A DNA stretch of 64,000 nucleotides from positions 147,994,001-148,058,000 of the forward strand of contig OZ024743.1 in NCBI GenBank assembly GCA_964016885.1. Direction: 5' to 3'. Of this stretch, positions 1 to 64,000 are shown piece after piece; positions within the stretch are counted from its first letter, which is position 1, and each line of letters starts with the position of its first letter. The translations under genes were made by a program, and so were the position numbers. The stretch is from Eledone cirrhosa (taxonomy: Eukaryota). Below the pieces are notes generated by a model. That model was given only the letters and a program-made list of their open reading frames with translations. It was not told the origin of the DNA and did no database searches.

Positions 1-70
1 GCATGATGATGTTTGTTTTTGAAATGCGCATAATAAAATACATGGAACTCCTTTAACCATCTTTTGATCT

Positions 71-75
<5 letters not shown>

Positions 76-156
<81 letters not shown>

Positions 157-1247
157 TTCAATAGTAACCAATCTTGAAGAGACTATATACTCTCCACGTG
201 TTCCACTTTGGAACAATGATTATTACTGTCATTATTGTTCTATTATTGTTCTCTTACTGTTACCTGTTCTATATACGGACACAAGTTTGCACCTCAAACT
301 ACCTGTGTGTAGTATATCACATGGATACACGCGTCTTCTCCTGTACCTCCCCCCTCCCGTTTTTTTTATTTTACCTATTTTTTCATGTACCTATTTATGA
401 AGTTACATACAGATTTTAGTGTATCCTAAAATATTGTAAATTTATTTATTTATTTTATTTTATTGTATTATCCTCTTGTGTTTATATTGGCGTGTTTTTA
501 TGTGTCGACCTGTGCGTAGGTACATGTATGTGTGTGTGTATGTAGATATATGTATATATATACGTGGGTGTGTACGGGGGTGTGTATATGGGCATGGGTG
601 CGTGTATGCATGAGCTTATGAGCGCGTGCATGTGCAGACATGTGCATGTATGTAAATATGTGGCACTGAGTGTGTGTGTATGTATGTATGTATATATGTG
701 TGTATATATATAAGTATATATATATATGTATGTATATGTATATATGTGTGCGTATGTACGTATAGCTACGAATGCGTAGGTGTGTGTATGTGGGTGCGTA
801 AGTGTGTATATATATGTATATATATATGTGTGTGGGTGCGGGTGTATGCATATGTGGGCCTCTATCTGTGTGTATGTGTATTTGTGCATACATGTATGTG
901 TTTATTTGCATCTCACAGGAATGTGTACGGATGATTATATATGGAGTGTATATGCATTTTAGTACTATTATTCTTTTTAAGGGCGGTAGATTGGCAGTAT
1001 CGGTAGAGGGTCGGTCGCCATGCTTTGACGCATAGAGTTACGGCCCTTGTCATTCTGAGTTCAAATCCCGCCGAGGTTAACTTTGCCTTTCATCCTTACG
1101 GGGTCGATAAAATAAAGTACCAGTAATGCGCTGGAGTAATTGCTGGCCTTGTGCCAAAAGTAGAAACAATTATTCTTTTTATATTACTTTATCATATATC
1201 CTTTGTATATATCCATATATGTATGAATGTGTGTTCATGTGTGTGTG

Positions 1248-1304
<57 letters not shown>

Positions 1305-1604
1305 TATCATGTTGTATAATATATTGATATCTTATACTTTATATTTTATATTTTATGTTATGGTATTTTACCGTTATTTTATGGTATATTGTGTTTTTTA
1401 TTATGTAATGTATTTTTAATTTACGGCTTTTTTTATATATGTATATGTGGAAGCACATATGTGTGTAAGCAAATATGCATATGTGCAGGTGTCTGCATGT
1501 GGCAGCCCGTGTGCGTATGCATATGTAGATGTATATATGTATGCATGTGTGTATGTATATGTATGTATATGTGCGGGTGTGCGTATGCATGTAGGTTTTT
1601 TTTG

Positions 1605-1671
<67 letters not shown>

Positions 1672-1950
1672 GTGTATGTAATGTTGTGTACGCATGTGTA
1701 TTTTGTATGTATATGTGGGCTTGTGTGAGTATATATATGTTTATGTATGTATATGTATATATATATATATATCTTTGTGTATATGTATGTGTATGTATAT
1801 GTGTATGTATATATGTGTGTATATGAGTGTGTATATATATAAATGTATATAAGTTTGTGCGTATGTATGTGGGTGTGTGTGTGTGTCTACGTATGTAGGT
1901 GTACGTGGGTGTATGCACGAATGTGTCTGCGTCTACATGTGTGTGTATAT
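76..1950. repeat. (TA)n and degenerate (TG/TA/TATG)n microsatellite field (representative; similar tracts recur throughout the window)
   Basis: Pure (TA)n at 76-152 and long degenerate TG/TA tracts; these generate the YI/HT/CV-repeat ORFs of the ORF track. Confidence 0.95.
981..1168 (+). mobile_element. tRNA-derived SINE, copy 1, with 13-bp target-site duplication
   Basis: A-box-like TGGCAGTATCGG and B-box GAGTTCAAATCC; four more copies in window; ATTATTCTTTTTA at 967-979 and 1169-1181. Confidence 0.9.
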
Positions 1951-2308
1951 TCGCGTGTGTGGGTGCTTACTCTGGAGTGTGAACAGACGTGAGAGATGCT
2001 GAACCCAGCATGACTGCATTGAAGTGTGTCGGACGCAAAATGGCTGATGACCCGTGTAGCAGTAAATACTGACCAGAATTTGTGATGACGTGGAGTAAAA
2101 ACAGCCAATGGCATGACAAGAGTGGAAGAGGGTTTTTTGAGGGTGTTTTTTTATGGTGCGCTTTCATCAGATAAAATAAAGATTTGTCTTTATAAATAAC
2201 TATTTACATACCCGGAAAACACACACCATTAACGGTTGGAACTTCCTGGATAGTCGAGATAATATTTTATTGAGGTTAATACAAAGTAATGAGTGAGTAT
2301 GCAAACGA

Positions 2309-2376
<68 letters not shown>

Positions 2377-2514
2377 GTTATTCCGGGTTGAATCGGAGGT
2401 AACCACAGTAAGTAAGGTACTCAATACATAGCAGAGTATAACAGTTTTAATATAGATGAGATTCTACAGGACTAGAACTGTTTCATTCATTAGAAATCAT
2501 CAGGAATCATATAT

Positions 2515-2583
<69 letters not shown>

Positions 2584-2605
2584 ACATATTTGTATATATA
2601 TATAT

Positions 2606-2656
<51 letters not shown>

Positions 2657-2859
2657 TGTATGCACATACGTGTGTATGTGAGTTTATGTGTATATGTGAA
2701 CGAGGTGTGTGTGTGTGTGCGCGCGCACAAAACGTCCGCCTAAATTCACAAATCTGCCATGAATATATGCCCACGTATCTGGAAATCAACTCCTGTCCGA
2801 GTACAACCAGTTTTTAGACATAGAAAAAACAACAGACATTTGCAAAAACGTGTTATTGA

Positions 2860-4860
2860 TGTTGCTGTCACTGATGACACCTTAGATGTTTTATCAAATT
2901 AGGAAGTGACTTAAATGTTGCACCACTCAGTGTGCAAGTACATTTCCTAGCTGCCTGAGTGATTGGCGTTTGGTGCATTGCAGTGCCGTGAAAGCCATCC
3001 GAATTCTGACACACTGTGGTACAGATACGACATGCAATATTATGGTGAATGACTATGACGTCTGCTACGGCTTAGTAGCCCATTGTTTGACACGCACACA
3101 CTCAGAAGTAAGTTTCTCATTCGAACACCATTCTGGTAGTGATTAACATCTCCCATATATTTCGCTGCTCACTTCTCTTTAGCATAACCCATCTGATTCT
3201 GTTCAGATTCCTTAACACCACTAGATATCAGATTTCAGCACTGGGCTTTGTGAGTGGCAAGAAGTCTTTCCATGCTTCAGTGTTGATATTGACCCCTTTG
3301 AGAAATTCCTTCCGACAGTCTTGAAGACTCCTGCGTGGTTTGCAATGTTGGCGTTTGTCTGGTAACAGCTCTCCATACAACACTTATTTTAAGAGTCTGC
3401 TGTCTTTTTGGCTTACTTTGTGACCTGATCACTGAAGAAGGTCTATCATGATCATGGTCTCGATTCTTAGAAAGCAGGCCCGCTACAGCACATCAGTGTC
3501 TGCTGTATCAGACCTCCATGAGATCTTGAGTATGGACCGCAAGTATTATTGTTGAAAACATTTGACTCGATGTATATTCACCCAGTAAGTTGGAGCGAGG
3601 CTGTAAGCACACATGCGTGATACACTTCAACTTTCATGCACACACTGATATTTGACTGTTACCACATGCGCTACTACGGCATATCAAAACATCAAAACCT
3701 CTTCCCAACGTGTGTTGTTTCTGGAGAGAGAGAGAGAGAGAGAACGAGAGGGGGGGGGAGAGAGAGGGACAGAGAGACAGAGACAGAGAGAGAGAGTCAC
3801 AGAGGGAGAGAGAGAGAGAGTACTGCCTAGATAGATGAACATATCCACAAACTTCAATATGTCTCCTTTGATGAATATGGATGATCTTTTGGCTTTCCGT
3901 GTGCATAAAGGTACACTACTGTCTTTTTCTGATTAATTATTAGCTCTATCTTATCACCTGCTGTCGTGAAGCGTCCATGAGAGTCATCATCATAAAGAAG
4001 ATCACTTACCGCACAGTAAATATTTTCAATGCAGCAAGGAATCGTCGGATGTGAAAAAAGCATTCCAGTCGTTCGATATAGTATATATATATATCCCAAC
4101 ATCGTTTTTGGTGAACTCTTTTAACAAATCAGATGTAAAGAGGATAATAAATAGCGTGGAAGTAAGTAGATTACCATCCTTCACGCTTCTCTCAACTGAG
4201 AAAGGCTCTAGGGGCTCACCATTGACGCAATCCACGCCCCAATTTCATCATTATTCGTAATCTTATCAAGGCTTCACAGCTGTAAGAGAAAAATTCAAAG
4301 GGCTTAAGGGCTTCCCTATTCACAACGTCAAAAGCCTTGGTGAGATAAATAAAACAATTGTACAGATCAAGCTGTTGCTCCTTACACTTCTGTATGGGAT
4401 GCACCGTAACGATCATATCTGCAGTGCATCGATTCTGTGATTCCGGTAGGGTGTGAGGTGCAACATGTATCAGCAACCGATTAAGAAATGTAAAATGATC
4501 CCAGGATAGTTGTCACACGCGTTGGCTATCTTCTTGAAGTGGGGCACAGAAATAGCATCCTTCAATCACACCTGGTGGTTATATGTTATGAAACAGATCA
4601 TTTACTTTAGGACTACCTTGTTGCATAACCAATATACCATCTTTTCCTGGTGATTTTCCAGTGTTCATTTGTTTCACTGAGAACTTAACCTCTTCCAGAT
4701 TGGGAGGATCGTCACACTGGTAAGTGTTGGGAGGTTGGTACATGGCCTCAATCTCACCGGATTTTACGAGAGATGCATGGCTTAGAAGGACGTTAATGAG
4801 TTCCTGCCTCAATTATATTAGGCATACGCAACACTTTGTTTCTATTCTTTGACCGGCAAT
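2860..4860 (-). mobile_element. Decayed RTE (BovB-like) non-LTR retrotransposon, RT region
   Basis: Fragmentary minus ORFs: PPNLEEVKFSVKQMNTGKSPGKDGI, LPESQ..RCTADMI, KCKEQQLDLYNCFIYLTKAFDVVNREAL, VNGEPLEPFSVERSVK, LLYDDD; many stops and frameshifts; boundaries approximate. Confidence 0.8.
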
Positions 4861-5366
4861 GGAGCAATGACTGTAATTGGTGGGTCATATACTGTACGCA
4901 GGTAATGATGTAAGTTTAGGAAAATGTAGATATATATCTTAATAGGAGACGCAACAAACTGCTTGAAACAGATATGAACCGAAGAAACTTGACTTGCAAA
5001 TCAATACCTATTACATTCAAAATTTGCCTTCACATAACTCTTACTATGATATTTAATTAACAATTTAATATATTTCACCATAGTTTTAACGTTGAAGGCA
5101 ACAGTTCCTCTATGATATTCTGCGAATATATCTAGACTGTAATTTTCAAATAGTGCAAAACAGCCGAGAGAAAATGAGTCAATGAAGACGGGAAAAGGCG
5201 ACAAAAACATAAAGATATTAAAATCTAAAAAATATATATGGAAATATATATATATCGTATATATATATATACTGTATCTTGCAATACACTGTATGCTTAA
5301 TTAAAAGTATTTCGAAGACCTTATGCTATTGTTTTAGAGTAGTGACAGATTCACTTACTTTAATTT

Positions 5367-5453
5367 TCAGCAAACAGGGGAGATAAAGCTGACAAGGCCC
5401 TGTTTCGCATTTATTGATGCTTATCAAAGCCAACTACTCCTCCTGTTTGCTGA
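5367..5453 (-). ncRNA. Type I hammerhead ribozyme (U3-A8 core variant), inverted copy
   Basis: Reverse complement reads GGCT-TTGATAA-GCAT caataa ATGC-GAAA-CAG GGCC TTGTC-AGCT, inside a long stem TCAGCAAAC/GTTTGCTGA. Confidence 0.8.
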
Positions 5454-5794
5454 AATCATGGATGTTTGGTTCTTATAGAATTCTAGTAAATAATCAAGAA
5501 CTGATTATTCAGAGCGGTTGCCGGTCAAGCAGAAATTGAAAATTAGAATTGGTGCTCTGAAAATTAAAGTAAGTCAGTCTGTCACTACTCTAAAACAATA
5601 GCATAAGGTCTTCGAAATGCTTTTAATTAAGCATACAGTATATTGCAAAATACACTATATATACATTCATATATATATATAGCTATTTCAGAGCACCAAT
5701 TCTAATTTTCAATTTCTGCTTGACCGGCAACCGCTCTGTATAATCAGTTCCTGATTATTTACTAGAATTCTATAAGAATCAAACATTCATGATA

Positions 5795-5881
5795 TCAGCA
5801 AACGGGAGGAGTAGTTGGCTTTGATAAGCATCAATACATGCGAAACAGGGCCTTGTCAGCTTTATCTCCCCTGTTTGCTGA
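5795..5881 (+). ncRNA. Type I hammerhead ribozyme (U3-A8 core variant)
   Basis: Core TTGATAA 5821-5827, stem II GCAT/ATGC, GAAA 5842-5845, stem III ACAG/TTGT with GGCC loop, GTC cleavage triplet 5855-5857, stem I GGCT/AGCT extended by TCAGCAAAC/GTTTGCTGA. Confidence 0.82.
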
Positions 5882-6335
5882 AAATTAAAGTTAGTGAGTC
5901 TGCCACTACACTAAAACAATAGCATAAGGTCTTCGAAATGCTTTTAATTAAGCATACAGTGTATTGCAAAATACACTATATATACATTCATATATATATA
6001 GCTATTTCAGAGCACCAATTCTAATATATATATATATATTTATATATATATATGGTGGCTGCCAACTCGTTTTCGAGTACGGCCACTACTTTATATCCAT
6101 GTAGGAGAACCCCTACTGATGCGCTGAACGAGTGTGACTTTTTAGTCCAGCCAGCGACTTGAAAACTCTGGTACAAAGACTACACTTGTGACAATTATTG
6201 ACACATAGTGTTGGGCCCATGGTACCATGTGACGACAAGTGCAGAGAGATCTCCAGATATAAAGCAATGCCTGTGCCGTGAAGCTTTTATAGTGAGCAAA
6301 GGCACTGCACAAAGCCAGTCCCACTCTCTTAACCA

Positions 6336-6406
<71 letters not shown>

Positions 6407-6410
6407 TATA

Positions 6411-6551
<141 letters not shown>

Positions 6552-6612
6552 GAAGTATTTCCGTCGGAAAGGTACAAGCAAAAAGAGTTCTCTATGTAGA
6601 CTACAGAGCTTA

Positions 6613-7078
<466 letters not shown>

Positions 7079-8944
7079 GGTAGAGGCAGATAAAAACATT
7101 TGCAAGCATATTGACACACACACATACACTTGATTATAGTTTCTGATTAAGCCACTAATTGGTGCCGGGCAGAAATTCATAGTTAAATCACTCTAGTCAT
7201 CAATGTACCCTGAAGATAACTCTCTTTAAATTCACTTTGAGGTGTCCATTTTTCTCGGAGGTTTCACCGATATTTGATAAGAATCTCCCGACTAGACAGG
7301 TGTACTTTTGTTTTTTTTCACTTCGCTTTCGAATTTATCCTTTATTTCTCTTTTTATTTGTCATATCTGCTTTATTCATCTGTAAACGTTGGAACGTCTA
7401 TTAATTAAATATATATGTACATATATATATGTATATATATATATGTGTGCGTGTGTTTGTGTGTGTGTGTGTATGTGTGTGTGTGTGTCTGTCTCTGTGT
7501 GCCTGTCTATATATGTATATGTATATATATACACACACACACATATATATATATTTATTTATATATATGTGTGTGTTTATGTGTGTGAGTGTGTGTTTGT
7601 TTAGAATACAGTAATATATCTGTTGGTTTTTAAATTCTGGTTTTGGTTTTTTATCATCTCTAACTGTTTTATTCCAAAGTAAGTGGTTTTAAAATGCTGA
7701 ATTCGCATCATAATGGTTTTCCGTTCAAACCTTTAAACTATTTAATTTTAGAGGAAATGCATTATTCGTCATAATTCATATCTACCAATTGAAATATCTA
7801 GTTTTTTGCCAGCAAATTTGGGAGCCTTGTAATGCTACAATCCTGTATCAGAGGTCGACTGTTGCAAGGTTATCTAAAAGTTTCGTTAATTATAACATGA
7901 GCCATCGTAGGACTCTCCGTACAATTACCCCACCTGTTAGAAGCTGCATCGAAATCTCCCACATAATTACATCTTTCATCACAGTATTGGTCCGACTATG
8001 TTGTGACGGATATAATAACATCATTGGACACAGTTAGATCTCCTTTGATATTACGCCTACTCAATCAGGGTTGAGCTGGGTGTAAACAATAAAAGTAACA
8101 CTACTTATTGCTAATATATTTTCCAACCTAAAAGCTTTCATAAGATTCCATACGTATTTATTTTGTTGTTGTTTTTATTCATCTCCATGTCATCCCTATA
8201 TTATCTAGTGTGTTATTTCCTTTTCTCGATGGTAGAATGCAATTTGAGAGGAGTTTGGTTGGTGTGTTTTTTTTCTAGCAGGACATGTGACCATGTACTA
8301 ATTCCGATGACAATTGCTGTTTTAAGATATTTCCCGTGAATATATTATATCGTTTCTCTTGCTGACTGCTAGTTAGAAACGCATAATTTACATAATATAT
8401 ATGTATTAATAGTCTTCTGCCAGTTATTTGTTAAAGTGTAATCATTTCGATAATAGAAAATGTATTGATTTTGAGTCTATAAAGTATTTGACCATATCTA
8501 GTTGGTATGGAAATTCTGTTTGATAACTTATCTAATAAATCCCCCTTAACCAAATCAGATCAAACTGGATACTATGCCTTACATAGTATACTTTGAAGGT
8601 TTTACGTTTTAACTGTACACCACACAAACCGCTTAATGCGATCACTGTGTGATGATTTTCTTTTTAAAGCAATAATCATTTGATATTATTATCTGTTTAT
8701 TATCTGGTTCCCTCTGTATATATATGCACTTGCGTATACCAATAACGTCAATCATAACGACTTAATCTTAAACACCAGCACATACAATCCCAGCACCCGT
8801 ATAAAATCTCATCATCTTTATTAGCCTTGTAGCTAGTGCGCTTTTCATTTGTAATCTGTAGTGATTAAAATGATTGGTTGGTGGTGCACCTGAAAATAGT
8901 GATAGCGGTAGTTTTATTTAGTTCAAATAATTTTGGACTTACTA

Positions 8945-9133
8945 ACTGTTTCTACTTTTGGCACAAGACCAGCAATTACCCCCGGTGCATTACTGGTGCT
9001 TTATTTTATTGAGACCCTGTAAGGAGGAAAGGCAAAGTTAACCTCGGTGTAATTTGAAATCAGAACGTAAAGGTCCATAACTCTATGCTACAACGCATGG
9101 TGCCTGGTGCTCTACCGATACTGCCAATCCACC
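8945..9133 (-). mobile_element. tRNA-derived SINE, copy 2 (more diverged)
   Basis: Reverse complement aligns with 981-1168 along its full length. Confidence 0.85.
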
Positions 9134-10895
9134 AGTTTATTAATGACTTGATCCAATGTTTATTTAAAATGTTCACAATGGACGTACAATTTTGTTTCAT
9201 TAAAAATGAGATGATACACTAAAAACCAACATTCTTAAAAAATAAACATCGAATAGCAGTTAAATAGAACGTATGGCACATTTATCCGAGTAAGGATGCA
9301 CGCTTTAAATAGATAACGTCTACAAGTTTAATCTATAGATTTAAAAGATAAATAAATTCCGCCGTATCTATGTAATTTTGCTATACACAGCACACATTAT
9401 TCAGTTTCACCCAAGTCAATATCCGTTACATACTTCACATCAACCTTTTATTCCCCAGATAAGAATATCTACAATTTGTACTGCAACGGGAAGTTGATGT
9501 TCTTTTTTCTATATGTGTATGACTGTCTGACTGAAGATATTATGTGTATGTATGTATGCATATTTGTATGTTTGTATGTGCGTATGTGTGTATACTTGCA
9601 TGCATGCAAGCATGTATGTATGTCTGTAGGCTTGTAAGTATGTTTATATGTATGTATTTATGCATGCATACGTTTGCGTGTGTATCTATGTGTATATGTA
9701 TGTTAGCTATTTGAATTCTTTTATAAAGAAGTGTCTGGTTTCATACTAAAAATAAAGCTCCACCACTGAAAGTTAGATCACAACACTAAAGAGTTGCATG
9801 TTGATTTCTATAAACGTTTTGCAAATTTCCATTTAACCGCTTACAGATTGATTTTCAAATTAGTTGCTTTCTTTGTCTTAAAACTCAACTGATATTAACA
9901 CTTATACATTTAGAAGGTAACCCATGTGCATCATTATCATAGAAATGAATGATAATGTATTACATGGATTGAGAATATGTAAGTTTTAAAGCGTCTTTCA
10001 ATAAATAGTTATACTGGTTCTGAATGAAATATTTTGTTCAATAGGGCAAAAGAAAATATTTCTATGCTTATATGTATGCTTAATCAGATTTTTCAAAACA
10101 CCTATTCTGTTTAAACAGATAGAGATAGCCACCTAAAACACAAAAAACTTCCGAGCGAATAGACATTATCTGAAAGTAAATGATAACATTCTATTTGATC
10201 ATTGACATTTTCGTGTAGAAACTTTATGCTCTTTATATTTATATGTGTGAGAAGTCAGATAAATATGCTCCTAAACAATGTTAGTAAAGAGATGTGTATT
10301 AACATATACACTTTCCTTTTCTTGATATAGCACTGTCAGGCTGGCGAGATTTATATCAACAAATTAGAGGGAAGATATATAAAATAACTGAAATTATCTA
10401 ACTGATCACCTATACTTTGACCTTTACCGAACTTAATTTTATATTTAATCCGCTGAAGACTAATTGATCTATTTATGATTTTATTGAAACAGATTCAATT
10501 TCCTGTATTTGTCTTCAGGATACTCAAACCACATAATGAAGACATAAGTAAATGATGATAGAACATTTCTTAAGACGGCTTCAATTTAAACATAGACTTC
10601 TAAAAATAATTTTGCTGACTTTATATTTATTTCTTCATTTATGCGGTACGCAAGAGATCCACTTCTACCACCAACAATAACACCGCCATTTTATTTGTAT
10701 ATATTATATGATGATGCTTAATTCGAAGTCGTAATTTGTAACAATAAAACTTGATTCCTTAACGTAGCATGAGTTCATAAATAAATATAGAGAAGGAAGC
10801 AATTTCGATTGCTTTATGACCGTCAAGTCTTTCTCAATGTCATGAATGAGATTTACTGAAGTAAATTAGATAAAATCATGGATCCTACATATATA

Positions 10896-10951
<56 letters not shown>

Positions 10952-10955
<4 letters not shown>

Positions 10956-11850
10956 CGTTTCTGAATTTCTTTAGCAATATTCTTTATCTGAAAACGTGTG
11001 TTGAAACCGATATTGTGATTTGCCTCTGTGATTTGTCTAAACATTGCGTCTTTTCTGTGTGTAGATTCTATTTTTATTTCTATGTTCTCTAATTTGCCCT
11101 TATGTTCTATTTTAGCATGTTGGTGGAGTACAGATGGTTCTTTTCTATCTTGAAGCTATCGCCAGTGTTCATTTAACCGTTCTCCTATACTACAAGGTGT
11201 CTCACCTATGTACACTATATTCTTATCTCTACATTGTCCTTCAGTACATCTTATGCTATATACTACATTTCTATTTTTACAGTTAATATGGGGGCTTAGT
11301 TTACAGATTATACATTTCTTATCTATACAGGGAGATCTATGAAAAGGGTAAGTATGGCTAATAAGTGTTTTTATAGAGGTACCTGGTACGTTCTACTATC
11401 TTAATATTAAGTTTATGTTTATCTAGGGCCCTTCTAATTTTGTAAGCTAATTCACCTCTAGGAGTTGTATTGATGAACATTACACTCTGGTATTCATTGC
11501 TATCATACCATGAGTTTATTCTATTAACCTTATTCCTAATTCTTTCTATTCTACTCCAAAATTTGCTCCTATACAAGGGGCAGGTCCTATTTGTATCATT
11601 ATTTACCATTTTTTCCCATTTGGTTCTGGCTCCTCTATATACTCTGATTTTATCTCTCTGATTGTAACCAGAGAACTGCACACGGTGGATAAAGTCTTGT
11701 ATGTGTCTCTCTAGTTCTTTGGGGTTGCACATGCGGGACACGTTACTCATCACCCGTACCAAATCTGCAATCAGTATGTTGATTTTAGTGTGATCCGAAA
11801 CAGCTGAGTTTCGGTGGATCAGATATTTGGAAGTCATGGGTTTGGTATAG
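10952..11850 (-). mobile_element. Penelope-like element fragment (RT thumb + GIY-YIG endonuclease), internally deleted 3' end, (TA)n tail
   Basis: YTKPMTSKYLIHRNSA...IKIVER (ORF 11358-11837) followed by NVVYSIRC..VYIGET..ERLNEH..RQITEA; 10952-11016 matches the 3' terminus of the copy at 45250-45312. Confidence 0.85.
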
Positions 11851-12740
11851 ATAAGAAATGTATAATCTGTAAACTAATCTATAAATCCGCAATCAGTATG
11901 TTGATTTTGGGGTGATCCGAAACAGCTGAGTTTCGGTGGATCAGATATTTGGAAATAATGGGTTTGGTATAGATAAGAAATGTATAATCTGTAAACTAAG
12001 CCCCCATATTAACTGTAAAACTAGAAATGTAGTATATAGCATAATATGTACTGAAGGACAATGTAGAGATAAGAATATAGTGTACATAGGTGAGACACCT
12101 CGAGTATAGAAGAATCGTTAAATGAACACTGGCGAGAGCTTCAAGTTAGAAAAGAATCATCTGTACTCCACCAACATGCTAAAATAGAACATAAGGGCAA
12201 ATTAGAGAACATAGAAATAAAAATAGAATCTACACACAGAAAAGACGCCATGTTTATCAAAGAGGCAATAAACATAAATGAGCTCCAAACAAAATTAAAT
12301 AGAAAACATGAATGGAATAGCAACATCACAACTTACAATTAAGGACAAAATGAAAATTCACACACACATAGAACAAACAACCAACCAGTAACATGTAAAT
12401 AAACAAATAAATTAACAAATATAAATACACACAGACACCCGGATGTAGCACATGCGCAAACTAAGCACACAACACACACAAAAACAAGATGGCGTAGGAC
12501 AGAACAAAGGAGAGGCACAAAAACAAAGAAAAGAATCCCCAGTCACTGAAGAGGTCACAGAATGTGTGAAAAAAGAACTTTGACAATATATGAACAATCG
12601 TCCGATTGTGGAACCAACAAACCAACCGGAAATTTATAAATTCTTAAATTTATAAATTTTATTTATAATAAATTGGAGTGAAAGAACTGGTGCGTGTGTT
12701 TCTTATTGGCAACATGACCCTGCCAAAGCATAACAATATA
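11845..12740 (+). mobile_element. Inverted second arm of the same Penelope-like element: GIY-YIG + 3' UTR with decayed hammerhead
   Basis: Reverse complement of 11027-11325 and colinear with 44365-45255; AGTCA CTGAAGAG GTCACA..TGTGA AAAAA at 12541-12585 (CGAAA lost). Confidence 0.85.
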
Positions 12741-12744
12741 TATA

Positions 12745-12816
<72 letters not shown>

Positions 12817-12825
12817 ATAAATATA

Positions 12826-12877
<52 letters not shown>

Positions 12878-12882
<5 letters not shown>

Positions 12883-12930
12883 ATGCAAGCGTGGAAGATG
12901 GACGTTAAACGATGATGATGATGTTGATGA
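12878..12930 (+). mobile_element. 3' tail of a second SINE/LINE-derived repeat ending in (GAT)n
   Basis: AACCCATGCAAGCGTGGAAGATGGACGTTAAAC(GAT)n; a decayed reverse-complement relative starts near 39505 (TCCATACTTGCATAGGTT). Confidence 0.5.
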
Positions 12931-13051
12931 TATATATATAACAAAAATGAAAATGGTGACGCTACATAAGTCTTTTAACCATTATAATTATTTCCACGGT
13001 TTCCATGCAATCGAGATGTCCATGCATTTGTTGTTGTTAAGATGAAATCCG

Positions 13052-13164
<113 letters not shown>

Positions 13165-13259
13165 TGTCTGTCTGTCTGTGTCTGTCTGTGTCTGTCTGTG
13201 TCTGTCTGTGTCTGTCTGTGTCTGTCTGTGTCTGTGTCTGTGTGTCTGTGTGTGTGCAT

Positions 13260-16100
13260 GTGAGTGTCTGGCTCCTACGCTTCGAGGTTCGTAGATGTTG
13301 TCGGGGGAATATGATGCGACATTCAAATGCTGTCTGGACTGATGTTAGGGCTCTGCCTCCACGCTTACGTTTTAAGTAAAGGCGGTCTATGTCACTGTTG
13401 ATGTGGACATTTCCGGCGTTGTCTAGTATTATTCGAGTTCTAACACCAATTGCTCGGATTTCGTCTATCGTCCAATTGAGTATTCCAAACGTTGGTGTTA
13501 GGACAGGCACAGCAAACACACCGTGAGCCACTGTTTTGTTTTGCGCAGAGAGTTCCGATGACCAAATCTTTCTTAATCGGGTGTAGTATTTCCTGGTTAC
13601 GCGTTCTTTATTACAGATACCATTATAGGTTATGTTATCATCTATCCCCAGGTATCTGTAGCAGTCCTCATCAGATATTGGTGAAACAGTTAGGCCATGG
13701 ATGACAATGTTGCTAGATTGGATTGTGTTTTTCCCCGCTTTAAAGTAATATATGAGCATTTATCTTGGCCAAACTCCATTTCTATATCCTTTGAGCATGT
13801 TGTAACCAGATCAAGATTTTTCTTCATACCATCTATATTCTTGGCATAGAGTTTCAAATCATCCACAAAGAAATTATGTGTTAGGTTCGTATTTCTGTCC
13901 TCCTGTGAGCCAATGATGTATCCTTCACATTTCTTGAGCAGAAAGGGCAAGGGGTTTAATGACAGGACATATAATATCACAGAAATACTTTCACCTTGAA
14001 ATATACCCCTGTGGTATTCTATTTTATTCAGTGGAAATAGAGTCCTCCTTCTCTGTCTTTAACTTTAGGATAGTAGCCCAAGAAGAAGACAGCTTCTCTA
14101 TGGCTCTGATAATAATGTCTGGGACTTTAGTAAGTCGGAGGGCCTCTATCATCCAAGAGTGGGAGCAGAATCGAAAGCTTTCCTGTAGTCCAGCCAGCCT
14201 GTAGCCATATTCCTCCTAAGTTGTCGCACCTCTGACATCACAGTTTTGTTGATAAGGAGTTGTTTAGCACATCCTCAAACATTTTTCTTTCCAGCTGCTT
14301 GTTCATATGTGATGATGTTATTATGTTCACAGTGACCGTGGAGGAATAGGTTCAGGCAGGCTGTATACATCTTATACATCAGGTTCTCGCATGCAATGGG
14401 ACGGTAGTTTTTTGCCAAGTGGGTCCCTTAAGAACTTGTTGGTGGAGGTCGGTAAGATACTTCCGATCGAATAATAGTTTTTGTACCAGTAGCCGACAAT
14501 CATGTCTCTTCCTGGTGTTTTCTTATCTTGGAGTTTTCCTATCACAGTCCCAAGGGTACGTACACTCACTTATTTCGTATGTTTCTGTTGTAATGTAGGA
14601 GCAATAGTTATTTTGGATTTCTTTTAGCTACACTATATCTTGGTTGAAATTCTACTTTTCACCCCATATTTTTCTCCAAAAAGAATCTATATCTTTCTGG
14701 GATGGAGCCTTAGTGACACTTATTATTTTGTCCTTCCTATCTATATAGACTAATGTTTGGTTTCGTCTGTATCTTTTATTAAGCACTTTTCTTTCATCTA
14801 CCTTCTTCAGGTATCGGCGTTTTTCGCTGACAACTCTCAATTCTTGTTTGAGGGTGATCAGCTTATATTGAAGAGTTCTGGTTCTACTGTTACCAAACAT
14901 CGTCTCTATTTTATTTTTCACTCTTCGTTGGTGAGGAGTGAAGTTTTTTTTGTGTGTTTTTCCATGTAAGGAGCATTGTCACATACCCTATGGTTTTTCG
15001 TAGGTCAGCAATCTTTTTTTCTATTTTAGTTATATATGATGTTATTTTTGGTGGTGTTTTGTTCTCTGCTATCGCCAAGATAATGATTCACTGTCGTTTC
15101 TAAGGCATATAAACAGGCGTTGATTTGCCAAATATTCATCCCCTATTTCGTCAATAACACGTAATATTTCATTATTTATTTTTGTTTTTTTTATTAAATA
15201 TTGTTGTTTTAATACGTTCAGCAAAAGAAATGTTTATACATGAATTAATTTTTCTCTTGAAGATTTCGTTGAGGGAAATTTTCAATTGTTTATACTTTTG
15301 ATTATTATCATTATCGATAGTATTTTCCACGACAGTGGAGGTACACTCGGATGGTCCATGTGGTGTCAAATTTCTTCGATTATTATTATTATCGATAATA
15401 TTTTCCACGACAGTCGAGGTAGACTCAAATGGTACACGTGGTGTCAAATTTCTTACATTATTATCATTATTTCTTCGATTATTATTATTATCGATAGTGT
15501 TTTCCTCAGCATTCGAGGTAGATTTCAATGGTACACGTGGTGTCAAATTTCTTAGAGGTATAGTTGTTTGAAGGCACTGTTCGACCTGGCTACTAGGAAG
15601 TCTAGTAACATGGTGACCTGTAGCACGTGTTGTTGATAATATGTTTGTTGTGGAGGACTTAAAATTAATAATATTTATCTTATTCTTACGTTCAACAAAC
15701 GTCGCTTGTTGGCGTAATTGTTTCGCTGTGAAATAATTTAGCTCTGGGTGCATTTCGTCCCAATGTAGCTTCAATCTGTTCATATAGCCAATGGGGGGAT
15801 TGTTTTTGCCATTTTATAACAATTAAATAAATCATCATTAAGTTCACAACTCCAAGAGAAATGCGATTTATAATTTAAGTTTCTTCTGTAGCTACAACTG
15901 AATAAAGTTTGTTTACATTTTCGTTGGTTTTCTTCGGTACTTCTTTAATGTTGTTGATGTTGTTCAGCCATGCTGTTTGTAGCAGATCCTTGTAAAATGA
16001 ATCATGTATTTAGTCGGATATTTCTTCGAATTCGAATAAAATGTGTCTTCAGTGGATATAGTTAGAAGAAAACCAGTTATTCAACATGACTGGTAGTTGT
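13260..16100 (-). mobile_element. Decayed R4/Dong-like (RLE-clade) non-LTR retrotransposon, 3' part lost at a (CA)/(GACA)n tract
   Basis: KTPGRDMIVGYWYK, YVLSLNPL, THNFFVDDLKLYAK, YRYLGI, SDIDRLYLKRKRGGRAL; N-terminal HWDEMHPE..TAKQLRQQA motif. Confidence 0.8.
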
Positions 16101-16273
16101 GGCATTACTGTCGGAGATAGTATTCATCTTAAATGTAATGAATAGTCTCCAACACCAAAATATGCGATTGATCACGTTGACTGATCGCGTATGTATGTAT
16201 GTATGTATGTATGTATGTATGTATGTATGTATGTATGTATGTATGTATGTATGTATGTATGTATGTATTTATG

Positions 16274-16305
<32 letters not shown>

Positions 16306-16873
16306 CATGTATGTATGTATGTGTGTGTGTGTATGTGTGTGTGTATGTATAGAAATTGTGCGTATATTGTTATAATGTTAATGGAAGTAATAATACCGTC
16401 TATTGGAAAATAGAAAGTTTAAAAGTTTTTTCGATCTTTCTTTTGAGACCTGTTAGGTTTTTCAATTCAGCAAAATAAAAATAAAACAATTATAAAATGA
16501 TTAATAAAGATACTAATCGTTCAACTTCTTTTATTTCACGATCGTCACAGAAGATACAATCTTCATATGTCTACCGTCTACTTCAGAGAGATCTAACTCC
16601 TTTATATATTTGAAATATAAAATAAAGAATTAAATGTAAAAATAAAAATGTATTTAACAGATACAAATTGATACACAATCTAAAGTATGATCTTCATGAG
16701 AAAGCTTAAAATATTTTTACAAGTAACTCTACTTTCTTGGAGGTATTGAACGCAAAATAATTCCTTTTCGGTCTTTTACTAACACGGTGCCTTTCCGCTG
16801 ACATGTTATTATGTCGAAATTATAATAAATTGTGGCTAATAAATTATATAAATATAGAGAACGGTAGAAATTA

Positions 16874-17040
16874 CCGTATTTCCCGGTGCCGTAGACGCTT
16901 CGGCCTCGACGACGTACCCTAATTTTGACAACCAAAATTTGAAAAAGTATAATGAACAACCTTCGGCCTCCTGGACGCAGGGTAAATTTTTGAGACTTAT
17001 TTTAGGAAAAAAGTAGCGTCTTCGACGCCGGGAAATACGG
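16874..17040. mobile_element. MITE of the Tc1/mariner-pogo type
   Basis: 26-bp TIRs CCGTATTTCCCGGYGYCGWAGACGCT (3 mismatches), flanked by TA at 16872-16873 and 17041-17042; 167 bp, non-coding. Confidence 0.88.
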
Positions 17041-17929
17041 TAAACAAAGCAACCTAGTGGCGAATTGTTTTCTACATTGTAGGATTTAAAAATAATTGTT
17101 AGTAAGGGTCCTGCAGTAGACGCCTTTACTGTCTCTATGCGAATTGTCCCTCCTGTTTGTACCACGAATGCAAGAATAAAATCTCATTTCCAAGCCAGCG
17201 TTTGTACGCCACCTTGGTTCTCGGCTAGCATCTTTAACCTCCTAATTGGACAAGGGTTTTCTCTTGCATCAAGCGCCACACCGAAAATCTTCCACCCACA
17301 GCTGAAACTGCCGAGCTGAACAGCCTCTACTCCATTCAATGTCTTCAGTTTGTTTAGTTATAAGAATGCCCACCCACAGAACTGTAGTCAATGTTGTCAC
17401 CACACATGAATATTGGAGTTTTCATCCTGCATCCTTAATATACGGTACCAGAACCACTGAACTTTGTTGAGGAAATGCCGACTATGTAGCTCCTGCTTCT
17501 GAACGCTTTCGGTTTTCGTTGTACTCTACCATTGTGAGAATATCCCCCACTTCGCTTGACATGTGACATGTCTATTGCCATTTTACGGAATTAGACGGAG
17601 AATGCAATATATTTGTCGAGCAAGCTCATTTACCTAAGGCTTGAACGCGCCCTAAGCAAAGGATCAACCGGTATGATTGCTTCAATTGAATCTGACATAC
17701 GCCAGTGTTTTAGTGGTCTTATTCGTATCAGTCACCAATTTGGTAATTTTCTCAGACGCGAGAAAACGAGACTTCTTCAGAGATGAATATAACGATATGG
17801 TCAATCTTTGTGGTTATGATGGAAACCGACTTTAGATCAGCACATAAAATATTTTGGCAGATCATCCGTTGACTTTGTAATAATAAATTACCCACCATCA
17901 TACTCTTAGTAAATCTTTCATATGACCTC

Positions 17930-19110
17930 TATCTGAAGATAGGTGTACCCCCTTGAGTTGGAGAGAATACTTTGCTGATCTCTTAAATCCAGTTACATAA
18001 GATATATATGAGATGCAGCTAAAGACTGAGGCTCCCAGAGAAATGAAAGAACTCAAATGTAGCAATGCCTCTGACGAGAGAAAATATGACCCTAGATGTT
18101 AAAAGCCTTACATATAGGAGCTATACACTAGCTGACATGTGCGTGTCGGTTGATATGGATCTCTGGAAAAGCACGAAAACTAAAAAGGTGAAAATAAAGA
18201 TTGCTCAAATTATAGAAGAATCTCCTTCTTAAGCTTAGTCGATAAAATCTATGCTTAGTGACTGGCAAAGAGAAATAGGCATATAGTTGTGTTTAAGCTA
18301 GCTGAATAGTATGGAGTTTGTCCAAGATGTAGCACAGCCAACCAAATATTCATTCTGTGACATAAATTGTGTGAGTATTGACATAGTAAATGTTTGATTT
18401 GTGAACTCAAAAAAGCAGGCAATCACATTCAAAAGGACTTGTGGAAGTTTCTCCTGGAGTATGTGATCGATAGACAACTGGAAGTCCCTTTACAAGGGAT
18501 TAGTATTTGTGTTCGGATAAATGGCGCTAATTCAAATGCATTCAGTGTGGCTGTCGGATCCGCCATCATGAATGAATTTGATATGCGCATCTGGGCTGGA
18601 CGTGATATCAAAACCGGTAGGTTTAGAATAAGTCAATCTGCAGATGACATGGTACTAGTTATCTCGTTGGAAGATGATCGCTGACATGCATGGGATAGAT
18701 TTGCTTCTGAATATTGTACGACAGGAAAAAAATTAGTTCTTCGAAGACAGACACTTGTCATATCAGGAAAGCCTACGCAATGCACTCTATATGTAAGTGG
18801 ATTACCAATCATGCAGGGGGAGTTCAAGAATTTCGGGAAGTTTTCTTGGGTGGTGGAAAGCAAGAGGCTGAATCAACTGCAGGAATTGCAGTTGCAGGTG
18901 CAGGAAGGTGAGAGCTTCAGCACACGGTCATCAGAGGAAGGGAGGTAGGTGTAAAAGCCAAACTCGCTATCTTCAATTCGATGTTCGTTCCTACGCTTAC
19001 TTATGGTCATGAACGTTGTGTAATGATCGATAGAATGTCAGAGTGAATGTAGGCTGCTAAAACGGAATTTTGCGAAGGGTGTTTGGGGTAACATTATTCG
19101 AGAGGTTATT
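17930..19110 (+). mobile_element. Heavily decayed RTE-clade LINE RT fragment
   Basis: Relict motifs WREYFADLLNP, STANQIFIL, VRINGANSNAFSVAVG, ADDMVLV, KLAIFNSMFVPTLTYGHE in shifting frames. Confidence 0.7.
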
Positions 19111-19412
19111 TTTGCTAATCCCAACAAACCTTTCTTCATTTTTAATAATCTCCTTCACACTCACCTTCACATATATCACCTGCAGCCACTGACAAGCTAA
19201 AACTATTATCATATTTTTCACACTGCCCTATCCTCCTCCCATTGGCACTACCGTCCTGTCCACTCAATTTTAATCTCTGATCCTCAATTAATTCCTCACC
19301 CGTGAGCCTTCGATTATTATATTGTGTCTGCTTTTGAATAATAGTTCTTGTTTGTTGACCCTGTGATAAACAGGCGAATCTCCAGAGTAACAAGACCTCG
19401 CTGTTTAGTCTT

Positions 19413-19418
19413 AATAAA

Positions 19419-19466
<48 letters not shown>
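19413..19466. repeat. (AAT)n tract, 3' tail/target of Tx1-like copy A; further (AAT)n spacers at 25495-25518, 31541-31588, 37472-37561, 37990-38016, 39441-39461
   Basis: Direct reading of the sequence at each element junction. Confidence 0.95.
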
Positions 19467-19468
<2 letters not shown>

Positions 19469-19728
19469 TTTCTTTATTAACCACAAGGGTTTACATAAAG
19501 TAGACATTAAGGACAGTGCAGGACAATGCAGGACGGTACAAATGGGCATTTCTGCGTGTAAAAAAACAAAAACAGAGGATGTAACAAAAATAACAATGAA
19601 AATAACAATGAAAAATTCCCCAATAGGGGGGAGACTTCGGAGGGACATTTGTGGAGAAAGCCCAGTAAAAAGCCACAATGACCCTGACCACCAAGGCAAG
19701 TGCCCTCTCCCAGTTTTCCACCTTTAGT

Positions 19729-22700
19729 TTACAGATATATACTCAGAGTCGGCCCATTCACTCGGGCCATTCTTGCTTCTCTCACCCATCTTTCAACAAA
19801 ATGCTGGGAAGAGAGCACTTCCTTCTCTACTCTGATTTTCCTTTTCAAATGAAATTTGAAAAAGTCAATCAGAGCATCACCGAAGAGGTAAGTGCTCGTC
19901 TTCAGCCCTTTCAAACGTGTCCACCATACTATCTCTTTCGCCATGGCCACCAGACAGATAAAAACTGCCTGCCCTTCCCGGCTAAAGGAGGAGGGCGGGG
20001 CAATCCTCACGATAGACTCAGATGATAGCTGGATCCGTCCTAAACGCGACAGCAGGTGTTCGACATAAACCCACAAGTCAGCAATTTTCGGACACTGGAC
20101 GAGTGCGTGCAGGACGGTTTCGTCGCCCTGCGCGCATCTCGGACATGCCCGGCTGACGGCACCTCCATGCCTGTAGAGTTTATCCCGAACTGGCAAGGCT
20201 CCTCGGTAGCACTGCCAGGCCAGAGATTTCTGGAAGTTGTCCATAGGCCCTGGCCCGAAAGTTCTTCCGAAGAGATTGGCTAGTTGATTTTCGTCGACGC
20301 CTAGAGTTTCCCCAAGTACGTCGTCGCTCTTCCCCTCCACTAATCCTCTATAGAACGCCGAGGTGGAGTTTCCACCGATCACATTGCCCGATTGGTCGAG
20401 GGCTGTGAGCGCCTGAAGACATTCCAGTCTCCAGGCGCTCCCTCTCGGTCTTCGCTTGACCCAGGACTGCAGCTCCGTCAAGGAAACGAGCTGGGGAAAA
20501 ACGCGTCTAGCAAACGGCGACCACACCTGATCACCGTCGAGGAAGAGGTGTATATGTCGTAGCCTGAGCGCGTGCCTGCGCATCATCAGCCACGGCATGC
20601 CCAGCCCTCCACGTAGCGGGTGTTGACAACAGATGGACCGCCTGACCATCGGAGCACGTCCCTTCCACAAAAAGCGAAAGAGCAAACGCTCCAGCGCAGT
20701 CAGGCGAGGCTTAGGACAAGGTACGACGGTTAGGCGGTAGCAGATGACAGACGCGATGTACGCGTTAGCCACCTCCGCTCGACCTTTCAGGGATAGCTTC
20801 CTCTCCGCCCATTTCTGGGTGAGAGAAGCCACCCTGCTCGTCACCTCGTCCCAGTTTTTGTCCGTCTGGAGGTCCGGACCGAACCAGACCCCTAGCAATT
20901 TAACCGGTCCGTCCGTCCAGCGCCCGACGACGCTGTTGGACGGCATGGACCTGCCTCTCCAGGTGCCGAGCTGCAGGCCCACTGACTTTTCCTGGTTGAT
21001 CATTGCTCCTGTCACCGCTTCGTATTCTCTTAGTGTAGTGCCGATCGCCTCGATGTGTTTGGCGTTCGACACCACTACGGTGACATCGTCCGCATATGCT
21101 GACACGGATCTTCCGCATCCTAGTTCGCGCGGGACTCCCCTCAACGTCTCCAGTTTGTGCAGTAATGGCTCGAGAGTCAATACGTACAAGAGGGACGAGA
21201 GGGGACATCCTTGGCGGACCGAGCGCATGATGTTGAACGGTTCCGACAGGTGACCGTTCACTCTCACCACAGAGCAGATGTCGCTGTGCATGGCAGCGAT
21301 CCAGCCTCTGAAGACGGGCCCAAAGCCAGCCGCCCTCAGGACTGCCGCTAGGTAACGATGGTCGACCCTATCGAAAGCTTTCGACTGATCTAAATTGATC
21401 AAGGACCCACCCGTGCCAGGTTCCCTAGCTACCCTCTCTACGATGTATCGCATGAGGTGGAGGTTGTCGTGGATGGATCTGTCGGGAATGGCGCATGTCT
21501 GCGCCTCTCCCACCAGACCACCAACGACAAGCGCCAACCTCTTTGCTAGCACCTTGGCCAAAATCTTAAACTCTGTGTTTAGCAGAGTTATGGGCCGGAA
21601 ATTGTCTATGTTATCCCCCTTGTTCGGATCCTTTCTCAGCAGTGCCACCGCTCCTCGGCTCACAGAACTGGGAATTCTCCCGTTCTGTTGCCAGTTGCAG
21701 TAGACGTCCGCCAAGAGGCCTCCGAACAAGTCTGGCATCTGTACGTAAAGTTCATAGGGCAGACCATCCAAACCAGGCGATTTACCCCTTGTGCAGCCAG
21801 TCATTGCCTCCCGTACTTCAGCGGCTGTTATCGGCTTTTCGCAACACTTCGCCTCAGTGGCCGAGAGCCGCGGCAGTCCGTCGAGGTAGACACTAAAGTC
21901 CATCCCTCTACCCGGCCCCCCGCTGCCCCCGAACAGCTGAGCGAAGTGTCGCTGAAAAGCTTCACACATTTGCCCGGGATCGAGTAGCATGCGCCCGTCG
22001 TGGTCCACCAAAGACCGGATCGTGGCTTTGTTGCCACGACGCGCCTCCGCCACTCGGGCCCATTGAACGGCTTTCGTCCCCTCGTGTCTGAGAGCACGCA
22101 CCCTAGCTCTGACAACGCAGCCTTCGTGCTTTGCATTGAAGAATTGGTCAAGGGCCAATTTCGCCGCAAGCACGTCGGTCGCAATGCCTTTGCTAAGCGC
22201 CTCGTCTAATTTTCTAACTAGTTCTCCCTCTGCTCTATTTTTCTCTATTGCTAAAGCCTTACTAAACCTAATCGATTCTATTCTAATCGCTCTTTTCAGA
22301 GCAAACCACCACTTGTTGTTGACGATGGCCCCCGTCAACGCCCGCTTAACTAGTTCGCTAATCCGGTCTCTGTAGGCCTTGCGCGCTGGTAAGGACGCGT
22401 TTAGCTTCCAGTAGCCGGGTCCTCGTCTATGAAGCCTATCTAAGTCAAGCACACAGGTCACGAATTTGTGGTCCGTGTAGCTGACTATCTTGAATTGTGG
22501 ACAGCCTATGCTAGACCTATCTATTTCCCTACAAAATACTCTATCTAGATATGATCTGGATGACCCTATGCGGTTTGTCCAAGTCCACATTGGCACATTC
22601 GGGAAATCCAATCGGTACCTGTCAGACAGTTCAAAACGCCTGAGCAGGTTGGTGAGGCTCTTGCACCCTCCACCCCTATCCGCTAATCCCACACAGTCCC

Positions 22701-23148
22701 AGCGTGCATCTAAGATCCCGTTCCAGTCGCCCACTAACACTAAAGAGCGGGACGTTCCAAGAAAGGTCTCCAGACGCCGGAAGAAATCAGGCCGCCCTGC
22801 TCCTGTCGGGGCATAGACGGCCACTAGCCTGAAAGCTTGCCCGTCTCCGCTGGTCACGTCCAGCACCACCAGCTTACCCTCTGGGTCCAGGAAGATGGCC
22901 CGTATGGCGAGATCCAAACCTCTCCGAAAAAGCACAGCAACTCCTCCACCGGATCCAGGACGGCTGGGAGATGCGTACACATCGTAGCCGCCGAAGATCG
23001 GTGCGAAGGCCCGTGCTTCGGAGATTCTGGTCTCGCTGATGGCCACTACATCTATGTTTAGTGACCTGAGGTCGTTGAGCAGGTGACCCTGCTTCCATGA
23101 CGACCCCAAGCCACGCGCATTTATGCTGCCTATTCTGAGTGAGGTCAT
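19729..23148 (-). CDS. ORF2: APE endonuclease - reverse transcriptase - C-terminal zinc-binding (zf-RVT-like) domain, 1139 aa
   Basis: APE motifs SINARG, ISETR, VYAP, GDWN, YLDRVF, TDH; RT motifs KSPGLDG, FRPITLLN, LDQSKAFDRV, QGCPLS, YADD; CPRC..ETVLHALVQC. Confidence 0.96.
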   Translation of the reverse strand: MTSLRIGSINARGLGSSWKQGHLLNDLRSLNIDVVAISETRISEARAFAPIFGGYDVYASPSRPGSGGGVAVLFRRGLDLAIRAIFLDPEGKLVVLDVTSGDGQAFRLVAVYAPTGAGRPDFFRRLETFLGTSRSLVLVGDWNGILDARWDCVGLADRGGGCKSLTNLLRRFELSDRYRLDFPNVPMWTWTNRIGSSRSYLDRVFCREIDRSSIGCPQFKIVSYTDHKFVTCVLDLDRLHRRGPGYWKLNASLPARKAYRDRISELVKRALTGAIVNNKWWFALKRAIRIESIRFSKALAIEKNRAEGELVRKLDEALSKGIATDVLAAKLALDQFFNAKHEGCVVRARVRALRHEGTKAVQWARVAEARRGNKATIRSLVDHDGRMLLDPGQMCEAFQRHFAQLFGGSGGPGRGMDFSVYLDGLPRLSATEAKCCEKPITAAEVREAMTGCTRGKSPGLDGLPYELYVQMPDLFGGLLADVYCNWQQNGRIPSSVSRGAVALLRKDPNKGDNIDNFRPITLLNTEFKILAKVLAKRLALVVGGLVGEAQTCAIPDRSIHDNLHLMRYIVERVAREPGTGGSLINLDQSKAFDRVDHRYLAAVLRAAGFGPVFRGWIAAMHSDICSVVRVNGHLSEPFNIMRSVRQGCPLSSLLYVLTLEPLLHKLETLRGVPRELGCGRSVSAYADDVTVVVSNAKHIEAIGTTLREYEAVTGAMINQEKSVGLQLGTWRGRSMPSNSVVGRWTDGPVKLLGVWFGPDLQTDKNWDEVTSRVASLTQKWAERKLSLKGRAEVANAYIASVICYRLTVVPCPKPRLTALERLLFRFLWKGRAPMVRRSICCQHPLRGGLGMPWLMMRRHALRLRHIHLFLDGDQVWSPFARRVFPQLVSLTELQSWVKRRPRGSAWRLECLQALTALDQSGNVIGGNSTSAFYRGLVEGKSDDVLGETLGVDENQLANLFGRTFGPGPMDNFQKSLAWQCYRGALPVRDKLYRHGGAVSRACPRCAQGDETVLHALVQCPKIADLWVYVEHLLSRLGRIQLSSESIVRIAPPSSFSREGQAVFICLVAMAKEIVWWTRLKGLKTSTYLFGDALIDFFKFHLKRKIRVEKEVLSSQHFVERWVREARMARVNGPTLSIYL

Positions 23149-23183
23149 GTTTAAAATAGAGTGGAAAAGATGGGAAAGACCAC

Positions 23184-25280
23184 TTACCGTACTTTTGGTA
23201 GAGGAGGGATGGTTTTTACATCCCTTTTCACTTGATCGTCTGGTGAAGGGACCGTTGAATCGTCCCTTCGGCTGGTCGTCGGCTCTTCTAAGAGAATGTC
23301 TGAATATACTCTTCGATTAATGGTTCCTCCTAGGTCCCTGAAATCACCAACTGCGTTGGGGAATTTCGTTTTAATGTTTGTGTATTGTTTCTGTGCTATT
23401 TTTAGCAGTCTTATGTTAGTTGGCGTTTTGATTGGTGCTGGTATTATGTAGTCCTGTTGTGAAATGTCTGTGTGTTCAATTATGTAAGTCATTAGTTTCT
23501 TGTTGTGTGTGTTTATTGCCGTGCATTTGTTTTTCTGGGGGTGGGGTGTGGTTCTGCTATTTTCTTGTCGTTGTTGCTGGGTGTGTGTGTTTTGTTGTTG
23601 TGTTTGCGATGTTGGTGCTTGTGGTGGTGGTGTTGAAGGTGTTGTTGGCGGTGGGGTTGTTGCCGGTGGTGATGGTGGTGCTGGTGTGGGTGGTGATGGT
23701 GTTGGTGGTGTTGCTGCTGTGGGTCTCTTTGCAGTAGACTTTACCCTTTTCTCATTTCTTTCCTCCCTTTTCAAAGGCGACGATGCGCTGCTTCTGCGTT
23801 TGTGCCTTCTTGCGACCTTTTGCCATCCCTCTCCCACCTCACACTCCATGTCTGATTCTGTAAGGTCGGGGAGGGGTACCAGCTCCACTCTTTCACTTGT
23901 TGTTGTTGGTGATGTTTGCACTGGAGTCTCTGTTGCAGCTGCATTTGGTATTGCTGTTGTTGTTGTTAATATTTCCACTGCTGCTGCTGTCTTTGATTTC
24001 CGTGGAGTGGGTATGGGTGCCACGGACCTATCGTTCCTGGTTGCCGCTTGTCCTGTTGCTGGTAGCCGTGGAGCCGGATTCGGAAGGAGGGGGGTTTTCT
24101 CCTTTCTCAGGGTCTTCTCGTTGCAGAAGGCCCTGAGGTGAGTCTTCGATCCACAGCGAAAGCATTTCGGGCGTTTGCCCTCAACACTTATGGGCAGTTG
24201 AGTGCCGTTATCGAAGTCTATCACATCCGGGATAGCTTCGATGCACTCCTGGTTGGTTTGGATTAGCATCTCAATGGAGGAGCCGACCCAATCTTCTCTT
24301 ACTTTTTTCTGTACTTGCAGTACAGTTGTTTTGTCCTCGATTCCGACGAGGACAGACGCGGCCAGCCAAGAAGGGGTCATTCCGGGGGGGACGTGGGTCA
24401 GTTTGACCCTCACAATTTTTTGCCCGCAGTAGGAGGGCACCAACACCATTTCCTCGCTCCTTAGGGTCACTACTGATTGGGCCTTTGCCTCCTGGGGTGT
24501 GGCAAAAAGTACGTCTACGGTGGCGTATTTTTTGCCTCGGGTGATGTGCGTTTTCCTCTGCCACACAGACCCCAAGGCTTTTTGTATTTGGGCCTCTGTG
24601 GCTCTTTCCACCCTACGGGATTTTGTACTTACTGTACGGTACGTGACCGTACAGTGCTCTTGGGTTTCGAAAAAATTTTTCGCTGCCTTGCAGATTGCTC
24701 GGTGTCCGTTCTTTGTCACCATCTTCTTCGCTTCCTCTAATTCCTCATTTGTTATGAGGATTGTTTCCAAGTTTTTCGCAATACCTGCAAATGAGATTGG
24801 TTTTTCTCTGCTGTTGTTGTTGTCGTCAGAGCTGCTGGTACTTTTGTTGTTGCTGCAGGTACTACGACTACTGCCTCCGCAGCTGTTGCTGTGGTTGTTG
24901 TTGGTGTTGCTGCTGCTAATGCTGTTGTTGTTTATGCTGCTGGTGATGCTGTTGCGGCTGCTACTGTTGTTTTCATTGTCACTGTTGCTGTTGTTATTAC
25001 GGCTGCTACTGCTATTATTCCTGACGTCAGACGAATGAACTGGGTTTTCGTATTTCCCGCACACCTGTTTCGTCGCTGTCGTCGTCGTCGTGGAGAAACC
25101 TTGCACGCTTTGCACGAGACTTTTCTTTTCTTTCGTCGCTTGCGAAAGAGAAGGGAGGGAGAGAGACACATTTAAAGAAGGGAGGGAGAGAGACAATCTT
25201 CTCTCTGCTGTAGTGATGATTGAGGAAGAAGAAGACGGAATGAGTGGGAGTGACGTATGAAATTTCTTTTTCGTAGCCAT
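23184..25280 (-). CDS. ORF1: gag-like nucleic-acid-binding protein with CCHC zinc knuckle, 698 aa
   Basis: Asn/Ser-rich N-terminus, SFA motif, putative RRM-like region, CFRCGSKTHLRAFC (CX2CX4HX4C), Thr/Pro-rich linker with GWQKV, conserved C-terminal block; directly upstream of ORF2. Confidence 0.9.
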   Translation of the reverse strand: MATKKKFHTSLPLIPSSSSSIITTAERRLSLSLPSLNVSLSLPSLSQATKEKKSLVQSVQGFSTTTTTATKQVCGKYENPVHSSDVRNNSSSSRNNNSNSDNENNSSSRNSITSSINNNSISSSNTNNNHSNSCGGSSRSTCSNNKSTSSSDDNNNSREKPISFAGIAKNLETILITNEELEEAKKMVTKNGHRAICKAAKNFFETQEHCTVTYRTVSTKSRRVERATEAQIQKALGSVWQRKTHITRGKKYATVDVLFATPQEAKAQSVVTLRSEEMVLVPSYCGQKIVRVKLTHVPPGMTPSWLAASVLVGIEDKTTVLQVQKKVREDWVGSSIEMLIQTNQECIEAIPDVIDFDNGTQLPISVEGKRPKCFRCGSKTHLRAFCNEKTLRKEKTPLLPNPAPRLPATGQAATRNDRSVAPIPTPRKSKTAAAVEILTTTTAIPNAAATETPVQTSPTTTSERVELVPLPDLTESDMECEVGEGWQKVARRHKRRSSASSPLKREERNEKRVKSTAKRPTAATPPTPSPPTPAPPSPPATTPPPTTPSTPPPQAPTSQTQQQNTHTQQQRQENSRTTPHPQKNKCTAINTHNKKLMTYIIEHTDISQQDYIIPAPIKTPTNIRLLKIAQKQYTNIKTKFPNAVGDFRDLGGTINRRVYSDILLEEPTTSRRDDSTVPSPDDQVKRDVKTIPPLPKVR

Positions 25281-25518
25281 GTTGTTTTTTGTTTAAAATG
25301 AATATTGGGTACAAAACCCCAATAACTGGTTATTTAGCCCCGAAGGGCCAAATAACGGACAGAAAGACCCCTCTCACGAGGAGGAGGGTGTCTTTATCAA
25401 CAATTTGGTTCAAGTTTTAAACAATTTACAATTGTTTTAACGGTTAAAAATTACTATACCTTACAGAGCCGAGCCTCCGTCAACCATGGCATTCAATAAT
25501 AATAATAATAATAATAAT

Positions 25519-28500
25519 GATGATTTCTTTATTAACCACAATGGTTTACATAAAGTAGACATTAAGGACAGTACAGGACAATACAGGACGGTACAAATGG
25601 GCATTTCTGCGGGTAAAAAACAAATACAGAAGTGGTAACAAAAAAATAACAATGAAAAATTCCCCAATAGGGGGGAGACTTCGGAGGAACATTTGTGGAG
25701 AAAGCCCAGTAAAAGGCCACAGTGACCCTGACCACCAAGGCAAGTGCCCTCTCCCAGTTTTCCACCTTTAATTTACAGATATATACTCAGAGTAGGCCCA
25801 TTCACTCGGTCCATTCTTGCTTCTATCACCCATCTTTCAACAAAATGCTGGGAAGAGAGCACTTCCCTCTCTACTCTGATTTTCCTTTTCAAATGAAATT
25901 TGAAAAAGTCAATCAGGGCATCACCGAAGAGGTAAGTGCTCGTCTTCAGCCCTTTCAAACGTGTCCACCATACTATCTCTTTCGCCATGGCCACCAGACA
26001 GATAAAAACTGCCTGCCCTTCCCGGCTAAAGGAAGGGGGCGGGGCAATCCTCACGATGGACTCAGCTGATAGCTGGATCCGTCCCACACGTGACAGCAGG
26101 TGTTCGACATAAACCCACAAGTCAGCAATGCTCGGACACTGGACGAGTGCGTGCAGGACGGTTTCGTCGCCCTGTGCGCATCTCGGACATGCCCGGCTGA
26201 CGGCACCTCCATGCCTGTAGAGTTTATCTCGAACTGGTAAGGCTACTCGGTAGCACTGCCAGGCCAGAGATTTCTGGAAGTTGTCCATAGGCCCCGGCCC
26301 GAAAGTTCTTCCGAAGAGATTGGCTAGTTGATTTTCGTCGACGCCTAGAGTTTCCCCAAGTACGTCGTCGCTCTTCCACTCCACTAATCCTCTATAGAAC
26401 GTCGAGGTGGAGTTTCCACCGATCACATTGCCCGATTGGTCGAGGGCTGTGAGCGCCTGAAGACATTCCAGTCTTCAGGCGCTCCCTCTCGGTCTTCGCT
26501 TGACCCAGGACTGCAGCTCCGTCAAGGAAACGAGCTGGGGAAATACGTGTCTAGCAAACGGCGACCACACCTGATCACCGTCGAGGAAGAGGTGGAGATG
26601 TCGTAGACTGAGCGCGTGCCTGCGCATCATCAGCCACGGCATGCCCAGCCCTCCACGTAGCGGGTGTTGAAAACAGATGGACCGCCTGACCATCGGAGCG
26701 CGTCCCTTCCACAAAAAGCGAAAGAGTAAACGCTCCAGCGCAGTCAGGCGAGGCTTAGGACAAGGTACGACGGTCAGGCGGTAGCAGATGACAGACGCTC
26801 GACCTTTCAGGGATAGCTTCCTCTCCGCCCATTTCTGGGTGAGAGAAGCCACCCTGCTCGTCACCTCGTCCCAGTTTTTGTCCGTCTGGAGGTCCGGACC
26901 GAACCAGACCCCTAGCAATTTAACCGGTCCGTCCGTCCAGCGTTCAACGACGCTGTTGGACGGCATGGACCTGCTTCTCCAGGTCCCGGGCTGCAGGCCC
27001 ACTGACTTTTCCTGGTTGATCATTGCTCCTGTCACCGCTTCGTATTCTCTTAGTGTAGTGCCGATCGCCACGATGTGTTTGGCGTTCGACACCACTACGG
27101 TGACATCGTCCGCATATGCTGACACGGATCTTCCGCATCCTAGTTCGCGCGGGATTCCCCTCAACGTCTCCAGTTTGTGCAGTAATGGCTCGAGAGTCAA
27201 TACGTACAATAGGGACGAGAGGGGACATCCTTGGCGGACCGAGCGCATGATACTGAACGGTTCTAAAGGTGACCGTTCACTCTCACCACAGAGCAGATGT
27301 CGCTGTGCATGGCAGCGATCCAGCCTCTGAAGACAGGCCCAAACCAGCCGCCCTCAGGACTGCCGCTAGGTAACGATGGTCGACCCTATCGAAAGGTTTC
27401 GACTGATCTAAATTGATCAAGGACCCACCCGTGCCAGGTTCCCTAGCTACCCTGTCTACGATGTATTGCATGAGGTGGAGGTTGTCGTGGATGGATATGT
27501 CGGGAATGGCGCATGTCTGCGCCTCTCCCACCAGACCAACAACGACAAGCGCCAACCTCTTTGCTAGCACCTTGGCCAAAATCTTGAACTCTGTGTTTAG
27601 CAGAGTTATGTCCGGAAATTATCTATGTTATCCCTCTTGTTCGGATCCTTTCTCAGCAGTGCCACCGCTCCTCGGCTCACAGAACTGGGAATTTTCCTGT
27701 TCTGTTGCCAGTTGTAGTAGACGTCCGCCAAGAGGCCTCCGAGCAAGTCTGGCATCTGTACGTAAAGTTCATAGGGCAGTCCATCCAAACCAGGCGATTT
27801 ACCCCTTGTGCAGCCATTCATTGCCTCCCGTACTTCAGCGGCTGTTATCGGCTTTTCGCAACACTTCGCCTCAGTGGCTGAGAGCCGCGGCAGTCCGTCG
27901 AGGTAGACACTAAAGTCCATGCCTCGACCCGGCCCGCCGCTGCCCCCGAACATCTGAGCGAAGTGTCGCTGAAAAGCTTCACACATTTGCCCGGGATCGT
28001 GTAGCATGCGCCCGTCGTGGTCCACCAAAGACCGGATCGTGGCTTTGTTGCCACGACGCGCCTGCGCCACTCGGGCCCATTGAACGGCTTTCGTCCCCTC
28101 GTGTCTGAGAGCACGCACCCTTGCTCTGACAACGCAGCCTTCGTGCTTTGCATTGAAGAATTGGTCAAGGGCCAATTTCGCCGCAAGCACGTCGGTCGCA
28201 ATGCCTTTGCTAAGCGCCTCGTCTAATTTTCTAACTAGTTCTCCCTCTGCTCTATTCTTCTCTGTTGCTAAAGCCTTACTAAACCTAATGGATTCTATTC
28301 TAATCGCTCTTTTCAGAGCAAACCACCACTTGTTGTTGACGATGGCCCCCGTCAACGCCCGCTTAACTAGTTCGCCTATCCGGTCTCTGTAGGCCTTGCT
28401 CACTGGTAAGGACGCGTTTAGGTTCCAGTATCCGGGTCCTCGTCTATGAAGCCTATCTAAGTCAAGCACACAGATCACGAATTTGTGGTCCGTGTAGCTG

Positions 28501-31500
28501 ACTATCTTGAATTGTGGACAGCCTATGCTAGACCTATCTATTTCCCTACAAAATACTCTATCTAGATATGATCTGGATGATCCTATGCGATTTGTCCAAG
28601 TCCACATTGGCACATTCGGGAAATCCAATCGGTACCTGTCAGACAGTTCAAAACGCCTGAACAGGTTGGTGAGACTCTTGCACCCTCCACCCTATCCGCT
28701 AATCCCACACAGTCCCAGCGTGCATCTAAGATCCCGTTCCAGTCGCCCACTAACACTAAAGAGCGGGACGTTCCAAGAAAGGTCTCCAGACGCCGGAAGA
28801 AATCAGGCCGCCCTGCTCCTGTCGGGGCATAGACGGCCACTAGCCTGAAAGCTTTCCCGTCTCCGCTGGTCACGTCCAGCACCACCAACTTACCCTCTGG
28901 GTCCAGGAAGATGGCCCGCATGGCGAGATCCAAACCTCTCCGAAAAAGCACAGCAACTCCACCCCCGATCCAGGACGGCTGGGAGATGCGTACACATCGT
29001 AGCCGCCGAAGATCGGTGCGAAGGCCCGTGCTTCGGAGATTCTGGTCTCGCTGATGGCCACTACATCTATGTTTAGTGACCTGAGGTCGTTGAGCAGGTG
29101 ACCCTGCTTCCATGACGACCCCAAGCCACGCGCATTTATGCTGCCTATTCTGAGTGAGGTCATGTTTAAAATAGAGTGGAAAAGATGGGAAAGACCACTT
29201 ACCGTACTTTTCGTAGAGGAGGGATGGTTTTTTTACATCCCTTTTCACTTGATCGTCTGGTGAAGGGACCGTTGAAGCGTCCCTTCGGCTGGTCGTCGGC
29301 TCTTCTATGAGTATCTCCGAATATACTCTTCGGTTGATAGTTCCTCCTAGGTCTCTGAAATCACCAACTGCGTTGGGGAATTTCGTTTTAATGTTTGTGT
29401 ATTGTTTCTGTGCTATTTTTAGCAGTCTTATGTTAGTTGGCGTTTTGATTGGTGCTGGTATTATGTAGTCGTGTTGTGAAATGTCTGTGTGTTCAATTAT
29501 GTAAGTCATTAGTTTCTTGTTGTGTGTATTTATTGCCGTGCATTTGTTTTTCTGGGGGTGGGGTGTGATTCTGCTATTTTCTTGTCGTTTTTGCTGGATG
29601 TGTGTGTTTTGTTGTTGTGTTTGCGATGTTGGTGCTTGTGTTGGTGGTGTTGAAGGTGTTGTTGTTGTTGTTGGCGGTGGGGTTGTCGCCAGTGGTGATG
29701 GTGGTGCTAGTGTGGGTGGTGATGGTGTTGGTGGTGTTGCTGCTGTGAGTCTCTTTGCAGTAGACTTTACCCTTTTTTCATTTCTTTCCTCCCTTTTCAA
29801 AGGCGACGATGCGCTGCTTCTGCCTTTGTGCCTTCTTACGACCTTTTGCCATCCCTCTCCCACCTCACACTCCATGTCTGATTCTGTGAGGTCGGGGAGG
29901 GCTTCCTGCTCTACTCTTTCACTTGTTGTTGTTGGTGATGTTTGCACTGGAGTCTCTGTTGCAGCTGCATTTGGTATTGCTGTTGTTGTTGTTGTTAATA
30001 CTTCCACTGCTGCTGCTGTTATTGATTTCCGTGGCGTGGGTATGGGTGCCACGGACCTATCGTTCCTGGTTGCCGCTTGTCCTGTTGCTGGTAGCCGTGG
30101 AGCCGGTTTCGGAAGAAGGGGGGTTTTCTTCTTTCTCAGGGTCTTCTCGTTGCAGAATGCCCTGAGGTGAGTCTTCGATCCACAGCGAAAGCATTTCGGG
30201 CGTTTGCCCTCAGTACTTATGGGCAGTTGAGTGCCGTTATCGAAGTCTATCACATCCGGGATAGCTTCGATGCACTCCTGGTTGGTTTGGATTAATATCT
30301 CAATGGAGGTGCCGACCCAATCTTCTCTTACTTTTTTCTGTACTTGCAGTACAGTTGTTTTGTCCTCGATTCCGACGAGGACAGACGCGGCCAGCCAAGA
30401 AGGGGCCATCCCGGGTGGGGGGGGGGACGTGGGTCAGTTTGACCCTCATAATTTTTTGCCCGCAGTAGGAGGGCACCAACACCATTTCCTCGCTCCTTAG
30501 GGTCACTACGGATTGAGCCTTTGCCTCCTGGGGTGTGGAAAATAGTACGTCTACGGTGGCATATTTCTTGCCTCGGGTGATGTGTGTTTTCCGCTGCCAC
30601 ACAGACCCCAAGGCTTTTTGTATTTGAGCCTCTGTGGCTCTTTCCACCCTACGGGATTTTGTACTTACTGTACGGTACGTGACCGTAGAGTGCTGTTGGG
30701 TTTCAAAACATTTTTCCGCTGCCTTGCAGATTGCTCGGTGTCCAGTTTTTGTCACCATCTTCTTCGCTTCCTCTAATTCCTCATTTGTTATGAGGATTGT
30801 TTCCAGGTACTTCACGATACCTGCAAACGAGATTGGTTTTTCTTTGCTGCTGTTGTTGTTGTTGTTGTCGTCAGAGCTGCTGTTACTTTTGTTGTTGCTG
30901 CAGGTACTACGACTACTGCCGCCGCCGCCGCCGCTGTTGCTGTGGTTGTTGTTGTTGTTGCTGCTGCTAATGCTGTTGTTGTTTATGCTGCTGCTGATGC
31001 TGTTGCGGCTGCTACTGTTGTTTTCATTGTCACTGTTGCTGTTGTTATTACGGCTGCTACTGCTATTATTCCTGACGTCAGACGAATGAAATGGGTTTTC
31101 GTATTTCCCGCACACCTGTTTCGTCGTCGTCGTCGTGGAGAAATCTTGCACGCTTTGCACGAGACTTTTCTTTTCTGTCGTCACTTGCGAAAGAGAAAGG
31201 AGGGAGAGAGACACATTTAAAGAAGGGAGGGAGAGAGACAATCTTCTCTCTGCTGTAGTGACGATTGAGGAAGAAGAAGACGGAATGAGTGGGAGTGACC
31301 TATGAAAATTATTTTTCATAGCCATGTTGTTTTTTTGTTTAAAATAAATATTGGCCACAAAACCCCAATAAGCAGTTATTTAACCCCGAAGGGCCAAAAA
31401 CCGGGCAGAAAGACCCCTCTCACGAGGAGGAGGGTGTTTTTGTCTACAAGCTGGTAAAAGTTTTAAACAATTTACGATTGTTATAGCGGTCAAAATTTAC

Positions 31501-31540
31501 AATACCTTACATAGCCGAGCCTCCGTCAATCATAGCATTC
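25519..31540 (-). mobile_element. Full-length Tx1-like copy B, same subfamily as A, ORFs disrupted
   Basis: Colinear with copy A end to end; frameshifts near 30420, 29230, 28960, 28690, 27610 and 27340, 21-bp in-frame deletion near 26798, premature TGA at 26475. Confidence 0.95.
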
Positions 31541-31584
<44 letters not shown>

Positions 31585-31588
31585 TAAT

Positions 31589-34500
31589 GTTTTCTTTATT
31601 AACCACAAGGGTTTACATAAAGTAGACATTAAGGACAGTACAGGACAATACAGGACGGTACAAATGGGCATTTCTGCGTGTAAAAAAACAGCGGATGAAA
31701 TAAAATAACAATGAAAAATTCCCCAATAGGGGGGAGACTTCCGAGGGACATTTGTGGAGAAAGCCCATTAAAAGACCACAGTGGCCCTGACCACCAGGGC
31801 AAGTGCCCTCTCCCAGTTTTCCACCTTTAATTTACAGACACATACTCAGAGAAGGCCCATTCATTCGGGCCATACTTGCTTCTCTCACCCATCTTTCAAC
31901 AAAATGCTGGGAAGAGAGCACTTCCCTCTCTACCCTGATTTTCCTTTTCAAATGAAATTTGAAAAAGTTAATCAGGGCATCGCGAAGAGGTAAGTGCTCG
32001 TCTTCAGCCCTTTCAAACGTGTCCACCATACTATCTCTTTCGCCATGGCCACCAGACAGATAAAAACTGCCTGCCCTTCCCGGCTAAAGGAAGGGGGGCG
32101 GGGAAATCCTCACGATGGACTCAGCTGATAGCTGGATCCGTCCTACACGTGACAGCAGGTGTTCGACATAAACCCACAAGTCAGCAATGCTCGGACACTG
32201 GACGAGTGCGTGCAGGACGGTTTCGTCGCCCTGTGCGCATCTCGGACATGCCCGGCTGACGGCACCTCCATGCCTGTAAAGTTTATCCCGAACTGGCAAA
32301 GTACCCCGGTAGCACTGCCAGGCCAGGGATTTCTGGAAGTTGTCCATAGGCCCCGGCCCGAAAGTCCTTCCGAAGAGATTGGCTAGTTGATTTTCGTCGA
32401 CGCCTAGAGTTTCTCCAAGTACGTCGTCGCTCTTCCCCTTCACTAATCCCCTATAGAACACCAAGGTGGAGTTTCCACCGATCACATTGCCCGATTGGTC
32501 GAGGACCGTGGGCGCCTGAAGACATTCCAGTCTCCAAGCGCTCCCTCTCGGTTTTCGCTTGACCCAGGACTGCAGCTCCGTCAAGGAGACGAGCTGGGGA
32601 AAAACGCGTCTAGCAAACGGCGACCACACCTGATCACCGTCGAGGAAGAGGTGGTGATGTCGTAGCCTGAGCGCGTGTCTGCTCATCATCAGCCACGGCA
32701 TGCCCAGCCCTCCACGTAGCGGGTGTTGACAGCAGATTGACCGCCTGACTATCGGAGCGCGTCCCTTCCACAAGAAGCGAAAGAGTAAACGCTCCAGCGC
32801 AGTGAGGCGGGGCTTAGGACAAGGTACGACGGTCAGGCGGTAGTAGATGACGGACGCGATGTACGCGTTAGCCACCTCCGCTCGACCTTTCAGGGATAGC
32901 TTCCTCACGGCCCATTTCTGGGTGAGAGAAGCCACCCTGCTCGTCACCTCGTCCCAGTTTTTGTCCGTCTGGAGGTCTGGACCGAACCAGACCCCTAGCA
33001 ATTTAACCGGTCCGTCTGTCCAGCGCCCGACGACGCTGTTGGACGGCATGGACCTGCCTCTCCAGGTGCCGAGCGCAGGCCCACTGACTTTTCCTGGTTG
33101 ATCATTGCTCCTGTCACCGCTTCGTATTCTGTTAGTGTAGTGCCGATCGCCTCGATGTGTTTGGCCTTCGACACCACTACGGTGATATCGTCGGCATATG
33201 CTGACACGGATCTTCCGCATCCTAGTTCACGCGGGATTCCCCTCAACGTCTCCAGTTTGTGCAGTAATGGCTCGAGAGTCAATACGTACAATAGGGACGA
33301 GAGGGGACATCCTTGGCGGACCGAGCGCATGATGTTGAACGGTTCCGAAAGGTGACCGTTCACTCTCACTACAGAGCAGATGTCGCTGTGCATGGCAGCG
33401 ATCCAACCTCTGAAGACGGGCCCAAAGCCAGCTGCCCTCAGGACTGCCGCTAGGTAACGATGGTCGCCCCTATCGAAGGCTTTCGACTGATCTAAATTGA
33501 TCAAAGACCCACCCGTGCCAGGTTCCCTAGGTACCCTCTCTACGATGTATCACATGAGGTGGAGGTTGTCGTGGATGGATCTGTCGGGAATGGCGCATGT
33601 CTGTGCCTCTCCCACCAGACCACCAACGACAAGCGCCAACCTCTTTGCTAGCACCTTGGCCAAAATCTTGAACTCTGTGTTTAGCAGAGTTATGGGCCTA
33701 AAATTATCTATGTTATCCCCCTTGTTCGGATCCTTTCTCAGCAGCGCCACTGCTCCTCGGCTCACAGAGCTGGGAATTCTCCCGTTCTGTTGCCAGTTGC
33801 AGTAGACGTCCGCCAAGAGGCCTCCGAACAAGTTTGGCATTTGTACGTAAAGTTCATAGGGCAGACCATCCAAACCAGGCGATTTACCCCTTGTGCAACT
33901 AGTCATTGCATCCCGTACTTCAGCGGTTGTTATCGGCTTTTCGCAACACTCCGCCTCAGTGGCCGAAAGCCGCGGCAGTCCGTCGAGGTAGACACTAAAG
34001 TCCATCCCTCGATCCGGCCCGCCACTGCCCCCGAACAGTTGAGCGAAGTGTCGCTGAAAAGCTTCACACATTTGCCCGGGATCGAGTAGCACTCGCTCGT
34101 CGTGGTCCACCAAAGACCGGATCGTGGCTTTGTTGCCACGACGCGCCTCCGCCACTCGGGCCCATTGAACGGCTTTCGTCCCCTCATGTCTGAGAGCACG
34201 CACCCTAGCTCTGACAACGCAGCCTTCGTCCTTTGCATTGAAGAATTGGTCAAGGGCCAATTTCGCTGAGCGCTTCATATAATTTTCTAACTAATTCTCC
34301 CTCTGCTCTATTTTTCTCTATTGCTAAAGTCTTACTAAACCTAATGGACACTATTCTAATTGCTCTTTTCAGAGCAAACCACCACTTGTTGTTGACGATG
34401 GCCCCCGTCAACGCCCGCTTAACTAGTTCGCTAATCCGGTCTCTGTAGGCCTTACGCGCTGGTAAGGACGCGTTTAGCTTCCAGTAGCCGGGTCCTCGTC

Positions 34501-37471
34501 TATGAAGCCTATCTAAGTCAAGCACACAGATCACGAATTTGTGGTCCGTGTAGCTGACTATCTTGAATTGTGGACAGCCTATGCTAGACCTATCTATTTC
34601 CCTACAAAATACTCTATCTAGATATGATCTGGATGACCCTATGCGATTTGTCCAAGTCCACATTGGTACATTCGGGAAATCCATTCGGTACCTGTCAGAC
34701 AGTTCAAAACGTCTGAGCAGGTTGGTGAGACTCTTGCACCCTCCTTCCCTATCCACTAATCCCACACAATCCCAGCGTGCATCTAAGATCCCGTTCCAGT
34801 CGCCCACTAACACTAAAGAGCGGGACGTTCCAAGAAAGGTCTCCAGACGCCGGAAGAAATCAGGCCGCCCTGCTCCTGTCGGGGCATAGACGGCCACTAA
34901 CCTGAAAGCTTGCCCGTCTCCGCTGGTCACGTCCAGCACCACCAACTTACCTTCTGGGTGCAGGAAGATGGCCCGTATGGCAAGATCCAAACTTCTCCGA
35001 AAAAGCACAGCAACTCCTCCCCCGATCCCGGACGGCTGGGAGATGCGTACACATCGTAGCCGCCGAAGATCGGTGCGAAAGCCTGTGCTTCGGAGATTCT
35101 GGTCTCGCTGATGGCCACTACATCTATGTTTAGTGACCTGAGGTCGTTGAGAAGGTGGCCCTGCTTCCATGACGACCCCAAGCCACGCGCATTTATGCTG
35201 CCTATTCTGAGTGAGGTCATGTTGAAAAGGAGTGGAAAAGATGGGAAAGACCACTTACCTTACTTCTCGTAGGGGAAGGACTGTTTTTCCATCCTTTTCA
35301 CTGCTTGTGGCCTCCTCAGGAAGGATGTCCTTATAAATCCTCCTGGAGAGTGCTTGTCGGAAGTCTCCGATGTCTTTGGGGAATTTTTGTTTTAGTGTCA
35401 TGTACGTTTTCTGTGTGATGCGAGTGATTTGTATGTGTGGAGGTGGTGTGAATTTTGGGGTTGTTGTGTAGTCTTTTTCTGTGATGCTGGTTTTGTGTTG
35501 GATGTAGTGTAATAATTGCTTGTTGTTCAAATTTAATGCTGTGTAGTGTGTATCGTTTTGGTTGTTTTGTTTTGTTTGCGTTTGTTGTGGGTTTGTTTCT
35601 GCTTCGCATTTTGGTGACTTTTGTGGTGTAGGTGATGGTGGTGCTGGGGTTAATGATGGTGATGGTGTTGGTGTTTGGGTTGATGGGGTTGGTGATGCTG
35701 GTGTGGATGGTGGCATATCTGTCCTAACTTTTTTGTTTCTTAATTTACTTGTTTCCCTCTGTATTTTGTTTTTGGAGGGGGAAGGAAGAGAATTTTTTTT
35801 TTTTGTTTCTTTTTTTTTTTCCGGATATCGTTTCCCACTCCTCGTCGTCACAATCTGTCTCCAGTTGTGATAGGCCGGGGAGTGGAAAATCCTCCACAGC
35901 CGTTAGTTTTGGTTGTGGTGTGGTGGATGGTGTAGGCGCTGGTGCTAGTTATGAAGCGTTGGGTGGTGGTGGTGTTGGTTTTGCTGGTGGTGGTAGTGGT
36001 GTTGGTTTTGCTACTGTTGCTGGGGTTGTTGCTGTTATAGTTGCTTCTGTTGTTGCTGCTACAGTTGTTGTTGCCATCTCCTCTACTGGTGGTGTTGATG
36101 GTTGTGTCACTGGGGTGGGTAGGAGAGGTGGCCTCAACCTTTTAGCCTGAGGGCAGAAAGCCCTTAGGTGGGTTCCTTCACCACAAACGACACACCTAGG
36201 TCTTCTGCCCTCGACAATTACCGAGAGGTGGCTGCCGTCAGTGAGGTCTATTACCTCTGGGATCTCCTCAATGCTTTTTTGGTCCGCTTGGATCAGGAGC
36301 TCCATCCCAGATCCGGACCAGTTTTCCTGCTTTTCTTTTGCTATTGCTATTATTTTCGTGTTGGCTTCGATGCCGGCGAGGACAGCCGCTATTAGCCAGG
36401 GAATTTCGATGGCCGGTGGAACGTGGGTCACCCTGATCTTTACGAGTCTCTGGCCACAATAGCTTGGGACGAGTGTGAAGTCGTCGCTTTTTAATGGGGC
36501 CATGGAGTGTTCTCTAGCCTCCTCTGGTGTTTCAAAGAACAAATCCACGGTTCCATACTTTTGCCCACGTCTGATGTGGGTTTTTCTTGCCCACACATGT
36601 CCCAAAGCTTTTTGGATTTGGGACTCGGATGCCCGTTCCACTCGGCGCGATTTTACATTTATTGTTCTATACGACACGGTGCATAGGCGCCGATGCTACA
36701 TTTTATTAGGTGGGGGGTGGGGGTGGGGGGTGAGGTTGAACCTGTACCCATCTTTCTTTACCATTTGTTTGGCATTTTCTAAATCCTCCTGAGTTACCGT
36801 GAATGCTTCAAACTGTTTTGCTACTATGGCGAAACTGAGGGTCGGTTTTATAATGTCATTGTTGTTGTTGTTGCTATCGTTATTTGTGTTAATATTAATT
36901 TTAGTTTCAGTTGTGGTGGTGGTGACGTCAGTCGTCTTTGGTGCGGAAGAGTCCATTTTGCTTGATTTCATTTCGACATCACGAGTTAATTTATTTTTTT
37001 CTTCTTTTGTTTCTGTTGTCGCGGTGGTGGTGGGGGTGGTGGTTGTCGCGGTGGTGGTGGTGGTGGTGGAGGCTTTAACACCTGCAGTCATTGGTAATGG
37101 CGGGAAATGAATGTCTGCCTGAGACAAATTTAAAATATTGCTACTGCTTATATTTTTTTTTTGTGTTGGCAAACGTAGTAACATTTACAATGGTGGTGTC
37201 GGTGTGAGGTGTTAATTTGTGAGGAAGGCTTTCAGCTGGTTGGTGCAGAGGTGAATTAGCCATTTTTTTCAAAGAAAAATTTGTGATAATAATAAAAGTT
37301 TAAATTTTGGGCACAAGGCCCCAATCTTTTTGGGTGTCCTTTTCGGAAAACAATGTATGTGCGCTTATAAACAGTTAACAATAAAATTTTCCATAAATGA
37401 CAATTTTTAACAAACGGAAATAACAAACTTTTGCGGAGCTCACGATGATACGATTTACTACGTAGGTCGCC
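31589..37471 (-). mobile_element. Full-length Tx1-like copy C: A-like ORF2/3'UTR but a different 5'UTR and divergent ORF1; ORFs disrupted
   Basis: 31589-35260 nearly identical to copy A; upstream ORF1 pieces (start ATG 37263; 36696-37184, 35949-36677, 35255-35851) are homologous mainly at protein level (CVVCGEGTHLRAFC knuckle). Confidence 0.93.
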
Positions 37472-37551
<80 letters not shown>

Positions 37552-37561
37552 TAATAATAAT

Positions 37562-37989
37562 GAGGGTATGCCTGCTAATTGATATGTCCGTTCCAATAGA
37601 CAAGAATGTATCTATAAAAACATTTGAAAAATTGAGCAAGTATAAGGACCTGGAGATAGAAATTGGAAAAATGTGGAAATTAAGAACTAAAACAATACCA
37701 GTGGTTGTAGGCGTTCTGGGAATGATACCTAAGGGGTCTAATGATTACTTATCGCAAATCCCAGGAAACCCGCGTATAGGAGAAATACAAAAGATAGTAC
37801 TAATGGGAACTGCCCATATACTAAGGAAGATTCTGTCAATATAAGTACATCACAAGTCTAAACACTAAAGATGCATGTGTGAGTATGTATGTTCTTTCTT
37901 GAACCTGGCGGACCTTGTTGTCTCTTGAGGTCACTGGTTGTGACTTGGTGATAACTCGTTTGAACATAAAGCAAGATAAATGCAACTGT
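37562..37989 (+). mobile_element. 5'-truncated R4/Dong-like element (RLE endonuclease C-terminus + 3'UTR), (AAT)n tail
   Basis: CLLIDMSVP..EKLSKYKDLEIEIGKMW..IPVVVGVLG..GTAHILRKILS; (AAT)n on both sides. Confidence 0.85.
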
Positions 37990-38013
37990 AATAATAATAA
38001 TAATACTAATAAT

Positions 38014-38201
38014 AATTGTTTCTACTTTAGGCACAAGGCCAGCAATTATCAGTACATTACTGGTACTTTATTTTATCGACCTCGTAAGGATGAAAGGCAA
38101 AGCTAACCTCGGCGGGTTTGAACTGAGGTCATAAAGGGCCGTAACTGTTTGCTGCAAAGCATGGAGTTCGACCCTCTACCGATACTGCCGAACCACCGCC
38201 C
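38014..38201 (-). mobile_element. tRNA-derived SINE, copy 3, inserted in the (AAT)n tract
   Basis: Reverse complement of the 981-1168 family; CTAATAATAA on both flanks. Confidence 0.9.
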
Positions 38202-38214
38202 TTTTCTAATAATA

Positions 38215-39440
38215 AAGGAAAGTAAGGAGCGTATTAAAATCACATCTAAATAGTAGGAATATCATAAGTGCAGTAAATTCCCGAGCTGTGTCTATTATTA
38301 GGTACAGTGCGGGAATTCTGAAATGGAATGTTGCTGAACAAAAAGAAATGGATAGGAAGACTAGGAAGCTGTTGACTATCTACAACATGTTCCACAAGAG
38401 GAGTGATGTCGATAGACTCTACTTAAAGAGATCTGAAGATGGAAGAGGTCTTATCAGCATAGAGGACTGTGTTCAGATGGAGAAAAACAACCTGCACTAA
38501 TATGTGACTGACAGTAGGGAGTCAATGCTCAAAATGTTACTGAAGGAGAAGACAATAGACCAGGAGATGTCCAAGAAGGAAATAACAACAAGGAGGAAGA
38601 GCAACCTTCATGAAAAATCCCTTCATAGCACTTTCTTTAAGAAAACGGAATTTAGTGATCCACAGACGTGGAACTGGTTGAAAAGAGGAGACCTTTAAAA
38701 AGCTACAGAAGGAATGCTAATGGCTGCGAAAGAGCAAGCCCTTAGGACGAAGTGGGTGAAACACCATATTGACAAGGAGGAGGCTAGCTCACTGTGTAGG
38801 ATCTGTGGAGAGAGGAGACTGTGGCTCACATTGTATCCGAGTGTAAACACCTAGCCCAGACTCACTGTAAAGGCTGGAGACATGATGTGATAGGCAGGGT
38901 GATCCACTGGCATCTATGCAAAGTAAACAATTTACCACATTGTGAGAAGTGGTATGAGCATAAGCCAGAGTCGGTGATAGAAAACGATCAGGTGAAGGTG
39001 CTATAGGATTTTAGGATACAGATGGACAAGAAGTTAGAACACAATAGGCCTGACCTGGTGGTTTGGGAGAAGGAAAAAAGATTGTGCCTGATTGTAGATG
39101 TAGCTTGCCTATTTGACTCGAGAGTGTAAGAAAAGGAGAGGGAGAAAAATTAAACGATACCAGGATTTAAAGTGGGAGTTAAAAAGGATTTGGAACTGCC
39201 ATGAATTCAAGGTCGTCCCGATTGTCATAGGAGCACTAGGTACTATCTCAAGGAGTTTCCAGGGATGGTTAAAGAAGATTAGTCCGGCCCCCTTTTTGGA
39301 ACACTTCAAAAGGCATGCTTGCTGGCAACAGCAAGAACCCTGCGATACGTCCTGAATGTCTGAGGTTGCAGGTAGCGACTTGATATTCATTTCAACAAAC
39401 TTTCCAGTTAAATAACATCAATGACTGACACACAAAGAAC
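38215..39440 (+). mobile_element. 5'-truncated R4/Dong-like element of a second family (RT thumb, CCHC, RLE), (AAT)n tail
   Basis: SDVDRLYLKRSEDGRGL, CRICGE..HIVSEC, HNRPDLVV..CLIVDVAC, RYQDLKWELKRIW..VVPIVIGALG; several stops. Confidence 0.88.
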
Positions 39441-40503
39441 AATAATAATAATAATAATAATGATAATATATATATATGTGTATATATTAAATTATTTTCT
39501 GATGACTTGTCCATACTTGCATAGGTTGGATGTAACATTTTGAAGCAAAGTTTTACAGGTAGATGCTCACCCTATCACCCACCCTTTTACAGAGTGTATT
39601 GGGTGCATGTTATGGTGTCATTAACGCTAGAGAGTTTGCCGTATTTTTGTCACAACTGAAGCCCTAATAGTCTTCGAAGTGATATATGAAGGGATATCAT
39701 CTCTCCATGAAAACAGATATCCCTTTGCTTCCATGTGATACGCGGAAACTTCGTATTCTCATATAGAATAATTACAATTAAGTTCAAAAACACCCATAGA
39801 CCCTATGAGGTAGAAAATTAATCAGTGTGTGTGTGTGTGAATGTATGTGTGTGTATGTGTATGTGTATGAATGTGTGTGTGTGTGTGTGTGTGTGCGTGC
39901 GTGTTTGAATTCATCAACATGCTTGTTCTTGATAATATAATATTTAAATTTGATATTGCTAAATTTAGCATCATTGTATATATTTGCTCGTATTTGTTTA
40001 TTTAACTGTTTACGTTTGCTTTATTTCTCTTTTGTTTTTAGGTTTATTGTATTTCATTAATTCACAATGTAGCAATTAATTAATAGTTTATCTTTTTGAG
40101 GTTCAAGTTAATGATGATGGTATAGAGTTAATATCAGCATCATCACCGTGATCTAAACACAGTAACACTGACCCCAGTATATCCAGTGATCGTTTCAGTA
40201 GTCAAAGATAACTATATTTTTAAGAGAAATCCACATATCAGAAGAGTTAACATTTCCAACAGCTCCAGAACTTATCGTAAAAAAGATTGTCATCTTATGC
40301 ATAAAACCTATCTATTTCATCTTTCCACACCCAAGAGAGTGTTTGCTAGATATGGTGCTATTTTTATTTTCGATAATTTTTTTTTTTTGTATTTTTAAAC
40401 TTTTATTTTTGTTTTGGTAATGGCTTAGATAAATATATAAGACAGAAACACACACACAGATATATAAATACATACACACACTCGCGCGCACACACAGACA
40501 CAT

Positions 40504-40581
<78 letters not shown>

Positions 40582-40920
40582 GTATATTTATATACAAACA
40601 TGCACTTTCATAAATGCATGTTTGAATATGTGTATATATCCCCCTATTTGTTTCTATGTTCTTCTATTATTCATATATATTCACACAAATTGCTTCTCGT
40701 AGTCTGTCTATAGTGAGAGAAAAAAACCCCCAAACAACTGAGCCTATCTCCATATTTCAAAACAGAAATTCTTTTAAATTCCTTTAAATTTGTTAACCAA
40801 ATGGAGAGTAAGCTAGCGTTGGAGTGTACATTTGTTGACTGGATTTATCCAATTCCTCTGAAACAATTTTAGAGAGTGCAGTATGATTCTTCGACATATG
40901 TACATTGTAATTAATCACAT

Positions 40921-42140
<1,220 letters not shown>

Positions 42141-42244
42141 TATATATATATGTAGAGGTTATGTTTAATTTGTTGGGATACAACAAGCAAAATATTTTTA
42201 TAACTGATATAAAGCACTCAACAAATTATTGCAATAAATATACC

Positions 42245-42338
42245 ATATATTAACAAGTGGAAACTATATTTATAAAACCATATTTATTTCATGAAATAAA
42301 TATGGTTTTATAAATATAGTTTCCATTTGTTAATATAT
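42245..42338. repeat. Near-perfect palindrome (~47-bp arms, no spacer) next to (TA)n
   Basis: ATATATTAACAAGTGGAAAC...TTTCA|TGAAA...GTTTCCATTTGTTAATATAT. Confidence 0.92.
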
Positions 42339-42397
<59 letters not shown>

Positions 42398-42400
42398 GCG

Positions 42401-42456
<56 letters not shown>

Positions 42457-42459
<3 letters not shown>

Positions 42460-42591
42460 TTATGAAAATAACCGATTAAAGTTTAAGCAAAGAATCGCTG
42501 CTTTCACCCTTAACGGGATCTTCAGAGGATCCCGTTAAGGGTGAAAGCAGCGATTCTTTGCTTAAAATTTAATCTGTTATTTTAATAAATA
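42457..42591. repeat. Palindrome (~65-bp arms) next to (TA)n with hammerhead-like core at its centre
   Basis: Arms mirror around CTTCAGAG; minus strand reads CTGAAGA-TCCC GTTAA GGGT-GAAA. Confidence 0.85.
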
Positions 42592-42674
42592 TTTGCTCTA
42601 CGGTTCTTATATATTTGATATATATTTATCCTTATCGAGCCCTCTTTGGATTTTAGTCTTAAAATTTATTATTA

Positions 42675-42723
<49 letters not shown>

Positions 42724-43013
42724 TTATTTCACAGAACTTATATTCATAGAATTCTGGGACTTGACTCCTTCTTCCTCACTTTTCGTTGCATTACCATCTT
42801 TGATTGTTTACAGTCTCGCTCGATCCCCTTATTTACGTGTCCCAACGACTTTATTTAGCCGTTGCTCGCACCAACCGGAGGTATATGGTCTTTAAAGCGA
42901 TGAAATACCAATGAAGGTTGTAAGATCACTGATGAAGGAACTAAATTTATTCGTATGTAACCCATTTGCAACCACGCAGCACGTCTTGTTTTCATATTCA
43001 TATATATATATAT

Positions 43014-43073
<60 letters not shown>

Positions 43074-43074
43074 G

Positions 43075-43113
<39 letters not shown>

Positions 43114-43171
43114 GAGATAGAGAGATAGATGGATAGATAGATAGATAGAATACAGATGGGCAGAGGTATAC

Positions 43172-43210
43172 AATCCTGATGAAGGTTTATGGCCCAGAAA
43201 CGTGTTGATT
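43172..43210 (+). ncRNA. Minimal, partly decayed hammerhead motif (Penelope pseudo-LTR type); homologous relic at ~45650-45692
   Basis: AATC-CTGATGA-AGG tttatgg CCCA-GAAAC GT GTT-GATT; stem II weak. Confidence 0.5.
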
Positions 43211-43383
43211 ATTCCCAAATGCGAGTGTTGAAAAAACGGATGACGATTGGTCTTCGTCACGGCGCACCTTTTATCGGGCCTTTTGTTTTCAAACGAATCG
43301 AATATTATAATTAATTTTCGATATAACCCCTGCGTACATATGTATGTGTCTATATATGTGTGTATGTGTATGTATATATATAT

Positions 43384-43580
43384 ATAGGAACGAGTAGGAC
43401 CCCGACGGCTGAGCTCAAGCCGTTTCGACGGCTAATTCTGGATCCAGAATTAGCCGTCGAAACGGCTTGACCTCAGCCGTGGGGTCCTACTTGTTCCTAT
43501 TACCCACTCTACTACCCTAAGTATTGAGTAATTTGGTGCGTTATGGTCCACCTGGTTCCTTACCACATTTCCTTCGTTAT
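43384..43580. repeat. Palindrome (43384-43500) plus tail of a (TA)n-bounded repeat family also present, again with an inversion, at 50875-51013
   Basis: Arms mirror around GGATCC; CCTATTACCCACTCTA..CCTAAGTATTGAGTA..TTATGGTCCA shared with 50895-50965. Confidence 0.88.
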
Positions 43581-43621
43581 ATATATATATATATCTATAT
43601 ATATATATATATATATAGATA

Positions 43622-44284
43622 GACGAGGAAACCGTTGCACACGCATTGGTACACTGCTCGGGCGTAGCCGATCTGTGGGGCTATGTCGAACAACTGCTGT
43701 CAAGGGTGGGACCGATCCGGTTGACCACCGAGTCTATTGTAATGATCAAGCCGCCTCCCCCCTTCAAAGATGAAGCAGAGGCGGTGTTTCTGTGCGTAAT
43801 AGCCATGGCGAAAGAGGTTGTATGGTGGACGCGTCTGAAAGGACTGAGGTCAGGCACCTTTCTCTCTGGCCAACAACTGGTCCGTTTCCTCCGATATCAT
43901 TTCGGAAGAAGGATCAGGATGGAGAGAGAGGTGCTGCACCCCAGCCGTTTCTATGAAAGATGGGTGAAAGTGGCGAGAATGGCCCGTATGAATGGGCCTT
44001 CACTCTACATCAGACTATAGGTGAGGAAGATGAAAGACCAAGGGAGCACCCCTTCTCTGTGCTCCTGAGGAGAAGGGTTGCACACTTTTTTCGGGGGTGT
44101 GTGCGACCCCCCAAGGCGCCTCCTCTCTATTGAGGATTTTGTTATAAATTTTATTTTTTGTTATATCTTATTTTATTTTTATATTTTGTTATTGCCTCCT
44201 CCTTATTGAGGACGCCCTTTTGTGTAAACTCCCCCCTTTGTACTTGTCCCACTTTTGATGCCCTAGTGGCAAATAAAAGAAACA
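43622..44284 (+). mobile_element. 3' fragment of a divergent Tx1-like element ending in (AT)n
   Basis: ORF 43646-44020 (ADLWGYVEQLLSRVG..MAKEVVWWTRLKGL..MNGPSLYIRL) homologous to the copy A ORF2 C-terminus; 3'UTR ends GCCCTAGTGGCAAATAAAAGAAAC. Confidence 0.9.
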
Positions 44285-44314
44285 TATATATATATATATG
44301 TTTCTTTTATTTGC

Positions 44315-45483
<1,169 letters not shown>

Positions 45484-45993
45484 ACATTCGCATACTTACA
45501 TTTATGTAACAGCTCTGCTAGGGCGGGAACTAGAATTCTAATTTTATTTTTAATTTTCGACAAGGTCGACCGTAACTCGCTTGGTATGCAAATGTGGCTA
45601 CACTGCAGATCAATATATTTTCAATCGTTCAACAGATTGGCAAAGGTCTACTGTCCAGATGAAGGGTAATGACACAGAAACATGTTGATTGTACCACAAT
45701 GCCAGTTTTATAACCCATGCGTACATATATGTGTGTATATATGTGTGTATATATATATGTGTGTGTGTCAGAGATGTCAGTATGAATGGGCCTGTTATTT
45801 TTATCTAAAGACATTTTTTACAATTCCAACCCGCCCGTCCCCTCAAACTTATTTCTCATTCTTTCTTCTGATGAAGGACTAGCGTCCGATACCTTTAGAC
45901 CCTCTTCCTGCTATATCAAGTGTTAACCTAATATATCCCTTCCATATATTGTACCGATTGTGTTGTTATTTCTGTTTACCTTTTATATACATA

Positions 45994-46063
<70 letters not shown>

Positions 46064-46080
46064 TATTGTGTGTGTGTGTG

Positions 46081-46125
<45 letters not shown>

Positions 46126-46140
46126 TGTGTGTGTGCGCGC

Positions 46141-46177
<37 letters not shown>

Positions 46178-47639
46178 TATGCATACTTACATTTATGTAT
46201 CAGCTGTGATAGGGCAAGGAATAAAACTCTACTTTTATATATACATATATATATATATATTAATTTAATGGAGTTTTGCGATAAAAATATATTTTATTGT
46301 CATTCTCATTGGGCAGTCTGCAAGTTGATGCTTTTCACGAGTCCTCAAATCTTTAAAAACTATATTAAAACAGTTACCGAGTAAAAGAGGATTCAAGAGT
46401 AATTATAACCAGCCAAAACACACCTTAACTTCACTATTATGAGGAAAGCTAATGACTGTTACGACACCAAACTTGCTGATGCATCATGTGATTGTTAACT
46501 GCAATATCACCTTTGATCAAAGGTTCACTCAATGAGAGTTGACTTAAAACTAAGTATTAACAGCAGCCATAACAAATGCTTTAGCAGAAGTAAAAACGTG
46601 ACTCCGATAGTGACATGCAGTGACACATATATGGTAGAAGAAAGCAAACACTATATGACAAATAAATTACAAAATCTTATCTATCGTTTGGTATGTTTCG
46701 CAGAATACTTAAACACTGAATCACGATATTAGATGATAATTACTAAATCTCACACCCACTCCGAAAATAGGGCATCTCATCAAAACAAAAATGAAGCGAA
46801 TGATTAACAAGATAGTAGAATGGCATTAAAAATACAATAAAAAATGAGAGATGTAACATTATCATTTCGCTTTACCATCAATTGGTGCTTTGATAGAGTG
46901 CTTACTACAGTCCTATGTTAAGATAGATATAAACCACCTTTGACAGACTACCAAAGAATCTGTTGTTGCTCATTAGAAAATAATGCATATAAAAATTGAT
47001 TATAATAATAATAGCAATTGAAGTAAGTACAATAACAATAAGGGCAACAAAAGCAAAGGGATTAAGAAAATGAACGGAGGATAGAAAACAAAAGCAAAAA
47101 ACATTAAAAATGAAACAACCATAAGAATATGAGGAAAAGGATTTTATGATATAATAGAAACAATAAAGAAGAGATAATTGTAAACATGGCTTGATGACAA
47201 GGCGAATTATTAACTTAATAAATCAATATCTTAGCTGAGAGATAGATATTGAGTAAAGCTGTTGAAAGTAAGTAACCTTCCAATCCCTAGACATGCCATA
47301 CAACTACCACCACTATCACCATCACCATCACCATCAACATAACCTTCAGCACTCCCATCATTAAATGACACGCTCTCCTCCTTACTCCACTCCGCTGCTT
47401 ACATATGTGAGCTTTCAATTAACATAAAACATATGGAAAACCCCTTTTTTACACTATGGGTTGGAGTTAGAATTAAAGTACTTGTGCGATTAATTAGAAA
47501 GATACATCATTACATGATAATAGATGGGATGATAGGCGGGAGAGGAAAAGGAGGTGGGAAGCGAAGATGTTGATGTAAGAAGGAGACCTTCTACTCCCAG
47601 TAAGTTACTTTATATTTTCCTTTATTATTATTATTATTA

Positions 47640-47716
<77 letters not shown>

Positions 47717-48111
47717 GTTGTTGTTGTTGTTGTTGTTATTTGTTATTTGTTTTAATATTTTCTTGATTCTTTTCTTTTTAGTTTGTATTTTTTGTTCTTC
47801 GTCGTTTTTAACAAAATGTAAAACAAGATTGTTTCCATTTTTTTGTGTATATATATATGATACTCATGTACGTAATCTTGAGAGATTGGAAAAGGATTGA
47901 AACTGAATGCAACTAAATCAAGGGGAGATAGAACACTGTGATATCGAAAGATTAATATGTATGATGATAGACATAAAAAAGATTGCCTGATGACAACAGA
48001 TAGGAAGATAATTAAAACTAGGACCCAGCGAATCTATATGTGAGTGTGAGTGTATTTACATGTACAGACACGTACGCACACGCAAGCACACACACACATA
48101 CACACATACAC

Positions 48112-48169
<58 letters not shown>

Positions 48170-48182
48170 ATACACACATTCA

Positions 48183-48231
<49 letters not shown>

Positions 48232-49067
48232 TTGTGTGTGTTTGTGTGGCTTTATATATGAGTACTTTATGGGTGGTATTGAGCTAGATGTAGTTTAGTA
48301 GATACACTGATGTCTACAAGAATAATATTCAAAATAGAAAATTTGGCATACTTGAACGCTGCAATGCTCAAAATATACTATAAATCTACGAGGGAATATA
48401 ATTTACTTTATATAAAACATTAGTTGATCTGCTGAAAAAGTTTCTAAACAAGACTAAACTAAATTCCAGCCAAAATATCTGGTAATAATTAATATAAAAT
48501 CTAAATTTGCTGTTAAGAAAGACAACATACACATCTCTGAAAAGGTTGAATGAAACTTTTACACTACACAAACATCTTTATAAATAGCAGGGATATTTGA
48601 AACCATAATTTACCACTGAAATGTAGGGTATTTTACGTATATAAAAGAACATAATGTTTAACATTTAAGGTTCAGTAAATATATTTCTAAAGACAATAGC
48701 CACCATAGAAAGGAAAATGGATGCCACGCGCAGAAACGGAAATAGGGGAAATAAATATGGGAGCTTCAGCCAACATTCAGGGAGAAGACGTTCAATGATT
48801 CATTCCTGGATATACTCGAAACATCGGAATGGAGAAAATTAGAACACCAATAGGCGATTAGCATGAACAACAACCAGAATAACAATAACTAGTGTTAGAT
48901 TTCAGGGAGTACGAATATAATTACTTTTTCTGAATACCCTCCTACTACTTTTCAATGAGCTTCCGTAAATATGTAAGTATCATATAAATAGGATTGATTA
49001 ATTCATCTATAAGACTTTTTACATATCAAGTAAAATATGAAACACAAGAACACAAGAGCCGAATCAA

Positions 49068-49107
<40 letters not shown>

Positions 49108-49109
49108 GT

Positions 49110-49434
49110 ATTAATTCAAAATATTAACAAAATAGATATTCTTGTGGTCAATTATATTTTATTATACATATTTAAGAGGTACTGAGTTAAGTTTAACAGT
49201 ACGTCCTCATCAGATAAAATAGGATGATGCATAACATACCCTGACATAGTAGATGGTTAAGATTCAGTCATGGTCATGAATCTTAACCATCTACTATGTC
49301 AGGCTATGTCATGCATCATCCTATTTTATCTGAAGAGGACGTACTGTTAAACTTAACTCAGTATCTCTTAAATATGTATAATAAAATATAATTGATCACA
49401 AGAATATGTATTTTTCTTAATATTTTGAATTGAT
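49110..49434. repeat. Inverted repeat (~160-bp arms) next to (TA)n with relict CTGA(T/A)GAGGAC core
   Basis: Arms mirror around a ~10-nt spacer at 49266-49276. Confidence 0.9.
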
Positions 49435-49539
49435 ATTAATAACTCTGGAAAACCTTTTTTTTTCCTGTTGAGTGCTTCCAATCTATTGTAAAACTCATTC
49501 TCTGATGTATTCATTGAACCTTGTTTAACTTTTAAATAT

Positions 49540-49604
<65 letters not shown>

Positions 49605-49610
<6 letters not shown>

Positions 49611-50130
49611 CAACTAGAGATCGATTAACATATAAATAAACATATGAAACAATCACAGGGGATAATGTTTACAAGTGTATAAGCACACATAGCTAGGTAG
49701 GTAACTAAATAAAGTTAACTAGAACTTCAAAAATAGATACCTTATAATATGATTAATCTTCCCTGTATATATTCCATTAAAGAAATATATTTCACCAATT
49801 AATCGAATGGTAAACCACAGATGCCGATACTTAGATTTTCAACAAGGAAGAAGTCCAGCGATCTGTGTTTACGCATTAAGTTCAAATCAGCGACTGGCCA
49901 GTAACACGTGCTGTATCTACTAAAAATACACACATCATACCAGCTTCGTCCCAGTGGCGTGAATAGGGTTATCGACAACTAGAAACAGCAGTCAAGTCCT
50001 TTCAACAGTGTTAGCTCTACAATTAAAGAACCGTATTTATATATCTATATCCAATATATATATTAAAAATCATCCCCTGTGATTGTTTCATATGTTTATT
50101 TATATGTTAATCAATTTCTAGTTGTTATAA
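49605..50130. repeat. ~60-bp inverted repeats enclosing ~400 bp that includes a decayed SINE-like piece
   Basis: ATAACAACTAGAGATCGATTAAC..TCACAGGGGAT vs ATCCCCTGTGA..GTTAATCAATTTCTAGTTGTTAT; left arm abuts (TA)n. Confidence 0.75.
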
Positions 50131-50254
50131 AATGCTCGGACCTATTCAGTAGAATCTTGGAGCTTATTTTACAGGTGATATGGAGCATGCCTTTCTGGCA
50201 TGACACCCATAATTTTGATTTAGATTAAATTCATTTTGATTTATCTTAATTTTG

Positions 50255-50306
<52 letters not shown>

Positions 50307-50712
50307 TACGCATGTGCGTTTACTATGCTCTGTGTCACTCGCAAAGTTGGTTACAGAGCAACATTACCTGCTGATAACGTGATATTCCTTGTTCGATCTT
50401 TATGCTGAAAGCTTATAGTTTTAAGCAGACAGTATTATTGATTTAGGCGTCATAGAAACCCTGCATTGGATTTTACCACCAGTTCCATTTGGGTCCAGGT
50501 TTTTATCATTTATTTTGTTTGACCTGTTTAACTTGATTTGTTTTTCGGCTTAGGTGGTTAACGCCTTCTTAACCACTTTTTCAGTTTGTATGGCGTTTTA
50601 ACATAATGTTTAGCTCTGGTTTTTTAACTATTGGGCGTTTGCCAACATTTCTACGATTTTGCGTTTCGTTTCGCTTTTTCTACCAGCCGAAATACGATTC
50701 TCGCTGAATTAC

Positions 50713-50876
<164 letters not shown>

Positions 50877-52316
50877 TTTCGGGGTCATACTTTCTCCTAT
50901 TACCCACTCTATTAGCCTAAGTATTGAGTACTCTGGTGCCTTATGGTCCATCTGGTTTCTTACCACAACCCCTCTCAATACTTAGGGTAGTAGAGTGGGT
51001 AGTAGGAGAAAGTATATATATATATATATGCTACTGCCCTCTCTGAATATTCAGACTTCGACAAGAATTCTACGGATTATACCCTAACCTCTATTGTACT
51101 GTACTGTACTGTACTGCATTGATTAAATTCTCTACCCCATACTTCAGGGCCTTTGAATTCTCAGACTCGAACACACACTGATTCCATTTCCATATCTATA
51201 TGCATTATCTGACTGCAACTTGAACTATATTGTATTTCTCCTGTGTTTCGTTTTCTCCATTTTACTGCACCACCACTCTAGTTATTTTTAATTGTTTATT
51301 TATATATTTCTAACTTTTTACTTTATTAATGTGTTTTATCTACGTATTCTACTTTTACCTATCCATGTATTTTTTATTCGTTTTATTCGGATTTTTACTC
51401 GCTTGTACCCATTAACACACGACACTAGAATATCTCCCCCTGAGAACAACAATACCTATTACCAGGACTATCCGGGGACCTAGATATAGTCTATTTGCGC
51501 TTCATCGAGTTTTACAATTGATTATACGCGATGATCCGACTGTTGTGTTGGTTTTCCTGGCTGCGAGACCGGCCTCCTGGCGCATAGGCCAGCCTTGAGT
51601 GCTTGGAAAAATAAGTTTCCTCTTCTTTCGGTAAATGAAATTATTCGGAGCGGCTTGATTCGCCCAGGGGCCGGCCGCGCAGCCGTTTTTTGACCGCCAT
51701 ATAGTACCTTTAAATTCTAGACCTAATCATAAATATTAGCCGTATCAGGCCTGCCTCTACTTAAACAAATCCCCCTCCTGCGTAAATTAATAGTACTCGT
51801 TGGTATAACGATGGCCTAACGACGATGGCTGACTTCCCACTAGCACACCTGAAGCCTGGAATACATTCCTTGAGTGATTGGAATAATTGATTTCCATATC
51901 TTTCGCTAGGCGATCTCACTCGGAATGGCTGACACGTGGTTAGGATGGGCTGGCCGGAGTCTGCAGTCGCCGCATGCTTTTTGACTGCTAAACAAGGACA
52001 TAATCTTTAATCTATAATACAATTAAAGTTTCTTCATAAAAGACTATTTCTTTAACTAAACCTCGCAACCCAAAACCTTAAAAAAATGTTTAAACTGTTT
52101 AATTTTCAATTTTCTAATTTTTTTTTATTTTATAATGTTAATCTTAAATTTTTTTAACTTCATCCTATAAATCTAAACAAAAATTTAACGTTCCAATCTT
52201 CTGCGCACACATTATAACATGCAGACCCCACTATATTTACCTCTGTTATAATATATACCTCTGTTAAGATACGGGTCCTTTAGAATTACTTTTTTCGCGG
52301 CATTCTTGGCCTGACT

Positions 52317-52445
52317 GTAGCATGACATTAATACTGACTTTTCTTCCTCTTTCTTTCTGTCTATTTTCTTGTAGCATGACATTAACGCTGACCTTTCTCC
52401 TTCTTCTTGTAGCATCACATTAATGCTGACTTTTCTTCCACTTCT
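52317..52445. repeat. Three imperfect copies of TGTAGCATGACATTAAYRCTGACYTTTCT
   Basis: Direct reading; pyrimidine spacers of variable length. Confidence 0.8.
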
Positions 52446-52623
52446 TTTCTGTTTTTCTTCTCTTTGACCGGGAGGTTAGTAGCACACTATAAGCTTTAGC
52501 CCCCTCACCAGATGGCCTTAAGTAGGCCGAATGGGCAGCACTTGAGGGCGACCGGCTAAATTGGAAGATGCTAGATGGTCAGTCAATGATTTTCAGCCCC
52601 ATGGATTTTATCTGTTACATTCA

Positions 52624-52702
52624 TTTATTATATTTCGAATACCTGATGATATCACCGGATGCATACGGAACCCGGTAATTGAAATGATCATAGTATAATA
52701 AA
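52624..52702 (+). ncRNA. Type I hammerhead ribozyme motif (further family) near the end of a (TA)n-bounded island
   Basis: ATAC-CTGATGA-(ACCGG/CCGGT stem II)-GAAAT GATC AT-A-GTAT, palindromic GATC loop III, stem I extended by TTTATT/AATAAA. Confidence 0.7.
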
Positions 52703-52743
52703 CATTTCTAGGATTTACATAAGTCCAGCCTCCTGTTATTTTA

Positions 52744-52785
<42 letters not shown>

Positions 52786-52789
52786 CTTA

Positions 52790-54350
52790 TTGTGTATCTT
52801 TATACGTTTATATTGTGTTTGAAGGAACATACACGAAAGACTGATGTTTGTTTCGATTTAGGTCTTATTTAGTTTTTTATACAAATTTACCATTTGAAGA
52901 CTGGTAAATATTTAGATAGTTATGTTTTCTAAAATTTAGTATAATATAAGGATTAAGAGCATTTGCGTGAGCACGTAGAGAGAATTTCAGATTTTCCGTT
53001 GAGGATATTCAGTTTTGATTTTAAAATATATAAACATTCCATAAGACACAAGCTACATGTTTTCTTCCTGGCTTGTAAGAATGGGCTACTTTCAATTTCT
53101 TTCTTTTCTTGAATATTCTTTGAGATTCCATATATGTCTAGCTAAGAATGTTGAGCTACTGAGTTTTTTTCTGAAAGAGTGGCGTTGAACATGGTATCTG
53201 GATTTGAAATTATTAGATGTAGCCTCTATATATACATTACTGCTGTTACTAGTGGTTATAATTGTTTCTACTTTGGCACAAGGTCAACAATTATCCCAGT
53301 GTATTACTGGTACTTTATTTTATCGACCCCGTAAGGATGAAAGGCAAAGTTAAGCTCGGCGGGATTTGAACTCAGTCTGTAAAGGGACGTAACTGCGCTG
53401 CAAAGCATGGCGTCCGACCCTCTACCGATACTGCCAATCCACCGCCCTAACTAGTGGTTATAATATCTTTAGTTAAGCATTCGCCATTGAGAGGGCATTT
53501 ATCAGAGTTTCTACAGTTACATTATGTTTATTATTGTTAGATATTATGTTGCTATTTAAGATATTTAAGATATAATTGTGTACATTTATTGGAGTTAGAA
53601 GGTTTTGGAAGTTAAATATTGTTTTCTCTTATTTCTAGGTTATTTGCAGTATTGGTTTGGGTATTATTATATTTTTCTAATTTTCTATTATTACTGTAAA
53701 GTAGATAGTTAGTTATATTAGGAGGAGTAAAGTATGATGATTTTACAGTATTTATTAAAATTGAATGATAGTGTTGGGTTGGATGGAAATTTCATTCTTT
53801 TCTCTAAGATATTAAAGAATAATGTTGGTATATTGGTGGCTACGTTATTGCTAAAAGTATGGTTGAACCATGTAGTAGATTTTCTGAGATTTGTTGGTGT
53901 TTATTTTTCCAGGTTTAATTTGCTTATCATTAAATTCATTACGGTTTTTGTTAATACTAGTTCTATATTAATGGTTGTATGTATGTCTATTTTGGATTTT
54001 GGTTTTTATTATATTATTGTTAATATTAGGAATTTTCTTTTTTTTTGTTTATTCTTATTACGTTCGTAGTCTTTCCTATTTCTACGTATACACTCTTCTG
54101 TGTGTTTAGTTTGTGTGTTTTGCTTTTTGTGAAGTTACTGGTATGTTTTCACAGATAATGTAATCGTCCCTAAGTGACATATTATGAAATTTGTCTATAT
54201 TTTCTGATGAGAATGATTTGGTGTTGCTAATTGTTGATACCACTGCGCCTATCGATTGAAATATTCATATTATGTTCGATTCTTGATTGAATTTTGACCT
54301 TTTCCTTCCAAAGAATTGTAAACTAATAAACACTGCTTCGTGAAGTTTGG
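52790..54350 (-). mobile_element. Possible very old Gypsy-like LTR element relic (interrupted by SINE copy 4)
   Basis: A-rich coding-like composition on minus strand; faint knuckle-like HK..KHTEEC and RT-like SSPF..RKK, IFTSL; no intact motif. Confidence 0.25.
53263..53447 (-). mobile_element. tRNA-derived SINE, copy 4, with 15-bp TSD
   Basis: ACTAGTGGTTATAAT at 53248-53262 and 53450-53464; body is the reverse complement of the 981 family. Confidence 0.92.
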
Positions 54351-54373
54351 ATGAATTTCTCTAATTATAACTT

Positions 54374-54466
<93 letters not shown>

Positions 54467-54805
54467 AGAATGAGAGGTTTGTTTCAAAATGAAAACAAAA
54501 AACGAGATGTCCTACATGAGTAAAATATAAAGAAAAAAGATGAAATCCAAGATGCAACTGGAGTCTTTTTAAGAATATTTATTTGTTTCCTTTACCGGTT
54601 TCGCAGTTCTTATGCTTTCCAAAATGAGAATTGAGATGGAGGGTTTGTGGGTTTTCTCACAGAAAAAAAAAATATATATATAGATATAGATATAGATATA
54701 TCTGTGTACATATGTTTAATTAATCAATACAGATTTAAATGTAATGCTGGTAAGCCATGGCACATAGAGAAAGTTATCTAATGTTTAATATTAATAAGAA
54801 ACAAA

Positions 54806-54892
<87 letters not shown>

Positions 54893-55956
54893 TACAAGAA
54901 AGTAAAATAAGAAAAAGAACAGATATACAACAGTTAATAGTTGGCTGTTGAATCTTTTCGTAGCCTCCATGAATTTGAAGAATTTATTTATGGTTAGTCG
55001 ATCCTTTATAATATATTGCACCTCCAAACTCAGTAGACATATTTTATTGCAGCTTAAAGGTGGTGGGGAACTGCTGAATATCCCTCAACAATAGACAAAT
55101 GTCATTTGTAAGTATATTATAATAGTGCCTTCTCATCAGAATGTTTCAGCTCATACAACAAACCTGACTCACAGGATGTTCTTGCTCCGTATTTTTGACG
55201 GAATTATCTAGCAAAGCTTCTCATAACATTAATGGTAAAAGCAGATTGCTAACGATATTTTCTTTCTTTTTGTAAATTTTTCTTATCTTTTCTATATCTG
55301 ATATTTCGTATCAAAGTGTTGCCTCACCTTAAATCGTTCTAATATGTTTGTGCCAGAATTTCAGATTTTGAACATTTTCCGTTTATACCATAGTTTTGAT
55401 CTCTTCTCCAGCCCCTTCAAAATGTTTAAGGACATGAAAACAGTATTGACTTCCTTATTAAAGGGGTTTAAAACCATCATACACAACTACTTTATAAGTT
55501 CTAGAGCTCTCTAACATCTGGAATTGAAATAACTAACCACACACATCATTTATCTATTCATTGCAAGTTTTACTTTATTATTATTACTTAATTTACTTTT
55601 GTTGTTATCTTCAGCCACCAGAAATAAACCTGACATGATTTGGTTCTGCATTTAGAGAAAATTTCTGCAGGAATGTTTGTACAATTCTAAAAATGGCACA
55701 GAGAGAAAGAAAAGGAAAAGATATGTATACTGAAAACAAAAGGACTAAAGAGTTGTGGTGCCTGAGAAAAGAGATATTTCATAAATAGAACCAATAGTAA
55801 GTTGATTTGTTATCTGCAATGAAGGGGTAAATGAATTGGTAATAAATATTGTTTTCAGAAGTAGATTGATATGTATCAATATCAAATCATGAATACCACT
55901 ATCGATTTTACTCTTCGAATACCTTAAATATAGTATTCCTTCTTGTCTTATATATT

Positions 55957-56139
55957 GGTGGATTGGCAGTATAGGTACAGGTTCGGACGCCATATTTGAA
56001 GCATAGAGTTACCTCCCTTTATGAACTGAGTTCAAATCCCACGGAGGTTAACTTTGCCTTTCATCCTTAAGGGGTAGATAAAATAAAGTACCAGTAATGC
56101 ACAGGAGATTTGCTGGTATTATGCCAAAAGCAGAAACAA
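55957..56139 (+). mobile_element. tRNA-derived SINE, copy 5, with 9-bp TSD
   Basis: TTATATATT at 55948-55956 and 56140-56148; B-box GAGTTCAAATCC. Confidence 0.88.
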
Positions 56140-56330
56140 TTATATATTATATATATTTATTTGTATTATTACCCATATAGGGAGATATATGTATATATAA
56201 ATATTGTTTGTGATACATATGGATATATATATATAGTATATATGTTTCAGAGGAGTCCCATACTTTCATCTGTACTACTACTACTACTAATACGACTACT
56301 ACTACTACAACTACTACTACTAATAATAAT

Positions 56331-59210
56331 GATTTCATTTATTGGCCACAAGGGCCGACATATAGGGGGCAATACAAAAGACTGGGACATTGGGGTTTTA
56401 CAGAAAAATCGAGTAAACAATATGAATAACAATAACAAAGTAACAATAACAAAGTAACAATAAAGTAACAAGAAAATTACAAGAAAAAATGGGGGGGAGG
56501 GATGACCACCTAGGGTTCGCTCAGGTACCCCACCAGTCCTGAACGACCCGACGCTTCGAGAGAACCCTGGAAGGGCACTCCTCTCCTCCCCAAATTTACC
56601 TACCTACAGCCGCATGACCAGCGTAGGCCCACTCACACGGGCAATTCTCGCCATATTTACCCACCTTTCAGCAAATGTACTGGGGGGTAGCATTTCTCTC
56701 ACCACCCTCAGCTTCCTTTCCAAGTGAAACTTGAAAAAGATGATGAGGGATTGGCCGGAGAGAAAAGTGTCTGTCTTCAGTCCTTTCAACCTCGTCCACC
56801 ATACAACCTCTTTCGCTACTGCCACCAGACAGAGGAAAATTGCCTGCCCTTCCTGGCCAAAAGAAGGCGGCGGGTCGATCTTCACTATGGGCTCGGCCTA
56901 TAGCCGTATCCGTTCTACACACGACAACAGCTGTTCAACATAACTCCACAAGTCAGTAATGCACGGACACTGGACGAGTGCGTGCAGAACGGTTTCGTCG
57001 CACTGCGCGTTTCTCGGGCAGGTCCGTCTGATAGCACTTCCGTGCCTGTAGAGTTTATCTCGAACCGCCAGTGCCCCCCGGTAGCACTGCCAAGCGAGGG
57101 ACTTTGGGAAATTATCCATCGTCCCCGGCTCGAAAGTCCTCCGGTACAGACTGGTTAGTTCGACTTCGTTGACTCCCAGAGCCTCTCCGAGTGCGTCGTC
57201 GCACTTCCCCACCACTAATCCTCTATAGAACTCGAGAGTGGAAGTTCCACTGACCGCGTTGCCCGCCTAGTAGAGGGCAGTGAGTGCCTGGCAACATTCC
57301 AGATGCCAGTCACCCAGTCTCGGTCTCTTCTTGACCCAGGACTGCAACTCAGTCAAAGAAACGAGCTGCGGAAAGACCCGTCTGACAAACGGCAACCACA
57401 CCTGTTCACCGTTTAGGCAGAATATCTGGAGATTCCACAGCTTCAGCGCGTGCATGCGAATCATTAGCCACGGCATGCCCAGCCCTCCACGTAGAGGGTG
57501 CTAGCAGCAGATGGACCGCATCACCACTGGAACCTGACCCCTCCACAAGAATTTGAAGAGCAGCCGCTCCAAGATGGCGAGGCGCAAACGGGGGCAAGGG
57601 ACGACAGTCAGACGGTAGTAGATGACGGACGCGATGTACGCGTTCGCCACCTCCGCCCGACCTATCAGTGATAGCTTCATCCTAGCCCATTTCTGGGTGA
57701 GACTGACTACTCTGCCCGTCACCTCGTCCTAATTCTTAACCACCTGGAGGTCTGGCCCGAACCAAACCCCGAGCAACTTTACCGGTCCGTCCGTCCAGGG
57801 CCTAACGACGCTGTTGGACGGCATGGACTTGCCTCTCCAGGTGCCCAGTTGCAAGCCCACTGACTTTTCCTGGTTAAGTTTCGCTCCCGTCTACCTTTCA
57901 TACTCCTCCAATAAGTTGCCGACCTCCTCGATTTCTGAGGTGTCCGACACCATCACGGCGATGTCGTCCGCATAAGCCGACACAGCCTTTCCGCGTCCGG
58001 TTCGAGCGGGATGCCCTGCAACAGCTCCAGCTTCTGTAGTAAAGGCTCGAGAGTCAATACGTACGATCGGGAGACCTGAAACGGCTCCGAGAGGTGGCCA
58101 TTAATTTTGACCATCGAGCAGGTTTCGCTGTGTATTGCAGCGATCCGGCTTCTGAAGACGGGGGCCGAAGCCAGCCGCCTTGAGGACAGCCTCCAGGTAC
58201 CGATGGTCGACCCTATCGAATGCTTTCGATTGATCTAAATTGATCAGAGCACCACCGAAGCCAGGTTTACACCCTACCCTTTCTATGATGTATCGCATTA
58301 GGTGGAGGTTGTCGTGTATGGACCTGGTTGGGATTGCGCAAGTTTGCGCCTCCCCAACCAAATCCCCGACGACAAGCGCCAACCTCTTCGCTAACACCCT
58401 AGCCAAAATATTAAACTCTGTGTTGAACAGAGTTATGGGCCTGAAATTGTCTAATGTGTCCCTCTTGTTCTCGTCTTTACTTATCAGCGTCACTACGCCC
58501 CGGCTCACAGAACTGGGAATACTCCCGTTTTGCTGCCAGTTGCAGTAGAGGGTTTCGAGGAGATTGGAGAACAAGTCTGGCATATTTACGTAAAGCTCGT
58601 AGGGCAGACCATTCAAACCGGGTGACTTTCGCCTCATGCAGCCGACAAGGGCATCCTGAATCTCGGCTGAAGTAATTGGCCTTTCGCAGGGCCCAGCGTC
58701 AGCCGGGTAGGGACTGAAGTCCGCCACCATCTCTGACCCGCCACTTCCCCCGAACAACCGAGCAAAATGTTGGCGAAAGGCATCACACATCCTCTTGGAA
58801 TCGCTCAGCTTGTGCCCGTCTCGGTCCGCCAAAGACCGAATCGTGGTTTTATTACGACGCTGCGCCTCTGCCACGCGGGCCCATCGAACAGCTTTGGTTC
58901 CCTCGTTTCTCAGAGCACGCGCCTTAGCTCTGACAATGCAACCTTCGTGTTTCGCATTGAAGAAATGGTCTCATGCCATTCTCGCCGCTAGCACATCAGT
59001 TGCAATGCCACTACCAATAGCCTCGTCTAACTTATCTACCAACTCCCCCTCCTTTCTATTTTTCTCTAATGCTACTTCTTTGCTAAACTCTATCGACATT
59101 ACTCTAATCTCTCTTTTGAGAACCCCCCTATTGTTGACGATTCCCCCTGTCAACTTTTTTCTTAACTAAATTGTTGACCTGGTCCCTGTAAGCCGTACGT
59201 GCCGGAAATG
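56331..59210 (-). mobile_element. 5'-truncated, decayed Tx1-like element of a related subfamily with (ATT)/(AGT)n tail
   Basis: ORF pieces 58101-58874, 57501-57722, 56898-57215 and 56604-56885 homologous to copy A ORF2; tail 56273-56330. Confidence 0.92.
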
Positions 59211-61053
59211 ATAAGAATGCAAGATAGTACTCAGTTAAAAGTGATCAATAATAAAAAAGCATGTTACCGTGTAACCAACATTTGTGAGAATCGTGGTGGG
59301 CATTGTTAAACTGCCTGTTATTTTATAATTTTTAAGAGCATAATGTTCTTAACTTTGTACGTGGATAATATTAATGCATTGTGTCAAGATATATTTCTCT
59401 GTAAGGCTTAGATTGCATAACTTTGTTTCATTTAAATACGAGTTTTGCTCTTTCTTAATGTTCAGAATTATAGTTATATTGTTTCATTTACTGCCTCCGC
59501 ATACATTGGATATTGAAATCTATATTAATTGAATTTGATATCGAAATCTATTTCTGAAAGAATATGGGCGTGTGTTTGAATTTTAATGTATATACTGTTT
59601 ATCACTGCAATTTCCAGCAAATTATTCTCGCTGATATATATATGTAGTTGCTCTATTTCCTCTAAATACGAATACTGTCAGGAAATTGCTGAAAGGTAGA
59701 CGTCATGATTGGTTGTTGTTGGATATGTGGGATGTCATATAAAGGTTATATTTATATGTATGTGTGTAATACAAATCGTTCTTTAAACATGTCTAAAATC
59801 TCACAGTTTAAGGGTTAGTGCGCCTCGTGCTCTCAACGGATAGAAGGTAAAATACGTTGCCCTGGAAGGTGGTGAGGGAGACGCACTAAAAGACATATTA
59901 TAACTCGCCCGGATCGCTCTTGCATGTAGCCAATTCTTTCCCGGCAGAGGTGAGAATGGATGTGATCTGCAGGCCAAGAACATCGAAATTCTCCGCTGCT
60001 ATAGGCTCGACCACAAACTTATCTGAAAGTGACTGATGCTTCACTGACGTGCAGTGAAACCTGAGTAATTCGCCGGATGGACTTGGTTGTTGCTGAAGAA
60101 GGTGTCGCCAATTGTAGCATCCATGATGAGGGTCATATCACCGCGGAAAGCGAAGATTGTCTAGCCTTTTACTGACCCCTCAAGCCAAACCACTGGCTCG
60201 AGTTAGGAAGGAAAGCTCGTAACGTTCAGCAACCGACACTATAACGGCATGAGAGTGGGTGGAGGCCGATGTTGTCCACATTGGATCCATAACGGCATTT
60301 GTCAGGCTCACATATATGGATGCTGAGCCTAAGGGAAATAACAATGCGAAAACAGTCGCAGTCCAGTTGATTGACCGTCGAGAGTGATGGTACATCGTTA
60401 AGCTAGGCACCACAGTGTGGTTGGGAGGCCGAGTAAAAATATGCCAGACGATGCTGATCAAACTTGTATACCAGCCTCTCAGAGGATGGCGTCCCATTTG
60501 TTTTAAATAAACTGGAGGTCTACAGAAGCAAGAGGGGTTGACAACAACATGGTAGAGGCCGAGCTGGTTCGCATATTGCGTTGACCACCTGGTGTTCCCC
60601 TTCATGTTCCATTGTGTTTTGGAGAATCCTGTTGATGAGGACACAGTAAAAGGTCACTAATGAAAGAAATATCAGTAAGGCCAGTGAGACCGGAGAACGA
60701 AGGTCGGTACCATCATATCTAAAGTGTAAGTTGGCCTGTTGCAGTCCGGTTTCATCGAACCGCGCGTTACATATCTTCTCAGAAGCCTGTCGGATACAGG
60801 TGACAAGGTCTGTGAGAAGAGTTATGTGACTATAACAAAGGGAACTGCAGAAATTATATAGAAGTTTGGGTATGATGAAGAAGTTCCTTAACGATCAGGT
60901 TCAGTCGACCGGGTATCTATCATCTTCTTGTCCTTTTGTCGACATGGCATCATTTTTTCGACAGTCAAATCACTGTATCGTAAAGAGAGATAAACCCGGT
61001 TTACACCTGTCTTAGGTGCAATCGTACAACACTTTATAATACAGACGCACACG

Positions 61054-61133
<80 letters not shown>

Positions 61134-62459
61134 TATGTGTGTTTAGGTGTGTTTGTACAAATGCATTTTTTTATTTTTTTGTAAGAAACAATAAACATAC
61201 ACCGAATTACGAACCAATATACTGTGTAAATAATCAATGAAATAAATCCCTAAATAGATACTAGACTCGCCCATAGCAGCGTGTTAAACTCAACATGTTA
61301 AACAACATCCTAACGGGAATTAAGGGGACACAACAAAGTTGGTTTTAATGGTGGTAACAAGAAATATCATTGCTAACTGGAATTAAATATCTTTCTTCTA
61401 ATCTTCTTTTTCTCCTCATTCTTTGATCATCGTTATTTTAACGAAAATGGTAAATTACTAATATGCATACTCAAAATTGTTGTTAACTCACATGAAGATT
61501 CTTAAAAGCTCATCCTATTTCAACGACTTTAAATTCAAAATTGCAGTGCTTACATTTTGATTTGCTGCCTCTGCCTTTGTTTCCAAGGCAACACTGCTCA
61601 TTGTAAATTCATGTCTCTTTTTTCTAGATGCCAACAATTGTTTAACAGTTTTCTACTTAATCGCGGACACAATTTCTTAGATCTTACTTCATACCAACTT
61701 CACAATTTCTTCTCAAAGAACATTACAGCTTTCAAGATCAAGTCCTCTGAAGAATTTAAAGCCACTTGAGAAAGAAACAATATTCAATGTTAATGCTGGG
61801 ATGTGAATAACTAAAAGAAAAAAAAAAATCAAAAAGTATGTTCTAAATAAGAAAAATTAATAAATAAAATTACAATGCTGAAATGAAAAAAAATATATAA
61901 AAAAATATCACTTAAAATGAAGAAAATATTTCTAGAAACTCATCGAAATGAAATTAAAGTTCACGGGATTATTCTATTTTTTTCGCTCAGTTTTCCTTTA
62001 AAGATTTCTTCTCACTAGCTTTGAATCACTTTAGTGTCTTACCGTTCTATGCCTTCATCTGCCCCAATTTCCTTCTTCAATTGTATGTAGTGGAGTGAGT
62101 TAAATATGCTTATGTCCTGAGATTTGGAACAAAATGGATAAAAATTCAGAAAGATTAAAAGATTTAAAGAGATTACAGCACGAAATGATAACTTTCAAGA
62201 TTAATATTTAAAAAAATATTTTTTAAATATATGAACAAATATATTGACAAGCTGAAGAATTTGAACTTTCCGGTGATCCTAACAGAAAGATAAATACCCA
62301 GAGATAATGCTGAGTAAATTCTAATAAACAACGTTGGTTGAGTTTAATGCTTTATACTGGTGGGTGTTGGTACTATTGAGGCATAGGGAAACATTTCTAA
62401 TGAATTGTTTCATTCTTGACTGAAACCATTATACTTCACTTATTATTTTAATGCCATTA

Positions 62460-63000
62460 GAAACGGCGTGAAAACACGTGGAAATACCGTATTCGAAACA
62501 TGAGCTCCACGAACACCTGCTTCTTGAAGCTCCCACATTTCAGTGATGATGCAACAACAGCCATACGCAGGGTCATCCGAAGAGAAGGACTATACTTTCA
62601 ATTAGCTCACTCGGGGCCCTCATTACGCGGACAACTATCTAGGAAACGACCTAGAGACCACAACAGACGCTGTACGCTGGCCAACTGCCCCAACGATAAC
62701 ACAGACATATGCTATCAAGCATAGGTCGTATACAGAGTCCAGTGTGATAAATGACAACTTCTATATAGGTAGCACCAGCAGGATTTAGGAACACATTAAC
62801 ACTAACGCTTCCTCATTCAAGAAACATTTAGAGAAATGCAAAAACACCACACAAAATAACAGTTATGTTTGAAACAAAAGAAAGGAACCTCGGCAGTTTC
62901 AGAATTAAGGAAGCATTAATCATAACCAGAACACACCTGCAAATCAATAATAGACTATAACTAAGCACACAATACCTAACATAGAACTAGGCACACAACA
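62460..63000 (+). mobile_element. Decayed Penelope-like GIY-YIG fragment, different family
   Basis: FLKLPHFSD..CTLANCP..IC..VVYRVQC..YIGST..EH..FRIKEALII..QINN in broken frames. Confidence 0.75.
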
Positions 63001-64000
63001 CCGAACATAGAAGACCACTGGAATCTACACATAAGGGCACACATAGGCCCACTAATGATCACATTATCTCTTGAACAATCAACTTTTGTTAAAATAGCCT
63101 CAGGTGAGCGAAGATCATGCAACCCTATGGTAAAAATCATTCCAAGCTAATATTCGATTTGTTCAAAAATTTACATACAATATCTGCAACCACATTTTCT
63201 AATGTGCACTGCATTTTAAAATATTGTTATTAGAAAATCATATCATGTTTATTTTGCAGACACAATCAATCAAGAATTGTGCGCTTTCTTTTACGAAAAT
63301 AAGTTGTAAGTTGGGGATTTAGCTTCTATTACTAGTCCATCGAACGGCCATTATGAAAGGCTTTCTTCTTGGCTTCAATCAAGTTTAATATCTACACAGT
63401 ATGCTTATCTATTTGACGATTGATATAGACTTTATTTAATTGACAATTAACTAATGTCTATAATTTCTATTTTGGGACTGTTTAATTAAATCATCATCTA
63501 CACAATATAGTTTTATTAGCAAGTCTCCCGATTCACTAGCCATTATTTCCAATATCAACTGCTAAAATCTATTGAACCTATGTCTACAGATGGAGTATAT
63601 ATCGGTGACATCGATTAGCCATAATATGTAAAGCTTGCCTCAATCGAAATTATCTCGACAAGAAAACAGAAACAATATTCCACTCTTAAAGGGTCCAATA
63701 AAACACAACAGAGAATCATCCATTTATTGTAGTTTCCTTTCTTTCTTTTTTCTTTCTCTCTTTCTTTCTTCCTTCCTTCCTTCTTTTCTTTCTTTCAGCA
63801 GTTAATGTTTCGAATACTATTAAAATGGAACGAAATCCAAGCTACGCGTTGGAAAATACAATTTCAAATTAATTTAATTTTGTGTAAAAATTTACTATAT
63901 TTTGTTTTATTATTTGATTTTGTAAATTTTATTTCAGTTATTTTCTTCTTCTTTCTTTTGAGTGCCATAACCAAAAAAAAAAAATAATAAAATAAAAAAT

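Follow-up and report, generated by a model that had tools for sequence, protein, structure and literature searches.

A hybrid LINE family in Eledone cirrhosa, possibly founded by splicing between two (ATT)n-targeting LINE families

Comparison of neighbouring LINE copies in the genome of Eledone cirrhosa indicates that one family is a hybrid, in which the 5'UTR and ORF1 of one LINE family (E) are joined to the end of ORF1, the spacer, ORF2 and the 3'UTR of another (C). The window analysed here is a stretch of 64,000 nt (assembly GCA_964016885.1, contig OZ024743.1, positions 147,994,001 to 148,058,000 of the forward strand), and it holds three LINE copies, A, B and C, which lie head-to-tail on the minus strand and are each flanked by (ATT)n (Table 1). 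On the sequence evidence A and B are the hybrid and C is a native parent; the original prediction, which had taken C for the recombinant, thus had the direction reversed. A single event that put an E front on a C back would account for all the relations among the families. As to how this happened, we think it probable that the hybrid was born by splicing of a read-through transcript from an E-to-C tandem, followed by retrotransposition.

Table 1. Features of the LINE copies in the window (positions are those of the window)
Feature	Position	Strand	Description
Copy A	19467..25494	-	full-length hybrid LINE, both ORFs open; E-derived 5'UTR/ORF1, C-derived ORF1 end, spacer, ORF2 and 3'UTR
A ORF1	23184..25280	-	698 aa; CX2CX4HX4C knuckle; predicted RNA-binding core
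A ORF2	19729..23148	-	1139 aa; APE endonuclease, RT, zf-RVT
Hybrid junction in A	23230..23232	-	E sequence to 23231, C sequence from 23230; shared AG leaves 2 nt of ambiguity
C-derived GTAAGT donor motif in A	23182..23187	-	overlaps the A ORF1 stop
Segment 3' of the A ORF2 stop	19695..19722	-	could form a long-range helix with donor and spacer, to which it is complementary (predicted; duplexfold -40.7 kcal/mol, top site of the element)
Copy B	25519..31540	-	older, broken copy of A's hybrid lineage; junction 29248/29247
Copy C	31589..37471	-	native parent family member, source of ORF2 and 3'UTR; ORFs broken here (stops, frameshifts)
C ORF1	35255..37263	-	~56% aa identical to A in a 185-aa core; broken in this copy
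CAG/T site in C ORF1	35300..35303	-	hybrid resumes here; weak cryptic acceptor if the join was made by splicing
C donor motif AG/GTAAGT	35253..35258	-	at the ORF1 stop; ORF2 ATG (35220) lies 38 nt downstream
(ATT)n target microsatellite 5' of C	37472..37561	-	similar tracts at 31541-31588, 25495-25518 and 19419-19466
Family D copy, 5'-truncated	56323..59211	-	sister family; ORF2 ~74% nt identical; outgroup; 3' boundary approximate

When A and C were compared in 150-nt windows, identity ranged from 0.45 to 0.69 over the 5' 2.17 kb and was at least 0.91 from ~35301 on, where it was mostly 0.93-0.99 with dips at indels and at the end of the 3'UTR. A and B were 0.83-1.0 identical along their whole length, with no step. 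The change between A and C was therefore stepwise and not gradual, as had been predicted, but near-identity starts at 35301/35300, ~45 nt upstream of the ORF1 stop codon (35257-35255), and not at the stop itself. Upstream of the step, ORF1 of C is homologous to that of A and B at the protein level, and both peptides that had been quoted in support of this were present. The 5'UTR of C had been called different; it is indeed divergent, but the two are distant homologues with a common TTGGG..CCAAA motif and not unrelated sequences. This motif was seen in the 5'UTRs of A, C, E and D (window ~25300-25330 and ~37300-37325), and could form a hairpin just before the ORF1 start. A mis-assembly near ~35260 was considered as a source of the step and rejected: 29 of 30 loci have the same C junction, and contigs from public runs span the junctions, one from run X7 covering that of C (35051-35567, 12 differences) and one from run X5 that of A.

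Both 5' cassettes were found in many copies, which confirms that one RT module occurs with two kinds of ORF1 and 5'UTR. A 701-nt probe from C ORF1 gave at least 40 matches at 98-100% among 2,244 candidates, and a 701-nt probe from A ORF1 at least 40 genomic matches at 100% identity among 1,078. A 22-nt motif from the ORF2 start occurred 4,868 times; typing of 55 copies from the first 57 listed, all on a single contig (C1), gave 39 of C type and 16 of A type. The motif at the exon end shared by E and A occurred 2,512 times and was of A type in 99 of the first 100 listed, so that the hybrid junction appears to be carried by about 2,500 copies, compared with 86 exact matches to the ORF2 start of family E. 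The combination of C-type ORF1 with the same ORF2 is multi-copy as well, 29 of the 30 best C-type loci, the window's own included, having the same junction. In contrast, C-type ORF1 on another ORF2 was absent from these 29 of the 30 best hits (the remaining one is internally deleted) and from the 39 C-type copies.

The direction of the swap follows from family E, first of all from a full-length element upstream of a C copy (locus L176) that has an A-type 5'UTR and ORF1 and an ORF2 only ~80% identical at the protein level. Identity between E and A was ~0.84-0.96 upstream of the junction and 0.74-0.90 downstream. Of the 86 E ORF2 starts, 30 were fetched; in each the preceding ORF1 end was E/A-like, though more diverged in one, and in none was it of C type. 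Mean p-distances, calculated from 70 of 84 copies after 14 had been left out for incomplete cover, were 0.070 (A-E), 0.383 (A-C) and 0.397 (C-E) for the ORF1 core, and 0.040 (A-C), 0.164 (A-E) and 0.163 (C-E) for the first 690 nt of ORF2. The separate ORF1 and ORF2 trees that had been proposed as a check were incongruent for A. Built from 23 hand-picked rows and rooted on family D, they placed A with E on ORF1 (support 99) and with C on ORF2 (support 100), and AU tests on the same rows rejected A+C for ORF1 (p=0.001) and A+E for ORF2 (p=0.0002). The branching order within the A+E clade of the ORF1 tree does not separate A nested in E from A beside E. The most similar ORF2 sequences sampled from one family were 3.7% apart for E, against 0.3% for C and 0% for A. 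On these values A is likely the youngest of the sampled lineages, and E has likely died out.

Some copies depart from this pattern. Copy L128 has an A-type ORF1 and an ORF2 start that groups with young C copies, and the ORF1 cores of the E copies L257 and L260 fall inside the A cluster, which suggests further exchange among the families. At L294:1200-1530 an E-type ORF2 is preceded by a more diverged ORF1 (71-78% to E) with a GTAGGT variant at the place of the donor, possibly an older E sub-lineage.

The join was mapped to 2 nt, at 23231/23230 in A, which is 35301/35300 in C. With a slash at the junction, E reads GATCAAG/GTAAGTGA, C reads CAAGCAG/TGAAAAGG and A reads GATCAAG/TGAAAAGGG, the overlap being AG. 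The position in C is ~43 nt upstream of C's own donor. The join is thus offset: A ORF1 ends with the C-terminus of E and then has the homologous C-terminus of C, the 45 nt past the junction in A being continuous with C ORF1. This repeated C-terminal motif fits a fusion of E to C and not a homologous crossover. Spacer bases were common to old A and old C copies, and an extra G that restores C's frame was present in all 16 sampled A copies. Because the sampled A copies have both the same junction and the extra G, the hybrid likely arose once.

In the scenario that we favour, an E copy would have lain head-to-tail before a C copy, giving a read-through RNA across both. The predicted donor of E would then have been spliced to a cryptic CAG acceptor in C ORF1, with removal of an intron of ~6 kb comprising E ORF2, the E 3'UTR, (ATT)n, the C 5'UTR and most of C ORF1. 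Retrotransposition of the spliced RNA would have produced an element with the E 5'UTR and ORF1 joined to the last 15 ORF1 codons, ORF2 and 3'UTR of C. A later +1 G would have returned ORF1 to C's C-terminal frame, and the hybrid would have stayed active after E stopped. The common (ATT)n target probably builds the mixed arrays that enable such joins. The original prediction had proposed head-to-tail arrays as sites of exchange; arrays do remain a plausible substrate, but the donor at the join favours splicing over the template switching proposed there.

Splicing is supported by the E side of the join. E is cut exactly at AG/GTAAGT, which is the sole 9/9 donor among the 348 GT dinucleotides of the reference E copy. 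The donor was intact in 28 of the 30 best E loci and in 24 of 30 pattern hits, and the same motif was seen in 17 of the 19 family D junctions shown. Relative to the ORF1 frame the motif has phase 1 in families E and D but phase 2 in C; these different phases indicate that it is not kept for the protein and that the constraint is at the nucleotide level. In a null model of joins at 2 nt or more of microhomology in the last 60-600 nt of E ORF1, the exact donor was hit at a rate of 0.1-1.9%, according to the length of the stretch taken, and this figure concerns one event only, whose coincidence with a donor was recognised post hoc. The required arrangement exists: E was found directly upstream of C at 3 of 30 and at 2 of 39 C-type loci, one locus being in both sets (L003/L176, L011/L131, L024 and L165), and at L176, where a full-length E is followed by C, the stretch to be removed would be ~5,970 nt. 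The C side speaks against splicing: the CAG would be a weak acceptor, with a pyrimidine fraction of 0.45, more AGs lie just upstream, and 59% of the 186 YAG sites in C have a pyrimidine tract that is equal or better.

Searches for other products of these donors were negative, which counts against splicing. Donor-to-3'UTR joins had no match in the genome; other continuations of E's exon end numbered zero in a search that covers about half of the possible ones; and none of 11 odd continuations inspected was a splice product. No further donor-joined hybrid was present in 1.42 Mb of sequence, made up of the window and 299 fetched loci with some overlap among them. Two other roles for the donor were also rejected. 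For an intron that spans ORF2, with the ORF1-end donor and a CAG acceptor in the 3'UTR, no joined copy was found in the genome, and family E has CAC in place of this CAG. A mini-intron of 52-53 nt fusing ORF1 to ORF2 was found in no copy of A/C or of E, and in E and D its phases would not preserve the frame.

The same families often had internal deletions, 38 of them in 84 copies (L121-L175, L242-L269), 46-1124 nt long and mostly at 1-3 nt of microhomology; the neighbours L121 and L122, which have the same 511-nt deletion, represent one event. None of the 38 started at a strong donor, and the two that could be placed at GT..AG had poor donors.

The strongest competitor is an origin free of the spliceosome, which we regard as less likely. 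Here the RT would have switched from C RNA to E RNA at the common AG, or a microhomology-driven DNA deletion would have fused an E-to-C tandem, and selection would have kept joins with a whole ORF1 and the C spacer. For the L1 mosaics of the mouse, both template switching and recombination have been proposed (PMC3600994). Microhomology of 2 nt was the commonest class among the sporadic deletions (14 of 38), and this origin likewise predicts an AG on the C side. Moreover, at L249:3440-3460 (the same place as L202) an E sequence, up to element position ~2890, is joined to a C-type spacer and ORF2 with ~3 nt of microhomology and no splice signals, a single-copy join of E-to-C type made without splicing, and the ORF2 of L128 is mosaic. 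On the other hand, such an origin needs the 0.1-1.9% coincidence with the single perfect donor, and a homologous switch would have been easier inside the 83% identical ORF2, yet the actual join is offset and non-homologous.

More doubtful still is a jump of the RT onto E RNA ending at the donor. Such an RNA could be the 5' exon set free in the first step of splicing, or the product of trimming at a helix base; a variant is trans-splicing of separate E and C RNAs. Non-LTR RTs are known to jump onto RNA 3' ends in the case of R2, and no tandem would be required. Structure predictions are relevant here. By prediction, the segment 3' of the ORF2 stop base-pairs with the donor and spacer at about -41 kcal/mol; it is the best site in A, C and D and a marginal one in E (-35.2 against -35.0 elsewhere). 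In E, A and C alike, the predicted helix starts with the final G of the exon, not more than 1 nt from the donor, which fits an RNA trimmed there; by these predictions RNA structure could also mark the junction site, a point against splicing. However, a jump onto donor-ended RNA predicts the CAG on the C side only as microhomology, and an RT that simply skipped the helix would fuse E ORF1 to the 3'UTR of the same element, for which no example was found in the search that covers about half of the continuations. We also rejected the view that the need for a compatible helix pushed the crossover to a point upstream of C's donor, as cross-family duplexes were just as strong (-39.2 for the E donor with the A 3' segment, -35.0 for E with E).

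Finally, the reading in which C recruited a new 5'UTR and ORF1 onto the A/B ORF2 to escape silencing is very improbable: the identity step is real and 5'UTR recruitment, possibly bypassing repression, is described for mammalian L1 (PMC5381506), but the A/B cassette also sits on family E's ORF2, which would need a second event, the trees are incongruent for A, A has the ORF1 C-terminal segment twice, with 45 nt continuous with C ORF1 duplicating E's C-terminus, C-E distances scale with distances to D in both ORFs, and the loci described above never combine a C-type ORF1 with another ORF2.

Structurally, the A element has a separate ORF1 upstream of ORF2, no LTRs and a 3' end of AATAAA followed by (ATT)n, all features of L1-group non-LTR elements. 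Its ORF2 gave Pfam matches above cut-off to PF03372 (3e-14), PF00078 (1e-28) and PF13966 (7e-8), and its closest PDB match is human L1 ORF2p (E 1.6e-52). For ORF1, a Pfam search gave no family above its cut-off and a homologue search no hit among 529 candidates; its ESM Atlas features resemble those of CCHC/ZCCHC3 RNA-binding clusters (0.90-0.93), which we take as a lead only. As predicted, C starts immediately after (ATT)n, and this is general: (ATT)n lies before the 5' ends of all 30 A-type copies examined and of 29 among 30 C-type copies, and, among copies having a 5' end, (ATT)3 was found there in 14/14 of A, 34/36 of C, 12/15 of E and 5/5 of D. By sequence, families A, C, D and E are (ATT)n-targeting L1-group LINEs, for which the label Tx1-like is given by resemblance.

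Several observations concern the surroundings of these elements. A-type copies also form runs of five and three, ~6-7 kb apart, at 55427341-55453280 and 57089498-57101654 of contig C1, so that arrays longer than that of the window exist. A dispersed repeat of ~200 nt with (ATT)n at its end occurs at window 979-1186, 8940-9133, 37988-38203, 53257-53448 and 55950-56243; its tail precedes the C-type insertions L002, L006, L010, L014 and L023 and may supply target sites. The window also holds a fragment of a further ORF2 relative on the plus strand (43624-44022; 68-70% identical to A, B, C and D), as well as long inverted repeats (93-98%) and a dispersed repeat pair at 5241-6025, 41081-42059, and 11020-12877 and 44331-45438, possibly the ends of DNA transposons.

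New LINE 5' ends are usually credited to RT template switching, and spliced L1 copies have been called dead ends. If the splicing origin is true, read-through splicing of tandems would be an added way to found an autonomous LINE family. In a broader form, to which we give somewhat better than even chances, these LINEs keep a real donor at the end of ORF1, and the spliceosome shuffles promoter-ORF1 exons between families piled up in (ATT)n; an active autonomous family of ~2,500 copies would have been born in this way and the 5' module of a dying family rescued. Because a shared target builds mixed arrays, the choice of target site would be tied to the evolution of the families. With both parents in the genome and a 2-nt junction at a perfect donor, the hypothesis is directly testable with RNA. 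In the literature covered, mostly at the level of titles and abstracts and without most subscription journals or Repbase, we found no autonomous LINE family that had arisen through the splicing of one LINE family to another.

Among known systems, the mosaic L1 families of the mouse come close. L1MdTf and Gf are likewise autonomous LINEs that combine a 5' region of older origin with a younger 3' region, and in them too the hybrid has amplified (PMC3600994, PMC5381506), and the Eledone hybrid shares with Tf and Gf the incongruent 5' and 3' trees and the presence of both parents in the genome. The mechanisms put forward for the mouse families are DNA recombination, RNA/DNA heteroduplex and RT strand switching (PMC3600994), and the term 'splic' does not occur in the text available for that source or for PMC5381506. 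Unlike the mouse mosaics as described there, the Eledone hybrid has an offset join at a predicted splice donor and homologous UTRs; its cassette came from a sister family, whereas mammalian L1, cited in the original prediction, recruits unrelated 5'UTRs.

In mechanism, the proposed origin resembles that of the SVA families SVA_F1 (MAST2 exon 1) and pt_SVA_D6 (STK40 exon 1), which were founded when an exon lying upstream was spliced to an internal acceptor of the element (PMC6139936). As in these, the new 5' end would supply the promoter, and the junction of the hybrid lies at the predicted donor of its 5' parent E. On the C side there is a CAG whose pyrimidine tract is weak. From the account in PMC6139936, the SVAs are non-autonomous, took host exons and number 84-94 copies, whereas both parts of the Eledone hybrid are LINE-derived, both ORFs are encoded and copies number ~2,500. 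Microsatellite targeting is shared with the Tx1-clade elements Kibi, in (TC)n, and Koshi, in (TTC)n, endonuclease-RT LINEs that insert in specific microsatellites (PMC4494074); the text available from that source does not list (ATT)n, and kinship with the clade is suggested by resemblance. Human L1 SpIREs, described as evolutionary dead ends, are spliced within one element and lose the promoter or ORF1 (PMC5860796). They resemble the proposed origin of the hybrid in that a spliced LINE RNA is retrotransposed, but the hybrid has two parents, ~2,500 copies, at least 40 of them identical over the probe, and open ORFs in A.
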